From a virus (taxonomy: Duplodnaviria; Caudoviricetes), in IMG/VR virus record IMGVR_UViG_3300028886_000037, positions 128,001 through 192,000 of that record: a DNA stretch of 64,000 nucleotides; one strand, 5' to 3'. A program made the translations under genes and the position numbers. The notes under the pieces are model-generated. The model saw nothing but the letters and a program-made list of their open reading frames with translations. It was not told the DNA's origin and searched no databases. Positions 1 to 64,000 of this stretch are shown in pieces. Numbering within the stretch: position 1 is the first letter of the stretch; each line of letters begins with the position of its first letter.

Positions 1-252
1 GGCCTGTAAGCTCCTTTTCCAATGAAAGGTGGGCTATCTTTCTCTGCGAGGTCGATCATCATAGCTAGAAAATCAGTCATACATTTTCTCCTTTGTAGTG
101 CGGAATTGACATATCGTAGTGCATCATGTTCTCCCATGCCGATCCGTAGCGTGGCAGATATTCCTGACGGTAACGTGCGACGATCATCTCATGCACTCTC
201 TGTTGCATTTCGATGTCTCTCAGGTTGTACTCGATGAATGCCTTCCAGTCTG

Positions 253-543
253 TCATCGGTTAGCTCCCTTGATCACTACATATACTGTCGGATAGCGGAT
301 CTCTGGCGCACAAGGACGGGTAGCGCCCTTGCCGATGATCACGTTTGCTTTACGGAAGCACTTCTGGAGATTCTCTTGAAGATTAGAGATCTCATCAGAC
401 TTGGTCTGTGGAGTGAGAACAGCGCAGATGGCTCGTTTGCCGTCAAGAATTCCAGCAGTGACTCGTTCGAACGAGACGCCAGTCGTGTTCAATACGCCGA
501 CAGTTCTCTGGATGACCTTTCGTTCGTAGTAAGTGAGTGCCAT
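253..543 (-). CDS. hypothetical protein
   Basis: 96-aa ORF with GGAGG-like RBS, same strand as neighbours. Confidence 0.6.
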   Translation of the reverse strand: MALTYYERKVIQRTVGVLNTTGVSFERVTAGILDGKRAICAVLTPQTKSDEISNLQENLQKCFRKANVIIGKGATRPCAPEIRYPTVYVVIKGANR

Positions 544-601
544 TTCAAATTCCTCCGAGAATTAAGCGAGAACCTTCTTGATCATCGGAATGATCTGACC
601 G

Positions 602-1603
602 TTAAATTTTTTCAGTATTGATATATCTTATAATGTCATCAAGTCGATTCCAATCTGATATTCCACTTATTTTTGAAATGCATTTAAAGTTATCAAGCTT
701 AAGAAAGTGATTATTTCTCAGCTCTTCGTAGAACCCATTGACTAAAATTGCATTCCATACTTTTTCCACATCCATCTTAAACTTCTTATTCTTTACTTTT
801 ATCAAATTAAGAAAGCGAATTATGAGTATGGTTAAATATAAAGCCAATACGAAAATCATAAAACCATTTATAAATTTATAATCGTCTAATTTTCGATCTA
901 TATATTCTTTACTGTATTTGTCATAAGTTATTATGCGATCCTCTGTTGATACGAGATTGTTTTTGAAGAAAATAGAATCTTTCATTTCCGTAATTTTTGA
1001 ATGAGCTCTTTCTGCTGCTATTTTAACTGTTGTAGCCTTAATATATTCTGATTCAGAAACACTACCTTTTAATTTCACACCATCAGTCCATATAGTATCA
1101 CTCCATGCTGGTATATATCTTTCGTCATTGTACTTAACAATTTTAATACATTTTCCTAGGCATGCCTGCTTAATATCCTCATCGTACTCTCTTTTACAAA
1201 CGGAAATGCAATTATAGTCCTTTTTGATGTCGGTTTTAACGTCGGTATACCAAAATCCGGAATGATTTTTTATCCTTTTTATCTTAGCGAATTTTATATT
1301 CTTCTCTACGGAATCAATAATTGAATTAGCAATGCTTAAACCTATTGAGTCTTCGATTTTATCTAAATTTAATACCTTTATGTCTAAAGAGTCCATAACG
1401 GCTTTGTCATTTCTCAAAATTGTGAGATCTTTAGAAATAGAATTATTATAATAAATCAATCCAAAGATCGGCAAAATGAGAAATAGGATAAATCCCATAA
1501 TGGATTCTCCTCTTGCAGTCCAATTATCAAAAATATGGCCATTTTGATAGTCAGATTTTTCTGCGAAGAAAAATTTTATGATATATTTAATAAGTTTTTT
1601 CAT
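602..1603 (-). CDS. two-TM membrane protein, AT-rich
   Basis: hydrophobic segments IMGFILFLILPIFGLIYY and FMIFVLALYLTILII; much more AT-rich than flanks. Confidence 0.7.
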   Translation of the reverse strand: MKKLIKYIIKFFFAEKSDYQNGHIFDNWTARGESIMGFILFLILPIFGLIYYNNSISKDLTILRNDKAVMDSLDIKVLNLDKIEDSIGLSIANSIIDSVEKNIKFAKIKRIKNHSGFWYTDVKTDIKKDYNCISVCKREYDEDIKQACLGKCIKIVKYNDERYIPAWSDTIWTDGVKLKGSVSESEYIKATTVKIAAERAHSKITEMKDSIFFKNNLVSTEDRIITYDKYSKEYIDRKLDDYKFINGFMIFVLALYLTILIIRFLNLIKVKNKKFKMDVEKVWNAILVNGFYEELRNNHFLKLDNFKCISKISGISDWNRLDDIIRYINTEKI

Positions 1604-1648
1604 GTTTGGTCCTTGTTATTGAGTTTTACAAGTAAAATATAGGAAATT

Positions 1649-2359
1649 CTATGAGTTTTCTAAACCCTTAAATCTTGTAAAACCTCGATTTTTATATAGC
1701 TCGTTTCTCTCACTCATTCCTACATATTCCCACTGCAGCTTCTCGCCAGTCTTGGGATCGACTCCACAGTACTTCCTTTTGCCTTGACAGACGGAAGTTA
1801 TGTGAAATGCTTTGATATTGAAATATCTCTTCGCCTCACGAATTGAATCGAACACCTGTCCGGTCGTTATGCATCTGACTTTGCTCCAGATCTTCTCTTT
1901 CACCATCTTCTGCATCTTATCTCTGAAGACTTTGTTATTCCAGTTCTCTTTAGCAACTTCACTAGACCTTGCACGGCGATCTGGACGCTTATTGAACTCA
2001 ACAAAGTCCATTCCCCAATGATTTGCTTTAAGCTCTGCGGCAAATAGCTTCTTAGCATTCTCATACTCGTGAGCGCTGACTATCTTCTGGTATGGACTGT
2101 CTGCTTTCTTAGATCGGATTGACATCTGCCAGATCGCTGCATACATAGCTCTCGAAGGCCAAATCTTGCACAGCAGCTTGTGAGCGATGTAGTGCTCACG
2201 AGCAGTCAACAAGACAAGATTGTGCTTGTTTCTCTCATATTGAGGAAATAGTGATTTTGGGAATATGTGATGTTCTTCGAAGTACTCTTCTGAAGACTTT
2301 ATACGGTGCTTCGCTCTCGCAGAAAACACCAGACTGGTGTATATTGCTCTATAGTTCAT
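1649..2359 (-). CDS. free-standing HNH homing endonuclease with C-terminal NUMOD1-like domain
   Basis: EEHHIFPKS..NLVLLTAREHYIAHKLL; VRCITTGQVFDSIREA; TATAAATA upstream. Confidence 0.9.
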   Translation of the reverse strand: MNYRAIYTSLVFSARAKHRIKSSEEYFEEHHIFPKSLFPQYERNKHNLVLLTAREHYIAHKLLCKIWPSRAMYAAIWQMSIRSKKADSPYQKIVSAHEYENAKKLFAAELKANHWGMDFVEFNKRPDRRARSSEVAKENWNNKVFRDKMQKMVKEKIWSKVRCITTGQVFDSIREAKRYFNIKAFHITSVCQGKRKYCGVDPKTGEKLQWEYVGMSERNELYKNRGFTRFKGLENS

Positions 2360-2371
2360 TTTTTACCTTTT

Positions 2372-2464
2372 AGGCCACCTTCAATGGCCGTATAGGTTAT
2401 TTATACACAAAAGGTAAGGGAGAGATAGAGCATCTCTCCCAAATGGTTGAAGGCCATCTGTCCC
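2372..2464 (-). promoter_or_regulatory. structured endonuclease leader copy 1 (kissing loops, embedded late promoter)
   Basis: GGGACA-hairpin(loop CCTTCAA)-hairpin-CTTAC-TATAAATA-hairpin(loop TTGAAGG). Confidence 0.7.
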
Positions 2465-2472
2465 GTTTTTAT

Positions 2473-3570
2473 TTATAAGACCTTGTCGATCATTGGGATC
2501 ACCATCCCATGTTTGCTTATGACAGCCATCTTACCGATCTCGATGCCAAGATCCTTCATCTTAGCCATGTTGGAGAGCGAGACACGAGAGACGGTAGTGC
2601 CTTCGAGCTGGACCGGATTGATGATAGCGACTGGAGAGAGGGTAGAGCCAGCCATTTCCCAAGAGATGTCGATGATTTCAGAGACGGCAGTTTCGAGTTC
2701 CGGCTTGAGAGCCACGTCGCGCTTAGGAGTCTTGAGCTGGCGGTCTTCGCGGTCGATATCGTCTGCCTTGATGACGACGCCGTCGCAGTTGAACTTGATT
2801 TCTCCGTTAGCGATGCGTTCACGAAGATGTTCACGAATGTAGTCTGCAGAAGAGATGAGTTCCTTTGCTTCGACGGTGCAGTGCGGAGTGATCTCGAAGA
2901 AGCAGCTGTTAGAGAGCCAGTCCATGAGTTCGGTCTGAGTCTCGAATTCCTTTCCCATCACGTCGTAGCAGATCGCGTGGACGTATTGCAGATCGTTCTT
3001 GTCTTCAGTAGAGAGTGTTTCGAACTTGCGGTTGATGATGCCAGCGACAGCGTTGCGCGCGTTAGCGTTCTTGTGAGCGAAGCGAGCCTTGAACTCTTCG
3101 TTATAGATGACCATTTCGGCGCGAATGGAGCCAGTGAAGGACTGATCGATGGACTTCGGAAAGTTCATGAGGTTGAGAGTAGCAGTGCGATCGAGGCCAG
3201 TAGCGCCATCTCCTCGAGTGATAGCCTTGACGAACTTGCCATCGGCGTACTGGAGTTCCATGCTGGAGCCGTCGATCTTTAGTTCGAGGCTGTAGCGCTT
3301 TGCAGTCTTCTTCTTAGCAGCCCAGTCCTTGAGCTCGTCGATGTTTGCGCATTTAGCGAGGGTTCCAGTGGTCATGGTGTGATTGATCTTCTTTTCGTCG
3401 CAGTTGGAGTCGGCAGCAGCCATGCCGTTTGCGCAGAGAGGATCTGTCGGATCGATCTCTTTCAGACGGTTGATCAGAGCGTCATATTCAGAGTCGGTCA
3501 TGATTTCCTGACCGTTATAGTAAGCTTCGGCAGCCTTGAGGAGGAGTTCGCGGATCTGGTTCTTGTCCAT
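2473..3570 (-). CDS. ligA: NAD-dependent DNA ligase, N-terminal part (Ia, adenylation, OB domains)
   Basis: AYYNG..MTDSEYD, ELKIDG (KxDG), TRGDG, NARNAVAG, DGVVIK, VIP; stops after the OB fold. Confidence 0.93.
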   Translation of the reverse strand: MDKNQIRELLLKAAEAYYNGQEIMTDSEYDALINRLKEIDPTDPLCANGMAAADSNCDEKKINHTMTTGTLAKCANIDELKDWAAKKKTAKRYSLELKIDGSSMELQYADGKFVKAITRGDGATGLDRTATLNLMNFPKSIDQSFTGSIRAEMVIYNEEFKARFAHKNANARNAVAGIINRKFETLSTEDKNDLQYVHAICYDVMGKEFETQTELMDWLSNSCFFEITPHCTVEAKELISSADYIREHLRERIANGEIKFNCDGVVIKADDIDREDRQLKTPKRDVALKPELETAVSEIIDISWEMAGSTLSPVAIINPVQLEGTTVSRVSLSNMAKMKDLGIEIGKMAVISKHGMVIPMIDKVL

Positions 3571-3603
3571 GAGTTAGGTCCTTTTGTTGAGTTTTACATC
3601 TAT

Positions 3604-3635
3604 AATATATGTATTTTTAAGAGAAATCTAAACCC
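3604..3635 (-). promoter_or_regulatory. early sigma70-like promoter (representative of a repeated family)
   Basis: GGGTTTAGA-N17-TATATT; similar copies near 6498, 7757, 11180, 13148, 13905, 20824, 24100, 25960, 27501, 32322, 37153, 39225, 40275, 42802, 45237. Confidence 0.8.
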
Positions 3636-3651
3636 TCAAATTGAGATATCT

Positions 3652-4071
3652 TCATTCTCGTGATGCGCAGAGTCTTGTCGTGAGTAGGCTCGTTCCATAG
3701 CTTCTTTCCCATGTAGTGATGAACATCTCGAGCGCATCTTGCTCGTAATTTCCATTGCCGTCTGACTTTACGCCCACTGGGCTGTTCTGCTCAGTGAAGA
3801 AGCCTTTGACTGCTTGTCGGATCATATCTTCGTTCCAGAACAGACGACAGCACCCGAGGATGAAGTTGACTCGCTGATAGTATGGCTGTCCCGCCATCTC
3901 GAAGTTCTCAGCGTCGTCGATCTGGTTCTGCAGCTCGAATCCGCTGTTGTCTTCCAAGATCAAGTCTGCGATGTCGAACATAACTGGATCGATCTTATTC
4001 CAGTCGATGTCGCAACGGTCTAGAACGGCCTCATCGGTAGGAGTCACTAAAACGTCTAGGATCGATACCAT
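3652..4071 (-). CDS. hypothetical protein
   Basis: ORF abutting the upstream gene. Confidence 0.6.
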   Translation of the reverse strand: MVSILDVLVTPTDEAVLDRCDIDWNKIDPVMFDIADLILEDNSGFELQNQIDDAENFEMAGQPYYQRVNFILGCCRLFWNEDMIRQAVKGFFTEQNSPVGVKSDGNGNYEQDALEMFITTWERSYGTSLLTTRLCASRE

Positions 4072-4275
4072 TTAGCTCTCTACTAGGCAGTGCAATCCAC
4101 AGTGACATAGGCCAGGCTCTTTAGCCTTGATCTGGTCTCTGAATTGCTTACACATGCACTTGGTGTCTTTCGTCTTCATCAGGGCGCACGGACAGTAGCC
4201 GTCGTTGTCCTTGATCTTCTGCTCGAACGCTTTGACTTGCTCTTCGGTCCATTCGGGATTCTTGATAACTTTCAT
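4072..4275 (-). CDS. ferredoxin-thioredoxin reductase catalytic (beta) domain-like protein
   Basis: GYCPC..CMC..CHCGL cysteine pattern. Confidence 0.8.
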   Translation of the reverse strand: MKVIKNPEWTEEQVKAFEQKIKDNDGYCPCALMKTKDTKCMCKQFRDQIKAKEPGLCHCGLHCLVES

Positions 4276-4304
4276 AATTTCCTCTTTTGAGAGTATTTAT
4301 CGGC

Positions 4305-4859
4305 TTATTCCCAAAATATAGTCACAATTCCGTCGTTCGTCATTATTCTTGTAGTCATCTTCGTCATCCAGCGACCATTGCCGTAGCATACATCTGCGAT
4401 AGGGTACTCGTTCTTCAGCTCATATCCCTTGAACTCGACTGGATATTCCTGTTGAGTCTTCGGCATGTTGATGCGTCTGATGCGGTAAGAGCGCAACAGC
4501 TTGAGCTCTTCTGTGGTGAGATTGTAGAGATTCTCTATCCACCGTAACGCCGAGATCAGCGCGTCAACAGTGCCGATGTGATTCTCTATCACTTTCAGCA
4601 CCTCTTCGCTAGCTTGCTCTGACAATCCAGTAGCTACCTTGACGTGCTTTACTCTCCATCCTGGCTCTTCTGTGTACTTCATGATCGCAGCAGCGTAGAG
4701 CATAGCAGTCACGTCTCTGACGTCTCGACTCGGCAAGAACAGTCTGCGCTTCAACAGCAGCTCACCTAGGATCTGAGTCACCAGGTCTCTGTCGCCTATC
4801 GTGTTGATGACGTGAATCTCTAGCGGATCATATACTCCTTCGTCATTTGCCAAAATCAT
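4305..4859 (-). CDS. hypothetical, tandem paralog family (TAxL..; C-terminal W)
   Basis: TAMLYAAAIM; ends VTIFWE. Confidence 0.65.
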   Translation of the reverse strand: MILANDEGVYDPLEIHVINTIGDRDLVTQILGELLLKRRLFLPSRDVRDVTAMLYAAAIMKYTEEPGWRVKHVKVATGLSEQASEEVLKVIENHIGTVDALISALRWIENLYNLTTEELKLLRSYRIRRINMPKTQQEYPVEFKGYELKNEYPIADVCYGNGRWMTKMTTRIMTNDGIVTIFWE

Positions 4860-5511
4860 AGTTCTTCCATCTTATGTGTATGATCGCGTGAGGACCAGTT
4901 CCATACATAGTCTGTGCCCTGCAGCCATTGTCGTACCACTGTTCTCCGTTGTGGTTATAGTTAAGACACTTGATCTCGTAAGACTTGTAGAGCTTCTTTT
5001 CGAGGAAGTTGAGATCCCAGTGCTCGAAGTTTCCGAACTCTCTGACGGCAGATCGAAAGAAGTTCAACGGATAGTAGAGCTCACGATAAGTCCGTAGGAT
5101 GTTGTCTATGTCGGCGTCCGAGAATTGCTTTAAACGATCCGCTGCTGACTCGATGTGACCAGTCCATGCGAAGTCACGCACTGACCGTTCTGACAGCTCT
5201 AGAATGTATGCTAGAATCTCTCTAGTGTAGTGTCTGCGCTCGTATGAATCAAGCGTGTTCTCCATGAATGCGAAAGCCGTCAGGATGGCAGTTCTTCTCT
5301 GCAAGATCTGTTTCTCTGTTCTCGTGCGCTCGTACCATCCCTGGTCGTTGAACAGCTTGTCGAGATCTCGCTTGAGTAGAATGCTGCACATCAGAAACAA
5401 CCCATCAACTCCGATAGATTGATGGAGGTCGCACTGCAGCTCAGGAAATTCTCTAAATACGTGTTCTACCATACGACACTGATTCCTCTTCCGTAATAAG
5501 GAACGAAGCAC
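4843..5511 (-). CDS. hypothetical, tandem paralog family
   Basis: RRTAILTAFAFM; IHIRW; start may be the internal ATG. Confidence 0.65.
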   Translation of the reverse strand: MLRSLLRKRNQCRMVEHVFREFPELQCDLHQSIGVDGLFLMCSILLKRDLDKLFNDQGWYERTRTEKQILQRRTAILTAFAFMENTLDSYERRHYTREILAYILELSERSVRDFAWTGHIESAADRLKQFSDADIDNILRTYRELYYPLNFFRSAVREFGNFEHWDLNFLEKKLYKSYEIKCLNYNHNGEQWYDNGCRAQTMYGTGPHAIIHIRWKNYDFGK

Positions 5512-5978
5512 TTGTTGACGTTGTGAGTTCTGACTGCGGAACGCATCATAGTTACTCTGATTGACTTCTGGCCCTCTACTGACTGGACAGCGAGGTTCTT
5601 CCAGTCGACATTAGCGTTGAGATACTCATTTGCTCGCTTGACATGTTCTCTCGCTTCTGGAGTAGAGATGATCGCGTCAAGAAAGAGATTCATGCGCTCT
5701 CTGTCGGAGAAGTAGCCTCGGCAAGCGGAACCGAGCAGCCTCTCGATCAGCCAACGCTTGTCGAAGATCTGCTCACGCACAAGGGCGATTCCGATTAGCG
5801 TAGCCGTCCGGAACTTGCGTATCGAGATCTGATCAGTTTTTTCGAAAGTGTCTAAGTCTCTTTCGAAGCCGTCAAGATCCAATACGACAGTCTTTAGAAA
5901 ATAGCGGTAGAATCCAGCTAGATTCTCCCGCCATAGTCTTACTTCAAATTTTCGTTCTGGCAGTTCCATTAGTTCCAT
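5466..5978 (-). CDS. hypothetical, tandem paralog family
   Basis: RTATLIGIALV; ISVVW; start moved to MELMEL. Confidence 0.6.
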   Translation of the reverse strand: MELMELPERKFEVRLWRENLAGFYRYFLKTVVLDLDGFERDLDTFEKTDQISIRKFRTATLIGIALVREQIFDKRWLIERLLGSACRGYFSDRERMNLFLDAIISTPEAREHVKRANEYLNANVDWKNLAVQSVEGQKSIRVTMMRSAVRTHNVNKCFVPYYGRGISVVW

Positions 5979-5991
5979 TAGGCTATCTTCG

Positions 5992-6453
5992 TTAGTCCCA
6001 GATGATCTTGAACGGAACTTCAGTCTTCGGCTTGTGTTCGATGAAGCCGAGACGGACTTCATACTTACGAGCGGTCTTCATCTGGTCTTCGCCGACAGCA
6101 GTGTTAGTGAGCTTCTGAACCACTTCGCGCATGATCTTCTGGCCCTTAGCGTCCATCTTCATGTACGCGATGAAGTCCTTGACAGACTCTTCGTTCACTT
6201 CGTCGATGCGAGAAGTGTCGCAGAGATGTTCGATAGCGTGTCCCACAGCGTCAACGCCGATTTCCTGATCGATCAGGCAGAGTGCAGCGAGCAGAGCAGT
6301 GCGACGACGGCGCTTCTTTGCGGAAGTTGCGCGATCGTAGCCGTTCAGGCACTGAGCGAGCTTCTTGAGATTCGGGTTGAGGAGGAGGGAGGTTGCGCGT
6401 TCTGCATCATGGTCATCGATGTAGTCGTAGAGTTCGAGTGTGTTCTTTGCCAT
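5992..6453 (-). CDS. hypothetical, tandem paralog family
   Basis: RRTALLAALCLI; KIIWD; follows early promoter and AAGGA RBS. Confidence 0.7.
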   Translation of the reverse strand: MAKNTLELYDYIDDHDAERATSLLLNPNLKKLAQCLNGYDRATSAKKRRRRTALLAALCLIDQEIGVDAVGHAIEHLCDTSRIDEVNEESVKDFIAYMKMDAKGQKIMREVVQKLTNTAVGEDQMKTARKYEVRLGFIEHKPKTEVPFKIIWD

Positions 6454-6545
6454 TTTTGAGTCCTTTGTTGGCAGGTTGAACGAAAGTTTGTATTGTCAAT
6501 ATAGGTATTTCAAGAGAATTCGTAAACCCTATTTTAGAAAAATCT

Positions 6546-7203
6546 CTAAAAATTCCACCTCTTTGCTTGCTCTTTGTCCATTTCGATCAATGTCTTAGCG
6601 AGACGAACGTGGTCCTGCTTCAAGTTCTGTATCAGTTCCATCGTAGCCTCTCCAGTGATCTCGAGGTCCAGTTCGACGATCGCGTCTGTTAGAGTAGATT
6701 TGAAGTACTTGAACGATGGCGCCTCACGCTTGTAGCTGTTGTACATAGATAGCGGACCATAGGAGGTCTTGCGGTCGATCTCTTTCAGGCACCGGTCCAG
6801 CAGCTCTTCGTCGCCGAGTCCAGACGGCGTAGAAGTCTTGAACAAGAGCGACCAGAGCATGTCCACGTTGTTCATAGCACGCTTACGGATTCCGGGATTC
6901 TCGTTGTCGTCGTCGAACATGTAGATCGAATCTAGGTAGGACTGCGTAGAGCCCAGAATGTCGCTATAGAGGATGAACTTGATCTCCTTTGCGACTTTCC
7001 ATTCCTCTGGTGGCATATTGATGTAGTCAGCCTTTACGCGCAAAAGAAGCGATGTCTCTTTCTTCTCCGCTTCGAGCTCGAGAGAAGTTCCGTCACCATA
7101 CTCGACGTCAAGGAACGGGAACGTAGTCTCTAGCGAACGCTTGTATCGTGCCCGTCTCACATCAAGCATTCTCTTGAACTTGTCGATCGATACGCTGAAC
7201 ATT
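6546..7203 (-). CDS. hypothetical protein
   Basis: ORF; probable start MFSVSI coupled to upstream stop. Confidence 0.6.
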
Positions 7204-7756
7204 ATCGTCTCTCCAGTGACTTCTGAACTCTGTCTGCGATCTTGACTACGGCTTCTGGACTGAACTCGAGGATTCCGAACGGCGAGTTCTGCGGTGGAAT
7301 TCCTAGGCCAGCTCCCCACTTGAGAATCTCTGATACCGTCGAGTCGTCTAGTTTAACTACTGGATTGTAGTGTTTCTGGTGCCAGTACGTATCAGGTGAT
7401 ATGTGCATAGGATAGAGCTCGTTCAGATCTCTGGGATGTGTTCTACGGATCTCTTCGAAAAAGCTCTTAGCGCCAGTGCTCCACGGCTCTTTGATCCATC
7501 TGATGCGATACATCACGGACAGTCTTGACGACTTGACTTTGATTACAGATTGAAGGCTACGTGTCAGTCGGTATGTCTCTACGCTGTCTGGAAGAGTGAA
7601 GTCTGCCTTGAATGTGCCGTCATCGTCTTCAACCCGGAATTTCATTCTCGGATCGATCTGATTCAATTCGTGCACAATACGCGAGTACAGAAGCTTTACC
7701 GTTCTGCTTCCTTTCTCTTCATCAATTGTCATGTCGAAGTTGGTCATACATGTCAA
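7202..7756 (-). CDS. hypothetical protein
   Basis: ORF downstream of an early promoter. Confidence 0.6.
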   Translation of the reverse strand: MTCMTNFDMTIDEEKGSRTVKLLYSRIVHELNQIDPRMKFRVEDDDGTFKADFTLPDSVETYRLTRSLQSVIKVKSSRLSVMYRIRWIKEPWSTGAKSFFEEIRRTHPRDLNELYPMHISPDTYWHQKHYNPVVKLDDSTVSEILKWGAGLGIPPQNSPFGILEFSPEAVVKIADRVQKSLERR

Positions 7757-7858
7757 ATATAAGCAAAATGGCTCAGTTTGTAAACCCTATACAAACAGGA
7801 GACGGACAAAATCCGTCTCCAGGAACTCTTCCTACGCTAGCAGGTGAGCTATTTAGTC

Positions 7859-8524
7859 TTAGATGTGCCTAAGACAGTTACTGTCGAGATCGGCTACGAT
7901 TCGTTCATAGCTGACACCGCGATCGAGCTTACTTTGGATCATCTCGCGATTATTGTCGATCAGACAGTCGACTTCGTCCCAGTCGAATCCGCCTTCGTCG
8001 TGCAGATAGTTCTCGAACTCGTCAATTGGATCCATCAGCGGACCTACTGCTTCTCGAATGAGAGCAAATCCCTCGTTCTTGAGGAGCTTCTTAGCAGCTC
8101 TCAGCTTCTTGAGATTCTCTTCAGTGTCCTTGTCGTCTTTCTCTTTCGACGGAACTGCTTTAGCCTTCGGATTGTACAGAGGCTTAGGCAGACAGCCCTT
8201 GCCAGGACCGCCGTGAGGAATTCCCTGATTGAGTCCAGTAGGACCGCTTACGCCCATCGAGAAGTCCTCTTCGACCACGTTGCTTAGTTCACGAACGAAG
8301 TCGATGATGCAGTCAAGCTCTTCTCTAGAGGCGTCAGTAGCTACAGCTACGTACTTGCCTGCGCAGACAGTTCCGTTGACGTAGCCGTCAAGGTCGGAAA
8401 GTTCTCCCTTTCCCCAAATTGCCTTCGATAGCTCATTGCTGACGCGTGAAGCCGTTGTCGAGTTTCCGAACTCGAACAAGAGGCTCATGTACTTTTCATC
8501 GACTACGATATTTTCCCATTCCAT
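7859..8524 (-). CDS. hypothetical late protein, candidate internal head protein
   Basis: AAKKLLKNEG..LIREA motif; TATAAATA at 8844-8851. Confidence 0.55.
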   Translation of the reverse strand: MEWENIVVDEKYMSLLFEFGNSTTASRVSNELSKAIWGKGELSDLDGYVNGTVCAGKYVAVATDASREELDCIIDFVRELSNVVEEDFSMGVSGPTGLNQGIPHGGPGKGCLPKPLYNPKAKAVPSKEKDDKDTEENLKKLRAAKKLLKNEGFALIREAVGPLMDPIDEFENYLHDEGGFDWDEVDCLIDNNREMIQSKLDRGVSYERIVADLDSNCLRHI

Positions 8525-8527
8525 ATT

Positions 8528-8839
8528 TTACTCCTTGATGAGTTTCATACCCACAGAATTTAGAATTTTCTCTGCTTCTTGTAAACCCCTGTTTCTGAAG
8601 CACCAAGACTTTAGCCAGTCTGTGCAAGCGTCGAGCGCCTGCAGATTGTTGTCGAAAGCGAAAGTGAACGCGTTGCCGATACACCAGCATCCCATGAAGA
8701 ACTCACGATACTTGGACAGCTCGCCATTAAGGGCTTTAGAGAATTCGACTCTAACCTTGATGGCAGACTTTTGGCTGTTCATCTTGAATAGTGCGGAACA
8801 CTCGTCATCATCTACATCAATGTCTAAAAGTCTAATCAT
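8528..8839 (-). CDS. hypothetical protein
   Basis: ORF directly after a late promoter. Confidence 0.6.
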   Translation of the reverse strand: MIRLLDIDVDDDECSALFKMNSQKSAIKVRVEFSKALNGELSKYREFFMGCWCIGNAFTFAFDNNLQALDACTDWLKSWCFRNRGLQEAEKILNSVGMKLIKE

Positions 8840-8854
8840 ACATTATTTATATGA

Positions 8855-9430
8855 CTACCACTTTCTCCATTCATCGTAATTTTTGAAGGGATCTTTGTCG
8901 CTTATAGAGTATTGGCCAGGATAGTACCCGCCAGAAGAGAATGTACCAGGTTTGCTCAGATAGCTCTCAGCCTCTTCGACTTCCTTGGATTCCTCTTCTG
9001 GCTGATTTTCCTTGAGCTCGTGCATTTCCTTGGCGACCTGCATCTCGATCACTCTCTTAGCCTTCTCGATCTCATCGTCAGACTTTAATTCGGCCTTAGA
9101 GAAGAGATCGATCATGTCGTTCGCATTGTCGCTTACGACGCGCCAGATGTCAGAGAAAGCTGAGAGTCCGAGCTTGCTTCTCCAGACACGCAGTTCTTCC
9201 TTGTTTCTCACTGACGGGATCTTGATATAGGGGTCTGGATAGCTTACGACCCAGTTGTCGACAATGAGCTTAGCGATCTCACGGCACTCCATCGTGTCGC
9301 CGTTGATCTTGACTCGATAAGGGCACGTGTCGTCTGGCTTGCCGATCTCTAACTCTACTGCTGGCTCATTCAAGTACATGCGCACTGTGCCGTTGGCGAA
9401 CTGAATTCCTATGCTCTTAACTTTGCTCAT
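8855..9430 (-). CDS. hypothetical protein
   Basis: ORF with ATGA overlap. Confidence 0.6.
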   Translation of the reverse strand: MSKVKSIGIQFANGTVRMYLNEPAVELEIGKPDDTCPYRVKINGDTMECREIAKLIVDNWVVSYPDPYIKIPSVRNKEELRVWRSKLGLSAFSDIWRVVSDNANDMIDLFSKAELKSDDEIEKAKRVIEMQVAKEMHELKENQPEEESKEVEEAESYLSKPGTFSSGGYYPGQYSISDKDPFKNYDEWRKW

Positions 9431-9876
9431 ACTTCTTTACCTTTGAAGCGATCTACTAAGTCCTCTACTGTCTCTGGTGATGTCGATGGACTGATCATCG
9501 TGCACTTCATGACATATTCGTTGATCTTGTTGTACCAGATCGGCTTCAAGTTAGTTATGCGAGTCGAAGTGATGCCCTCATAGCGCAGAGGAAATGCCTG
9601 AGGCAGACGAGAATCTTCCTCGACAAGATATGACAATATCGACTTGATAGTCTCGAAGCCGTGCCTTACGATCCACTGTCCATCTTCCTTGACCTGAAAG
9701 AGGAGATCGTTTGGCTGAATGCCGAGGAGAACGTTCTCGACGAAGCTTCTGTTCTCTCGAACGTTCCAAGACTTAGTGTCCTGATGAAAGAGGATCTCAC
9801 CGTCGCGAACTTTGCGAGTGAGATCGAAGATCCTGACTGGAATCTGGTATATGACGGCTTCCTTTTCGTGGTACAT
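9427..9876 (-). CDS. degenerate DUF262 (GmrS/ParB-like) domain protein
   Basis: FHQ..W..RSFVENVLLGI..DGQWIVRHGFET follows the DUF262 pattern but lacks DGQQR. Confidence 0.6.
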   Translation of the reverse strand: MYHEKEAVIYQIPVRIFDLTRKVRDGEILFHQDTKSWNVRENRSFVENVLLGIQPNDLLFQVKEDGQWIVRHGFETIKSILSYLVEEDSRLPQAFPLRYEGITSTRITNLKPIWYNKINEYVMKCTMISPSTSPETVEDLVDRFKGKEV

Positions 9877-9880
9877 CTGC

Positions 9881-10273
9881 TTAGCCCTTCTTATTGCGTG
9901 CTAGACGAAGAGTCATAGCCTTTGCGTACTTCTTTAGATCTATCTCTGGAATCGCCTTAAGATCTTTGCTGAGAGGTTCGATGCATTTCGGAGCTAGATT
10001 CTCTACAAGGAACGTCATGGCTGGAACAGATAGTGTTTTGAGATTTAGAAGCTCTTTAGCTTTCTCCGAAATTATTTCGTCTCTTTTTGCCCAGACGAAA
10101 GCCTCATTGAAGCTTTTTGTCTTTCCATCTATCGATATCCGAGCTATATCGACGTATTTGTAAAATGTGCCATTGAGTGTGATACCTTTACTATCGATAG
10201 ATATGCTGGGATCAATGTATATCTGCCAGCATTGAACCCCGGTAAACGTCAATGTGTCCATGTAGATTTGCAT
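9881..10273 (-). CDS. hypothetical protein
   Basis: ORF in operon. Confidence 0.55.
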   Translation of the reverse strand: MQIYMDTLTFTGVQCWQIYIDPSISIDSKGITLNGTFYKYVDIARISIDGKTKSFNEAFVWAKRDEIISEKAKELLNLKTLSVPAMTFLVENLAPKCIEPLSKDLKAIPEIDLKKYAKAMTLRLARNKKG

Positions 10274-10283
10274 CGGCTTAGGC

Positions 10284-11147
10284 TCACTTGATCATAGAGA
10301 GGAAGTCTTCCGGGCTGATGATCTCGATTCCAAGAGACTTAGCCTTGACAGACTTAGACGAGGTAGAAGACGGATCTTCTTGGACGAGGAAGGAGAGACC
10401 CTTCTTGACGGAAGAGATGGTGCCGCCGTTAGCGATGACGAGTTCTTCGCACTTAGAGCGAGAGCCGATAGCTTCGGCCTTGCCAGTGAAGCAGAAGCTC
10501 TTTCCAGTGAGCTTGCCGTCCTTGACTTCGACCTTCTTTGCAGCTTCCAGCTTGACGAGGCCAGTCTTGATAGCGTTGACCATGTCTTCGCGCTTGAGGC
10601 AGAATTCGAAAGCGAACTTAGCGATCACGTCTTCGCTGACCATAGATGCGGGATGGTGCTTCTTGAGATCCTGAGCAGTTACGCCTGTCAGGACAGCTTC
10701 AGGATCTTCGTAGACGCCCTTGAACGGTGCCAGCTGATCGAGATCGAGGAACTTCTTTTCGCCGAAGCCGCGAAGATCGAACAGAGAGACGAACTTAGCG
10801 AGAGTCATCGGCTTAGCGAGAGCCTTGTGGAGATTCATGTGGATCTTGTAGCCGTTCTTGCTCATGATCACGTTGTAGAAGTCGGTGTTGCTCATCTGTA
10901 GGACTTCCGTGATGGTCTTCTTCTCAGCAGCGAGGTTCTCGATGAAGCCTTCGCCAGCGCCTTCGACTTCGAGCTTCGTGAAGAACTCGGCGAACATGTG
11001 CTTGACTTTGTTCTTGCAGCTCATGTTCTGGCACTCGACGAAGCCAGATTCTGTGATAGTGAGGTCTCCGCCGCAGCACGGGCAAGAGGTCGGAAGGTTG
11101 AGGTTCTTGGTGATGTAGTTGGCGAAGATCGGATGGCAGTTGATCAT
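10284..11147 (-). CDS. ligA: NAD-dependent DNA ligase, C-terminal part (Zn finger, HhH, BRCT)
   Basis: PTSCPCCG..CQNMSC; VEGAGE; LRGFGEK; LTGKSFCFTG..SKSVKAKSLGIEIISPEDF; start set at the ATG after the AAGGA RBS. Confidence 0.88.
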   Translation of the reverse strand: MINCHPIFANYITKNLNLPTSCPCCGGDLTITESGFVECQNMSCKNKVKHMFAEFFTKLEVEGAGEGFIENLAAEKKTITEVLQMSNTDFYNVIMSKNGYKIHMNLHKALAKPMTLAKFVSLFDLRGFGEKKFLDLDQLAPFKGVYEDPEAVLTGVTAQDLKKHHPASMVSEDVIAKFAFEFCLKREDMVNAIKTGLVKLEAAKKVEVKDGKLTGKSFCFTGKAEAIGSRSKCEELVIANGGTISSVKKGLSFLVQEDPSSTSSKSVKAKSLGIEIISPEDFLSMIK

Positions 11148-11257
11148 GTTGACGGTCCTTGTTTTAAGTTTGTATAACAAATATAAGAAAATCAGGGCTT
11201 TTCGTAAACCCTGATTTTTGAGATTTTCTTGATTTTTCTGAGCTTATCTACGCTTTC

Positions 11258-11551
11258 TCATATCTTGTACTCCTGCACCTTCAGACGATACGATCCAGAA
11301 TTTCCGTACTTGAAGAGAAATTCGTCATTTCCGTTCAACATCATCTGCTCAAGAAGATCGAGACGCTCGACCATCCTCCAAGATGAGCTGAACGGTACTT
11401 CGTGTTCTTCGTCTGGCGTGAAGACTCTAGGGCACATTCCAGATAGCGCACGAAGAGCCTCTTCTCTGAACTTAGACGCAAAATCTTCACGCTTGAAGCC
11501 GTGAGCCGCGATATGAGCATGATACTCGTCGGATTCGATTAGAAATAGCAT
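11258..11551 (-). CDS. hypothetical protein
   Basis: coupled ORF. Confidence 0.55.
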   Translation of the reverse strand: MLFLIESDEYHAHIAAHGFKREDFASKFREEALRALSGMCPRVFTPDEEHEVPFSSSWRMVERLDLLEQMMLNGNDEFLFKYGNSGSYRLKVQEYKI

Positions 11552-12033
11552 TAGCAGATCCTCTCAGCATACTGATTGTTTGACGCGAGCTCTACGCCGA
11601 GCACTTCGTCTTTGTGTTTCTCTTCTCCAGGCCGATAGCGTCCGAACTTTACGATGATGTTGTCGAACATCATGTTCAGATAGGTTATCTTCGGATCGAT
11701 CTCCTTAGGATTGTAGCCAGTGTAGATCACGACGACATCGTGAGTGACTTCACGGAACGCCTTGATCAAGCCGATCATTTCCTCCCAGCTGTCAAAGGGC
11801 TCTAAACCGGCGAATACGACCGCTTTTGTCAAATCGTTAGAAACATACCGGGCGACTACGTCCTCTGCTTCTACGACGATTCTACGCGCCTTAGCGAGCT
11901 CCCAGTTCTGACATACCTGATTGCCGTTCTCTGTGTCGCACTTGAACGAGCAGTAAGGAAAAGCTACCAGCATGTGCGGTAGCTTATATTCAGTGAAGCT
12001 CTCGTCGATGAGATCAACCAGCGTTAGTTTCAT
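11551..12033 (-). CDS. nrdG: anaerobic ribonucleotide reductase activase-like radical SAM protein
   Basis: CSFKC..CQN, AGLEPF, IYTGY, KFGRY, LASNNQ. Confidence 0.8.
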   Translation of the reverse strand: MKLTLVDLIDESFTEYKLPHMLVAFPYCSFKCDTENGNQVCQNWELAKARRIVVEAEDVVARYVSNDLTKAVVFAGLEPFDSWEEMIGLIKAFREVTHDVVVIYTGYNPKEIDPKITYLNMMFDNIIVKFGRYRPGEEKHKDEVLGVELASNNQYAERIC

Positions 12034-12529
12034 CGAAACCGACCTTGAAGTAGCTCTCCTGACCAGACAGGAATTCGATCAACTTGCTGCAGAGCTTCTG
12101 TGCGTTGCCGCGATCGATCTTGAAGTAGCGGCGTCCCGGTCTCCATTCATTCGGCTCCTTTGACGGAACGTTCTGATCTTCTGGACGATCAGACGGAGTC
12201 TCTGGCTGCTGCACCATATCTGGCGCTTCGAAGCCCGGAAACTCTTCACCGTTCGCCCAGTAGCGGTAGCGCACCTTCTCTTCATAGGTGAGGCTGAACC
12301 AGTGCTGATTGTAGAGTCTGTGGAGATTCTGGATGCGAGCAGAGAGCTTTCCGAGCTCTTTCTGATAGCACTCTGCGTACTCGATGACATTGTTGATCGA
12401 GAGAAGCGGATTGCTCAGCTTTTCTCTCAGCTGTCTCTTGAGAGCAGTGCGAGTCTTTTCGAGTTCATAGATCTTGTCGATGAACTTTTTCATCTTGACA
12501 TACTTTCCGTTTGTATATAAATCAGGCAT
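12014..12529 (-). CDS. hypothetical coiled-coil protein
   Basis: ORF overlapping neighbours. Confidence 0.55.
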   Translation of the reverse strand: MPDLYTNGKYVKMKKFIDKIYELEKTRTALKRQLREKLSNPLLSINNVIEYAECYQKELGKLSARIQNLHRLYNQHWFSLTYEEKVRYRYWANGEEFPGFEAPDMVQQPETPSDRPEDQNVPSKEPNEWRPGRRYFKIDRGNAQKLCSKLIEFLSGQESYFKVGFDETNAG

Positions 12530-12668
12530 TTTCGTTTCCTTTGTGTTTTAGTTTTCTCGTATACTTAGTTTTGTCTTTCACTACTCTAGTCCGAAGTGTG
12601 GAACCGTTGTTGGTACCACTGATGCGCTCGCTTCTGAGCCGTTCGGACTCTGTAGCCTTGTTAGCCAT
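12522..12668 (-). CDS. 48-aa basic peptide, ArfA/BrfA-like ribosome rescue factor candidate (not in ORF track)
   Basis: manual translation MANKATESERLRSERISGTNNGSTLRTRVVKDKTKYTRKLKHKGNENA; overlaps both neighbours by 8 nt. Confidence 0.55.
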   Translation of the reverse strand: MANKATESERLRSERISGTNNGSTLRTRVVKDKTKYTRKLKHKGNENA

Positions 12669-12837
12669 CCTTGACTCCGTTGTGCATAGCTAGCTTGAGT
12701 CGCTCTGGAATCACGCGAGTCTTGTTGCACACGTCACAGCAGTACCCGTTCTCTACGATCGGATATGCGCTATTGCCGTAGCCTACGTACTTCTGTCCGC
12801 AGAGGCAGCATGTAGAGAGTAAGTTGTGATCTTTCAT
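12661..12837 (-). CDS. 58-aa zinc-finger protein (not in ORF track)
   Basis: CCLCG..GYCCDVCNKTRVIPER; GGAG RBS; motif shared with 30853-31308. Confidence 0.7.
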   Translation of the reverse strand: MKDHNLLSTCCLCGQKYVGYGNSAYPIVENGYCCDVCNKTRVIPERLKLAMHNGVKDG

Positions 12838-12864
12838 AGTTATGCACTCCTCAGTTGTAGTTGA

Positions 12865-13104
12865 TCAGTTGCAGTTGAGAGCGATGTTCGAGATATAGTC
12901 ATCAGCTTTGAACTTCTTGATCGTAGATACGACGAAGTCGATCATGTGGAAGTCCATAGGATCTCCGATGTCGATGCGTCGTTCCCAAGGATGCCATTCG
13001 ATATCCGACAGCTGAGACTTGAGTTCGTCAAGTATCTCTTCGATGACGTCAGCGTCCAGTTCGTTATTGAAGCTGATATAGCCGAAAGTTCCAGATGTAG
13101 CCAT
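12865..13104 (-). CDS. hypothetical protein
   Basis: ORF after early promoter with AGGAG RBS. Confidence 0.6.
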   Translation of the reverse strand: MATSGTFGYISFNNELDADVIEEILDELKSQLSDIEWHPWERRIDIGDPMDFHMIDFVVSTIKKFKADDYISNIALNCN

Positions 13105-13184
13105 TTTGATCTCCTGTTGAAGTAGCCATTTAGTAGCTATTTAGTATAATATAGCTATTTATGGCAGATTTGTAAACCAAGTTC

Positions 13185-13874
13185 TTACCATTCCTTTGTG
13201 CCATCTGCGCCCTTGTGTTCGATCAGGGCTTCCATAGAGTCATACTTGACGTAGCCGCTTTCGTGAATCTTCGCAGCGCCGCTCTCGATAACAGCCTTGA
13301 TGTCTTCCCAGTCTGCCTTGAAGTCATCCACAGAAGTGTACTTCTTGCCGTTGATCTGGCACTGGAGATCGGGCCATTCCTGTTCGCAGTAGCCGTTCAC
13401 GTCGCGGCCCCAGCCGTAGTGAGTCGAAGAGTCGGTAGTGCGCTTCGGCTCGTAGACTCGAACGATCTCGTACCATTTGCCGTCTTGAGCCTTGTACATG
13501 AAAGCCGAGACCCAAGCGAGAGTCTGATGATGACCGTTTATGTGACCCTCATAGTTGGCGTAGACAGACGGATAGAGGAATTCGGCGGGCATAGAGTTCC
13601 AGGTCTCGGAGATCTTCTCCCACCGTTCGATCATCTTTGTCGCTTCGTTGTGAGCCTTGACGAGACGCTTTGCCTTGCGGATCTTCCTTGCGTTCTTGAC
13701 AGGATCAGTTTCCTTGTCGACGTTAGCAGTAGCGCGATCGGACTGCAGACGGAGCTTCTTTTCCTGTTCCCTCCAGTGTTCGAGAACCTTAGCGTTGTAA
13801 GCGCGACGGTCCTGACAGACGCAGTGCTTGCCAGTGAGTTCGTAGATGGAAGAGAGATCGGAAATAGTGACCAT
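13185..13874 (-). CDS. hypothetical early protein
   Basis: ORF after early promoter with AAGGAG RBS. Confidence 0.7.
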   Translation of the reverse strand: MVTISDLSSIYELTGKHCVCQDRRAYNAKVLEHWREQEKKLRLQSDRATANVDKETDPVKNARKIRKAKRLVKAHNEATKMIERWEKISETWNSMPAEFLYPSVYANYEGHINGHHQTLAWVSAFMYKAQDGKWYEIVRVYEPKRTTDSSTHYGWGRDVNGYCEQEWPDLQCQINGKKYTSVDDFKADWEDIKAVIESGAAKIHESGYVKYDSMEALIEHKGADGTKEW

Positions 13875-14045
13875 TGAAGGCTCCTTGTTGAAGTTACATG
13901 ATCAATATAGGTATTTCCCTGAGAAATCTAAACCCCTAAAATCAAGAAAATCTACAAAAATAGGCAGACACAGTCACTGCCATGTCTGCCTGTATCGTCC
14001 TATTTGGCCCAGAACGATATTTGTTTTTCGGCTTTATCTGTGTAG

Positions 14046-14130
14046 TCCTCCAGGAGAGACTCGAACTCTCACGGGCATATTGCCCACCTGCCCCTCAAGC
14101 AGGCCCCTATACCAATTCGGGTACCGGAGG
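14046..14130 (-). tRNA. tRNA-Leu(GAG)
   Basis: cloverleaf, CCTGC-TT GAG GG-GCAGG, long variable arm. Confidence 0.9.
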
Positions 14131-14134
14131 AAAA

Positions 14135-14277
14135 CGAGATTCATTTTAGCGGACCGCCTCCTTTAACCACTTGGATATCTCCGCGAATGAGGTTGTTATG
14201 CGGAGAGACAGGATTCGAACCTGCGAAGGCGCAAGCCAGCGGTTTTACAGACCCTGGGAATTGCTGTTAGAATCTCT
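14135..14277 (-). ncRNA. ACAGCA-scaffold RNA E1 carrying circularly permuted tRNA-Tyr(GTA)
   Basis: GAGATTC/GAATCTC terminal stem + ACAGCAA; tRNA 3' half precedes 5' half. Confidence 0.8.
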
Positions 14278-14279
14278 AG

Positions 14280-14352
14280 CAGGGAAGACAGGATTTGAAC
14301 CCATACCTCGCAGATTTGGAGTCTCGTGTGCTGCCAGTTGCACCACTTCCCT
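14280..14352 (-). tRNA. tRNA-Trp(CCA)
   Basis: CT CCA AA loop; AGGGAAG/CTTCCCT, G73; imperfect anticodon stem. Confidence 0.8.
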
Positions 14353-14469
14353 GAATGCCTCTTTTGATCAATTTCAGAACTTGATCCTGCTGGTGGTAGT
14401 TTTCGATCACAGTGAAGTATCTCGAATTCACTGCTCTCTAGAGCAGAGGCTGAACCTTATCATTCCATA

Positions 14470-14542
14470 TTGCCCGTGATGGACTCGAACCACCGAATAC
14501 ACGAGTCAGAGTCGTGTGCCTTACCAACTTGGCGAACGGGCA
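14470..14542 (-). tRNA. tRNA-Gln(CTG)
   Basis: CACGA-CT CTG AC-TCGTG. Confidence 0.9.
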
Positions 14543-14549
14543 GAAAAAC

Positions 14550-14932
14550 ATGATAGGGACGCCGATCGTTGCTCATTTAAGGCTTATTGATCAGCCGCTG
14601 CTTCGTGTCTCTTCTCTCTTGATCCGAATAGCAGCTTACAAAAGATCAGTCAACGGTTTCTCGTTGACGCTATCTGGTGTGACCAGCACTATCTCTATTC
14701 TTATTAGAGCAAGCACCAAGTTCTTCGTCTTGGAACTAGTAGAGACTGGCATGACCTTACTGAGCAGTTTGCCCAGGAGTTAGACCGATGTTCTGACCAT
14801 CAGCCAAGGGAGCTGAGATTCAAGCTGTGCTGCTCAGCTCTCGCCCTGTCCTCGTTAGCCAAGGCAATTTCCAGTTGCTCTACGCTGCATCGGTTTGTAG
14901 GAATTAAGCTTTAGAGTTGCTGTGCCTATCAT
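14550..14932 (-). ncRNA. ACAGCA-scaffold RNA E2 with ~360-nt structured cargo
   Basis: ATGATAGG/CCTATCAT stem + ACAGCAA; internal hairpins; no minus-strand ORF. Confidence 0.6.
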
Positions 14933-14936
14933 TAAG

Positions 14937-15069
14937 AATCTCTGATGACGCATTACTGAGCTATCCTTTACGCGTTCTCAGCCACTATTCCGCAACTTAT
15001 GCTACTGCACTAGCCCCAAAAGGATCTACCTTGGACGGGCTTTTACTTACATCATCTTCATCAGTGATT
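14937..15069 (-). ncRNA. GATGTAAGTA-type stem RNA, copy 1
   Basis: AATCACTGATGA/TCATCAGAGATT outer stem; motif shared with 20624-20677. Confidence 0.45.
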
Positions 15070-15072
15070 TAG

Positions 15073-15146
15073 TCCCATAGCCGAGATTCGAACCCGAACT
15101 TCATGCGCCACAAGCATGCGTGCTAACCAATTAACACTACTGCGGG
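15073..15146 (-). tRNA. tRNA-His(GTG)
   Basis: CATGC-TT GTG GC-GCATG. Confidence 0.85.
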
Positions 15147-15151
15147 GATGT

Positions 15152-15238
15152 GTAACGAGAGCGTGATGGTGGGCAGTTTAGAACTGCCAAGAATCCTTGC
15201 GGATCACCATCTTCATTTCACCATCACGTTCTCGTTAC
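15152..15238 (-). ncRNA. long hairpin enclosing a T-arm-like module
   Basis: 20-bp outer stem enclosing ATCC-GCAA-GGAT and GGCAG-TTCTAAA-CTGCC. Confidence 0.55.
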
Positions 15239-15242
15239 TTAG

Positions 15243-15316
15243 TAGCTCTGTCGGGACTTGAACCCGAATTTCTAGCTTGAGAGGCTAACGAACTAAACCA
15301 GTTATTCGACGGAGCC
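15243..15316 (-). tRNA. tRNA-Glu(CTC)
   Basis: TTAGC-CT CTC AA-GCTAG. Confidence 0.9.
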
Positions 15317-15321
15317 AAAGA

Positions 15322-15440
15322 CGAGATTCACTTTAGCGGGACTCGAACCCGTAACCTCTTCACTATTTCAGTGAAGTGCTCTACCAATTGAGCTATTTTC
15401 CCAACGGCGGAAAAAACCAGAGTTTGCTGTTGGAATCTCT
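15322..15440 (-). ncRNA. ACAGCA-scaffold RNA E3 carrying an acceptor-less tRNA body
   Basis: GAGATTC/GAATCTC + ACAGCAA; D arm, CTTCACT-GAAAT-AGTGAAG arm and T arm, no acceptor stem. Confidence 0.75.
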
Positions 15441-15442
15441 AG

Positions 15443-15514
15443 AGCACCTAGCGAGGATCGAACTCGCGACTACAGTTTGGAAGACTATCATGTTAGCCAC
15501 TACACCATAGACGC
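15443..15514 (-). tRNA. tRNA-Gly(TCC)
   Basis: CT TCC AA loop, U73. Confidence 0.9.
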
Positions 15515-15520
15515 GGATGT

Positions 15521-16210
15521 TTAATTTATAGAGGAGAGGGTGGGATTCGAACCCACGGAGGTTTCCTCCTCATATAATTTAGTAAAATCATTTCCATACT
15601 TATTTTCGACGTATTCTAAGTATGGCTTAATCTCTCTTTTCGTAATAATCGAAAGCTCTTTAGGAAATTGGTCATATTTTGCTTGCCACTGCTTAGACCA
15701 ATATCCCTTCAATTCAACATATTTTCCATCGACTATGAAGTCTGGAAGATAGTTATATTCTTTGCCTTCGAATATGTACTTAAACTTTTCTTTGTTCCTT
15801 TCGAATTTTATTCCGTGTTCAAGATTATATATCACGTATGCTAGTTCCCAAGAGCTGTCGCAGAAATATCCTTTATACCAACCCTTCTTTCCACGACCAG
15901 ATCCTTTACGATAGCCACCTAATGTGTGCCTAATCTTATTAGTCTCTTTTATCTTTTGTCGTGTTTCTTCCGTTTGGGCATGTTTCTTATATTCGACCCT
16001 TTCTGGATTCTTATAACATCTTTTTTCATGGAATCTCAGTGTATGCTTATATTCAAAATAGTTTCCGCAAAATTTACAATTTCCACCTTTATTAAATAGG
16101 AATTTCTTATGCTCTTTTTTATGATTTTCAGACTTATGTTTCTGAAGATCTCTTCTACTAGTACCGACATATTCACAGAATGAACATGGCCAAGTGTATG
16201 ATAATCTCAT
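15521..16210 (-). CDS. Zn-finger + PD-(D/E)XK homing endonuclease
   Basis: C2H2 fingers; DSSWE..YLPDF..VELKGY; AT-rich; reads into the tRNA fragment. Confidence 0.85.
   Translation of the reverse strand: MRLSYTWPCSFCEYVGTSRRDLQKHKSENHKKEHKKFLFNKGGNCKFCGNYFEYKHTLRFHEKRCYKNPERVEYKKHAQTEETRQKIKETNKIRHTLGGYRKGSGRGKKGWYKGYFCDSSWELAYVIYNLEHGIKFERNKEKFKYIFEGKEYNYLPDFIVDGKYVELKGYWSKQWQAKYDQFPKELSIITKREIKPYLEYVENKYGNDFTKLYEEETSVGSNPTLSSIN
15532..15571 (-). pseudogene. 3' fragment of disrupted tRNA-Ser
   Basis: variable arm, T arm and CCTCTCC, complementary to GGAGAGG at 16391-16397. Confidence 0.8.
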
Positions 16211-16230
16211 ATTACTCTCTCAAAGAAGTA

Positions 16231-16318
16231 AAGCGGGTGTCCGATTCGAACGGACGAGAGGTTTTAACCTCTGCTTGGGTTCAGGCCAAGTGCGATAAAC
16301 CAACTCCGCCAACCCGCC
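16231..16318 (-). tRNA. tRNA-Ser(TGA), nested inside the insertion
   Basis: CTTGG-CC TGA AC-CCAAG, long variable arm. Confidence 0.85.
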
Positions 16319-16354
16319 ATAAATTATTTATACAATCAAGACTAGTGCTTTTTG

Positions 16355-16397
16355 CCAGTTTCAAATCCGGATCCATAAACCACTCGGACACCTCTCC
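16355..16397 (-). pseudogene. 5' fragment of disrupted tRNA-Ser(TGA)
   Basis: GGAGAGG-TG-TCCGAGTGGTTTATGGA-TCCGGA TT TGA AA CTGG, then unrelated sequence. Confidence 0.8.
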
Positions 16398-16404
16398 AAA
16401 GTAG

Positions 16405-16492
16405 AGGCGGGTGCAGGATTCGAACCTGCGGCTCCTTTATGGGGAGCAACTCGTTAGCACCGAGCCGGTTTAGACCACTCACCCAACCCGCC
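16405..16492 (-). tRNA. tRNA-Ser(GCT)
   Basis: GCTCG-GT GCT AA-CGAGT, long variable arm. Confidence 0.9.
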
Positions 16493-16495
16493 ATA

Positions 16496-16569
16496 TCCAC
16501 CCGCTAGGACTTGAACCTAGAACCTCGGGGTTATGAGTCCCTTGCACCAACCAATTGTGCTACAGATGG
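16496..16569 (-). tRNA. tRNA-Met or Ile2 (CAT)
   Basis: CT CAT AA loop. Confidence 0.8.
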
Positions 16570-16574
16570 GAATC

Positions 16575-16707
16575 AAGATGTCATCTGTGCTCCCGGGGCT
16601 GGACTCGAACCAGCAGCCTTCTGGCGTCTTACTGAGGAAGGTCCTCTGCGACAGCCGTTCTAACCAGTTGAACGTACCCTGGAAAATAGAATTGCGGTTG
16701 ACATCTT
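16575..16707 (-). ncRNA. scaffold RNA E4 (ACCGCAA variant) carrying an Asn-like tRNA with an expanded anticodon arm
   Basis: AAGATGTCA/TGACATCTT stem; D and T arms intact, anticodon arm enlarged by about 20 nt. Confidence 0.7.
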
Positions 16708-16714
16708 TTATTAG

Positions 16715-16761
16715 AGCTACCAGCAGGACTCGAACCTGCGAAGGGATGAACCCAGCAGATT
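16715..16761 (-). pseudogene. orphan 3' tRNA half (U73, long variable arm; Cys-like)
   Basis: AATCTGC-variable arm-GCAGG TTCGAGT CCTGC-TGGTAGC-T, starting at the endonuclease stop. Confidence 0.75.
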
Positions 16762-17374
16762 ATAACAATTTACTGAGGATTCCCTCTATATAGGTTCGTT
16801 TAGCCTCTTTAGGAAGACGTTGGTATTCGGACCAATTACAGCGTCCTAATAGCGTCCATCCTTGCTCCTTTAAATTCTCTGTTCTTTCTTCATCATGTAA
16901 TTTTCCTTTTGATGTGTAATGCGTCTTGCCATCAACTTCAAAATAAAGCTTTTTATCAGGCCATGCAAAATCTAACCAATAGGGTTTTACATAATAGTTA
17001 TTTTCAAATTTTACGTTCTCATTTGTAAAAATGTTAAACCAACTTTGCTCAGCATAACTTCGTTTTCGTCTTCCTATCCATGAACTTGCGCGTCCTTCTC
17101 TATGTGCTTTTTTCATTCCGAGAGAAATTCTTTTGCATATAGCTTCGGTGTTTTTATGTCCTTTACATCGCAGCTTATTTGGATTCTTCTCGCAATGCAT
17201 TTCATGTCTAGTCATTTCACCACGAGTAATATGCTTGATTTTACCGCAGTATTTACATTTTAAATCATATTTAGGTGCTTGGCCATTTTTAATCTTATGT
17301 TCTTCGCTTTTATGCTTATAGAGCTTTCTACGTGATTCGATTTCAGCACCGCAATGTTCGCATACCCAAATCAT
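16760..17374 (-). CDS. Zn-finger + DUF559/Vsr-like homing endonuclease
   Basis: YWLDFAWP..FEVDGKTH. Confidence 0.85.
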   Translation of the reverse strand: MIWVCEHCGAEIESRRKLYKHKSEEHKIKNGQAPKYDLKCKYCGKIKHITRGEMTRHEMHCEKNPNKLRCKGHKNTEAICKRISLGMKKAHREGRASSWIGRRKRSYAEQSWFNIFTNENVKFENNYYVKPYWLDFAWPDKKLYFEVDGKTHYTSKGKLHDEERTENLKEQGWTLLGRCNWSEYQRLPKEAKRTYIEGILSKLL

Positions 17375-17396
17375 TTTTATTTCTCCATTTTAGCTT

Positions 17397-17478
17397 TATA
17401 GTCGTTCCAGCGACCATATTATTTATAGCAGTTAGAAGAACTGGAGATGTTCCTCAGCTGGCTGGAACCAGTTGTCCC
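17397..17478 (-). promoter_or_regulatory. structured endonuclease leader copy 2
   Basis: GGGACA-hairpin(TTCCAG)-CTGA-hairpin-CTAAC-TATAAATA-hairpin(CTGGAA). Confidence 0.7.
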
Positions 17479-17487
17479 ACTATAGTA

Positions 17488-17575
17488 AGCGCTCAGTTGG
17501 ATTTGAACCAACGTGGAGATTTCTCTCAGCGGCTTTGCAGGCCGTGGTCTTCGACCAGGCTCGACCCATGAGCGC
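17488..17575 (-). tRNA. tRNA-Cys(GCA) with long variable arm
   Basis: CGGC-CT GCA AA-GCCG, U73. Confidence 0.85.
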
Positions 17576-17586
17576 ATATTGTTTAG

Positions 17587-17660
17587 TACTCCGTCCAAGA
17601 TTCGAACTTGGATCAAGGGCTTCGTAGGCCCGTATGCTGAGTCCATTACACCAACGGAGC
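17587..17660 (-). tRNA. tRNA-Arg(ACG)
   Basis: CT ACG AA loop. Confidence 0.9.
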
Positions 17661-17665
17661 ATAGT

Positions 17666-17781
17666 CAAGATAACGTCTTTTGAGCTGAGTCCTGAGCCAC
17701 TAGACGACACCGGTATACGCCGATGACTGGATTCGAACCAGTGTTGCAGCTTTGGGATAGTGAAGATGCTGTTGTTATCTT
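17666..17781 (-). ncRNA. ACAGCA-scaffold RNA E5 carrying a circularly permuted tRNA (CCC, Gly-like)
   Basis: AAGATAAC/GTTATCTT; TCCCAA-AGCTG, T arm, acceptor closed by loop, D arm, CAGCT. Confidence 0.8.
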
Positions 17782-17785
17782 ATAG

Positions 17786-17868
17786 TCCTCCAGGAGGGAC
17801 TTGAACCCTCACGCCATTTCTGGCACCAGTTCCTAAGACTGGCGTGTCTGCGATTCCACCACCAGAGG
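17786..17868 (-). tRNA. tRNA-Leu(TAG)
   Basis: CCAGT-CT TAG GA-ACTGG. Confidence 0.9.
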
Positions 17869-17872
17869 ATAG

Positions 17873-17945
17873 TGCCACCCCTCCGTAACGATCGGAGATC
17901 CTCGGATTTTCAGTCCGTTGCATAGACCATCTTTGCTAGAGTGGC
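17873..17945 (-). tRNA. tRNA-Phe(GAA)
   Basis: CT GAA AA loop; atypical T loop ATCGTTA. Confidence 0.8.
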
Positions 17946-17950
17946 ATAAT

Positions 17951-18008
17951 CGAGATTCTTTTGTTTCTTAACCAAAAAGAAGATTTTAGAGTTGCTGTAA
18001 GAACCTCT
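17951..18008 (-). ncRNA. minimal ACAGCA-scaffold RNA E6
   Basis: GAGGTTCTT/AAGAATCTC + ACAGCAA. Confidence 0.65.
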
Positions 18009-18011
18009 TAG

Positions 18012-18085
18012 TCGGCAACCTTGGACTTGAACCAAGAACCTCTGCCTTATCAGAGCAGTGCTCTAACCAATTGAGCTAGATGCCG
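18012..18085 (-). tRNA. tRNA-Ile(GAT)
   Basis: CT GAT AA loop. Confidence 0.9.
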
Positions 18086-18096
18086 ATAAAAAATTT

Positions 18097-18165
18097 CAAG
18101 ATCCATTTTTCTAACGTAGTCTGATTACCAATCGGATGTTATAAGAATTTTGCAGTTAGGATCTT
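18097..18165 (-). ncRNA. scaffold RNA E7 (ACTGCAA variant)
   Basis: AAGATCC/GGATCTT stem. Confidence 0.6.
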
Positions 18166-18171
18166 TAGTAG

Positions 18172-18200
18172 TCTCCGATCAGGGATTCGAACCCCGGACC
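18172..18200 (-). pseudogene. 3' fragment of disrupted tRNA (Val-like)
   Basis: T arm + ATCGGAG-A, pairing with CTCCGGT at 18963-18969. Confidence 0.8.
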
Positions 18201-18211
18201 TGAAACTTTTA

Positions 18212-18285
18212 TCTTCGACCTAGGACTTGAACCTAGAACATCCGTCTTGTAAGGGCGGCGCTCTAACCAATTGAGCTAGCCGAAG
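18212..18285 (-). tRNA. tRNA-Val(TAC), nested inside the insertion
   Basis: CCGCC-CT TAC AA-GACGG; overlaps the endonuclease stop. Confidence 0.9.
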
Positions 18286-18919
18286 TTACGAACGATTTAA
18301 TTGATGAAATTGCCTCTGAAGTATTTCTCATTATGTACTTCCAAGTCAATCTCAGACATTTCCAACCGTTCTCTTTGCAATAAGTGTCTTTTTCGACATC
18401 CATTGCTTTTCTGCTGGGCCATTCATGTTGAGATCCATCAATTTCCAGATAGATCTTTAATTCTGGCCAAGCAAAATCCATGAACCATTTGCCAAAATGA
18501 TATTCTTCAACAAATGGAAAATTAGAAAGCTCCGTTTCGAGTAACCTCTTTGTCCATTCTTCAGCATAAGATCTTTTACATTTACTTCTCGACGACCACC
18601 AGATTCCGCCATTTTCTTTTATCTGTTTCTTACGAATTTCAGATAGCTTCTTCTTTGTGGCTTCAGTATGTTTAGATCCCAAGCGTAAGGCATTTTCGCC
18701 TGAATACCTTTTGCTAAAAGTTTCACTTGCTTGTTTTACTCTCGGATCATTATCCTTAGTTAGTCCTTTGTTCCAAGAAGGATGAGATTTAGAAAAGCCG
18801 TGTTCATCTTTGTGATGTTTCTGGAGTTCTCGTCTCGTTCTACCAACGAACGGACAATACTTGCAGCACCAGTCACCAGATGCGTTTTTCTGTTTTCTCT
18901 CTTTCTCATATCTTCCCAT
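18263..18919 (-). CDS. Zn-finger + NUMOD3 + DUF559-like homing endonuclease
   Basis: SWNKGLTK; WFMDFAWP..LEIDGSQH. Confidence 0.85.
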   Translation of the reverse strand: MGRYEKERKQKNASGDWCCKYCPFVGRTRRELQKHHKDEHGFSKSHPSWNKGLTKDNDPRVKQASETFSKRYSGENALRLGSKHTEATKKKLSEIRKKQIKENGGIWWSSRSKCKRSYAEEWTKRLLETELSNFPFVEEYHFGKWFMDFAWPELKIYLEIDGSQHEWPSRKAMDVEKDTYCKENGWKCLRLTWKYIMRNTSEAISSIKSFVTSASSIG

Positions 18920-18933
18920 ATTTTATTTATAGG

Positions 18934-18969
18934 AAGGATGGCACTCTGAACCAGCTGAGTTAACCGGAG
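18934..18969 (-). pseudogene. 5' fragment of disrupted tRNA (Val-like)
   Basis: CTCCGGT-TA-D arm-CCATC-CTT, then TATAAATA. Confidence 0.8.
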
Positions 18970-18975
18970 AGATAG

Positions 18976-19049
18976 TGCCCCACCAAGGACTTGAACCTTG
19001 AACTCTCTGCTTAAGAGGCAGATACTCTAACCAATTGAGTTAGTGAGGC
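18976..19049 (-). tRNA. tRNA-Lys(CTT)
   Basis: TCTGC-CT CTT AA-GCAGA. Confidence 0.9.
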
Positions 19050-19055
19050 ATATAG

Positions 19056-19128
19056 TTCCGGTAGCAGGGATCGAACCTGCGACTTTCTCCGTATGAAGGA
19101 GATGCTCTACCAACTGAGCTATACCGGG
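19056..19128 (-). tRNA. tRNA-Met(CAT)
   Basis: TCTCC-TT CAT AC-GGAGA. Confidence 0.85.
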
Positions 19129-19198
19129 GGGAAATCCACTGGCAGTTTGTGAGATACTGCCTAAACTCCTGAGGGCTACCTCAGAAAGCTAAAAGATA

Positions 19199-19270
19199 CG
19201 AGATAGAGTGGCCTTGCGCCACGAAACCGCATGATGGAGCAGAGGGGTGAAACTTGCTGTGTCTATCTCA
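19199..19270 (-). ncRNA. ACAGCA-scaffold RNA E8
   Basis: GAGATAGA/TCTATCTC + ACAGCAA; GCAA tetraloop hairpin. Confidence 0.65.
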
Positions 19271-19277
19271 AATTTAG

Positions 19278-19351
19278 TAGCGCCATCGGGACTCGAACCC
19301 GAATTTCCGACTTGAAAGGCCGGTGAACTGAACCAGTTATTCGATGGCGCC
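19278..19351 (-). tRNA. tRNA-Glu(TTC)
   Basis: CT TTC AA loop. Confidence 0.9.
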
Positions 19352-19356
19352 AAAAG

Positions 19357-19465
19357 CGAGATACGTTCTTTGTGTATAGCCCATCTGACTTTCGTCAGAC
19401 TTGCAGCTTTTCAGCTTATGGATTCGAACCACTTACAGTAAGAAATCATTGCTGTTTGTATCTCT
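19357..19465 (-). ncRNA. ACAGCA-scaffold RNA E9 with a T arm and two GAAA hairpins
   Basis: GAGATAC/GTATCTC; GTGG-TTCGAAT-CCAT; AGCT-GAAA-AGCT; TCTGAC-GAAA-GTCAGA. Confidence 0.7.
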
Positions 19466-19595
19466 TTTTCAAATGTGTCAGATACGGCGGATTCGAACCG
19501 CGATCTCAGACGTTGCGACATCTGGGACTTTTTGCACCGTCTCCACGACGGGACCGAAGCTACCTGCTTGTCAGAAGAGATAGAGTTCGCAACCT

Positions 19596-20414
19596 CTAAA
19601 ACTTCCTATCGGTACATATCCTACGCTTAGTAGCGGGACCGGGACTAGAGTCCCGGTCAGAAATGCTAAAACTTTCTTGAATTTTGATAGTCTGTAATAA
19701 TCTGAAAATTTCGTTTTCTCTTTCAATTTTAGAAAGTTTTTGAAATTCAGACCATCTAATTCTTTTTAAGAGCATCCAACCGTTTTCTATTAAAAATTCC
19801 GTTCTGATCTTGTCGTGTTCGATACCTTCTTTAGTATAGTGCTGTTCTCCATCAACTTCAATGTATATTTTTGATTTAGTCCATGCAAAATCTAAAGTAT
19901 ATCGGCCAACTTGATGTTGAGTTTCGGCATCTGTAAATATAGTTTCAAAATACTCTTCAGCATAAGATTTTCTTTTGTTTAACCAATTACAGTGTGTACC
20001 GCTAAGATTTTTAATAGCTGCATCTGATAATTTCCTTTTAGTTTCATCCGAAGTTTTATGACCTTGCCAAATTTGCTTATTCGGATTTTCTTTACAAAAC
20101 TTTTCGTGTCTTGTTAAATCGCAAGCTCTTTTATAAATTAAACCACAGAATTGACAAGGTATGTTTAAATCTGGATGATAGCCATAGAATTTACCTTTGA
20201 TTTCGTTAATATGTCCTTCTTTGCGATGCTGTTGTAATCTACTTCGTGAATGAAAATCATTGCCACAAATTGAACATTTCCAAATTTTAGAATTCTTTTG
20301 TATTCCTCTATTCGGATTTTTAAGACACTGCTTAGAAATGTGTGTTCCTAATTGTGCCCCAGTAGTAAACTCCATGTTACAAAATTTACATATATGTTTT
20401 ATTTCCAATTCCAT
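19596..20414 (-). CDS. multi-Zn-finger + DUF559-like homing endonuclease
   Basis: three C2H2-like fingers; YTLDFAW..IEVDGEQH; start MELEIK after TATAAATA. Confidence 0.85.
   Translation of the reverse strand: MELEIKHICKFCNMEFTTGAQLGTHISKQCLKNPNRGIQKNSKIWKCSICGNDFHSRSRLQQHRKEGHINEIKGKFYGYHPDLNIPCQFCGLIYKRACDLTRHEKFCKENPNKQIWQGHKTSDETKRKLSDAAIKNLSGTHCNWLNKRKSYAEEYFETIFTDAETQHQVGRYTLDFAWTKSKIYIEVDGEQHYTKEGIEHDKIRTEFLIENGWMLLKRIRWSEFQKLSKIERENEIFRLLQTIKIQESFSISDRDSSPGPATKRRICTDRKF
19631..19657 (-). pseudogene. degenerate 3' fragment of initiator-type tRNA
   Basis: CCGGG..CCCGG-TCCCGCT-A, same 3' end as the intact fMet. Confidence 0.55.
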
Positions 20415-20453
20415 ATAGTATTTATAACATGAGCTAACCACTGCTCTAAATTA

Positions 20454-20537
20454 TAGCGGGAGCCAGAGTCGGACTGGCACAAGCATTATCTGTCCCTGGG
20501 TTATGAGCCCAGTATCTTACCATTAGACTATCCCGCG
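20454..20537 (-). tRNA. initiator tRNA-fMet(CAT) with enlarged variable region
   Basis: C1 mismatch; CTGGG-CT CAT AA-CCCAG. Confidence 0.8.
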
Positions 20538-20544
20538 ATAATAG

Positions 20545-20619
20545 TGGACCGTAAGGGAATCGAACCCTTGACATCCAGCTTGCAAAGCTGGCGCTCTACC
20601 AAAACTGAGCTAACAGCCC
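20545..20619 (-). tRNA. tRNA-Ala(TGC)
   Basis: G3.U70; TT TGC AA. Confidence 0.9.
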
Positions 20620-20623
20620 GAAA

Positions 20624-20677
20624 GAATCTGTGAATGGCTCTGACCTCGAAAGGTTCTCCGTACTTACATCACAGATT
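20624..20677 (-). ncRNA. GATGTAAGTA-type stem RNA, copy 2
   Basis: AATCTGTGA/TCACAGATT outer stem. Confidence 0.45.
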
Positions 20678-20681
20678 TTAG

Positions 20682-20754
20682 CTGTCCCACCTGGACTCGA
20701 ACCAGGGACGGGGTGATTAACAGTCACCTACTCTACCAACTGAGCTATGGGACA
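20682..20754 (-). tRNA. tRNA-Asn(GTT)
   Basis: GGTGA-CT GTT AA-TCACC, G73. Confidence 0.9.
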
Positions 20755-20771
20755 TTAAAGATAAAGCCGAA

Positions 20772-20812
20772 GATTTCAATATGCAGATCGGATTCTCGAT
20801 CCAGATCTTTTT
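20772..20812 (-). promoter_or_regulatory. boxB/boxA-like leader (also 24049-24087 and 26360-26395)
   Basis: AGATC..hairpin..GATCTGCATATTGA repeated three times ahead of tRNA runs. Confidence 0.6.
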
Positions 20813-20894
20813 TGTTTGATTCTAATATAGAAACTTCTTTCGGGTTTGTAAACCCTCTTTCTCAGAATTTTTTGAGAAAGTTGTTTATTTATAG

Positions 20895-20967
20895 CTCCCT
20901 GTGGACGACTTGAACGACCGACATCGAAATTACAAATTTCGCGTTCTACCAACTGAACTAACAGGGA
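20895..20967 (-). tRNA. tRNA-Thr(TGT)
   Basis: CGAAA-TT TGT AA-TTTCG. Confidence 0.85.
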
Positions 20968-21052
20968 ATAAGAGCGCTGAGGATATGAGTGAAAAGCTAT
21001 CTCGAGTTCACAGTTCATCGGATATCCTCTCTAAGCATCCTCATCTTCACGT

Positions 21053-21127
21053 GATCGACGAGTGGATTGGAACCACCGCACCAGGCCCCGAATGGGCCTG
21101 CGCTCTACCATGCTGAGCTACGAAGAT
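21053..21127 (-). pseudogene. aberrant tRNA-like element (Pro-like)
   Basis: D and T arms present; 7-bp anticodon stem with 5-nt loop; poor acceptor stem. Confidence 0.55.
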
Positions 21128-21156
21128 ACGTCCTTGAATTCAGACGCTTAGATTAG

Positions 21157-21240
21157 TGGGTAAGGTAGGATTCGAACCTACTAAGCCCGAAGGCAACGGC
21201 TTTACAGGCCGCCCCAACTCACCATCGTTGGCGCTTACCC
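21157..21240 (-). tRNA. tRNA-Tyr(GTA)
   Basis: GCGGC-CT GTA AA-GCCGT, long variable arm. Confidence 0.9.
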
Positions 21241-21528
21241 TTGTACGGCCGGTCATTTATAGTCTTGTGACCGAAGACTTTACCCAACTCACGCTTATGC
21301 CGTTATTTTTCGCGATAGAACCATCACATGTGATGGTAGAATCGAATTCAAGATTCCAGCGGCCTGGTCAGGATGCTTATGCCTATGCTCTCCCCTGACT
21401 CCTTCACAGCCTTCGTCCGCTTGTCTATACGGACTTCTGCTGATCAACCAGTAAGCGCCCTTCCATTGGATCCAATTGACGGCGAAGTAGCGCTCAATGT
21501 AGCGGCCTTTGCAAGGATGGCGACTCCA

Positions 21529-22230
21529 CTATTGCCAGAGTCTCTCCTTCAATTCATAGCGGGACCGATGGGATTCGAACCCACAGCCTCCAGCCTTATT
21601 TTCATAAAGCATTTCTATTCGTTCAGTCCCGTATTTTTTATAAACGTACTCTAAATACTTTTTCATCTCTCTTCTATATAGGACGATTAACGGATATTTG
21701 AAAGTTCTTAATTTTTCCTCCCATCTATTATTTCTACGTCCTTTTATTTCATAATATGTATCGCCTATTTTAAAATCAGGATAGTATTTATGGATTTCTC
21801 CATTGCTTACATATTCAAAGCCTATTTTATTTCTCTCAAATTCTATTCCGTGATCTAAATTATAAATTACGAAAGCTAATTCCCAACGTGAATTGCAATA
21901 AAAGCCTTTATACCATCCAGAATAAATAGTACCAGATTTTTCTCTATAACCACCGCATCCAGCAGCTTTAGAAGTCTCTCTTAACTTCTCTTTTAATTCG
22001 TCCGTCATTCTATGCTTTCTATAGCAATCTTTACAAAATCCGGTCGAATTACGATTATCTAAAGATTTTCCGCAGTCTTTACAAAATCTCTTTTCAGTTT
22101 TTGAAAATAGTTTTGATAGTCTTCTCTTTAGTTCTTCTGTTCTTATTCTGCTATTAGCGCATGCTCTTGAGCAGAATCTTCCGCTTCCAAAAGAGCCATC
22201 ATGCTCTTTTCCACATTTTTCGCAGATCAT
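21529..22230 (-). CDS. Zn-finger + PD-(D/E)XK homing endonuclease
   Basis: CEKCG..RFCSRAC; NSRWE..YYPDF..YEIKGR. Confidence 0.85.
   Translation of the reverse strand: MICEKCGKEHDGSFGSGRFCSRACANSRIRTEELKRRLSKLFSKTEKRFCKDCGKSLDNRNSTGFCKDCYRKHRMTDELKEKLRETSKAAGCGGYREKSGTIYSGWYKGFYCNSRWELAFVIYNLDHGIEFERNKIGFEYVSNGEIHKYYPDFKIGDTYYEIKGRRNNRWEEKLRTFKYPLIVLYRREMKKYLEYVYKKYGTERIEMLYENKAGGCGFESHRSRYELKERLWQ
21560..21595 (-). pseudogene. orphan 3' half of tRNA (Asp-like)
   Basis: GGCTGG-AGGCT-GTGGG TTCGAAT CCCAT-CGGTCCC-G73, inside the endonuclease 3' end. Confidence 0.75.
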
Positions 22231-22254
22231 ATAGCCTCTTTTAACTTTATTTTA

Positions 22255-22339
22255 ACGAGGATCCTTCCATATCCTCGTATTATTTATAGAGGTTAGATCG
22301 AATGGCGAATTCGATCAGGAGGTGGAAGCCTCTTGTCCC
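22255..22339 (-). promoter_or_regulatory. structured endonuclease leader copy 3
   Basis: GGGACA-hairpin(CTTCCA)-CTGA-hairpin-CTAAC-TATAAATA-hairpin(TGGAAG). Confidence 0.7.
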
Positions 22340-22348
22340 TCTTTTTAA

Positions 22349-22422
22349 CGATGCCGGCGAGATTCGAACTCGCGTATGTCGGTTAGACAGACCGATGTGT
22401 TAGGCCACTTCACCACGGCACC
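22349..22422 (-). tRNA. tRNA-Asp(GTC)
   Basis: TCGGT-CT GTC TA-ACCGA, G73. Confidence 0.9.
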
Positions 22423-22427
22423 AGAGA

Positions 22428-23290
22428 CGAGATAGTTTTTCTTACGCGCTCTACCAGTTGAGCTACCTCACAGCATGGCTGCAAGGACGTTAAAATACAC
22501 ATCTCAATAATATCTTCCTATTAGTAATTTATCAGAACTAAAAGCCGATGAATTACAAATATATTCTTTATATTTTGGTATATAACACTTAAATAATCTT
22601 ACAATTTCTGGCAAAAGAGGAATGTTTTCTAATTTTGCAAATTCTCTAATTGACTTATAATTTCCAGAATGGAAATAGTCCCATAATTCCCTTGCTCTAT
22701 TAAATGCACTTATTTTACTTTTGTTAAAGAGTATACTATTTTCTCCTCTAAATAGATTTCTTCCAAGAACCCAATCCTTATTAGGTAAAATTTTGAATTT
22801 TTTGCATTCTCCATTGATTCTATTCGTATACCATTTAGTTCCGTATTGTGAATTTTTATTTCCTTTTTGTTTCAATTTCATACTTTCAGAAACGTATTTT
22901 GCAAATTCTGTTCTAAGCTTTTCGTATGCTCTAGAATTCATATAACGACTCTTATCTTCTGTAGGATGTCCTCTCATCCTCCAGAAGGCATACATCATTT
23001 TTCTTCTCTCATCTGTTCCCTTCTTGAATATCTTTACCAATAGCCAATGACAGAGGAAATGCTCTCTAGCAGTCAAAGGAACTAAGTTATCACGTTGATC
23101 CGATCCTCCTAAAGAACTAGGAAGAATATGATGTTCTTCATAATAACCTTCCGGTTTTCCTCTTATCTTTGCCCTATATACTATTTTCAGATAAACTTTT
23201 CTATAATCCATGTATTATTTATACATTTCATATCTCGAACCCGCAACATCGGTCTTAACAGGACATTTGAGAGTTGCTGTAACTACCTCT
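22428..23290 (-). ncRNA. ACAGCA-scaffold RNA E10 (permuted Asn-like tRNA) interrupted in its T loop by an HNH gene
   Basis: halves 23234-23290 and 22428-22489; GAGGTAGTT/AACTATCTC stem. Confidence 0.75.
22504..23211 (-). CDS. HNH homing endonuclease
   Basis: EEHHILPSSLGGSD..NLVPLTAREHFLCHWLL; TATAAATA upstream. Confidence 0.9.
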   Translation of the reverse strand: MDYRKVYLKIVYRAKIRGKPEGYYEEHHILPSSLGGSDQRDNLVPLTAREHFLCHWLLVKIFKKGTDERRKMMYAFWRMRGHPTEDKSRYMNSRAYEKLRTEFAKYVSESMKLKQKGNKNSQYGTKWYTNRINGECKKFKILPNKDWVLGRNLFRGENSILFNKSKISAFNRARELWDYFHSGNYKSIREFAKLENIPLLPEIVRLFKCYIPKYKEYICNSSAFSSDKLLIGRYY

Positions 23291-23340
23291 AAAATTCAAA
23301 CTGACCCTACTCACCTCAACGCGTCTTATTGGCTTTCAGT

Positions 23341-23412
23341 TAGCGCATGCGAGACTCGAACTCGCAGCCAGCGGCTTTCGACCGCCCGTTCTTCCATTGA
23401 ACGATATGCGTT
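23341..23412 (-). pseudogene. aberrant tRNA-like element (GAA in a non-canonical loop)
   Basis: D and T arms present; GGCGG-TC GAA AG-CCGCT lacks U33. Confidence 0.55.
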
Positions 23413-23427
23413 ATCAGTTAAACACAG

Positions 23428-23500
23428 CGCTGGAAGACAGGCTCGAACTGCCGATCGTCTGCTTACGAAGCAGCTGCTCTACCAGCTGAGCTATTCCAGC
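23428..23500 (-). tRNA. tRNA-Thr(CGT)
   Basis: TT CGT AA loop. Confidence 0.85.
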
Positions 23501-23700
23501 GAATAAGAGTACCGGACCCGAGTTTCTTTCCAGAGCGTCCTCTAGTCTTACGCTCGGGTCCTAGATCAAATCGTGCAGTATGGCAGTGAGGTTGGTCTCC
23601 TTCTCACATCTACGGCGCTAATGCTTAAATCGACCAAAGTGTCGAACCGTGCTCTTTTTATAGACATCTAAGCTATGCCTTGCACAATGTTGATCGTTAG

Positions 23701-23774
23701 TCGGGCATGCAGGATTCGAACCTGCGACCTGGTGCTCCCAAAGCATCCGCTCTACCAGACTGAGCTAATGCCCG
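23701..23774 (-). tRNA. tRNA-Pro(TGG)
   Basis: TT TGG GA loop; CGG/CCG-A acceptor. Confidence 0.9.
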
Positions 23775-23959
23775 ATGACGCCAGTACTAATTCTTGCATG
23801 AAAGTTCCTGACTTGCGAATCTCCTATACTGAAAGAAAATATATCCGCGACGATCGGATGCACTTTGTAGTCCACGTCCAGAGTATGCAACCTCCAGAGC
23901 GTAGAGCCTCTGTTCTTACCACAGTTCATTTTCTATCGCCAGTGTGATCGGCCATTTAG

Positions 23960-24033
23960 TGGACACAGATGGGGTTCGAACCCATGACCCTCTGCTTGCT
24001 AAGCAGATGTTCTACCAGCTGAACTACTGGCCC
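23960..24033 (-). tRNA. tRNA-Ala(AGC) with bulged acceptor
   Basis: TCTGC-TT AGC AA-GCAGA; G3.U70. Confidence 0.7.
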
Positions 24034-24167
24034 ATAAGAAGTTTCCGGTTTTTCAATATGCAGATCCGGTTCTCGACTGGATCTTTTGTTGTTGATCAAA
24101 ATATACTAAAACGAAGCGGAGTTGTAAATACCTCCGCTTCAAAAAATTTGAATTTTTTTGATGGAGG

Positions 24168-24575
24168 TTACCTGATAGGATCCTTGAGCATGTTTAGATA
24201 CTTCAGAGAGCAGAAGGCATCCTTCAGAACGTGGCGCTTGTTGTAGTACTTGATCTGCCATTCGAACTTGCGGTATGGACGGTAACCGAGCAGCTGAGCT
24301 TCTGTGCCGTCTTCGCAGCGGAACCAATGACCGATAGGACTCTGACCTTCTAGCGAAGTTCCCTTGAGCATATCCTTGAGCTGATCAAGAACATAGCCTG
24401 GAATCTTTGCGTCTCCCGAGGCGTCTACTTCTGCCAGCTCTAGAATGCACTTAGCTTCGTAGTCGCTGTACTTGAATGAGATTCCGTTGAGACGGAGGTT
24501 GTTCTCCTTTGCCCAGTCCTTGAGCACCGGATTGAGTTGTTCGCGGAGAGAGTCGCACTTGCTAGAATTGAACAT
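24168..24575 (-). CDS. hypothetical protein
   Basis: ORF with AAGGA RBS after TATAAATA. Confidence 0.65.
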   Translation of the reverse strand: MFNSSKCDSLREQLNPVLKDWAKENNLRLNGISFKYSDYEAKCILELAEVDASGDAKIPGYVLDQLKDMLKGTSLEGQSPIGHWFRCEDGTEAQLLGYRPYRKFEWQIKYYNKRHVLKDAFCSLKYLNMLKDPIR

Positions 24576-24608
24576 GTCTTTATCCTTGTTGTGTTTGTTT
24601 ATTTATAG

Positions 24609-24699
24609 TTGAGCAGGCTGGATTCGAACCAGCGACGGAGGAACTTCCTCTCTAGTGGCTTCAAAGGCCACCGCCTTGACCAGACTTGGCGACTGCCCA
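24609..24699 (-). tRNA. tRNA-Gln(TTG) with long variable arm
   Basis: GTGGC-CT TTG AA-GCCAC; U1-A72. Confidence 0.8.
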
Positions 24700-24705
24700 A
24701 GATAG

Positions 24706-24788
24706 TAGCCGAGGAGAGACTCGAACTCTCACGAGGTTGCCCTCCATGAATTTTAAGTTCACTGCGTCTTCCGTTCCGCCACTCGGCC
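24706..24788 (-). tRNA. tRNA-Leu(TAA)
   Basis: CT TAA AA loop, long variable arm. Confidence 0.9.
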
Positions 24789-24794
24789 AGATTC

Positions 24795-24986
24795 TTAGAA
24801 GAACTGGCGTTGTAACTTGAGCTGGCGCTTCTCAGCTTCGATCTTGTTTCGTTCCTTCTTGACCTTTCCGAGATCGATGCCTGCCTGCTTAGCGAAGCTC
24901 AGAGCCTTCTTTGACTGCTTAGCCCAGCGAGCGTTCTTCTGTTCCATCGTCTCTTCGACTCGTTCTTTCTTTTCCTTCGGTTTCAT
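24795..24986 (-). CDS. small basic protein
   Basis: 63-aa Lys/Arg-rich ORF, GGAG RBS, late promoter. Confidence 0.6.
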   Translation of the reverse strand: MKPKEKKERVEETMEQKNARWAKQSKKALSFAKQAGIDLGKVKKERNKIEAEKRQLKLQRQFF

Positions 24987-25019
24987 AAGATCTCCAAGTT
25001 TTTAGTGTTGTATTTATAG

Positions 25020-25091
25020 TGCGGGTGGCGGGGTTCGAACCCACGACTCGAAGATTAAAATTTAGTACTCTACCAACTGAGTTACACCCAC
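25020..25091 (-). pseudogene. tRNA-Lys(TTT) with broken anticodon stem
   Basis: acceptor, D and T arms intact; CTAAA cannot pair with TCTTC. Confidence 0.7.
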
Positions 25092-25200
25092 GAGTTCTGC
25101 TTCTTTATCCAAGGGATGCAGACAGACCTTGTACGATGAACGGCAGTTTGGTGTGAGCTCGTTCGGGGTATCATGTGAGCTCATTGCCGTTCGCTCATAG

Positions 25201-25280
25201 TACGCCAGGCGGGCTTCGAACCCGCATTTGCAGCTCCAGTTACGGCTAACGGATTAGAAGTCCGACCCGGCTACTGGCGT
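25201..25280 (-). ncRNA. D-armless tRNA-Arg(TCT)-like RNA
   Basis: acceptor, anticodon and T arms present; D-loop-like AACTGGA hairpin in the variable position. Confidence 0.7.
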
Positions 25281-25289
25281 ATGTGTTTC

Positions 25290-25574
25290 TTAGACGCGAG
25301 ATCGAATCTTCTTGAGATCGAACTTCATCGCGGGATAGGTGCAGAAGCCAGAGAAGCCGCAGACTTCGTCGAGTTCTTCAGCTACGCCGTCTTCCGTGAG
25401 AACTTTCACGATGTCGGGCCAGTTGTTGTCGTCAACGAAAGCGCAGTCTTTGGGGAGCTTTTCGCTCTGCCCTTGCAGATAGACGGTAGCGACGCCGTAA
25501 GGACTGCCATCGTCGTTGTTCGCCATCACAGCTAGAGTCTGGCCGTAGTCGTATTTCGATCTTACCCATTCCAT
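25290..25574 (-). CDS. DUF4313-like protein
   Basis: AFVDDNN..SGFCTYP..F motif. Confidence 0.7.
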   Translation of the reverse strand: MEWVRSKYDYGQTLAVMANNDDGSPYGVATVYLQGQSEKLPKDCAFVDDNNWPDIVKVLTEDGVAEELDEVCGFSGFCTYPAMKFDLKKIRSRV

Positions 25575-25577
25575 GTG

Positions 25578-25919
25578 TTAGTCCTCCAAGAAGTCTTCGA
25601 AGTGTTCTTCAGTGACCGGTTCCACGTACTCGTAATTGTCGGAGTGAACCGTAGTGCCGAGGAAGGTCTTGAAGTTGTTGGACCAGAAGCTGTCGCCGTC
25701 CACGTAAGCGTAGTACTTCGGGAAGCAGCCGACCTTCTGGTAGACGTGCTTCATGAGAGCCTTGCCCTCATCCACGTCCTTGACCGTAGCTTCGATTGCG
25801 TCATCTTGGCAGATAACTCCGAGCCAGGTCATGCGGGCAGTCGGATTGACTTCTTTAGCCGCAGCCTGAAGTTCTTTGAGGTGATTGGTTTTGCCGATGA
25901 AGACGATTCGAAAAAGCAT
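25578..25919 (-). CDS. hypothetical early protein
   Basis: ORF after early promoter. Confidence 0.65.
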   Translation of the reverse strand: MLFRIVFIGKTNHLKELQAAAKEVNPTARMTWLGVICQDDAIEATVKDVDEGKALMKHVYQKVGCFPKYYAYVDGDSFWSNNFKTFLGTTVHSDNYEYVEPVTEEHFEDFLED

Positions 25920-26018
25920 AGCTTATTTCCTTGTTGAAGGTTTATCTCTTTTACATTGTAATTATAGCTTTTTCTCGACGTTTTGTAAACCCCAAAAATG
26001 AAGTTTTTTTCAAAATAG

Positions 26019-26091
26019 TCAGCGTGAGTGGGAACGATCCACTGACCTCACCGCCCCGAACGGTGCGCTCTACCAGCTGAGCTACACGCTG
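26019..26091 (-). tRNA. tRNA-Pro(CGG)
   Basis: CACCG-TT CGG GG-CGGTG. Confidence 0.9.
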
Positions 26092-26098
26092 AAATTAG

Positions 26099-26174
26099 CT
26101 GGGAAGGCAGGATTCGAACCTGCGATTTCTAGGGCATTACAGTGCCGTGGCATACCAGACTTGCCGACAACCCA
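26099..26174 (-). pseudogene. aberrant tRNA (Gln-like body, 6-nt CTGTAA loop)
   Basis: D and T arms present; mismatched acceptor. Confidence 0.55.
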
Positions 26175-26180
26175 ATGTAG

Positions 26181-26255
26181 TGGAGACGAAGGGAATCGAA
26201 CCCTTCACAGCCTGATTGCAAGTCAAGCTCGCCATCCTTGGTAACATGCATCCCC
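26181..26255 (-). tRNA. tRNA-Ala(TGC) copy 2, atypical D arm
   Basis: GGGGATG/CGTCTCC-A; CT TGC AA. Confidence 0.75.
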
Positions 26256-26259
26256 ATAG

Positions 26260-26342
26260 TCGGTACGGAAGGACTCGAACCTTCACGCCTTGCGGCATTC
26301 GATTTTGAATCGAACGTGTCTACCCTATTCCACCACGTACCG
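26260..26342 (-). tRNA. tRNA-Leu(CAA)
   Basis: TTCGA-TT CAA AA-TCGAA. Confidence 0.9.
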
Positions 26343-26404
26343 ATAAAGATAAAGCCGAATTGTCAATATGCAGATCTGCTTCACGAGCCGATCTTGTAGG
26401 TATC

Positions 26405-26439
26405 AAAAGAAAAAGAGGAAGTCGAACTGACTTCCTCTT
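26405..26439 (-). terminator. intrinsic terminator with a competing antiterminator
   Basis: AAGAGGAAGTC-AGTTC-GACTTCCTCTT-TTTCTTTT. Confidence 0.8.
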
Positions 26440-26466
26440 GAAATTTCGATACCAGATGGAAGTCAG

Positions 26467-26598
26467 CTATGGACTGATTGGCTTTGCTGCGATGTTGTTG
26501 TCTCTGCAGGCCAATTCAAAATCGAGTCCGCTATTCGGCGCAACAGCCAATTTGTAGTTGGCTTTGCCTTGATAAGATGTGATAGCGGTCAATTTCAT
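26467..26598 (-). CDS. 43-aa candidate leader peptide (not in ORF track)
   Basis: MKLTAITSYQGKANYKLAVAPNSGLDFELACRDNNIAAKPISP; stop abuts the antiterminator. Confidence 0.5.
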   Translation of the reverse strand: MKLTAITSYQGKANYKLAVAPNSGLDFELACRDNNIAAKPISP

Positions 26599-26692
26599 TT
26601 TTGTGTCCAGTGCTGTTTCCAGCTTGTTACGTTTTATTTATACGACAATATAGATAACTTTTTGTGCTTTTCGATGTAAAACTTTGTTTACA

Positions 26693-27121
26693 TTACTTGA
26701 CGGCGTAGATTCCAGCTTCCTTGAGCAGCTGTAGTGCAGACTCTAGCTCTTTGCTCTCAGTCTTTTGCGTTTGCGGCTGCTGCTGAGACTGTTGCGTCTG
26801 CTGCCCCTGTTGCTGTGCGGGCTTCTGCTCAGCTGCCTTCTTGACGTAGTCTATGACCTGCAGAGAGCCGTCGAACTTCTTTACGTCCTTCGGATTCTTC
26901 TGATCCTGAACGACATACGTGATGTCGCTGTTAGCGGTCATAGCGCTCACCTTGTAGATGACAGTGAATCGATCATTGAGGACTACGCCCTCTGCTACCT
27001 TCGTTCCCTTCGGCTTTACTTTGATTCCGGCCTTCTTAGCGTCAACGCATACAGCGTTGATCATATTTGCCATGAGGAACTGGACTGGATCTTTCTTGAA
27101 CTTGTCTACGTTGACGTGCAT
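26693..27121 (-). CDS. late protein with Gln-rich linker, candidate internal head protein
   Basis: SALQLLKEAG motif; TATAAATA at 27150. Confidence 0.6.
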   Translation of the reverse strand: MHVNVDKFKKDPVQFLMANMINAVCVDAKKAGIKVKPKGTKVAEGVVLNDRFTVIYKVSAMTANSDITYVVQDQKNPKDVKKFDGSLQVIDYVKKAAEQKPAQQQGQQTQQSQQQPQTQKTESKELESALQLLKEAGIYAVK

Positions 27122-27193
27122 TTGAAAACCTCTTTAGATTTGTACTTGTTATTTATAGAAAAAAGACTCTCAGTTTCCCGAGAGTCTTGATAG

Positions 27194-27266
27194 CAGCGCC
27201 TACCGGAGTCGAACCGGTGTTACAGCCTTGAGAGGGCCGTGTCCTAGGCCACTAGACGAAGGCGCC
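27194..27266 (-). tRNA. tRNA-Glu(CTC) copy 2
   Basis: CGGCC-CT CTC AA-GGCTG. Confidence 0.9.
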
Positions 27267-27342
27267 GTAGCGAGATCAGTGTTGTTGCACTTACTTCACC
27301 TGTGCGGTACATCGCAGCCTTTTCAACTTTATCTCTTTGTAG

Positions 27343-27415
27343 TGACCAAGCCGGGAGTCGAACCCGGAGGTGCGGCTTAGAAGGCCGCTCGTTTATCCAG
27401 TTAACGGACCTGGCC
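27343..27415 (-). tRNA. tRNA-Arg(TCT)
   Basis: GCGGC-CT TCT AA-GCCGC. Confidence 0.9.
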
Positions 27416-27563
27416 ATATTGTTCCGCGACGGTCATCGTTCATGGGCATGCAGCATTACCAGTTTCGTCCATTGGCAGTTCTCGTTGGCGGAACGATCAT
27501 AATATAGAAAAGAAGTTCACCTTCGTAAACCCCTTCTCCATATTTTTTTAGTAGGCTCACCGG

Positions 27564-28190
27564 TTAGTAGTTCGAGATCTGACGGAACTTGTTAGTCGCC
27601 CACTTCGCGTAGAAGTACACGAACACGTCGATCTTGGACTTCATGATAGCCTGACCGAGCATCAAGAGATACGCGTAGAACTTCAGGATGCGGCGCCAGA
27701 ATGCCTTCTCGTCGACTAGAACCTGATCCTTCTTCCAGCTCTTGTTCTTCAAGCAGTTGGTAGCAGAAGTGAGGTACTCGTACACGCAGAGACGATTCTC
27801 GAATGTCATCGTGTAGTTGTCTTCGAAAATCTCATCTTCGTTGAACTGGTCCGGATGTACGCCTAGCAGAATCATCATCTCGGTAGCGAAGATCAGAGCG
27901 TCTTCGAACTCTTCCTTGACGTGTTCCCAGTTGCCCTCAGACTCAGCCATCTTCATCTCGCCGAGCTCTTCCATGACGCGCTGTGAGAGGATCTTGATGA
28001 TGAGCTGGTCGCGGGTGTTGTTGATGTCCAAGTTGCGGTGGATGTTGTATGGATTCTGCGGATCGTTCTCACCTTCGATCTTCACGTAAGCGTCGATGAG
28101 GCTGTCCTGCATCTTGAACATGCCAGCGATGATGCCCTGGTCCATGTACTTGACATACTCTTTGTTGTCTTTGTAGTCTGAAACGTTCAT
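27564..28190 (-). CDS. all-alpha NTP pyrophosphohydrolase (dCTPase/dUTPase-like)
   Basis: EELGE..KEEFEDALIF..LKNKSWK. Confidence 0.75.
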   Translation of the reverse strand: MNVSDYKDNKEYVKYMDQGIIAGMFKMQDSLIDAYVKIEGENDPQNPYNIHRNLDINNTRDQLIIKILSQRVMEELGEMKMAESEGNWEHVKEEFEDALIFATEMMILLGVHPDQFNEDEIFEDNYTMTFENRLCVYEYLTSATNCLKNKSWKKDQVLVDEKAFWRRILKFYAYLLMLGQAIMKSKIDVFVYFYAKWATNKFRQISNY

Positions 28191-28229
28191 TTTAGTTTTC
28201 CTTTCAAAAGTTAAGTAAAGCTTGTCTTC

Positions 28230-28784
28230 TTAGGCGAATGCGCCTGTTCCAAAATCTAGAATTTTCTTTACGTTCGCGGTATTCTCAATAGTCGCTTCGA
28301 ACCAGCCGTCAAACTTCTTGTAGTCAGAGTCCTTCGTCCAGTCGAAGATGAACAGAGGTCTGCCCTTGCAAGCGAGTTCGTTCTCGGTGAAGATCGTGTA
28401 CAGATCACGCAGCTTGTCGATGTTGTCGATGATGCCGTCCATCTGCTCGCGATCGCCAAAGTTCTTCACGGTGTCCATAGACGGGCATGCGTAGATGAAC
28501 ATGTCGATCTGAGAGAGGAAGTGATCCTTGTCGATGTACTCATCGTCAAATCGATCAGCGCCACGGAGAACGATGCCGTTCGTGAACTCTTCGATGATAG
28601 AGAATCTGTCGAACACGGACTTCTTGCCGTTGTTGAGATTTTCTTCTAGATAGTCAAGAACTTCTTTTGTCTGCATCTTCGGTCCGCCCTTTGATCGGAC
28701 GTACTCGAAACCGAACTTGTCGGCGATATGATTAGCCAAAGAAGTCTTGCCTGAATTGTCGCAACCGTATACTACTACATTCAT
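28230..28784 (-). CDS. dNMP (thymidylate-like) kinase
   Basis: P-loop GCDNSGKT; DRF. Confidence 0.85.
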   Translation of the reverse strand: MNVVVYGCDNSGKTSLANHIADKFGFEYVRSKGGPKMQTKEVLDYLEENLNNGKKSVFDRFSIIEEFTNGIVLRGADRFDDEYIDKDHFLSQIDMFIYACPSMDTVKNFGDREQMDGIIDNIDKLRDLYTIFTENELACKGRPLFIFDWTKDSDYKKFDGWFEATIENTANVKKILDFGTGAFA

Positions 28785-28873
28785 AAGTTTACCTTCTTTT
28801 GAAGTTAAATATAATCATTTATAGAACACAAAAATTCCGCCCTTGCGAGCGGAACTTCTAGTGGAAGATCAGA

Positions 28874-29563
28874 TTAGAAGATCGTGTCTTCGAAGTCCTT
28901 GCGGTAAGCGTGGAGCGAGAACACAGTCTGCTGGAAGTTTCCTACCTTCATGCCGACTTTCTCTGCTACGTACTCGAGTAGACGGATAGAGAGGTACACG
29001 TCATTGCAGAAGTGAGTGTAGATGTCGCAGGAGCGCATCACGTTGTGCATGTTGAGCTTTCCGCCACGATAGAAGAAGTGATAGCCAAGAGTGCAGGGAC
29101 AACGGCCAACTCCAGTGAACTTGTCTGGATCTTCGTTCGGATCCCACATCGAGAGCCAAGCCTGACGAGTCATCGGGTCGTTCTTGAGACACTGGATGAT
29201 CTTGTCTAGCTGCTTGTTGCGATGGTAGCGCTCGTTGTAAGTGTAGCTCTGCTTGCCGTTCATCAGGAACTCAGTCCAGACTTCAGCTCTGAGCTTCCAA
29301 GCTTCACCTGGGTTCATGTCCTCAGGTGCGATACGTTCGAGAAACTCAGCGTCTGCCCACGGCTGCGTAACGCCAGTGATGTCGGAGGACTTAGCGTTCT
29401 GGAGAACCCATGAGTAGTTCTGGATCTCCTTGGTCTCGAACATCGGGTTCTTCTCGATGTCCTTGTTCTGGTAGGTTTTAGTGTGAACGGAGATGCCGTT
29501 CTCAGACACATCGCGCTTGATTTCGCCGTATGCGTCTTTCCAGTTAGCGTAGATTCTTGCCAT
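28874..29563 (-). CDS. thymidylate synthase-family enzyme of the dCMP hydroxymethylase type
   Basis: PCT; MRSCDIYTHFCND with Asp at the dCMP-specificity position; SLHAY. Confidence 0.8.
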   Translation of the reverse strand: MARIYANWKDAYGEIKRDVSENGISVHTKTYQNKDIEKNPMFETKEIQNYSWVLQNAKSSDITGVTQPWADAEFLERIAPEDMNPGEAWKLRAEVWTEFLMNGKQSYTYNERYHRNKQLDKIIQCLKNDPMTRQAWLSMWDPNEDPDKFTGVGRCPCTLGYHFFYRGGKLNMHNVMRSCDIYTHFCNDVYLSIRLLEYVAEKVGMKVGNFQQTVFSLHAYRKDFEDTIF

Positions 29564-29671
29564 GTTAGTTATTCCTTATAAGGTTGCTTAAAATATAGTC
29601 ATTCTAGCAATAGAAAAAATTTCGCACCAAGAACGGGTAGACTTGATGCGAAATTGTGCAACATGTTGCAC

Positions 29672-29872
29672 TTATCGGTTAGATAGGATCTTAGATGCGC
29701 CAAAGACAGCTAATGCTCCGACGAGCGCTGATATGACGATCTTTCGGAAGATGTGCCTAGATTCCTTAGGTTCATCCCGATTCTGAGATTTGAGATCCTG
29801 ATATTCTTCTTTCGAGCCCACGAACGCGAAGCTCGGAGTGTCGAACATACTTTCATCACTTTCTGCAGTCAT
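29672..29872 (-). CDS. small membrane protein
   Basis: C-terminal hydrophobic helix. Confidence 0.55.
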   Translation of the reverse strand: MTAESDESMFDTPSFAFVGSKEEYQDLKSQNRDEPKESRHIFRKIVISALVGALAVFGASKILSNR

Positions 29873-29884
29873 TTTTGTCTCCTT

Positions 29885-30382
29885 TTAGAATTGATCTTTG
29901 TACTTCTTGTTAGGTTCGCCTTCGTTGATCCAGCCATTGACCTTGTCGTCCCATAGCTCGCTAAGGAAGCAGATCAGGCCGACGATCGGAATGCCGATGA
30001 TGAGTGCTACAATGATGAATCCAGCGATCGTTCCGACTATCCACAGAATTCCGAGCACCACGTAGAGGACTCCAGAGACTCCGAAGACGTTCTTGAGCTT
30101 GTTCGACTCTTCCCAGGCGTCGAAGTCCTGGCAGCTCATTCCCTTCTCGATGTAGTACTTGTCATCACGATTCTTGTCGAACTTGACTATCGCGTAGAGG
30201 TCAGTCTTTCCGTCGACGGTGATGACCTTCTCGGTCTTGCACTCTGGCATGTGAGCGAAGTAGCGTCCCTCGTTGTATACGTTGTAGCAAGCGAGAACGA
30301 CAGCTCCGACCAATAAAATGTAGAGGATCGGCTGACAGATCCACTTGATAGAGAATCTCAAAACTTTCTTGAACTTGCGCAT
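29885..30382 (-). CDS. membrane protein
   Basis: TM-loop-TM; similar layout to the next gene. Confidence 0.65.
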   Translation of the reverse strand: MRKFKKVLRFSIKWICQPILYILLVGAVVLACYNVYNEGRYFAHMPECKTEKVITVDGKTDLYAIVKFDKNRDDKYYIEKGMSCQDFDAWEESNKLKNVFGVSGVLYVVLGILWIVGTIAGFIIVALIIGIPIVGLICFLSELWDDKVNGWINEGEPNKKYKDQF

Positions 30383-30816
30383 TATGCTTCCTCCTCTTCG
30401 TCTTCAGTGTTTAGCCATTCGAGTAGTTTCTTGAACGCGGTGATGATTCCTCCGACGATCAACACGATCAGAGCTACGATCTCGACTAGCAAGAAGATTC
30501 CCCAGCAGATCCATGCAGTTTCTCCGTATTGTTCGATCATCTTAGGGTTAGCGTTGTACTCAGCGCAAGTGCTGTAAGACTTGATCTTCGTGATCGAAGC
30601 TCCATCTTCGGAGACTTCATAGGCTCGAAGCTCTCCGTCTTGGGTGCATAAAGGATCCTTACGGAGCTCGACGCACGTGCGGTGTTCCGCTTCTACCTCT
30701 GGAGCTGTAAAGACCATATAAGGGCCGATATTGAGCAAAAGAACAGCTATCGTGCAGATCGCGATGACTATCTTGTGCCGCTTGTTGAATTTGTGTGTAC
30801 ATCTCAGCGATGACAT
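30382..30816 (-). CDS. membrane protein
   Basis: TM-loop-TM. Confidence 0.65.
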   Translation of the reverse strand: MSSLRCTHKFNKRHKIVIAICTIAVLLLNIGPYMVFTAPEVEAEHRTCVELRKDPLCTQDGELRAYEVSEDGASITKIKSYSTCAEYNANPKMIEQYGETAWICWGIFLLVEIVALIVLIVGGIITAFKKLLEWLNTEDEEEEA

Positions 30817-30852
30817 TGTTACCTCTCGGTTTGAGTGAAATATAGAATTTCT

Positions 30853-31308
30853 CTACCATTCCTCTTTTCGCGCTACGGGAGTGTAGCGTTGAGGACCTGG
30901 CTGATAGTTAGACTTCTTGTTGCGGTCACGCCAACTAGGAAGCTGGTCGTGACTTGTGAGATGGAACTGGCCGCAGAGCTTGCAGAAGTACACGTACTTC
31001 TCTTTGCGGTCTTCATAGCCGTTCTGCTTGCTGCGGTTGCACATCAGGAGGGCATATTCCGCATCTTCCTTCTTCTTGTAGCCGATCTTTCCTGACGGAC
31101 AAGTCGAGTTCTCTTTCATCTCGGCTACGGGAATGAAGCCAGTCGCCTGATTAGCCTCTTCGCGACGCCATTCGCGAATCTTGGCTTCACGAGCGGGAAT
31201 CACTCGAGTTCTGAAGCAGTTGTCGCAGCAGACGCCTTCCGTGATCGGATCGGCTTTGCGGAAGTAGTGTTTGAGGAGGAATCCACAGATAGAGCAGTTT
31301 TGGGCCAT
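30853..31308 (-). CDS. double zinc-finger protein
   Basis: CSICG..CCDNC..RVIPAR; C..K..Y..YFCKLCGQFHLTS. Confidence 0.7.
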   Translation of the reverse strand: MAQNCSICGFLLKHYFRKADPITEGVCCDNCFRTRVIPAREAKIREWRREEANQATGFIPVAEMKENSTCPSGKIGYKKKEDAEYALLMCNRSKQNGYEDRKEKYVYFCKLCGQFHLTSHDQLPSWRDRNKKSNYQPGPQRYTPVARKEEW

Positions 31309-31380
31309 TTTTGAGTTTTTCTGTTTTTAAGGTGAAAAAGAAGCTGCACCCTCTGGTCTGGGTGCAGCGGGAGGAAAGGC

Positions 31381-32280
31381 TTATGCAGCCTTGGCAGCCT
31401 TCTTAGCGGCCTTCTTGTCAGCCTTGCGCTGTTCGAAGTAAGCCTTGATGGCTTCCAGCTTGTCGTGGCGAGTCTTGTCGTCCATAGCTTCGGCGATCGC
31501 CTGCTGCGGGAACATCTTGACTTCCACGACCTTGACGTTGGCGTTGGCCGGGATCTCAGCGCGACCCTGCCATTCCTGACGCTTCTTGGTGATGATGTCG
31601 GCGTCAGCTTCGACGTAGACGTAGTAGGTGAGAGATTCAGATCCGTCCTTCTTGTGGCGCATCAGAGTGGTGTGAGTGCCGATGAGAGACTTCATGTAGC
31701 CGTTGTAGGCGCTGATGAGAGTATCTTCGGTAGCGTCGATGAGCTGGTCACAGAAGCGGATGAACTCGGCTTCGAATTCGAACTTCTGACGACGGAGAGC
31801 GAGGATGACCGTCTTGACCTCTTCGTTCTTGATATACGGCATCAAGTCGTTGAAGGAGACAGAGTCGATGAGACGCATGTGATTGATCTTGATGGACTTC
31901 ATGTTGAAGTTGCCGCCGATGGACTTGTAGTACCACATGCGCTTGGAGTTCTTGTAAGTGTGGAAGTCCGGGTTGGCTTCGCGAAGATCGAAGATCTTGT
32001 TGCGGGGCTGGAGATGTTCGACGCCGTTAGCGAGAATATCGTAGTAGCGGGGACGGCCGAGAGTGTTAGCTTCGTTGAACTGAGTTTCGTTGTCGATGAC
32101 CAGATCGACGATGGACTGGAACTTAGCCATGCCCACGGTCTTCGGGATAGAGATGGCGCAGTTGCGCGGCCATTCAGAGTTGCGGAGGAAGCCACTGTAG
32201 GTCTTGTTCTTGAGACCGCGATAGTGGAGGTTGAAGGTTGCACCAGACTTGGTTTCGATGTTGTTGTCCCAGATATTCAT
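31381..32280 (-). CDS. hypothetical early protein
   Basis: own early promoter and terminator; strongly biased codon usage. Confidence 0.75.
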   Translation of the reverse strand: MNIWDNNIETKSGATFNLHYRGLKNKTYSGFLRNSEWPRNCAISIPKTVGMAKFQSIVDLVIDNETQFNEANTLGRPRYYDILANGVEHLQPRNKIFDLREANPDFHTYKNSKRMWYYKSIGGNFNMKSIKINHMRLIDSVSFNDLMPYIKNEEVKTVILALRRQKFEFEAEFIRFCDQLIDATEDTLISAYNGYMKSLIGTHTTLMRHKKDGSESLTYYVYVEADADIITKKRQEWQGRAEIPANANVKVVEVKMFPQQAIAEAMDDKTRHDKLEAIKAYFEQRKADKKAAKKAAKAA

Positions 32281-32445
32281 AGTTGATCCTTTTGAGGGAG
32301 GTTAGTTTTGTTTACGCAGTAAATATAGGTATTCCTTTGAGAAATCTAAACCCTATTTTTAGAAAAATCTCAATTTTTTTCTGCAACACAAGAAAAAAGC
32401 TGCCCAGTTAGGACAGCTTTTGTTAATAAGTTGTTTACAAACAGC

Positions 32446-33471
32446 TTATAGGCTGCTGATGTAAGCCTTCTTGAAGAGGAACGGGTAGTTGTCGAGCAGC
32501 TCTTCGCCGTACTCGGCTTCGAGACCGACAGCGTTCTCGGTGTAAGCGTCCACGAGCTTGATGAGATTCTGGATCGTCTCTTCCTCGTCAGCCTCTTCGT
32601 AGGTGCCGAGATCGATGCAGACATAGTTCTTGCCTGTCTGAGCGCCATACTTGACTCCACCGTCTCTCCAGTGAGCGCCCTTGAAGATCTCGCGGAGATA
32701 AGTCGGGACAGACTTGTCTTCTAGAGCAGCGTTGATCAAGTCAGCGACTTCGTCCGGATCGTAGTCGTAAGTCTTGATGAAGAGCACATCTTCCTTTGCC
32801 TCTGGCTTCTCGCCATCATATTCTCTAGCGAGATCAGCGATGTCGTTGTCTTCGTCCTTCTCCTTCACGACCTTGAAGCCCTTAGCCTCTACGATCCTCT
32901 GAGCCTCTTCGAGCTGCTCGTGAGTGATGACGCGATAGCCGTGCTTCTTAGCGACTTCGATAGCTTCGTCGATCTGGTCCTGAGTGATCACTTCGTGACT
33001 TGCAGACTTCTCAGCGATCTTGTTGACCTTGTAGCCCTCTGCCTCAACGATCTTGATAGCTTCGTCGATCATCTCCTGGGACGGCTTGCCGTCGATCTTC
33101 TCAGCCTTGCGGGCTTCGGACAGGAACTGCTGGAATGACTTGACAGGAACTGCGGTGGACTCGTTGTAGCCGATTCCAGCGCCCATGCCGTCACCCTTGA
33201 GCATGTAGTTGGCCAAGATCGTGTCGACTGCTGGAGTGGACTTAGCCGTGAGGATAGCAGTAGCGAACTTCTTAGCAGCTGGTGCAGAAGTGCCGTGGCC
33301 GATCATTTCCTTCAGGTCGGACATCAGAATGTCCTTAGCGATCTTGATGCCGCTGGAGTCAACGAGCTTGTCGAAGAAAGATCCAGCGATGTACTTCTTG
33401 CAAAGAGTAGCGATGGAGTTCTTCACGTCGCTGAGCTCTGCTTCAGTCAATGTTACTTCTTGTTCTTTCAT
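32446..33471 (-). CDS. late protein with three internal repeats, candidate internal head/core protein
   Basis: IDEAIKIVEAEGYKV / IDEAIEVAKKHGYRV / LEEAQRIVEAKGFKV; TATAAATA at 33515. Confidence 0.7.
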   Translation of the reverse strand: MKEQEVTLTEAELSDVKNSIATLCKKYIAGSFFDKLVDSSGIKIAKDILMSDLKEMIGHGTSAPAAKKFATAILTAKSTPAVDTILANYMLKGDGMGAGIGYNESTAVPVKSFQQFLSEARKAEKIDGKPSQEMIDEAIKIVEAEGYKVNKIAEKSASHEVITQDQIDEAIEVAKKHGYRVITHEQLEEAQRIVEAKGFKVVKEKDEDNDIADLAREYDGEKPEAKEDVLFIKTYDYDPDEVADLINAALEDKSVPTYLREIFKGAHWRDGGVKYGAQTGKNYVCIDLGTYEEADEEETIQNLIKLVDAYTENAVGLEAEYGEELLDNYPFLFKKAYISSL

Positions 33472-33517
33472 TTTAGAAACTCTCCTATGTGTTCGAACTT
33501 TAGGTTTCTATTGATAT

Positions 33518-34441
33518 TTATAGGGTGATGATGAAGGCTTCGTTGTTGTACTCGAACGACTTGAGAGCGCGAAGCTGTCCTTTGTGCGTTTCGGGCTCAT
33601 AGACCCATGTGTGAGGGTCGTCTGGATAGCCGTTCGGGTTACACAGGATCGTGATTTTAAAGCCCTTAGCGTTCGTGTATACCGCCCTTTTGGCCTCATG
33701 CACGTGTCCGCACAGCCAATAGGCGTCATGATCGAAGATCTCGAGGAATTCTCTAGCGTCGAAGTAGAAGACTGCGTTTAGAGGGTCGTTCCTGAAGTCG
33801 AACGAGATCCCAAGCTGGATCGGCGTAAAGTGAGTGACCATGACTTTCGGCTGCATGAGACACAGCGTTCTCATTCTGCTGCTCTCAGCTTCCCACAACG
33901 CGTCTGCGTTGAAGTCTTTTCCTCTCCAGTACTTTCCGTCATACCATGATCTCTTCCAGTACAGCTTCGTTCTCTCTGCCCACGCTGTGTCTGGACAGCA
34001 GCACTTGAAGTCCGGAAAACCCATAGTGCCAGCGATGTCGTCATAGAGCATCTTGTCTAGCACTCTCACGTTTCCGAGTCCATTGCCATACTCTACCAAA
34101 GCGTCGACTTTCTCTTGGCTCGACTTGAATGGCAGGTTGCTCCTACTCGGCGTAGCGTTTCCGCGAACAGTCATGTCGTGATTGCCGATGACGATGTAGA
34201 CCTTCTTGTACTTCTCAGACAGCCACTTGATCGTATAGCATGTTGACTGGTAGTCGTTCGTGATGTCGCCAGGGACGATGATTCCGTCAACATCTGTCGG
34301 GTACTCTCTGAGCTTCCAGATGTAGTCGAGCGTCTCTTGAATTACGCTCTCGTGCGGATCATAGCATTCCCAGCGCTTTCTATCGACTGCCATAGGAAAC
34401 CACAGATCTGTGTGGATGTCGCTTACGACGAAGTATCTCAT
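33518..34441 (-). CDS. calcineurin-like metallophosphoesterase
   Basis: SDIH, GD, GNHD, TH, GHVH. Confidence 0.9.
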   Translation of the reverse strand: MRYFVVSDIHTDLWFPMAVDRKRWECYDPHESVIQETLDYIWKLREYPTDVDGIIVPGDITNDYQSTCYTIKWLSEKYKKVYIVIGNHDMTVRGNATPSRSNLPFKSSQEKVDALVEYGNGLGNVRVLDKMLYDDIAGTMGFPDFKCCCPDTAWAERTKLYWKRSWYDGKYWRGKDFNADALWEAESSRMRTLCLMQPKVMVTHFTPIQLGISFDFRNDPLNAVFYFDAREFLEIFDHDAYWLCGHVHEAKRAVYTNAKGFKITILCNPNGYPDDPHTWVYEPETHKGQLRALKSFEYNNEAFIITL

Positions 34442-34857
34442 TATTCCCTCGGAAGCTTATCGACTGGAACGATCCTCCAAGCGTACTTGCCAGCGTACCA
34501 AGCAGCGAAGCTCTTAGCGTCGTTCATGTCGTTCCACTTCAGAACATCATCCTGAGTGCACTTGTTGCTGAAGAGAAGCTTGTGATTCGTCGGATATGCC
34601 TTCTCTCCTTCGAAGTCCCATTCGATGGTCCATGCTCCTGGCTCAGTCTTGCCGTCATACTCTTCGACTTTGGCTTCAGCCAGAACTCGGATCTCATGGT
34701 CGATCTTCTTGAGGCGTTCCTGGTACTGGATCAGGGCATACTTCACGCCGTCGTTCATCGGAATGCTCTCCGACTTGAGAATCTTGACTGCGAGGTTGAT
34801 CTTCCTCTGCTCAGCTACAAGTTCCTCTCTCTTCTGGATCTGTTCGTTTCTCGTCAT
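34441..34857 (-). CDS. hypothetical protein
   Basis: coupled ORF. Confidence 0.6.
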   Translation of the reverse strand: MTRNEQIQKREELVAEQRKINLAVKILKSESIPMNDGVKYALIQYQERLKKIDHEIRVLAEAKVEEYDGKTEPGAWTIEWDFEGEKAYPTNHKLLFSNKCTQDDVLKWNDMNDAKSFAAWYAGKYAWRIVPVDKLPRE

Positions 34858-35395
34858 GTTCTTTTTCCTTTATAAGTTCGTTCAATCTCTTGTTTTCTCT
34901 CAGCAGCGCTCTAACATCCTTGAACAGAGTGTTGTTAGAGAACTTGTCGTCAAACTCATCACAGAAGTCTTTAAGTCTTACGATCGAGTCTTCCAGAGTG
35001 TCTGGCTCATCCTCGTCTTCGTCGTGCTTCACTAGACTCTCAGCGCACTTTGTGATCTGGTCTGTGTAGTCTTTGAATTTATCAAAGTCGAACCTGACTC
35101 TCTTCTGTCCGTTCATCTCGAAGAACTCAGACATCAAGAAGTCTCTAGCCTTCGGGAACTTGTCAGTGAAGTACTTGTACAGACGCATGTTCGTGTAAGT
35201 GCAGCTGTCTTCCTCTGATTCCCATAAGCGTGTCGTGATAGCGCCGACGATGGCAGTCTTGTAGTACAAGTGCCAGCAGTTTACGCCGTTCAGATGGATG
35301 CACGCTAGATCGAATCCAGCATTTGCGAAGATCAACCTGAAGAGATACGACGTGTCAGTTAGCTTGTCAAATTGAGTCTTCTCTTCTACGGTCAT
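34811..35395 (-). CDS. hypothetical protein
   Basis: coupled ORF. Confidence 0.6.
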   Translation of the reverse strand: MTVEEKTQFDKLTDTSYLFRLIFANAGFDLACIHLNGVNCWHLYYKTAIVGAITTRLWESEEDSCTYTNMRLYKYFTDKFPKARDFLMSEFFEMNGQKRVRFDFDKFKDYTDQITKCAESLVKHDEDEDEPDTLEDSIVRLKDFCDEFDDKFSNNTLFKDVRALLRENKRLNELIKEKEHDEKRTDPEERGTCS

Positions 35396-35841
35396 TTGAG
35401 CTTCAACTCTCTAAATACGAGTTCTTTGAATATGTCCCAGTTCTCTTTGAGCTGAGTGTAGATGTCGATCTTTCGATCTGAGCCATCTTTAGGAGGCCAA
35501 GCCGATACGATCACTTCATACTCGCACTTAGCCCAGAAGTAGTACATGCACTGACGGTCAAGCTGCTTTTCGACAGTGTACTTGATCAGCTCGTCCATGT
35601 TCTTGCATCTCTTGAACTCGATACTCCAGGTCAGCTCTTCTTTGAAGAACTTTCTCAGCTCTGGCTGAATCTCGTCGAATCCGATCTTGTAAGCGTAGAG
35701 CTTTTCGCATTTCCTCAGCTTCTTGATCGTCTTAGACAGCTCTCTCTTGATGACAGACCACTGTCCGAAGTCGAACCAGTTCTGGAACTCGATAGTGTTC
35801 CCGTTGAAGTTCTCGTATAGTACTTTGAATGTAGGTTTCAT
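35392..35841 (-). CDS. hypothetical phage protein
   Basis: MYYFWAKCEYEV..KIDIYTQL. Confidence 0.65.
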   Translation of the reverse strand: MKPTFKVLYENFNGNTIEFQNWFDFGQWSVIKRELSKTIKKLRKCEKLYAYKIGFDEIQPELRKFFKEELTWSIEFKRCKNMDELIKYTVEKQLDRQCMYYFWAKCEYEVIVSAWPPKDGSDRKIDIYTQLKENWDIFKELVFRELKLK

Positions 35842-35909
35842 ATTATGCCTTCCATAGTAAATCTACAAAAATTCCAGCGATTCTGTAAAACCGCTGGACT
35901 TGTAAACTT

Positions 35910-36920
35910 TTATAAACCTAGGATCTTGCTAGCGAGTCTAGAAGCCAGATCGAAATGGATACGGATGCCGCAGTCATCGAGCATCTGCTCCAGCGTCTCA
36001 GCTACGTACTCCTGATCAACATCCTGTGATTCCATCTTCTCGGAGACGTACTCAGCGATGTCACGCGCGTCGTCGTATCTCAGATCTTCGATGTTGTCAT
36101 AGAGAATCTCTGTGATCTTCATCATCTTCTCGAAGTGATAGTCAGCTCCAGATTCCTTGACGAGCTTCTTTCCAGACTTCTTGATAATCTCGTTAGCTTC
36201 AGCGAGCTCGTAGAGACCCTTGTTCTCCTTGAAGTACTCGACGACCTTCTGGACGGAGTTGAACTTGTGCTTGTTTATGACGAACTTGTTGCGGATGAGC
36301 GATACGATCCTGTGGCCGCTAGAGATAGGAATGTCGTTCCACTTCTTGCATGCTTCTTGAGAGAACTCCAGATTAGTCTCCAAGTAGTCGCCCTTGCGGT
36401 TGCTTCTGATGCGGCATGGAAGTCCCAGTTTCTCTAGCTCTTCCTTCAGTTCGTTCAGACTCAGCTGCTCTTCTGCAGGAATCGCGAAGTAGTCAATTCG
36501 CTTCTTGAGACCCATTCTGCGATCTGCGAGAACTTCTGACACAGCGCTAGAAGGACTTTCGTTCTGAAGCCACTTAGTCTCGTACTTGTCTCTTCTACCG
36601 AAGATCGGAAGCCAGCTGACTGGAACCTTTCCGCCAGTTCTCTCGAGCTCCTTGTTCGGGATGATTCCAGCGACCCATGAGCTGTCATAGAGTCCCTCTG
36701 CTTCGATCTGCTTCTTGAACTCTTGGTAAGCATCGAAGCTGAAGTTCTCGTCGTTAAGCTTGAGACAGTAGAACGTGTGGTCTCCGCCGTCAGCAGAGCA
36801 CTTGCCGTTCTGATTCATCAGGTATGTCATGAAAGTGTCGAAGGTCTTCTTCTCGCGCTTCTCGACAACTAGATGACCAGTCGACTCGAGCAGCTTCTTA
36901 GCCTCATCAAATTCGCTCAT
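35910..36920 (-). CDS. late protein, candidate internal head protein
   Basis: EAKKLLESTG and EANEIIKKSG motifs; TATAAATA at 36941. Confidence 0.65.
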   Translation of the reverse strand: MSEFDEAKKLLESTGHLVVEKREKKTFDTFMTYLMNQNGKCSADGGDHTFYCLKLNDENFSFDAYQEFKKQIEAEGLYDSSWVAGIIPNKELERTGGKVPVSWLPIFGRRDKYETKWLQNESPSSAVSEVLADRRMGLKKRIDYFAIPAEEQLSLNELKEELEKLGLPCRIRSNRKGDYLETNLEFSQEACKKWNDIPISSGHRIVSLIRNKFVINKHKFNSVQKVVEYFKENKGLYELAEANEIIKKSGKKLVKESGADYHFEKMMKITEILYDNIEDLRYDDARDIAEYVSEKMESQDVDQEYVAETLEQMLDDCGIRIHFDLASRLASKILGL

Positions 36921-36951
36921 AGAAATTCCTCTTTATAGGATATTTATAGAG

Positions 36952-37119
36952 CTATGCGTACCACTTCTTGATGTCGTGGAACGCCTTTACGATCGAATCT
37001 TCGCCGAGTTGTTCGAGAATGTCGCACAGCAGATTGTCAGCTCTTACGTGTGCGACTTCAGTGTCGGAATTATAGCGAAGCTTGATGAGTTCTTCGAGTT
37101 CACGTTGGAATTTTGTCAT
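36952..37119 (-). CDS. 55-aa phage protein (not in ORF track)
   Basis: MTKFQRELEELIKL..DTEVAHVRADNLLCDIL..KKWYA; early promoter and AAGGA RBS. Confidence 0.65.
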   Translation of the reverse strand: MTKFQRELEELIKLRYNSDTEVAHVRADNLLCDILEQLGEDSIVKAFHDIKKWYA

Positions 37120-37199
37120 AGTTCTGGTCCTTTTGTGAAGTTTGACATAAACAATATAGGTATTTCCAGAGAATTTGTAAACGGTATAAATAAACTAAA

Positions 37200-37952
37200 T
37201 TGAAATTGAGTGATATTATGCTAAGATTATCAGAGTGCATCAACGAAGGTTTCTTCGGAAACGGCTACGACAGATACAAGAGAAAGGTTCTAGACGCGCT
37301 TGCCTCGATCGGAATCGTCATCGACGAAGACAAGATGAAGAAGGCAGAAGACTGGATCCGAGACTTCTACGCTGACAAGATGAACGCCTACGACTGCGCT
37401 TCTGCTGTCAGAGACGAGTTCAGACGCTATAGAGCTCCAGTGACGGAAGCTTTCGAGAACTACGCTACCGAGATCATCAACAGCGCACCGCAGTCTAAGC
37501 GCAAGAACGCAGTAGATCTCATCAAGTCTATGGACAACATCAAGAAGGCTCACTTCGATCACTGCATCATGAGCATCGCCGAGAAAAAGAAGATGGATCC
37601 GAAGGGCGTAGTCAAAGCTAGAGGCTTCGACATCATGGAGCTCGTCAATGACGGAAAGCAGGCGCCGTCTCAGATCGTAGATTCGATCTCCAGACATCTG
37701 CTCGACACTAAAGAGCCCATGTCCGTCAAAGAAGCGCTTGAGATCATCAAAGAGTCTGGAAAGGTCGCATCGATGAGTGACTACATCGACATGGTCAAGG
37801 ATGAGCTCATCAGGATGGACTTTGGAGAATCTTACACAGACAGTCTAGTAGACAGATACTACCGCAAGACGATCGCTTTCTATTTCAACGAGGGTTTCAC
37901 TCCAGAAGAGACAGCAGAACATATTCGTGCTCTTGAAGACGATGAAGCTTAA
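37200..37952 (+). CDS. late protein, candidate internal head protein
   Basis: TATAAATA at 37185; INEG, VTEA, EALEIIKESG. Confidence 0.65.
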   Translation: MKLSDIMLRLSECINEGFFGNGYDRYKRKVLDALASIGIVIDEDKMKKAEDWIRDFYADKMNAYDCASAVRDEFRRYRAPVTEAFENYATEIINSAPQSKRKNAVDLIKSMDNIKKAHFDHCIMSIAEKKKMDPKGVVKARGFDIMELVNDGKQAPSQIVDSISRHLLDTKEPMSVKEALEIIKESGKVASMSDYIDMVKDELIRMDFGESYTDSLVDRYYRKTIAFYFNEGFTPEETAEHIRALEDDEA

Positions 37953-37956
37953 TAGA

Positions 37957-37985
37957 AAAGAGACGGCGAGAAACCGTCTCTTTTT
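37957..37985. terminator. bidirectional terminator
   Basis: AAAAGAGACGG..CCGTCTCTTTT between convergent genes. Confidence 0.8.
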
Positions 37986-38015
37986 GTGTCCAAACCAACT
38001 TTGTTAATAAGTTGT

Positions 38016-39191
38016 TTACATTCTGTCTACAGCATCTTGGTAGATCTTTTCGATCTCGCCACGGAGAATGTCGCCGAAGACGGGACCAGGCTCATAGCCC
38101 TCTGCCTTGAGACGGTCAGAGATTGCAGTCTGGTCGATCTCGATCTTAGCGAGCTGCAGAGCTTCGGGAATCCTCATAGCCCAGTCGGGAAGTTCACGCT
38201 GATCGAGAATGCTGATGAAAGTTTCCCAGTCTCCCTTGACGAACTGAACCATCTCGGTCCAGCTCATCAGTTCCTCTCGATTGGACAAGAATCTCTTATA
38301 CCACTTCAGCTGCTTCTTCTCTTCTCTCGTGAGCAGGCAGAGCTCTGCCTGACGATCCCACTGCTGACTGAACATAGTCATCATCACGAAGACAGAAGTC
38401 TTGCCGAAAGAGGGAGCCCTGAGCGCTGCGACATGAAGAGCGTGCAGATCGATCCATTCGAACATGGGGCAGACGTCCGTGATTCCAGTCTTGCTCAGAA
38501 TGTTGAGGAACAGCTGGAATCCGCACTCTTTGTTCTTGACAGCAGAGATCTCTTTGCGGATTCTCTCGTTAGAGAGACCCTTAGTCAGAGCAGCGTTGTC
38601 CTTCATAGCCTTGTACGTGTCGGGCTCGATCTCGTACCCGAAGTTGACAGCGAAACGTGCGCCACGGAGAATCCGGAGAGAGTCTTCCTTGAATCGCTTG
38701 TCGGGATCACCGACAGCACGCAGAACGTGATCTTCGATGTCGTGAATGCCGTCGAAAGGATCGATGATGTTTCCTTCGCCATCCATGCCCATAGCGTTGA
38801 TCGTGAAGTCACGACGGGCAGCGTCTTCCTTGAAGTCTCTCGTGAAAGCCACAGTGTCTGGATGACGACCGTCAGAGTAGTCGCCGTCAGTACGGAACTG
38901 AGTCACTTCGAACGGATAGCCGTAGATGTTGAAGACCAAGATAGTTCCGTGAGCTTCGCCGTTGTTAGACTCAGTGCGGAAGTTCTTCTTGAGCGCGTCG
39001 ATTGGCATGTTAGTCGCTATGTCCACGTCGTGCAGATCCAAGACGTTAGTCTGGCCGAGCTCGACGCGAACCATGTCTCTCACCGAGCCGCCGACGATGT
39101 AAGCTTCGTGACCGTAGTCGCGGATTCTCTTGCAGAGATCCATAGCGCAGTTGAGCGCAGAAGACTGGAAGCGGTTAGTGTTGATTTTCAT
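38016..39191 (-). CDS. cca: CCA-adding tRNA nucleotidyltransferase (class II)
   Basis: VGGSVRD, DVDIAT, RRDFTINA, EDSLRILRGARF; own early promoter. Confidence 0.9.
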   Translation of the reverse strand: MKINTNRFQSSALNCAMDLCKRIRDYGHEAYIVGGSVRDMVRVELGQTNVLDLHDVDIATNMPIDALKKNFRTESNNGEAHGTILVFNIYGYPFEVTQFRTDGDYSDGRHPDTVAFTRDFKEDAARRDFTINAMGMDGEGNIIDPFDGIHDIEDHVLRAVGDPDKRFKEDSLRILRGARFAVNFGYEIEPDTYKAMKDNAALTKGLSNERIRKEISAVKNKECGFQLFLNILSKTGITDVCPMFEWIDLHALHVAALRAPSFGKTSVFVMMTMFSQQWDRQAELCLLTREEKKQLKWYKRFLSNREELMSWTEMVQFVKGDWETFISILDQRELPDWAMRIPEALQLAKIEIDQTAISDRLKAEGYEPGPVFGDILRGEIEKIYQDAVDRM

Positions 39192-39678
39192 TAGTTGGTC
39201 CTCTTGTTGAAGGTTACGCTTCAAATATATGAAAATCCTGTCTGTTTGTAAATAGCAGTCTTCCATTTTTAGTAATTTTTAGTCCGACATTTTAAGCCGT
39301 AGCGCTGGAACGAAGCACAACTCAATGATGCTGTCGGTAAGCGTGCGCCGTTCGCGATGGAACTCCTCTCGCACGAATGAACGAACATGGAGTATCGAAG
39401 CACGATTGTAGCTATTCGTGCACACAGCCGCCATTAGCGCCTGAAGATGTAGCTGGAATACAGGATGACCGATCCATAAGCTTCAGGGTGAGTCTACTCA
39501 TAAGTCGACGGGCGAAGGAGTCAGCAAAAGACGTTCTTCAGAGGTCAGAGACAGTGAGATTCCTGAATAGGCTCATTGTCTCTGGGCTCTGGATGTAGCA
39601 AAAGAAAGCTCAGCTCCGCTTCGCAACAGAAAAACCTCAGGATCAGATCCTGAGGTTTTGTAAATTTATCGTTACGTG

Positions 39679-40242
39679 TTATGCGATGTCGGTGAGCTTG
39701 TCCCAGCCTTCGGAATGCTGCTTTGGATATGCGTCCTGATATTCCTGGTAAGTCTTTCGCAGATCGTCGTAGTGACGATCGCGGACTTTCACGTCGAGAT
39801 CTAAGACGATCGGTTCAGAGACCTTGATGAGCTTCTTGAAGGACAGAGAGCCGTAAGTCGTGTAGTCGTCGCAGTGACGGATAGCCGTGCGTTCTGCTTC
39901 CTTCTGAGTCTTAGCGTAGACTTCGTCAGTGCGGACAGAGCAGCCGAGCTGCGGGTTGTAGCGGTTGTATTCATAGATCCAGCGGCGTAGCGGATTCTTG
40001 ACCTTGCGCTTCCTTTCACGCTTCGGCTTCTCTTCTAAGCCGTTGATGTTGTCGGCGTTAGCGCAGTTAGCGCCCTTCTCGTTGAGCGGATAGCATCCGA
40101 CTCCCTTGATGATGAAGCAGAGATCTTCGTCGTGTTCGGATACGATCTCAGCGTTGTACTTCTTGAGAAGCTTTGCGAGATCCTTGCGGAAGTCGAGATT
40201 GTCGTTGAGGGTCGGGTGCTGGGAGCGGTCGAGATTGGTCAT
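39679..40242 (-). CDS. hypothetical early protein
   Basis: promoter/RBS block nearly identical to that of the ligase C-half. Confidence 0.65.
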   Translation of the reverse strand: MTNLDRSQHPTLNDNLDFRKDLAKLLKKYNAEIVSEHDEDLCFIIKGVGCYPLNEKGANCANADNINGLEEKPKRERKRKVKNPLRRWIYEYNRYNPQLGCSVRTDEVYAKTQKEAERTAIRHCDDYTTYGSLSFKKLIKVSEPIVLDLDVKVRDRHYDDLRKTYQEYQDAYPKQHSEGWDKLTDIA

Positions 40243-40474
40243 AGTTTTGGTCCTTGTTTTAAGTTTGTATAACAAATATAGGTAAAACTATGAGAAATCT
40301 AAACCCTTTGGATTGAGATTTTCTTGATTTTCTTGACTGTTAGAAGATCCAGATGCCGATCAGGCACAAGATGTTTGATTCTGTACTTTACACTCTGATC
40401 GGGTTGATAGCTTCTGATGATCTCTCGATCTCTGTAGTACTCATCTAATACTTCGTCAGTTAAACTTCCCATAA

Positions 40475-40696
40475 TTATGCCTCTTCTATATCGCCTTCAT
40501 CGCTGATGATAAAGCCTTCAGGAATTATGCCTTCCGTGATTGGAGTTATCTCGGATGATCTTACACGATGTCGAATAGCTAATTTCGCGCTTACGGTCTC
40601 TTTCCATTCGTCCTCAGCAGCTCCATAGCTATCGAACTGCTCTACGAACGCCTCGCCTTTCGGATCTTTGTGAATAAAGAAGTACTTTCTCTGCAT
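40475..40696 (-). CDS. hypothetical protein
   Basis: ORF in operon. Confidence 0.55.
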   Translation of the reverse strand: MQRKYFFIHKDPKGEAFVEQFDSYGAAEDEWKETVSAKLAIRHRVRSSEITPITEGIIPEGFIISDEGDIEEA

Positions 40697-40699
40697 AAC

Positions 40700-42367
40700 C
40701 TATCTCTTACGCTTATCTCTCACTAGGTTTGCGTACTCGACCTGCTGTCCAAGGAACTCATACAGTTCCCCGCGTTCTACAGACTTGATAGAGACTTCCT
40801 TCGGTGCCGCCTTTACGAGCTTCATGCGGATGTCTTCATAGTACTGACGATATTCGATCGTAGTCGAGTTGATGATCATGTCCCAGCGGAATCCGCCATT
40901 TGCTCTTATGCGCTGCTCTTCGTCGTTGAGCTTCGAGTAAGCGATTGCCGTGAATTCCTCTTTTCCACCGACATAGTTAGTGACCTTGATCTGGTCTGGA
41001 TAGTCGGTCATAGCGTCAAGCGCAGTCTGCTTTGCCTCTTCGTAAGTCATTATGCCTTCCTTGTGTGAACTGTTCACCGCCTTTAGGCTGTGAGCTTCTA
41101 GTTTTCGCTTCAACGGAGCCACTTGTGCTAACCCAGTAAAACCGGGAGGCATAGAGGCGGCTACCTCAGCGGAGGCGTGTTCCACGCACTCAGCACGTTT
41201 AGTCGTGCCAAACAAGAGTACATTACAGGCGGAATGCCAATCCCTCGGCTTAGTATAGCCGCAATCGCAGTGATATGTGCGTTCATCCAAGCCAATGGTA
41301 TTTACAGCACCGCAAACTGGGCACATCTTGGTAGTCGGTAACCACTTTGACAGCACGAATGCACGGTCTGTCTTAACAAGCATCTTGATTTTCTGCTTGA
41401 GAGCACCCATACACGAATGCTGAACTTGCTTACCAAACCAAGTCTGGCTCCAGTTCTTAATCTGTTCGTCCTGTATGTAGATGACATCATAATTAGACAC
41501 AAGGTCGTGATAGATTTTGTTGCAGATGTCCTTGCGGATATTCGCAACATGTTCATGCTCACGGGCAAGCTGCTTCCTACAGTTCCACCGCCGCTTGGAG
41601 TCCTTCTCTTTCTTGTGCCTGTTGAGCATCTTGCTCAGGTACTTTAGGTACTCGGTTTCTTGCACTTTGCAATCGTAGGTCTTGTTGTCCGATGTCGTTA
41701 TCGTATTCTTGATGCCGAAGTCCAGACCGACATTCTTTCGAGTGCGGTTTCTCTGCTCCTTCGGCAACATAGTCGTGAGTTTTACATAGTAGCCGGACGC
41801 CTTGCGGATTAGCTTGGCATCTGCTATCTCGTATTCCTCAAACTCTATCTGATGCAAGCCGTTCACCTTCAATTTCCTGAAGCCAGGAATGGTGATATGG
41901 CTTGCATCCAAAATCCTCGTGAAACCTGTAATGATGGGAATGCAGTTCACTTCGCTCTTGAACTTCAACGCGCCGACCTTCATCCCCTTGGCTTTCGCCT
42001 TGGCAAGGTTGACAATATCCGTCTTCTTCTGTGCTACAGTAGCACGATGAAGCACCGATGGTAATGTGACCGTATCCGTTATCGGGTTCTTGCCCTTGTC
42101 GTAGTGGACTACATCCTTGTGTTCGGTGTACTTGTAGTCGAATATACTGTTATCTGGATTGTCCTTCGACAATGACAACATATCGTTGATTACCCACTTC
42201 GCTTCCTTGAAGCACTGGGACAGCTTCTGGAATGTTTCCTTCGGATTGTGCCTTATGGAAACCTTCAGCTCGAACACTCGGCATATCTGCGTCTTACGAC
42301 GGGCATGAGTCTCTGCCATGCTCGCCTTAATCTTTGCCTTTGTATCTTCGCTTCTTACTGCTTCCAT
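40700..42367 (-). CDS. tnpB: TnpB RNA-guided endonuclease reading in frame into a downstream phage gene (MTYEEA, start 41050)
   Basis: VGLDFGIK, PTTKMCPVCG..YHCDCG..RDWHSACN. Confidence 0.9.
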   Translation of the reverse strand: MEAVRSEDTKAKIKASMAETHARRKTQICRVFELKVSIRHNPKETFQKLSQCFKEAKWVINDMLSLSKDNPDNSIFDYKYTEHKDVVHYDKGKNPITDTVTLPSVLHRATVAQKKTDIVNLAKAKAKGMKVGALKFKSEVNCIPIITGFTRILDASHITIPGFRKLKVNGLHQIEFEEYEIADAKLIRKASGYYVKLTTMLPKEQRNRTRKNVGLDFGIKNTITTSDNKTYDCKVQETEYLKYLSKMLNRHKKEKDSKRRWNCRKQLAREHEHVANIRKDICNKIYHDLVSNYDVIYIQDEQIKNWSQTWFGKQVQHSCMGALKQKIKMLVKTDRAFVLSKWLPTTKMCPVCGAVNTIGLDERTYHCDCGYTKPRDWHSACNVLLFGTTKRAECVEHASAEVAASMPPGFTGLAQVAPLKRKLEAHSLKAVNSSHKEGIMTYEEAKQTALDAMTDYPDQIKVTNYVGGKEEFTAIAYSKLNDEEQRIRANGGFRWDMIINSTTIEYRQYYEDIRMKLVKAAPKEVSIKSVERGELYEFLGQQVEYANLVRDKRKR

Positions 42368-42400
42368 AAAATGGTTTCTTGACTATACTTATAGTTTAGA
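41065..42400 (-). mobile_element. non-autonomous IS200/IS605- or IS607-type tnpB element
   Basis: right end GAAGCTCACAGCCTAAAGGCGGTGAACAGTTCAC; no tnpA seen; left end approximate. Confidence 0.7.
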
Positions 42401-42481
42401 ATGTTTACTCAAAAATATAACTATTTTTAGCGTCCATGAAATGTTATTTATTTATTACATTTGCAATCGGTGGGTCTTACC

Positions 42482-42772
42482 CTACGCCTTCCTTGTGTTA
42501 GCGAGGATCACGCCGATCTTCTTTCCCTTCGGCAGTTCTTTTCCAGTGTAAGTTCCGATCTCTTCGATTGACTTGAATCCCTGATACGAGTTCATGCGGA
42601 ACGCAACGCCCACGATCGGCATCTTAGCTTTCTTTGTCTCGTCCCACGGAAGGAATCCCTGATGGAACTCATCTTCGTGTTCACGAATCGTATCTTCGTC
42701 CTTTGCGACCATGACAGCGCTGATGAAGTCATCATAGTCAGAATCCGATAGAAGCACTTTGAAAATCTTCAT
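42482..42772 (-). CDS. hypothetical early protein
   Basis: early promoter and AAGGAG RBS. Confidence 0.65.
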   Translation of the reverse strand: MKIFKVLLSDSDYDDFISAVMVAKDEDTIREHEDEFHQGFLPWDETKKAKMPIVGVAFRMNSYQGFKSIEEIGTYTGKELPKGKKIGVILANTRKA

Positions 42773-42870
42773 ATTTACTCCTTTTGCCTAGTTTGTAATC
42801 AAAATATACGAAAGTTTCTATATTTCGTAAACCGATCATGCTATAAATAAACTGATTATTGAGGAAATTT

Positions 42871-43662
42871 ATGGAATTCACTAAAGCAAAAGAACTTCTA
42901 GAGAGCATGGGCTCAAAAGTCATCTTGGAGAGCTACATTGATCTATTCGGAGTCTTGAAAGTCGATCGAGAGAATCTGAAGAGATCTCAGATCAAACACA
43001 TAAACGATGCAAAGCGTGAGATTCAGACATTCCTAGATGACGAGAACTTCTACGATCATCCGGGTAGAGCGATCGACTACGCAGTCAAGCAGTTGAGAAA
43101 CTATGGAGCATTCACTGGATCCGACATGTCTGATGAGGAGTTCAAGGACAGAGTTGGAATCACCGACAAGCGTGAAGAGTTCCATAAGCAGATCGAAGAC
43201 TTCAAGGCTGCTAACAAGGCTAACAGAGAGCAGTTCGAATCAGATCTCGTCAAGGGCGCAGACATGGAGCTGATCGAGTCAGACGGCTATCGCACTGTCA
43301 TCGCATACAAGGACTTCGATCCGAAGACTATCCGTTTCGACATCGCTTGGACTCACGGAGACCTAGACACTGGCAAGAGACCGTCTATCGATGGACTCTA
43401 TCCGCACGGCTGGGTCGAGCTCGGCTACAGCACTCTTGGACATCGTGAGAACGCGCCAGAGATTCCTAACTGGACTGCTGGAGATCACAGAGTCAAGAAC
43501 TGGCCAGTCACTGCATCGGTAGAAGTTCTCAAAGAGATTCACGACTTCTTGAAGAGCCATCCTGAGGACGTCGAAGATCAGATCGGTTCTGAGAAGGCTA
43601 ACGCAGAAGACATCGCAAGAGATATTGCAAACTACAAGGGACGCAACTGGTCTGGAGACTAA
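42871..43662 (+). CDS. late protein, candidate internal head protein
   Basis: TATAAATA at 42842; KAKELLESMG..ILES. Confidence 0.65.
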   Translation: MEFTKAKELLESMGSKVILESYIDLFGVLKVDRENLKRSQIKHINDAKREIQTFLDDENFYDHPGRAIDYAVKQLRNYGAFTGSDMSDEEFKDRVGITDKREEFHKQIEDFKAANKANREQFESDLVKGADMELIESDGYRTVIAYKDFDPKTIRFDIAWTHGDLDTGKRPSIDGLYPHGWVELGYSTLGHRENAPEIPNWTAGDHRVKNWPVTASVEVLKEIHDFLKSHPEDVEDQIGSEKANAEDIARDIANYKGRNWSGD

Positions 43663-43663
43663 T

Positions 43664-44491
43664 ATGAGCTTGGTAGATTCAGCACTCAAATCTGCTCGGA
43701 AACTCGTTGACGGCATGGGAAACGGCGGAGTCGCTGCAGTTCACGCATCCAACAAGCTATTCGGAGACGGTTTCGAGCTAACTTGTCTAGGCTGGGCAAT
43801 TCGTGGAGTCGACCCAGTCAATCTCTGCTCTTGGGAGGAAGTCAATCACGTCGGTGATAATAAGCCCAACGAGCTCGGATTCGTAAGAGACTTCAGCTAT
43901 AAGTACAAGATCAATGCCGTTCACTACTACGGCTATCCGTCAAAGTTGCAAGAGACACAGTTCTTCGTGGACGATCTCGGCCCACTCAAGACTAAATTAA
44001 GAGAGTACAAGAGGGAAGATATGAAAGAGAAAATGACAGTTTCAGAGGCAATGGAGATTCTCAAGGAATCTGGAAAGAAAGCTATCAACGAGAGCTACCT
44101 TGAACAGGTGAACGTAGAAGAACTCTACTCGCTCGCACTCGAGTCGCTGTTCTTCGCTGACCAAGTTCATCTATGGCACTGGACATGCAAGAGTGGTTTC
44201 CATCACACCCATCTACAGGAAGTCTACGAGTCGCTCAGAGACTTCGCAGATGAGCTCGTGGAGATCTGCTTGGCTTCTGGAAAGAAGTTCCAGGTGAAGG
44301 CCAATACGAGAGAGCTTGGCGGGGACGGAGAGTTCGACGTCCAGGACGCTATCGACGAGATCGAAGAGTTCATCGACGAGATTCAGGCTACTGCTAAGGT
44401 CTTCAAGGAAGAGTCCGAGATCACTACGCTGATCGACGACGAAGCTAAGGCGCTGACTAAAGAGATCGGACTGCTAAAGTCCTTCAGCTAG
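43664..44491 (+). CDS. protein with C-terminal ferritin/Dps-like four-helix domain
   Basis: QVHLWHW..HTHLQEVYESL..DELVE; internal EAMEILKESG motif. Confidence 0.7.
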   Translation: MSLVDSALKSARKLVDGMGNGGVAAVHASNKLFGDGFELTCLGWAIRGVDPVNLCSWEEVNHVGDNKPNELGFVRDFSYKYKINAVHYYGYPSKLQETQFFVDDLGPLKTKLREYKREDMKEKMTVSEAMEILKESGKKAINESYLEQVNVEELYSLALESLFFADQVHLWHWTCKSGFHHTHLQEVYESLRDFADELVEICLASGKKFQVKANTRELGGDGEFDVQDAIDEIEEFIDEIQATAKVFKEESEITTLIDDEAKALTKEIGLLKSFS

Positions 44492-44570
44492 CGTTTGATT
44501 ACAAATTCGACAACAAAAATGCTGTGATCAACTCACAGCATTTTCTATTTGTTACATCTCTATTTTACTT

Positions 44571-44891
44571 CTACGCTTGCGCGTTTTTTGAGTTTTCCTC
44601 AATGTAATCGCGAGTTGCACACTCAGCGTCTACCTTGAAGTTCGTTACGTTGTATAGTGCCTTGGCTAGAACCTTGGCCATGCAGTTTCGGCAGAGATCA
44701 GGACGTTCGACTGCCTTCTGGTAGGGAGCGCACAGATCACTGAAGCGGATCCTCACGTGGCTCACCTGATCCATGAAGTAAGCATACGGAGTTTCAAGGT
44801 CACGAGCGAGTTCTGCGACTTCGTACTGTGTCATTTCCTTGTCGCAGATGTCGCATACGATCTTTTCGATCTTTATCTCTTTGGTGGACAT
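44571..44891 (-). CDS. zinc-finger protein
   Basis: CDIC..DLCRNC. Confidence 0.65.
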   Translation of the reverse strand: MSTKEIKIEKIVCDICDKEMTQYEVAELARDLETPYAYFMDQVSHVRIRFSDLCAPYQKAVERPDLCRNCMAKVLAKALYNVTNFKVDAECATRDYIEENSKNAQA

Positions 44892-45202
44892 TATGCTTCC
44901 TCCTTCTTGGGTTCGGTAGTTTCGACGCCTTCTGGAAGATCATACATGAGCGTGTAGATAGCGATCACAACGTCGTCGTAACCGTTATTGTGACGATCTA
45001 CGGTGTAAGTCGTAACCTTGATGTCCTTGACGATCGCGTTGTTCTTTTCGATCCAACGGTTGATCTTCTTGTCGATCTCCTTCTCGGCGACGTATGGATG
45101 ATTTCTGTCTACCTTAACTTTCTGTTTCCAGTCGTCGGCGTTGTTGTGTAAGTCGTTGCCGCAGCAGTTGGAGAGACAGAACTGAAAGTTCTTGATTTTC
45201 AT
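44891..45202 (-). CDS. hypothetical early protein
   Basis: start MKIKNF after early promoter and AAGGA RBS. Confidence 0.6.
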   Translation of the reverse strand: MKIKNFQFCLSNCCGNDLHNNADDWKQKVKVDRNHPYVAEKEIDKKINRWIEKNNAIVKDIKVTTYTVDRHNNGYDDVVIAIYTLMYDLPEGVETTEPKKEEA

Positions 45203-45425
45203 AGTTGTTGGTGTCCTTGTTGAAGTTACGCCTATAATATACGTATTTTCAAGAGAATCGTAAACCCTACAGAGAGAAGCTAAGAGACTTCGTGCAAAGG
45301 CGAGAAGAGAGAAGCGCAAAGAACAGACTAGCAGCTCCAGTCCAGCTCCAGCTAACGACGAAGAGAAGCCGAGAGCGCCGAGAGAGATCGATCCAGCAGC
45401 TCCAGTCGACATCTCTAGCGGGTTC

Positions 45426-46208
45426 TTGAGAGTTCAGTGGAGAAACTTCAACGAGAAGTACTTCGGAGGAGAGCTGAGAGAGCCGAAGTTCTTCATGCCG
45501 AAGAGCGGAAAAGGATCTCTCGGACAGTGCACTCACGACTTCGACGCGTATGAGAACAAGCTCTTCTGTTCGACTATACGCGTAAACGAGAAGGTCGAGA
45601 ACTACCATACTTTCAGAAACACAATGGTCCACGAGATGGTCCATCAGTGGGCTTACCAGCAGCTTGGAGAGTCTGACATCAGATCAGCTAACATCTACGG
45701 CCAGGCGAGAAGCCGAAAGTGGTGGAACGCTCTGACACGTCCGATGGGCAAGGATGGACATCACGGCATCTGGCTCCAGAAGTGCGAAGAGCTGATGAGC
45801 GAGTACCCGTATCTGAAGCTGACGAAGTTCGGACAGACTGACGAGCTAGAAGATACTGGAGAAGAGAAGGGCGCAGCCATCGAAGCCACGAAGGGAAACC
45901 ACATCGTTCTCTGCGAGCCTGGTGGGGGAAGACACAAGTACTTCTACTACATCACAGACAGCGGATTCCAAGAGCTCAAGAAAGACATCGAAGCTGGAAT
46001 CAAGAAGGGAAAGTGGGTCGAGTACGAGTTCGATCCAGAGAAGCTCGCGAAAGAGAAGCTCACTCCAGTCTCGCATCCTGGAAGCAGCGCATGGAAGGGA
46101 AGCTATCTCGACGATCTGCTAGATCGAGGCGTCGTGAACGAGTGGAAGTCGAAGTACCTCGGCGGCGAGAAGACATCTGGCAGAAGAAGCCGATTCAGAC
46201 TATGGTAA
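45426..46208 (+). CDS. SprT-like zinc metalloprotease
   Basis: FNEKYFGGEL..HEMVHQW..HHGIW. Confidence 0.8.
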   Translation: MRVQWRNFNEKYFGGELREPKFFMPKSGKGSLGQCTHDFDAYENKLFCSTIRVNEKVENYHTFRNTMVHEMVHQWAYQQLGESDIRSANIYGQARSRKWWNALTRPMGKDGHHGIWLQKCEELMSEYPYLKLTKFGQTDELEDTGEEKGAAIEATKGNHIVLCEPGGGRHKYFYYITDSGFQELKKDIEAGIKKGKWVEYEFDPEKLAKEKLTPVSHPGSSAWKGSYLDDLLDRGVVNEWKSKYLGGEKTSGRRSRFRLW

Positions 46209-46223
46209 GGAGATAAATAAAAT

Positions 46224-46538
46224 ATGAAGATGACATTTGAACAATCGAAAGAGATCCTCGAGAGCGCTGGCCTCACTGTAGAGGAAGATACGCTAAAAGA
46301 GAAGAGCAAGCTCGCAGATACCTTCATTCATTCTATCTGGCTAGAGATCGAAAAATACTTCTCAGGAAAAACTTCAAAGTATTTTAAATACGACGAAATA
46401 GAGATCATGCGTCAAATAATGGCTTCTGTATATGAATATGCACAAAGAACGTGTGAATTGGACGGAAGACCTTGTAACTTGGAAACGTTAAAACAAGTAA
46501 TAAAAGACGCATACGACTCAAACCGTACAGGAAAGTAA
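46224..46538 (+). CDS. late protein with the shared N-terminal motif
   Basis: QSKEILESAG. Confidence 0.6.
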   Translation: MKMTFEQSKEILESAGLTVEEDTLKEKSKLADTFIHSIWLEIEKYFSGKTSKYFKYDEIEIMRQIMASVYEYAQRTCELDGRPCNLETLKQVIKDAYDSNRTGK

Positions 46539-46566
46539 GATTCAGCTAGATCAAGCACTACGTCTG

Positions 46567-46884
46567 TTGAGAGAAAACCACTATGTCTGCAATGCGGCTG
46601 GACATAGTGGCTTTGAACTCGACTATCCGTCAGTCGACTACTATAGAGAGCAGATCAAGATCGAATTGAAGAAGCTCGGCTACAATACCGTCGACTGGGT
46701 TGACTGGGAGTGCTGGACCAAGTTGATAAACGACTTGTACAGTGACGAGAAAGACGTCGAAGATGCAGCTGAGATTCTCAGAGATTATGAGAACGAAGAG
46801 CAGATGCGAGCTCAGGAAGAGCAAGCGCAAGAAGAGCAGCTGATGAACAACTACGACTTCGATCACGGAGACTGGATCTACTAG
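46567..46884 (+). CDS. acidic hypothetical protein
   Basis: ORF; start uncertain. Confidence 0.5.
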   Translation: MRENHYVCNAAGHSGFELDYPSVDYYREQIKIELKKLGYNTVDWVDWECWTKLINDLYSDEKDVEDAAEILRDYENEEQMRAQEEQAQEEQLMNNYDFDHGDWIY

Positions 46885-46888
46885 CCTA

Positions 46889-47734
46889 TTACACGATGCT
46901 CATAGTCTCAGTGCAGAAGACTGACTTTCCGGTGTTGTCTCGTATAATTCTCGCTTCTCTCAGAGAACTCTCAATAAAGAAAATATAATATGGATCTTTA
47001 TATATCTCGGCCTTATATTCTCCATATTTTCCCCAGATTCTCCTCTCATAAGCACTACTCATATTTAACATGACTAATCTGTCATATTTTATATCATTTT
47101 TATTCAGCCAGTTCTCTGTCTCTTTACGATATTTCTCTAATCTGCAAGTTACTAGTGTGTTTATTTTAACAGTAGGAATAAATCTGGGCTCTACTGTAGA
47201 TAAAAATTTGATATAATTAGCACCGTCATCATTCTCTTCTGGATAAGGATCACGACAAAGTACACCATCTATATCCATGCAAGATCGAGATAATATCATT
47301 TCATGATGGAACAAGTTCCATTCAAATACTCTAAGACCATCTATAACTTCGCAGAATATATCTACTTCACTTTTACTTGTGCTTCTAACATACACTGCAG
47401 CGAATAGAAAATTATACGGAATTCCTTTCAATTTAGCTTTCGCTTTTCCAATTGCGCTGCCACTTGATACGCTATCGTCTATCACCAGTACCTTTCGGAT
47501 CTTGTGATCTTTAATATAATTTCCTCTATATCCACAGGCATATACCTTTCCTTCAAGAAACGACTCTATGTCAGTATATGGCTTATTCATATATAGTGCT
47601 AATAGGTTTGCTGGTAGCATTCCGCTTCGAGGTACACCTACAATAAGGTCAATATCTTTTGGAAATTTAGAGATCGATGATAGTATCGTCTTATTCAATT
47701 GTGAAACAGATCTAAATTGTACGCTTTCTGACAT
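46889..47734 (-). CDS. phosphoribosyltransferase + HAD-like phosphatase fusion
   Basis: GVPRSG, VLVIDDSVSSG (PRPP loop), MDIDGVL. Confidence 0.8.
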   Translation of the reverse strand: MSESVQFRSVSQLNKTILSSISKFPKDIDLIVGVPRSGMLPANLLALYMNKPYTDIESFLEGKVYACGYRGNYIKDHKIRKVLVIDDSVSSGSAIGKAKAKLKGIPYNFLFAAVYVRSTSKSEVDIFCEVIDGLRVFEWNLFHHEMILSRSCMDIDGVLCRDPYPEENDDGANYIKFLSTVEPRFIPTVKINTLVTCRLEKYRKETENWLNKNDIKYDRLVMLNMSSAYERRIWGKYGEYKAEIYKDPYYIFFIESSLREARIIRDNTGKSVFCTETMSIV

Positions 47735-47747
47735 ATTTACTCTAAAT

Positions 47748-48602
47748 CTAAAAATTACTATTGGATTTCCATAAATTCAAAATTCTTGTATCAATTTCTG
47801 ATTTATAATTGTACAGATCTCTATATTTAGTCGGAAAATCCTTCAAGAAGTTCTTTGCACCAGGACTCTTACGGTTCTTACACTTATATTGCCATTCCTC
47901 TTCGGACACGAACTGATAATGATACAATATCAAGTCAGAATCGGACTCTGTTGGTGTGATCTGCCAGCTTCGCTCTACTGGCTTCATGTTGGAGGTATGT
48001 CCTGGACTATATTTTCCATCTACGAGCGGATCATGTGTAGAGTGGCTGAGACGATCAGACCATTCGTACTTGCGAGATGTGTGAACAAATGTCTTCACTG
48101 GCAGATTGCCAGCTTGCCATACCATGCTAGCACGATCTGACCATGCAGTAGCGTTCTCGATTCTGTGTTCAGACTGTCTCTTCTCAATATGCTTCTCTGG
48201 GAACATATTTCTCCATCCTACGCATATCTTGAACCATCCAGCGTATATATTTGGCATCCCATTCAGCCACTGTTTGATAAACTCGTTTACATTGTTCTTG
48301 TACTTATCAGAGACATATAGATACTCGTCGTCATCAATAGGTAGAACCCACCATGCTTGACTTTCATTATTGATGTATCTATCGTACAGGTTGTACTGGT
48401 CAGGCCATCCTTTCACTAGCTCATAGCTAACTCGGTCTCCGTACTTGTCACATACAGATTTAATGTCGACTAAGCTCTCGTTGTCGAAGATCTTACAGTG
48501 ATCGAATCCAATAACATCTAAGTGCCAATGCATCCAGTCCTTAAAATCTTGAAGATTGTAAGACTTAGTTAGCAGAACGACTTCAGTTAGATAGTTCTTC
48601 AT
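47748..48602 (-). CDS. GT-A glycosyltransferase (GT2/GT92-like)
   Basis: WMHWH..GFDH..FDNES; PIDDDEY; LYHY. Confidence 0.8.
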   Translation of the reverse strand: MKNYLTEVVLLTKSYNLQDFKDWMHWHLDVIGFDHCKIFDNESLVDIKSVCDKYGDRVSYELVKGWPDQYNLYDRYINNESQAWWVLPIDDDEYLYVSDKYKNNVNEFIKQWLNGMPNIYAGWFKICVGWRNMFPEKHIEKRQSEHRIENATAWSDRASMVWQAGNLPVKTFVHTSRKYEWSDRLSHSTHDPLVDGKYSPGHTSNMKPVERSWQITPTESDSDLILYHYQFVSEEEWQYKCKNRKSPGAKNFLKDFPTKYRDLYNYKSEIDTRILNLWKSNSNF

Positions 48603-48608
48603 ACGATT

Positions 48609-49241
48609 CTATTTACTCATAAAATTCTTTATCTTGTCGCTGTATACTTGAGCATACCATCGAGGGAATCTATTACCAGCGCCTTTATATCCTCCTCCTC
48701 TTCCATGTGGGTCATAAATTACCAACAGATTTTCTTTAGGAGGCAAATCACTAAGCTTCGTATTGTAAGTGATCACTGCAACCTTATACTTCAGCTCAGG
48801 AAGATTATAAATTTTACTAAATGCTTTTTCATCATAGTCTAAATGCTCCCATTCGATAACGAACATCGGTTGATTTTTACTATCAAGCATTTTCTTGACA
48901 TGCTCACGATATTTTAATACAATATACTCCCAAATCTTGCAGTAGTGTACATCGCATTCGCGAATAGTTGGCTGCTTAGCATTTGGGTCATAAATCATGT
49001 GAATATAGGTTAGCTTAACCTTCTTATCAATCGTCAGTTCGAATACTTCTTGCCCTTTAGTGTATGGATGCTGGCGATGCGTAAGTTCTATATCTTCCCA
49101 ATTTATGTTTTCATAATCAGTAAGTAAGTTATAGAATGAGTCGAAGTTCATGTCAATCCAAGTAAATGGATTTGTATTTCCGAATCCCCACATCCTTAAA
49201 AGAAAGTTACTTATACAGCAATTACCAATTAAATTCATCAC
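48609..49241 (-). CDS. DUF1919-like polysaccharide-biosynthesis protein
   Basis: LIGNCCIS..NPF..YIH. Confidence 0.55.
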   Translation of the reverse strand: MMNLIGNCCISNFLLRMWGFGNTNPFTWIDMNFDSFYNLLTDYENINWEDIELTHRQHPYTKGQEVFELTIDKKVKLTYIHMIYDPNAKQPTIRECDVHYCKIWEYIVLKYREHVKKMLDSKNQPMFVIEWEHLDYDEKAFSKIYNLPELKYKVAVITYNTKLSDLPPKENLLVIYDPHGRGGGYKGAGNRFPRWYAQVYSDKIKNFMSK

Positions 49242-50521
49242 ACTCCTTTAAAGAGTTGATCGATTCTAGTTCTAGTGATGAAGTCGAAGTAGCTCTTTAC
49301 GCATAGATTTATGCACTGAACACCGTCCATCTCTGATCCTTCACTTAGACCTTCGATCTCGTCATGGAAAATGTAAGGAACACGTTGAGGATCTTCGACT
49401 GCCTGCTTGACATGAATGTTCATCATCTTAGCAAGAACGCCATAGTAGATGTCGTCATGATTGCTGTCAACGATCTGAGGGTTCAGCGCAAGAAGACCAT
49501 ATTCTCCAAAGCAGTTAGGCGGATATAAGCAAGCGGGACCATGACCGAAGAAAAATACCTTAGTGTTAGTGTCTCTCTTGTAAGTCCAGATCGCTTTCTT
49601 GTCTCTCAGCCACTTCTCGTATAGCACCTTCACGTAGTCTTCTTTGTACAGACAGTCATCGTCTGCGCTGACTACTGGGAAATTCTTGTAACGTTCTAGA
49701 GTGTATAGGACTTTCTTGAATGATCGAACATTCCCACGAGTCCACTGGATCTCTACTTTGCCATCTCTTGCGTACTGGAGCAGATCGAACGGCAGATCAT
49801 CTGCCATGTTCGGAAATTCCTCGCCAGATAGAGTCAATACGATCTTGTAAGGGTTGCAGTGATCTAGAATACTCTCGATGGTCTTGCCCACTGTATTGAT
49901 TCGCTTCTTCCACGAAGTGAGACTGACGATGACTGGTAGCTTTCCTTCTGGTACTGCATCTTCGTTCTGCGATCCGAATATGTATCTCTCTGTCATCTGC
50001 CAGACCTGATTGCCCTCTTCGTACATCAGCGGACCAACTACATCTACATTAGCTTCAGAAAGCATTGACTGTTCGAACCAATAGCGATCTTCGTGCACTT
50101 TTAGAACTTTCAAGATATTCTCAGCTGCTTTGACGTTTAGAACGAAACCATTGTACCAGCAGATCTTGCGTTTAGGTGCTACGAATAGAGCAGAAGCTGC
50201 TGCCTCATTTCTTTCATCAACTACTTTGAAGTATGTATCTCTCTCATTAGTGAATACACGACGCCACATCTCTCTTACGATGGGCTGAGCTCTGTTTGGC
50301 ATAGCAGCGCCCTTAGTGTGAAGATACAGCACGGATTCACGACTCTCTAGAGCGACTTCACATGCTCTCTTAATGAACGGCAGCTCAAATTCCACATCGT
50401 TTGGCGGATCGACTTCAACAGTCTCGACATCATAGAACGGCTCAAGCCAAGCAAGCATCTCTTCTTTGATTAGTAGTCCAGCTTCGGTCTTCAGGACGCC
50501 AAGCACGCATTTTCTCTTCAT
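49238..50521 (-). CDS. two-domain glycosyltransferase-like protein
   Basis: VLYLHTKG domain + VIVSLTSW..RSFKK..SADDDCLY..DDIY. Confidence 0.75.
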   Translation of the reverse strand: MKRKCVLGVLKTEAGLLIKEEMLAWLEPFYDVETVEVDPPNDVEFELPFIKRACEVALESRESVLYLHTKGAAMPNRAQPIVREMWRRVFTNERDTYFKVVDERNEAAASALFVAPKRKICWYNGFVLNVKAAENILKVLKVHEDRYWFEQSMLSEANVDVVGPLMYEEGNQVWQMTERYIFGSQNEDAVPEGKLPVIVSLTSWKKRINTVGKTIESILDHCNPYKIVLTLSGEEFPNMADDLPFDLLQYARDGKVEIQWTRGNVRSFKKVLYTLERYKNFPVVSADDDCLYKEDYVKVLYEKWLRDKKAIWTYKRDTNTKVFFFGHGPACLYPPNCFGEYGLLALNPQIVDSNHDDIYYGVLAKMMNIHVKQAVEDPQRVPYIFHDEIEGLSEGSEMDGVQCINLCVKSYFDFITRTRIDQLFKGV

Positions 50522-53500
50522 CAGTTGAATTCCTTTTAAAAGTTACGCTCTATTTATAGTTGCCTTCTCTCAAGTCTTTCTCGAGTCGGTCATGCTCATC
50601 ACGCAGCTCTATGTACTTGTCACTTCCAAACGGGCAGCAGTGCATCAATTGACATAGCTGTCCGAGTCGATCAGTCAGCTCGCTGAATGTCTTCTGATTA
50701 TCACTCTTCTCCATAGTGCTGACTATATTGATGTCATCCTTCGTGATCATCCTATTGCTATCCTCTCTACATAAGGGTCTATCGGGTCAGTGACTGTTCT
50801 TTCATAATTCAGTGCATAATTGCATTTTGGACACTCCCATCTGATCCAGCCTGGTCCGAAATAAACATAAGCATTAAGTAAGTTTACTTTTTCTTTGCAT
50901 TTTTCACACTTAGGCATCTCTGCTTCTCCATACGATCTTCTTGACGCGTTTCTTTTCGGGCTGCCAACGGATCTTCAACCAGTCCACTGCCTCATCCAGA
51001 GTATTGAAGTATTCTGTTCTAGCTAGCTCGCCGCAGTCAGTCCAGAAGTAGTGCCACCAGATGAACCATACTTTCGGAAAGAATCCCTTTCCCTCATAGG
51101 TTATGACGCGCTTGGGCAGCTTTCTCATCAACCATTTCCACATACTCGTTTCCTCAATGAAAGTCTATACTGACTAGAGACTCTGTCTCATGAACTTGCT
51201 CCCATGCCTTAGCAGCTTCATCGTATCTGTCGAACTTAGTGCAACCGACTTCAGAATTTAGCCAAGTCACGAATTTTTCCGTCTCCGAGGTAGAACTTCT
51301 TATCTCCATGTTTGTCTATGTAATATAGAAAATACTCAGGATGTTTCATCTTCATTCGAGCTCTCACTCGTCCTCATCCCTGTTCTCCTCTTGCCACTTC
51401 TTGTAAGCTTCAGCTCTGTGCTTGTTGAAGGTCTTCAGATCGACTTCTTGCAGCTTCGAGTAGTCACGGTTGCACCAGTAGTCCACATACAGATTGCCGT
51501 CCTTGCCGATGTTGAACATCTCTTCTGATGCGTAGTTGATCTCAGCGAACGGCGTGATGCGCATATCCTTCAAGTCCTCATCGTCCTGTAGATGAGAGTA
51601 GTCAGGGAATTCCCATCTGATTCCATGCTTCTCTATCTTCTCGTAGATGAACTCCTGCCAGAGCTTAGAATCGTTCCAGTACTTGTTGTCTCTGTCGCTT
51701 CTGAGACCAAGAATCTTGATCATGTATGTTCCGCCGTGCGGCGACTTGAAGCATCTTCCGATTAGCTTCTGAACTGTCTCTTCTGGAGCATCGAAGAAGT
51801 CCATAATGCGCTGAAAGAAGTAGTCATCCAAGTCGAACGGCTTTCCGTCTCTCGTCAATCCGAGTCCCTCTGGAAAGTCTTCTACCTTCGAATTCAACTC
51901 GAACAGCTGCTGAATGCTCATGTCTTCTAGTTTCATCGTTACACCTTATATCCCTTGATCGTGTAAGTTTTGTCGTATGGGTTGTAAGCGAAGTTCTGAT
52001 TGTCGTATTCGAACTCGTTCTTGTCTATAGCGCTCAACAGCTTCTCATACTCTGCTTCGTCGATTTGATTCCAGTCGAAGTCGTAGAATACTACCGTGCT
52101 GTCGTCAGGGAAGTGGAGTATAGGCGGCTTAGCTTTAGATACAGGCTTGATCTGCGGAATGTAACCAGGAAGAAGAACAGGTCTCGGCTTTCCAGACTTA
52201 GTCCATGCGCACTTCCAGGCTAGCATGATAGTCGGTAGCTTGTCTTCTCGGAGAGCTTTTCTCATTAGGTTCAGGCAGTGCCAGTGGACTGGATCTGACT
52301 CTTGGCTCATAGTCATAGTTACAATTTCACTCATTTCTCTTTCCTCAGTAATGGACAGCGCTTCGGACGATGGTACTCCAAGCCGTCATATCCGATGTTT
52401 TCTCTCTGGTAGCGGTTCTTGTTGTGAGAAGTCTTCACGACTTCGAAGCTAGCGAGATCGATGTTGAAGTTTCCTAGACCGCAGTACCGTCTCCAGTTGT
52501 GCGGAGTGTTCTTTAGCTCTACTTCTACAAAGTGTTCGCAGTCTTCGCAACCTTTCAACTGTGATGTGCCCATATCCATGCTCCTGGCTCGTAGTTAGGA
52601 TCGTCCCAGCCGTGGACGAAATAGTTTCCGTAAGGATCATTAGGGTTGAGCTCGAGATAGCGTCTGAACTCAGGATCTTCACGTTTCATTCGCTCGATGG
52701 TCTCGTTGGTCAAGTTAGTCATCTTGTCTCATCAGCTTATTGATCAAACGAGTGCATTCTTCTTTGCCCTCTTCGGATTCTAGCTTCTTTCTAGCTTCCA
52801 GAATATAATCTAACCATTCTTCGATATTATCGTTGATCTGTCTGTCGTGAAGCTTTCTAGCATCGTCTTCAGAGACTTCGGACATATCTAACAGAACCTT
52901 GTCAGCTACTTCCTCAGACAGAAGCGTCTTGTTCGTTATCTCGAAGCAGACCTTGTAGTCTCTAGTGACGAAGATCCAGCCCCGGAAGTCAGAGTCGCAG
53001 TCTTTAGAGAGCTCCTCAAGGTTTATGTGCTTTCCGAAATTGTCGATCACTAAGTCATCGAACTTGTCGAGCTCGTCGTCGAACTTCGATCTCATATCCT
53101 TATCGTCTGGATCTATCGCCTCAGAGTTCTTACATACGCCAGATCTGGCCCATGCGTAATAGCCCCATTCAGAATAGTCATTGTCGCCCAGTGTACAGAG
53201 TATTATGATCTTCTTGTCTGGACCATAAGTCTCGAATAGTCTGTCTACTTCTCTCGTAAATCTGTTCATCCTTCGTCTCCAGTCTCGTTGATCTGTACCG
53301 TCGTGTCGATCTCGCCGACGAACATTCTGTCCTCGTCAGTGAAGTCGAACCAACTGCATTCCTTGTAGAATTTTCGCATCTTGGTCATAGTAGCTTTAGC
53401 TCTGCCCTTATTGGGATAGTGAGTAGCCTGACTCAAGTCATCTTCCCAGTGACCAGCGTTCCCTTTGCCACTCCAGTAGTGAATTTCACCATTCCAGCCA

Positions 53501-55571
53501 GAGTGATCAGGTCTCGGCTGACAACAGAGTACCCAAGTCTTCAGTTTTGCATCAATCATTGGTCATATCTCCAGTTAGTGTAGTTGAAGCAGAATCCTAA
53601 GATCCAGAACGATCCGTCATAGCACCGGTCTCTACCCTTCTTTGCACCGTTGTTGTGAAAGCGCAAGAAGCAGCGTAGAGTGTGTCTGGGACACCACTGG
53701 ATGCAGAAGGTCTTCGTGTTGTGATCCCACCACTTCTCGAACAGCGTCATATCTTTCCTTCCAGATAGGCGTTGACCATGTCAATAGAGTCGTAGCCGTT
53801 AGCGATGAAGTTCAGAATCTGTCCAGTGTCATACTTCTCGTTGATAGCTATCAGCGTATCCTGCTCTTCTTTCCTGAAGGAGTCTAGCTCGTCGATGGCT
53901 TTCATGTTCTCAGCTTCAGCAGTCTTCTTGATGTCGCTCAGCTTCGCGTCCATTCCATACAGAGTCTGAAGATGACCCACTGTCGATACGACCTCGAACT
54001 GTGCGCTCATCGCGTCTGTGAGCTCTTTGCACTTCTTTTTGTACTCTTCTTTGTTCTCGATCATTTTTGACTCCAGTTGTTTTCTATCCAAATATAGATA
54101 AAGCTGCTGTGTTTGGCACTATGCATCCTCGAACTTGACAGTAGAAGTTGCTTTCAAGATCTTGATCTCCACATAGTCGCCATATTTGGCCTTCAGAGGC
54201 TTGATTCCCCAGTTGCCGAGATGTCCACTAGAGGCGCTAGTCGGACCTAGCAGATAAGCAGCAGCGCCGTGAGAAGAGTAGTGCATAGCCTTCGACACGT
54301 CATCTGTCCACTTGTTTCGGTTCTTGTTCCAGAACAGCACGCTCGGCTCCATAGCTGGAAGACTGATGATAGCCGCGATCACATAGCAGCTAGTCTCTGT
54401 TTTCTTGTACATTTGCCTTCTCCTTCTTAGCGTCTCTCAATTTACAGAACGCTGTCGCGATAGTTCCAGTCACTCTGAAGTTAGTTCCATCGTAGATGTC
54501 GAAACTGAATCCTCGTTCAGATGGAACGCCACAGCCGTCATAGACCGTCTCCCAGAACTTCTCGCGGAGAGGATAGTCTGGCAGATCGAATCCCTCGTCA
54601 GTCTGATTCTCGTACCAGAACTCACGAAGCTTCACGTTCTCTTTGAGGAACTTCACGACACCATTTGACGGAAAGAACTGGATAGCGATGTAGTTGACGC
54701 CGTCCAGAGTCCTGGGAAAGACCATAGCCTGAAGCTGATAGTCCCAGACTCCGCCCTTGAACGGATCTTTCGTATCTTTCTCGATAGCCTTCATCACGTC
54801 GAATCGGTCTTCTATGTCCTTGTAGAACGAGTCCCAACGGATCATGTCTTTCGGAACCCACTCGATGAACTTATCACGCAGATCGGCTAGATATGATCTC
54901 GCTTTGTCCAAGTCTCCAAATTCTGCATTCTCCTTGAAGAGATATGCGTAAAATACTTTCGTTGACATTATGCCCAACCTCTCTCTGAAAGCTTATCTTT
55001 GGTAGATTTTTCGATCTCGAACGGAACTTTCGTATCCTTGTAGAATATGATCAAACGGTCTTTGATCTCGCGGAAGTCCACGATCTCGCAGCTCTGATGA
55101 TCATCGATCCACTTCTGCAAGCAGCCCTCAAGAGACGCTAGCATGTAGCAGTCGATGTTCTCGACATATACTTTCAATCCTTTGCACTTCATCTGATCTC
55201 GATTCCTCCTCTAGCCTCTGGAACGCCTAGCTGCTTGTCCAGAAAGTCTGAGATCTCAGAACGACCTTCTGGAGTCCAGTCGGCAGTGTCATAGGATTCT
55301 TTGAGTGTCTTAGCGATGTTGTCTATCGATTCCTTGCAGAGGTTTAGCCTCACAGAATCTCCGACCATCGGTCTAGGCTCATCAGTCTTATCCTGCACGT
55401 CGTGATCAGGCGCTCTCATCTCTTCAGCGAACTCGATTCCATCTGAGATTCCGCAGATGTAGCCCTTGACGCTCTGAAGGATCCACTTCGGATCAGCTTG
55501 CTGCTCCTCTGACTGTTCGATGAAGTCGAGAATCTTGTTCGCGAACTCGTTAACTTTTGCTTCTGCTGCTG

Positions 55572-55820
55572 TCATACTGCCTCCCTTACGATGAAGCCCA
55601 GGACGAACCCGAGCATAACTCCTATCAGAATGTAGCCAGCGATGGGTCCGTTGTCCATTTGATTCACTTCAACGATAGAGTCTGGAACAGCCGTCGTAGC
55701 GACCGTGTCGGTGCTGCGATGGCTTGAGTGATGCATCGGATTTAGCGGACTTATCGGATTCGCTGGATTCATCATGCTAAATGGACTCGCTGGATGTGCT
55801 GGATTCATTATCGGATTCAT
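55572..55820 (-). CDS. small membrane protein with NPxxPxSP repeats
   Basis: MNPAHPASP/MNPANPISP + C-terminal TM. Confidence 0.6.
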   Translation of the reverse strand: MNPIMNPAHPASPFSMMNPANPISPLNPMHHSSHRSTDTVATTAVPDSIVEVNQMDNGPIAGYILIGVMLGFVLGFIVREAV

Positions 55821-55821
55821 T

Positions 55822-56349
55822 CTATTCTCCCAAGTAAGATACGCCGTTCACATAGTAGTCGCAGTTGTGCACAGCGAAATTGTGACACTCGGCCAAGAAT
55901 TCGTGAAGCTGTCTGGGAAGCACGAACTTCTGCTCGCCACGCTCATCGTCTGTGCCTTCGAAAGTCACGACGAAGCTTCCAGGCTCTGGTACGGGCTGCT
56001 CTTCAGTATTGGCGAAGTCGACGAGTTCTAGACCATCATATTTCAGAATGAAGAAAAAGTCATTCTCTCCGATTGCAGTTCTACCGTGATGTCCGATCAA
56101 GCACTCGTTCTTTTCGAGTTCAGGTGCGAGATAGACCTTGATGACTCCATTGAGAGTTCCCAAGTAGCCATATTCAGAGACTTTATCCGGACGTTCGGCC
56201 ATGAAGATCGGATCAGCATTGAGAGCAGTTCCTACAGCTTCGCCCACATAGAGACAGTCGCCACAGTAGTTGCACTTTGCTTGACAGTCGTTAGCAGCGT
56301 GCAGGATAGTAGCGATGAGGCGTCCAATTCTAGCACGGCTCCACGTCAT
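55822..56349 (-). CDS. stand-alone fragment resembling the T4 gp23-type capsid A-domain
   Basis: YLGTLNGVIKVYLAP..CLIGHHG vs gp23 FAGVLGGKYRVYIDQ..FTVGYKG. Confidence 0.55.
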   Translation of the reverse strand: MTWSRARIGRLIATILHAANDCQAKCNYCGDCLYVGEAVGTALNADPIFMAERPDKVSEYGYLGTLNGVIKVYLAPELEKNECLIGHHGRTAIGENDFFFILKYDGLELVDFANTEEQPVPEPGSFVVTFEGTDDERGEQKFVLPRQLHEFLAECHNFAVHNCDYYVNGVSYLGE

Positions 56350-58829
56350 TCCATCGTTCTATGCTAGAGTGAAGTTTCTCGGTTCTGCATTTTCCTTTAG
56401 TTTCTTGATGTCGATCATTTGTGTTCCTTTTTTTTGAATTTCCCTGTCCTTTATGCTCGATGGCGGAAGTTGCCTTTCTCATCTTTCACGATCTCGTCGA
56501 CGAATTCGAACTTCCGTCTGATCTTGATAACTGCATGGTCGTGTGAAAACTTGTGATGAGTCTTGTAAAAAGTCATCATTCTGTAAGCGCTTCTAGGAGA
56601 CCTGAAGGTTTTAGCTGCAGGAAGAAAGTCTGTCACTGGTACATTTTCTCCGATATACATAGCTTTTCCGGGCTGTTCTGGTCTCTCGAACTTGACTACA
56701 TAGATGAAATCTTGGATCATATTATTAGGATTTGATCTGTTTTTCCAAGTACCTTATGTACTTTTCAAGTTTCTTGATGTATTGGTCTCTATCGTCGCAT
56801 GCGTTGTACCAAGCACTAAGAGACGCCATCTCTTCGATGTCGCCTATGCACTCGTACTCAGGCTTTTCTGGTTTCTTTACACTTCTCATTTTCAATAATT
56901 CCTGTGATCTCGAAGGTGCGCTTCACTCGCAGAATTACGAAGTCATGTGCGAACCCGTTGTTGCGAGAGTGATACGATACGGATTGATTAGCGTTCTTCA
57001 TAGTCTTGAAGAACTTAGCTTCTGAGAGCTCGGTCGTGTAGTAAGCGTCCTGACTGATATACTGCAAAATATCTTCGCCGTCTTTGCCACACGGCATCTT
57101 GCACTGTACTACGAAGTTCTCTAGTGTGATCATTATAACCCCAGTTTGCTCTTGAGGTCAGCCAATACTGCTGGATCTTCAATATCGGTGACGTTGTTGA
57201 TCTCTTTGTCCATGTCGATGATATAGTCTTCCTTCTGGAAACGCTTGAGAACGACCTGAGGGCCAAACGTGTCTCGATTGATCTTACGCTGGTAAACTAC
57301 GCCGTGCATATCGTTCTTGAGGAGCCACTGTCTCATCTGCTCGTCTTGAGGGTTCGATACGATGTCGACTAAGAGACTCTTCGTTGTCGGATTGATGTGA
57401 AGATGATGGATCTTGTCAGAGTTCCGGTCGATAGAAATTCTAGAGTACACTCTCATCATGCCGATGAAAGAATCTTCGCCTAGGACGAACTCCATGCTGC
57501 TCGATGGTTGAGCTATCCAGCCGCCGTCGTCGTTCGAGTGGACCTCTTCCTCACGCACTGCGACAGACAGCATGATTCCGCCGTCCCTGACGTTGGGTGT
57601 GTGCCATTGGAGAATGCTCGGAATGTACCACTGCTTGAGTTTCTCATATTCCATGAGTTTCGGTATGAAGTATAGATCGATTCCTTCATTAGCTGTCGCC
57701 CATTCCTTGCGCTCCCAGTCATTCGCTTCATCCATAGACACTTTTCTGAAGCGCATAATCGGTTCGGCATTAGTTTCTTCGCTCATAAGTTCCTCTTGTT
57801 TTTGTACAATCTAGAAAAAAGCGGTGCAAAACTAAATAGCCTTGCACCACATTTTCTTTGATTTTACGTATTTTTAAGCGGGAATGAACGAAATGTGGAT
57901 GTCTGTGATCTGATTGTCATCTTGTCTCTTGACTTTTATGGAGTCGACCGAGACTAGATTGATTCCTAGCTGATTGACGATGAATTCGCCGAGCTTGTTC
58001 GCTGCAGGATCTTCTTTCATATCTTGCATGAGATTGTTCTGCTTTTTCATGTACTTGTCCACGTCGAAGGGGAGTTCGACATGCAGCGAGTAGCCGTTGT
58101 TGATGACGCCATACTTCACCTTGCAGTCTTCCTTGCATTTCTTCATCGCTTCACGTAGTCTTTCCCAAGACTTCTGAGAGACATCATACTCCAGAACGCC
58201 ATCGGCATAGTCTAGAAAGTCGTAGAGTCTCTCTTCGAGATTTGTTAGTTCACGTTTGATCATACTCTTTCCTCTTCTTTAGTCTTCTTTAGGAGCGAAC
58301 GGGTTCTTGATGACCTTAGCCTTAGTGCTCTTCAACTGGCCAGGATCGTCGTCCCAGATGTGAAGATGGTCATACTGGAATGTTCCGGAGAAGGATCCAG
58401 TCAGCGAGAGTGCGATGCCGAAGCCCTCGTTAGCCATAGCTGTCAGAAGCTCGATGTTATCTTGCGTAGGAATGACCTTCACTTCTGCGTAGATAGTGCC
58501 CTGCCATTCCTCTTTCTCGTCTGGATTCCTGACGAGCTCGGGTCTGCGAACGAAGAACATCGGCTTGCCGTTCACTTCGAGGATCATCTTGCCAAGGATC
58601 CAGTAGCGATGATCTTCAGTCGTCAGATATTCGGCATCCATGCCCTTGAGAGAGTCAAAAGCAGTTCCACCGCCAAATCCGCCATAGTACATGTAGTTCG
58701 ATCCGAAGGAAACCTTGATCCATAGCTCGTCTGAATTGTTCTGATCTTTTTCACAGACCCAACGCCCTTCGCGAGTCTTAAGTATCTCTTTCAGCATCTT
58801 GCTCGTGATTAGCGGTCTGAATAGATTGT

Positions 58830-60161
58830 CTAGCATTCTTCATTCTCCATAGGCTTAATTCTATCTACGATAGCTCGTTCAAGTTCGTGAAGCTTCTCGT
58901 AGGAACAGATCATTCCCTGCCATAGACCTTTTCGTTCGCCATATCCCTTTTCTGATAAGACGGCAAAGTAGGACCCTGGCAGGACTTCATCTCTGTTCTC
59001 GAAGTACACGCAGTATTCTTTATATCCGTTCTCGTATCTGATGTAGTGGCAGCTTCCGTTGTCCTCGCGCTTGTACTCGATCCGGTAGTTGTAGAGCAGC
59101 TTCTCGATTTTCTCGATTGGCATCTTCCAGACGGGAATATCCTCACTCTCTTCTGACTGTTCCTTAACAGGTTCTTTAGGAGCCTCTTCTGGCTGTTCGT
59201 TGTTAGCCTCTTTAGGCTTTTCATCTTCCAGAATCGAATCGAGCTCAGCGAGATATTTCTCCATGCTCTCTGGATTGAACACGTCGTCTCGGTAGATTAC
59301 GCAACCGACCTTTACATCTGGATCTATGTCGAACTTGCTGATCGTAACGAGGTTGCTCAGATCTTGTTTCAGTTCGAACTTGATTCTGTACTTGTGATTG
59401 CCGAGTTCGAATCTTACTGTATAGGCAGATCCATAGTCTTTAGCCTCAAATGGAAGTCCGTGATCATTCAGCTTTCTCTCAGTGAGTTCAGCTACGCAGT
59501 CCCACTCGACCCTGGTAGGTTCTAGCTTCTTGAAACCTATCTGGTCGTCTTTTCTGACAGCGCCCGCCTTAGCCATCTTAGCTTTCTGACAGCAGACCCC
59601 ATGAATGCACTCGCCGCATGTCTCTGTGCTAGGAATGCAGATATCCGGATCGAACACGTACTTGTCTCCGACCTTTTCTGCTACCTGAAAGTATCTCGGA
59701 TCCTTAGGTTGTTCATCTACTGGAGACAGATCGCTAAGGTAGCGCTCCTGGAACTCTTCATCAGTCTCTTGATTATCATCAGGCTGTGTCTCTTCGGTCT
59801 TACCCACGATGCTGTCGAATCCAGCTACGCCCATCATGTGTTCCTCGAACTCGATTAGCGTGACCGTGTCAGCGTCAACATATCGGATGAGAATGTAGCC
59901 AGGCTTGTTCATCGGATGGAAGATGTCGGGAATGAGCTCGAACTGATTACCCTCGATCTGACCCTGCCACAGCATATTGCCAATTGGCTCTAGACGCATG
60001 ATGAGACTCAGCGCCGTGAGAATGTCTGGCGTAGTGATCATCACGAATCTGCGCTTCAGATTAGCAGTGATCTTGATGAATTCGGTGATCTGACGGAACT
60101 TGTCGATCGGAAACAAGTCGTCTGACGGTTGAAAGTGAAATGTGCTCTTTAAGATTTTCAT
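58830..60161 (-). CDS. multidomain acidic hypothetical protein
   Basis: 443-aa ORF; N-terminus weakly gp23-A-domain-like; CGECIHGVCC. Confidence 0.6.
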   Translation of the reverse strand: MKILKSTFHFQPSDDLFPIDKFRQITEFIKITANLKRRFVMITTPDILTALSLIMRLEPIGNMLWQGQIEGNQFELIPDIFHPMNKPGYILIRYVDADTVTLIEFEEHMMGVAGFDSIVGKTEETQPDDNQETDEEFQERYLSDLSPVDEQPKDPRYFQVAEKVGDKYVFDPDICIPSTETCGECIHGVCCQKAKMAKAGAVRKDDQIGFKKLEPTRVEWDCVAELTERKLNDHGLPFEAKDYGSAYTVRFELGNHKYRIKFELKQDLSNLVTISKFDIDPDVKVGCVIYRDDVFNPESMEKYLAELDSILEDEKPKEANNEQPEEAPKEPVKEQSEESEDIPVWKMPIEKIEKLLYNYRIEYKREDNGSCHYIRYENGYKEYCVYFENRDEVLPGSYFAVLSEKGYGERKGLWQGMICSYEKLHELERAIVDRIKPMENEEC

Positions 60162-62051
60162 AGTTATTCCTCTGTGCTCTCTATCCAGAAGTCAGCGCTT
60201 ACGAGCGCATCACGCTCGTCTAGATGGTAAGTGCGATTCCTGAGCTTGAAGTTGTTCTTTTCAAGAACATTTTTGATCATAGTGTCGATTGGTGCTAGAT
60301 CTGTGTACTTGTTTGAGGGACGGATCTTGATCATGCCCTTCACGATGGGTTCGTAGCATTGATGACGGAATCTCGTCATCTCTCTAGAGTGGCCAGGCGT
60401 CTGCTCGGCATCGTCGATGATGTCAAGCTTACTGCATAGAACTCCGCTTAGCTTAAATTTCATAGTTTGGTGTCCTTGAGTTGATCTTGAATTCTTTCGA
60501 CATAGCGTCGATCTCTCGGTAAGTGTTTCCGATCAAGACGAACATGCCGTCGTCTGGAAGCTTGTTCTCTTCCCACTGTTTCTGAACACGATAAGCGTTT
60601 ACGACGGTCATCAGATTCTCTTGAAGAGTCTTGAACTCCTCTTCCGCATCCTGATGGTAACGGATCTCGATGTTGAACGCTTCGTGATCCGTGTCTTTAG
60701 CCTTCGTGATCATCACCACGAGCTTGTAGTCATCAAGTATCTTTTTTACAATTTCCATGTGTTTTTCCTGTGACTCCGCAGTCGAAGATCATCTGGATCG
60801 GTCTTCCTTGCTTTGTCCTGTTCAGCCACGGCACATCGAGCTTGAAGTGTCTGACACGGCCTTCGATCTCTTTCTGCAAATCCCAGCCGTTCTTGTTTGA
60901 ACGGAAGCTGAAAGTCTGAATTACAGTAGATCCGCCTCCATCAGACGTGTAGAACGTGACCATGTAGACGTGATGTCTATCTCCCTTCATTTTTTCTTTA
61001 CCTCTCTGTCGTATTGCTGATTGAGACGAAAAAGCATCGTGTCGACTTCCTCGGGCTGGAGTCTAGCCAACCAGTCGACTAAGCTCTTCTTTACGTTCTC
61101 TTTCACGGTTCGCCCTTTAGGAAGCTCTTCACCATCTCGTCCTGCGCTTCTCGAACACGATTCACGATCTCTCTCACTTCGTCTTCTGTGTACTCACGCT
61201 CGATCTCGTCCAGATCGACTCTGACCTGCTGAGAGTTGAAGATAGAGAAGTCGACCTTCTCGAAGTTGTGGTCTACGATGTGATTCGCAGCGTCGAATCC
61301 GTCTGGATTCATGTTGACGTCGAGAACACGTCCCTCGAACTCGATAGTAGTCTCCCAGCAGTATCTTACGCCAGTCACGTACAGGAAGTAGTATCGGTAG
61401 ATCAGCTCATGCTTGTTCAACGGAGACAGTCCACGCCAGTACTGCTTGACGCGAATGATCTTGCCCTTGTACTGCTTCAGTGCAGCTTCCTTGCGGTTGT
61501 TGCCCTGACTGTTTCTGTACTCGTCCAGCTCGTTCTGCTTCGCATTGAGCTGCTCTTTGAGCTGATCACGTTCTGCTTTCAGTCTCAGTTCTGTCTCATC
61601 GATATGCTTTGAGAATCCCTTAATCATCATTTATCACCTCTCGGCCAGTAGAATAGAAATATAGCTAAATTTGCGATACCCAGGAATAGTGCATAGAGGA
61701 TGTAGAGCAGGATGTAGACTGTGATCTTCAGAATGTACCAGCCGCTCATCCACTGAGCAGCTTCGATGAAGAACCAGCCTCTGTCTGTCGGCTCGTCTGT
61801 CCTGTTAGTCACGTTTCCGTGTGTCTCGTACTTCAGATCGCATGCGCCGAGTCCGTAGAAGAACAGCATCAGAACTGCGTTTCCTATCAGCACTGATCCA
61901 AGGAGAGCAGGAGCGAAGCCCATGATGACTCCAGGAAGAGAGTACCCCAATGAGACGATAGCTGCGAACAGAACCCAAGCGAACGCAGTAGATCTCCGAA
62001 AGAAGTCCTTTCCAGCGTACTCTAGCGGAGTTTCGATTCGGTAGTATTGCT

Positions 62052-62639
62052 TCACGGCAGACTCCAAGTTAGTGCGACTTGCCTGTCGATTACGTGACAT
62101 GTCTCTCTGACGGTCATTTCATTGTCGCCAGCCAACAGAGCGATGGGACACTTGATTGGCACTTCTGGACGTATAGCACGGATAGCGAAGATGGTCGATA
62201 CGATCTGCTCTTCGATCTTAGTTCCAGCGATCACGATGTCAGAGTAAGTCATGATGTTGTTAGCCCAGTCGTGCCAGGTCTGACCATAAGCTTCGACAGT
62301 GCGGAACTTGCAGCTCTTCTCGTTCTTCTGCTGGAGCACCGGAAGCAGATCGGGAACGATCTGCCATCCCTCGGACCACTTGATGCAGTGTTCAGCGAAG
62401 CCCGTGTAGATGTACTCGCGCATCTGATCCCACGGCTTGACGTCTGGAATGCAAGCTAGACCGTCTTTTATCTGATCTTCGGTTAGGCGTGTCTCTTTTA
62501 CGACAATTATGTCACCGTCCCAATTTTGCACATAATCGGCGATTCTAGGGAGAACTGGCGTCATCCGGGTATTCCCAAAGGGAAGGCGGAAAAAGTCGTT
62601 CTGCACGCCCGTAAGGACCAATAAACGGTTAGGCTGCAT
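62052..62639 (-). CDS. isochorismatase/nicotinamidase-fold protein, probably inactive
   Basis: LLVLTGVQNDF, HCIKWSEGWQI, IVIAG; catalytic Asp and Cys absent. Confidence 0.7.
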   Translation of the reverse strand: MQPNRLLVLTGVQNDFFRLPFGNTRMTPVLPRIADYVQNWDGDIIVVKETRLTEDQIKDGLACIPDVKPWDQMREYIYTGFAEHCIKWSEGWQIVPDLLPVLQQKNEKSCKFRTVEAYGQTWHDWANNIMTYSDIVIAGTKIEEQIVSTIFAIRAIRPEVPIKCPIALLAGDNEMTVRETCHVIDRQVALTWSLP

Positions 62640-63040
62640 CCTCTCCCTCCGTTTCGAGTTTCTTTAGGATCGTTTTTGCCTGTTTAGCGAGCTTCTCGCC
62701 CATAGCAGCAGAGTATTTGTCCATGATTTCGAGAAGCGCTAGCTTCACTTCCTTCTTGAACTGCTGGTCGTCCTTCATGATGAAGCTAGTAGCGCTCTTC
62801 TTTTCTTTCCACCACAGAATGTCAGTCATGGTGAAGTCGAAGATGCCTATATTGCTATCGGCACTCGGATTGAGCTTCTTGTTGCCGAGCTTCTGACGAA
62901 CTTCGAACGGCAGATTCTCGGTCAGATATTCTGCGAGCTTCAAGAACTCCTGCCAGCGGCGTTCGTTCTCTTTCTCGCTATATGTGAAAAATTCGATCAA
63001 TGCGTCAAAGAATTTCATTGTTTCTCCTTAGAATTTCTCA

Positions 63041-63433
63041 TTAGTCGTGAGGTCTGTCTCCGTGTGCGAACTGATCAAGATACTTGATCAACTTCTCGTC
63101 TCCGATGTAGTCTGATTCTGGAATGCAGCCGAGGAAGTTGACTAAGAGCTGACCGAAACGCCAGTCTGGGAAGTAGTCCTTGTGAAGATCTCGGAACTTG
63201 TCGTAAGTGGAAGAGTCGAACTTAACCTTTCCGTCCCACTCTGGCTGTGTGCGTTTAGTAGCCCACTTTTCGACATCTTTGAGATACTCATCTTCTTCAG
63301 GGAAGAAAGGATCTCGATTATAGTCCTTCAAGAAGCCATATATGAACTGTTCGAACGTGAGATCGGGACAGTAAGTCGATTGGATCTTCTGGAGTTCAGC
63401 GTAGAATTTGTAGAGTCGGTTTGGATCACGCAT
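63041..63433 (-). CDS. internally duplicated DUF1040/YihD-like protein
   Basis: MRDPNR..PDLTFEQF and PDWRFGQL repeats. Confidence 0.6.
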   Translation of the reverse strand: MRDPNRLYKFYAELQKIQSTYCPDLTFEQFIYGFLKDYNRDPFFPEEDEYLKDVEKWATKRTQPEWDGKVKFDSSTYDKFRDLHKDYFPDWRFGQLLVNFLGCIPESDYIGDEKLIKYLDQFAHGDRPHD

Positions 63434-64000
63434 TGTAAGTCTCCGTTGCGGGCTTCTTTCCCTTCTTGATGATTGCAGTGTTCGGCTTCTTTGCCTGTTC
63501 GTAGTGAACGAGAGTCTTGTCTTCCTCGCCAGCGAGCCAGTCACCCCAGTATTCCTGAACTCGGTTGCCAGTGTCGAGCGCATATTCGATAGCTAGAATG
63601 AGCTTCTTCTTTACGTTCTTCCAGTCGGCGAGGCAGTAGTCCATGTTGTATGCGAAGCACGCGAGATCGTCTGGATTGCACTTGATTCCATCTTCTGTGA
63701 TCCGGATATTAGGAATCTTACAAATTCGAGTGAGATAGGGCAGAAACTTTCCGTTGACCGGTGCGTACTTGAACTGTATGAACCAGTCCTTGTTTGCGAA
63801 GCTGTCGAGATAGAAGCTCTTGCGCTTCATCTTGTGGCGCTTCGCTTGTTCTTCAGGATCGTCGGTGGGTACGACAGCTTCGACCTGATACTTCAGGCGA
63901 TACTCCTTGATGATGTCACAGGTTTCTCGGTAGATTTCAGCTCCGCTGATAGAGCGGAAGTTATCAAAGATTGACATAGTTAGTCCTTCAGCTTAAATTG

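Follow-up and report, generated by a model that had tools for sequence, protein, structure and literature searches.

What might a small coding gene do when it stands, together with a putatively switchable terminator, in front of a block of phage tRNA genes? The question is raised by a 248-kb rumen phage, in which both precede a tRNA-Leu(CAA) block. The stretch analyzed here, called the window, comprises 64,000 nucleotides (bases 128001-192000 of a 247,923-bp IMG/VR virus record) and carries a tRNA array at 14045-27415 on the minus strand, with 37 tRNA genes and small ORFs interspersed. Our preferred, though still tentative, answer is that the unit would be a trp/leu-type attenuator, mediated by the ribosome through a leader peptide and probably responding to UUG decoding rather than to general translation stress. 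All element coordinates refer to the minus strand, and the elements in front of the tRNA genes are the following, in the direction of transcription.

26647..26680, minus strand: sigma-70-like promoter, with a -35 TTTACA at 26680-26675 and a -10 TATCTA/TATATT at 26656-26647, from sequence and scan
26635..26642, minus strand: TATAAATA motif, presumably a T4-type late promoter, immediately 5' of the RNA element
26605..26623, minus strand: region 1 in the 5' UTR, GCUG-GAAA-CAGC plus UGGAC
26467..26598, minus strand: leader ORF of 43 codons, with ATG at 26598 and TAG at 26469-26467, ending CCA-UAG
26458..26474, minus strand: region 2, GUCCA-UAG-CUGACUUCC, the 3' strand of the helix P1 and, from 26468, the 5' strand of the putative antiterminator
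26405..26439, minus strand: intrinsic terminator (stem of 11 bp, loop of 5 nt, then a U-tract), AAGAGGAAGTC-AGTTC-GACTTCCTCTT at 26439-26413
26399..26453, minus strand: extended lower stem seen in the folds, GGUAUCGAAA / UUUUGAUACC, enclosing the terminator

Related contigs were obtained via neighbouring proteins and DNA patterns and were sorted into six clades, A-F. The useful divergent clades were found via a thymidylate-synthase-like neighbour, a 208-aa neighbour and a DNA pattern. With the 113-aa neighbour as query no relatives were found, a search with the 142-aa neighbour found no distant homologues, and the leader peptide as query retrieved a single contig of chimeric appearance; among the INPHARED phage records, the matches were to tRNAs only. 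The clades are composed as follows.

Clade A: the window, L002, L022, L027 and L028
Clade B: L003-L008, L029 and L030
Clade C: L023-L025
Clade D: L033/L040
Clade E: L044 and L045
Clade F: L039, cut by the contig end

Judged by the way its sequence has changed among these clades, the leader ORF is a conserved small coding gene, because it combines a frame-specific excess of synonymous changes with a low dN/dS, an interior without indels and a stop-free frame. Of the recent substitutions in clades A-C, 10 were synonymous and 6 non-synonymous in the ORF frame (P 7e-4; expected synonymous share 0.22), compared with ratios of 3:13 and 2:14 in the other two frames, and third codon positions held 11 of the 16 changes. 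The dN/dS ratio was 0.11-0.18 within clades and 0.38 between clades A and B; between clades E and F it was 0.25 with dS saturated at 1.46, the synonymous changes including an exchange of Arg AGA for CGC. Across clades A-C no indel falls inside the ORF, whereas the flanks have accumulated at least seven such events. The ORF frame is free of stops in every clade, the other frames having one to four stops each, and frame, start and stop are retained among the six clades, clades D and E having homologous counterparts of 42-45 codons and clade F a copy that is truncated. A preliminary description of this DNA had reported a 43-codon ORF at 26598-26467 ending in TAG; its coordinates and its statements on the sequence were all correct, and the conservation of ORF phase in relatives, which it had named as a check, holds throughout the six clades.

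The ORF was left uncalled by gene callers on all of the first related contigs, and its peptide has no Pfam or PHROG family match. Peptide identity across clades is 27-32%, the shared residues being an MKLT start followed by CG, G(L/F)R, P(K/R)F and KP, while the C-terminal residues vary by clade (PISP, NRCE, DGLS, DPLS). In clades A-C, the C-terminus is a Pro followed by UAG-C; clades D-F end in UGA-C. The conserved peptide of 42-45 residues constitutes an uncharacterised small-protein family. Its sequence is under purifying selection. An ORF acting simply as a "ruler" would have no need of this, and the selection is in keeping with a functional small protein; because of it, a separate small-protein function or a nascent-chain effect is possible.

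The stop codon of the ORF lies within region 2. Here, CTGACTTCC (26466-26458) starts right after the stop and is complementary to GGAAGTCAG (26435-26427), which extends over the terminator's 5' arm and into its loop; the same positions, 26466-26458, are those of CUGACUUCC and are followed by a 22-nt spacer and then by the terminator. The partner strand, region 3 of the antiterminator, consists of the 5' arm and loop of the terminator at 26435-26425, and the full complementarity amounts to 11 bp (AGCUGACUUCC:GGAAGUCAGUU; local dG -18), two of them contributed by the AG of the stop codon. The complementarity between the sequence after the stop and the 5' arm and loop of the terminator, already pointed out in the preliminary description, is therefore longer than described there, and it far exceeds chance. 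When the 67 nt upstream are paired with the terminator 5' arm, the duplex energy is -19.9 kcal/mol, a value attained by none of 2000 dinucleotide shuffles (mean -7.8 +/- 1.9, lowest -16.9), and the upstream duplexes of the other eight perfect-stem terminators in the window range from -3.7 to -10.7 kcal/mol.

Comparison of the clades gave further insight into this pairing. The antiterminator core of 8 bp, UGACUUCC:GGAAGUCA, is invariant together with the terminator stem in five clades. Clade C shows one mismatch in the middle of the duplex, caused by a change from U to A in region 2, and its weakened antiterminator occurs together with a weaker U-tract. Beside the core, an extension pair changes from C-G to U-A in clade E, its partner being a base of the terminator loop that plays no part in the terminator stem; this is the one pair on which the covariation of the antiterminator rests. 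At the foot of the terminator stem, an A-U pair is replaced by G-C in clade B, and the 11-bp stem and the U-tract were found in all clades. In clades A-C the ORF terminates in a UAG, 4 nt short of the core, and in clades D-F the first three nucleotides of the core, UGA, serve as its stop; the stop codon thus stays on region 2 in spite of changes in its identity, its position (-4 or 0) and the length of the ORF (42-45 codons). A ribosome at a stop codon covers about 12 nt downstream, which here corresponds to all of region 2. For a footprint of this size, the stop codon is placed such that a terminating ribosome would cover region 2. The conserved stop placement, the covariation in the loop and the folding series shared between clades, described below, argue for a functional antiterminator.

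Region 2 has a second predicted partner in the 5' UTR. The P1 duplex between the 5' UTR and the stop region has an energy of -19.4 kcal/mol, which was reached by 2 of 2000 shuffles. Two states are open to GCUG-GAAA-CAGC of region 1: a self-folded 5' hairpin (P0) or, jointly with UGGAC, the P1 pairing to the stop region. P1, the less secure of the pairings of region 2, is predicted in clades A-D with differing geometry; in clade E the outer part of P1 is lost and region 1 is self-folded, the P0 pairing being kept there through a double change from C-G to A-U (GAUG-GAAA-CAUC). In folds of the growing transcript, region 2 is paired with the 5' UTR until the 5' arm of the terminator emerges, after which the antiterminator is preferred (-64.8 vs -55.7 kcal/mol); once the 3' arm of the terminator is out, the terminator and P1 take over. 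This three-state series was also obtained for clades C and D. As modelled, the pairing landscape is that of the 1:2, 2:3 and 3:4 pairings of classical attenuators.

The whole unit folds with a z of -8.1 and the ORF region alone, as a three-way junction, with a z of -4.85, and because of these two values the unit was first read as a non-coding RNA. As the main reading, a structured non-coding RNA or riboswitch was ruled out by the coding signature, and Rfam was empty in this respect. For the ORF region, z values of -4.85, -4.1 and -3.95 were obtained in three clades. The interior helices P2 and P3 display two compensatory pairs only, and in a comparison with randomly mutated copies the interior of clade B retained its fold energy better than about 92-95% of them, so that the conservation of P2/P3 is marginal. 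The lower stem GGUAUCGAAA / UUUUGAUACC can form only in read-through transcripts, where it might conceivably be processed by an enzyme of the RNase III type.

Upstream of the RNA element, the sigma-70-like promoter is present in clades A-D and missing in clade E; similar sites of the type TTTACA-N17-TATA(A/T)T precede several other tRNA units. The TATAAATA motif, which we take to be a late promoter from what is known of T4, is found 19 times in the window, where 1.1 occurrences would be expected; 17 of these lie on the coding strand, and the copy upstream of the module is invariant in all clades. The Shine-Dalgarno match of the window's clade is weak (-3.3 vs a median of -5.6).

Downstream of the terminator, the following elements were identified, the last four making up the putatively gated block (26018..26342).

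26347..26394, minus strand: tRNA-operon leader, a hairpin AGAUCGGC-UCGUGAA-GCAGAUCU (26394-26372) followed by GCAUAUUGACAAUUCGGCUUUAUCU ending at 26347
26342-26259, minus strand: tRNA-Leu(CAA), the first gene of the block
26255-26178, minus strand: tRNA-like RNA
26174-26098, minus strand: damaged Asn(GTT)-type tRNA
26091-26018, minus strand: tRNA-Pro(CGG)

In every clade, the module is followed first by a tRNA with the anticodon CAA and then, in most cases, by tRNAs of the types Asn(GTT) and Pro(CGG). In the leader hairpin, six of the eight stem pairs change on both sides across clades, and the conserved leader box reads UUGA(C/A)A-N-UUCGGC. Copies of the leader, with hairpin and GCAUAUUGA(A/C)A box, recur at ~24085 and ~20809; searches with two leader patterns of 21 and 22 nt found no second copy in the window at up to 3 mismatches, the diverged copies being seen by alignment. 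Both of these leaders lie about 15 nt behind promoters of the form TTTACA-N17-TATATT, and in the 26-kb unit the terminator holds the exact place that the promoter has in the other two leader units. As candidates for a promoter between terminator and tRNA, TTGACA at 26366-26361 and TATCTT taken as a -10 were rejected, since the start would come to lie inside the tRNA. Phage-specific promoter forms aside, the interval from the terminator to the tRNA appears to hold no promoter. The leader, tRNA-Leu(CAA) and the tRNAs next to it would hence have to be transcribed by read-through, because the terminator replaces the promoter and the later hexamers would start inside the tRNA.

How far the switch would reach into the array is a different matter. 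Further internal promoters are located at ~24128 and ~20852, and because of them it is certain only for the first block that the switch would gate it; at most, it could gate a transcript of the whole array. A 13-nt complement of TTCGGCTTTATCT at ~14039-14027, after the last tRNA, hints at such a transcript spanning the entire array. The attenuator architecture put forward in the preliminary description is supported by the comparison of clades, with an ORF under coding selection, a stop on the antiterminator strand, predicted competition with the terminator and an apparent lack of a later promoter, and the leader and tRNAs downstream of the terminator are present as described. The gating of the tRNA array that it proposed would apply to the first block and is less certain for the array as a whole. 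By contrast, the term "boxA-like" for the leader had to be given up: within 26340-26400, no match to the E. coli rrn boxA (UGCUCUUUAACAA) was found within 3 mismatches, although the leader hairpin itself is real.

If the unit is an attenuator, the codons of the leader ORF may tell what is sensed. TTG makes up 9 of the 16 Leu codons in the leaders of five clades, compared with 10% in phage genes, and accounts for 4.4% of all leader codons against 0.8% in phage genes, a 5.5-fold difference. No other of the 59 codons is enriched as strongly (P 6e-6), in a test chosen post hoc on five related clades, so that these codon statistics overstate independence because of the shared ancestry. Together, TTG, AAC, AAT and CCG comprise 14.6% of leader codons and 7.0% of codons in phage genes. 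In the window, the UUG codons of the ORF are at positions 3, 17 and 29, and at the conserved Leu positions 17 and 29 the codon is TTG wherever the residue is Leu. Each leader contains one to three UUG codons, scattered and without the run known from classical leaders. The enrichment is limited to codons of the first tRNA block; a mirroring of the codons of the whole array was tried and rejected, as the exact-match fraction of 0.651 equals the background in practice (0.646). Because the leader ORF is unusually rich in UUG, the tRNAs would probably be made when UUG is read slowly.

An attenuator of the same build might, however, serve as a non-specific gauge of translation speed, in which any slowing, be it by tRNA cleavage, starvation or host shut-off, would lead to read-through. 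All structural and coding evidence for the attenuator applies equally to such a gauge, the UUG codons are few and scattered, and the ORF, at 42-45 codons, is long and has nothing unusual in its composition. Precedents exist as well: resistance genes are known whose ribosome-mediated attenuators react to a slowing of ribosomes in general. We nevertheless regard a general gauge as unlikely, for TTG is the single most enriched of the 59 codons and matches the first downstream anticodon in every clade. The preliminary description had arrived at a "general translation-stress sensor" from the observation that the ORF uses 18 of the 20 amino acids. The count is correct, but it is no special feature, given that 28% of 43-residue windows in the phage's own proteins have at least 18; with this basis not significant, the data point to UUG instead.

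For the UUG-tuned attenuator, we envisage the following course of events, of which the masking by the ribosome, the switch's direction and the role of UUG as signal are what we infer. Transcription would start at the sigma-70-like promoter and at the T4-type late TATAAATA motif, giving an RNA in which region 2 can choose between two partners, the 5' UTR (P1) and the 5' arm and loop of the terminator (antiterminator). A ribosome that has reached the stop while the terminator is being synthesized would cover region 2, so that the terminator forms and polymerase stops short of tRNA-Leu(CAA). With the ribosome still trailing within the ORF, region 2 would pair with the terminator 5' arm, leading to read-through into the leader and the tRNAs. 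Without any ribosome, P1 would probably capture region 2 and termination would follow, resembling superattenuation in trp. As region 1 is situated upstream of the ORF, a stalled ribosome would not mask it as in trp. Pro-UAG-C and UGA-C are slow termination contexts in E. coli, and such stop contexts would be expected to prolong the masking of region 2.

The likeliest slow step would be the decoding of UUG, the codon of the tRNA(CAA) that heads the downstream genes in every clade, resulting in an autogenous feedback on the supply of tRNA-Leu(CAA) and perhaps also of the Asn and Pro tRNAs of the block. It is possible, and we put this with somewhat more reserve than the attenuator itself, that ribosomes slowed at UUG, and perhaps at Asn and Pro codons, switch on tRNA-Leu(CAA) and the tRNAs behind it.

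The main competing explanation would be a small-protein gene of the ordinary kind, equipped with a promoter and a terminator of its own, the tRNAs being supplied by constitutive leak-through or by long upstream transcripts, and P1 and the antiterminator pairings serving mRNA stability or translation control. The purifying selection on the peptide, with its 27-32% identity across clades, fits this well, and so do the P1 closing helix and the 5' hairpin, as a helix closing the 5' and 3' ends and a hairpin at the 5' end are common mRNA-stabilising features. Moreover, the 142-aa gene at 27121 is also found directly behind a terminator (27188-27163); this gene is served by a TATAAATA of its own at 27157-27150. 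As a whole, including the role given to P1 and the antiterminator, we consider this explanation improbable. It leaves unexplained why the stop tracks the antiterminator through changes of identity and position, why a terminator-loop base covaries with region 2, why a terminator stands in the place of a promoter before a recurring leader, and why the enriched TTG matches the downstream anticodon. In addition, the peptide belongs to no Pfam or PHROG family.

Still less probable, to a degree that we give it little weight, is an arrest peptide of the TnaC kind acting at the stop codon, or a ribosome-independent RNA switch built from P1, P2 and P3, with a ligand or factor setting the time for which region 2 is masked. 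Indeed, the peptide is conserved, the slow termination contexts Pro-UAG-C (clades A-C) and UGA-C (clades D-F) are in place, and the ORF region is unusually structured in the three clades mentioned above, with z values down to -4.85. The residues of the C-terminus nonetheless differ between clades, from PISP and NRCE to DGLS and DPLS. As to an RNA switch, 5-8% of random mutants fold P2/P3 just as well, only two compensatory pairs exist, and the element has no match in Rfam, T-box included, at E up to 10. Two further ideas were discarded: a read-through of the TAG by a "tRNA-Stop(tta)", as this tRNA looks degenerate and clade B does not keep the extended frame, and a type I toxin mRNA, as the peptide is not hydrophobic.

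If the UUG-tuned attenuator holds true, a textbook circuit of amino-acid operons, leader-peptide attenuation, would here be applied to phage tRNA genes. This would bear on whether large tRNA arrays of phages are expressed constitutively or on demand, would provide a small, naturally occurring gauge of how fast a single codon is decoded, and could allow the phage to react to a depletion of host tRNAs, or to defences that cleave tRNAs, only at times of need. The six clades offer natural variants of such a switch, with UAG vs UGA stops, a weakened antiterminator in clade C and the loss of P1 in clade E.

In its proposed mode of action, the element resembles the trp, leu, his and phe leaders as well as the ribosome-mediated attenuators known from resistance genes. 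A cmscan of 25900-27300 against Rfam (E up to 10) gave tRNA-type hits, and for the element itself only chance-level ones with E above 2; a covariance-model match to RF00512, RF00513, RF00514, RF00506, RF01859 or the T-box RF00230 was absent. In full-text searches of the literature, we found no account of a leader-peptide attenuator of tRNA genes, either in phages or in cells. The prediction of ribosome-mediated attenuator elements has been reviewed (PMC5314783). Closest in design are the amino-acid leaders trpL, leuL, hisL, thrL and pheL (RF00513, RF00512, RF00514, RF00506, RF01859), which have a short translated ORF and a terminator and share with our element the alternative 2:3 and 3:4 pairings as well as a stop from which region 2 would be covered; a 1:2 pairing is predicted here too, in clades A-D. 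Codons cognate to the controlled product may also be common to both, though present here as one to three scattered codons and not as a run. In contrast to those leaders, tRNA genes and not biosynthetic enzymes would be controlled, and for that reason the switch would sense tRNA abundance rather than charging; the ORF of 42-45 codons, the conserved peptide, the position of region 1 upstream of the ORF and the phage promoters are further differences.

Attenuation of a component of the translation apparatus is likewise found in the E. coli pheST attenuator with its leader peptide pheM. That leader has a run of Phe codons among its 14 residues and controls a synthetase, whereas the genes controlled here would be tRNAs. 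Antitermination leaders of the rrn boxB-boxA type share with the tRNA-operon leader the hairpin, but the boxA consensus UGCUCUUUAACAA is absent from it.

As regards the controlled genes, the nearest published case is the trn operon of Anabaena sp. PCC 7120, a long array of tRNAs switched on by translational stress (PMC8421152), which is regulated at its promoter by direct repeats and the TrcR repressor (PMC8421152, PMC10272220); in the text of PMC8421152, the terms leader ORF, attenuator and terminator have 0 occurrences. The two systems would have in common that an accessory tRNA array is expressed when translation is impaired, by promoter control in Anabaena and by attenuation here. The T-box riboswitch (RF00230) is also a leader in which terminator and antiterminator compete and a tRNA is read. 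It binds uncharged tRNA directly and does not need translation, whereas the ORF described here is under coding selection and the element lacks an Rfam match.

Resistance-gene attenuators found by Term-seq, such as those of Listeria lmo0919 and of Bacillus vmlR and bmrCD, combine a small upstream ORF with a terminator and antiterminator, and slowed ribosomes lead to read-through. They are the model for a general sensor, responding to drug-stalled ribosomes and controlling resistance proteins. Unlike them, the element of this phage and its relatives carries in its leader a codon that matches the anticodon of the gene downstream.

Contigs related to the window's phage show several differences around the leader ORF, the 43-codon frame lying ahead of the terminator and the tRNA-Leu(CAA) block. 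In two clade E contigs (L044:5500-5522 and the same place in L045), a C-to-A change preserves the pairing of the 5' hairpin, which lies upstream of this frame and is GCUG-GAAA-CAGC in the window, and also makes an in-frame AUG seven codons upstream of the conserved start, so that a 52-codon form of the leader ORF, read from the upstream AUG, is possible there. The clade E relatives also carry a different frame of the same length:

L045:2867-2998, L046:2465-2596 and the corresponding region of L044: different ORF of 43 codons, present among the called genes

It is preceded by a TTTACG-N17-TATATT promoter and followed by a GATC-hairpin leader and then by a tRNA. This arrangement may represent a second leader-ORF unit, one that is absent at the 27529 promoter of the window. 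A further case is L031 (positions 830-1021), a metagenome scaffold of 1075 bp, where the promoter and codons 1-37 of the leader ORF are fused to unrelated sequence, yielding a called gene of 63 residues; either the assembly is chimeric or the scaffold is a variant that has undergone rearrangement.

Three members of the window's tRNA array are unusual:

26178-26255, minus strand: tRNA-shaped RNA, flanked by tRNA-Leu and the Asn-like tRNA
26098-26174, minus strand: Asn-like tRNA of the first block, with a two-base anticodon in ARAGORN
25019-25091, minus strand: 'tRNA-Stop (tta)', at the place of tRNA-Lys(TTT) in relatives

The tRNA-shaped RNA, present also in the related contigs L028 and L033, was not called by ARAGORN, and its sole Rfam match, to the tmRNA model, scored 26.1 bits and stayed below the gathering score of 47. 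The two-base anticodon of the Asn-like tRNA is due to an anticodon loop of only six nucleotides, CTGTAA. In L028, a close relative, the corresponding tRNA has the normal Asn(GTT) loop CTGTTAA. The copy in the window therefore has a 1-nt deletion, which means that either this tRNA-Asn is damaged or the sequencing erred in a homopolymer. As its anticodon stem does not pair, 'tRNA-Stop (tta)' has the appearance of a Lys tRNA that has decayed or recombined, and not of a working ochre suppressor.

The motif TATAAATA, previously read as a T4-type late promoter, occurs at 19 sites in the window, about 17-fold over-represented and with a strand bias, for example:

25011-25018, 24600-24607, 20886-20893 and 27150-27157, minus strand: TATAAATA

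Several copies directly adjoin the 3' end of a tRNA gene; the 'CTA' past the discriminator is therefore the first bases of CTATAAATA.

Judged by its sequence, a further ORF is a TnpB-type transposon nuclease within the phage genome:

40700-42367, minus strand: ORF of 555 residues, with OrfB_IS605 and Cas12f1-like TNB domains

The tRNA leader and the trailer of the array share an exact 13-nt complement, the leader contributing TTCGGCTTTATCT (26347-26359) and the trailer the following element:

~14027-14039: trailer complement, past the last tRNA and just ahead of the terminator 13991-13962

This complement suggests that one transcript may span the whole tRNA array, and it recalls the processing stems of rRNA.
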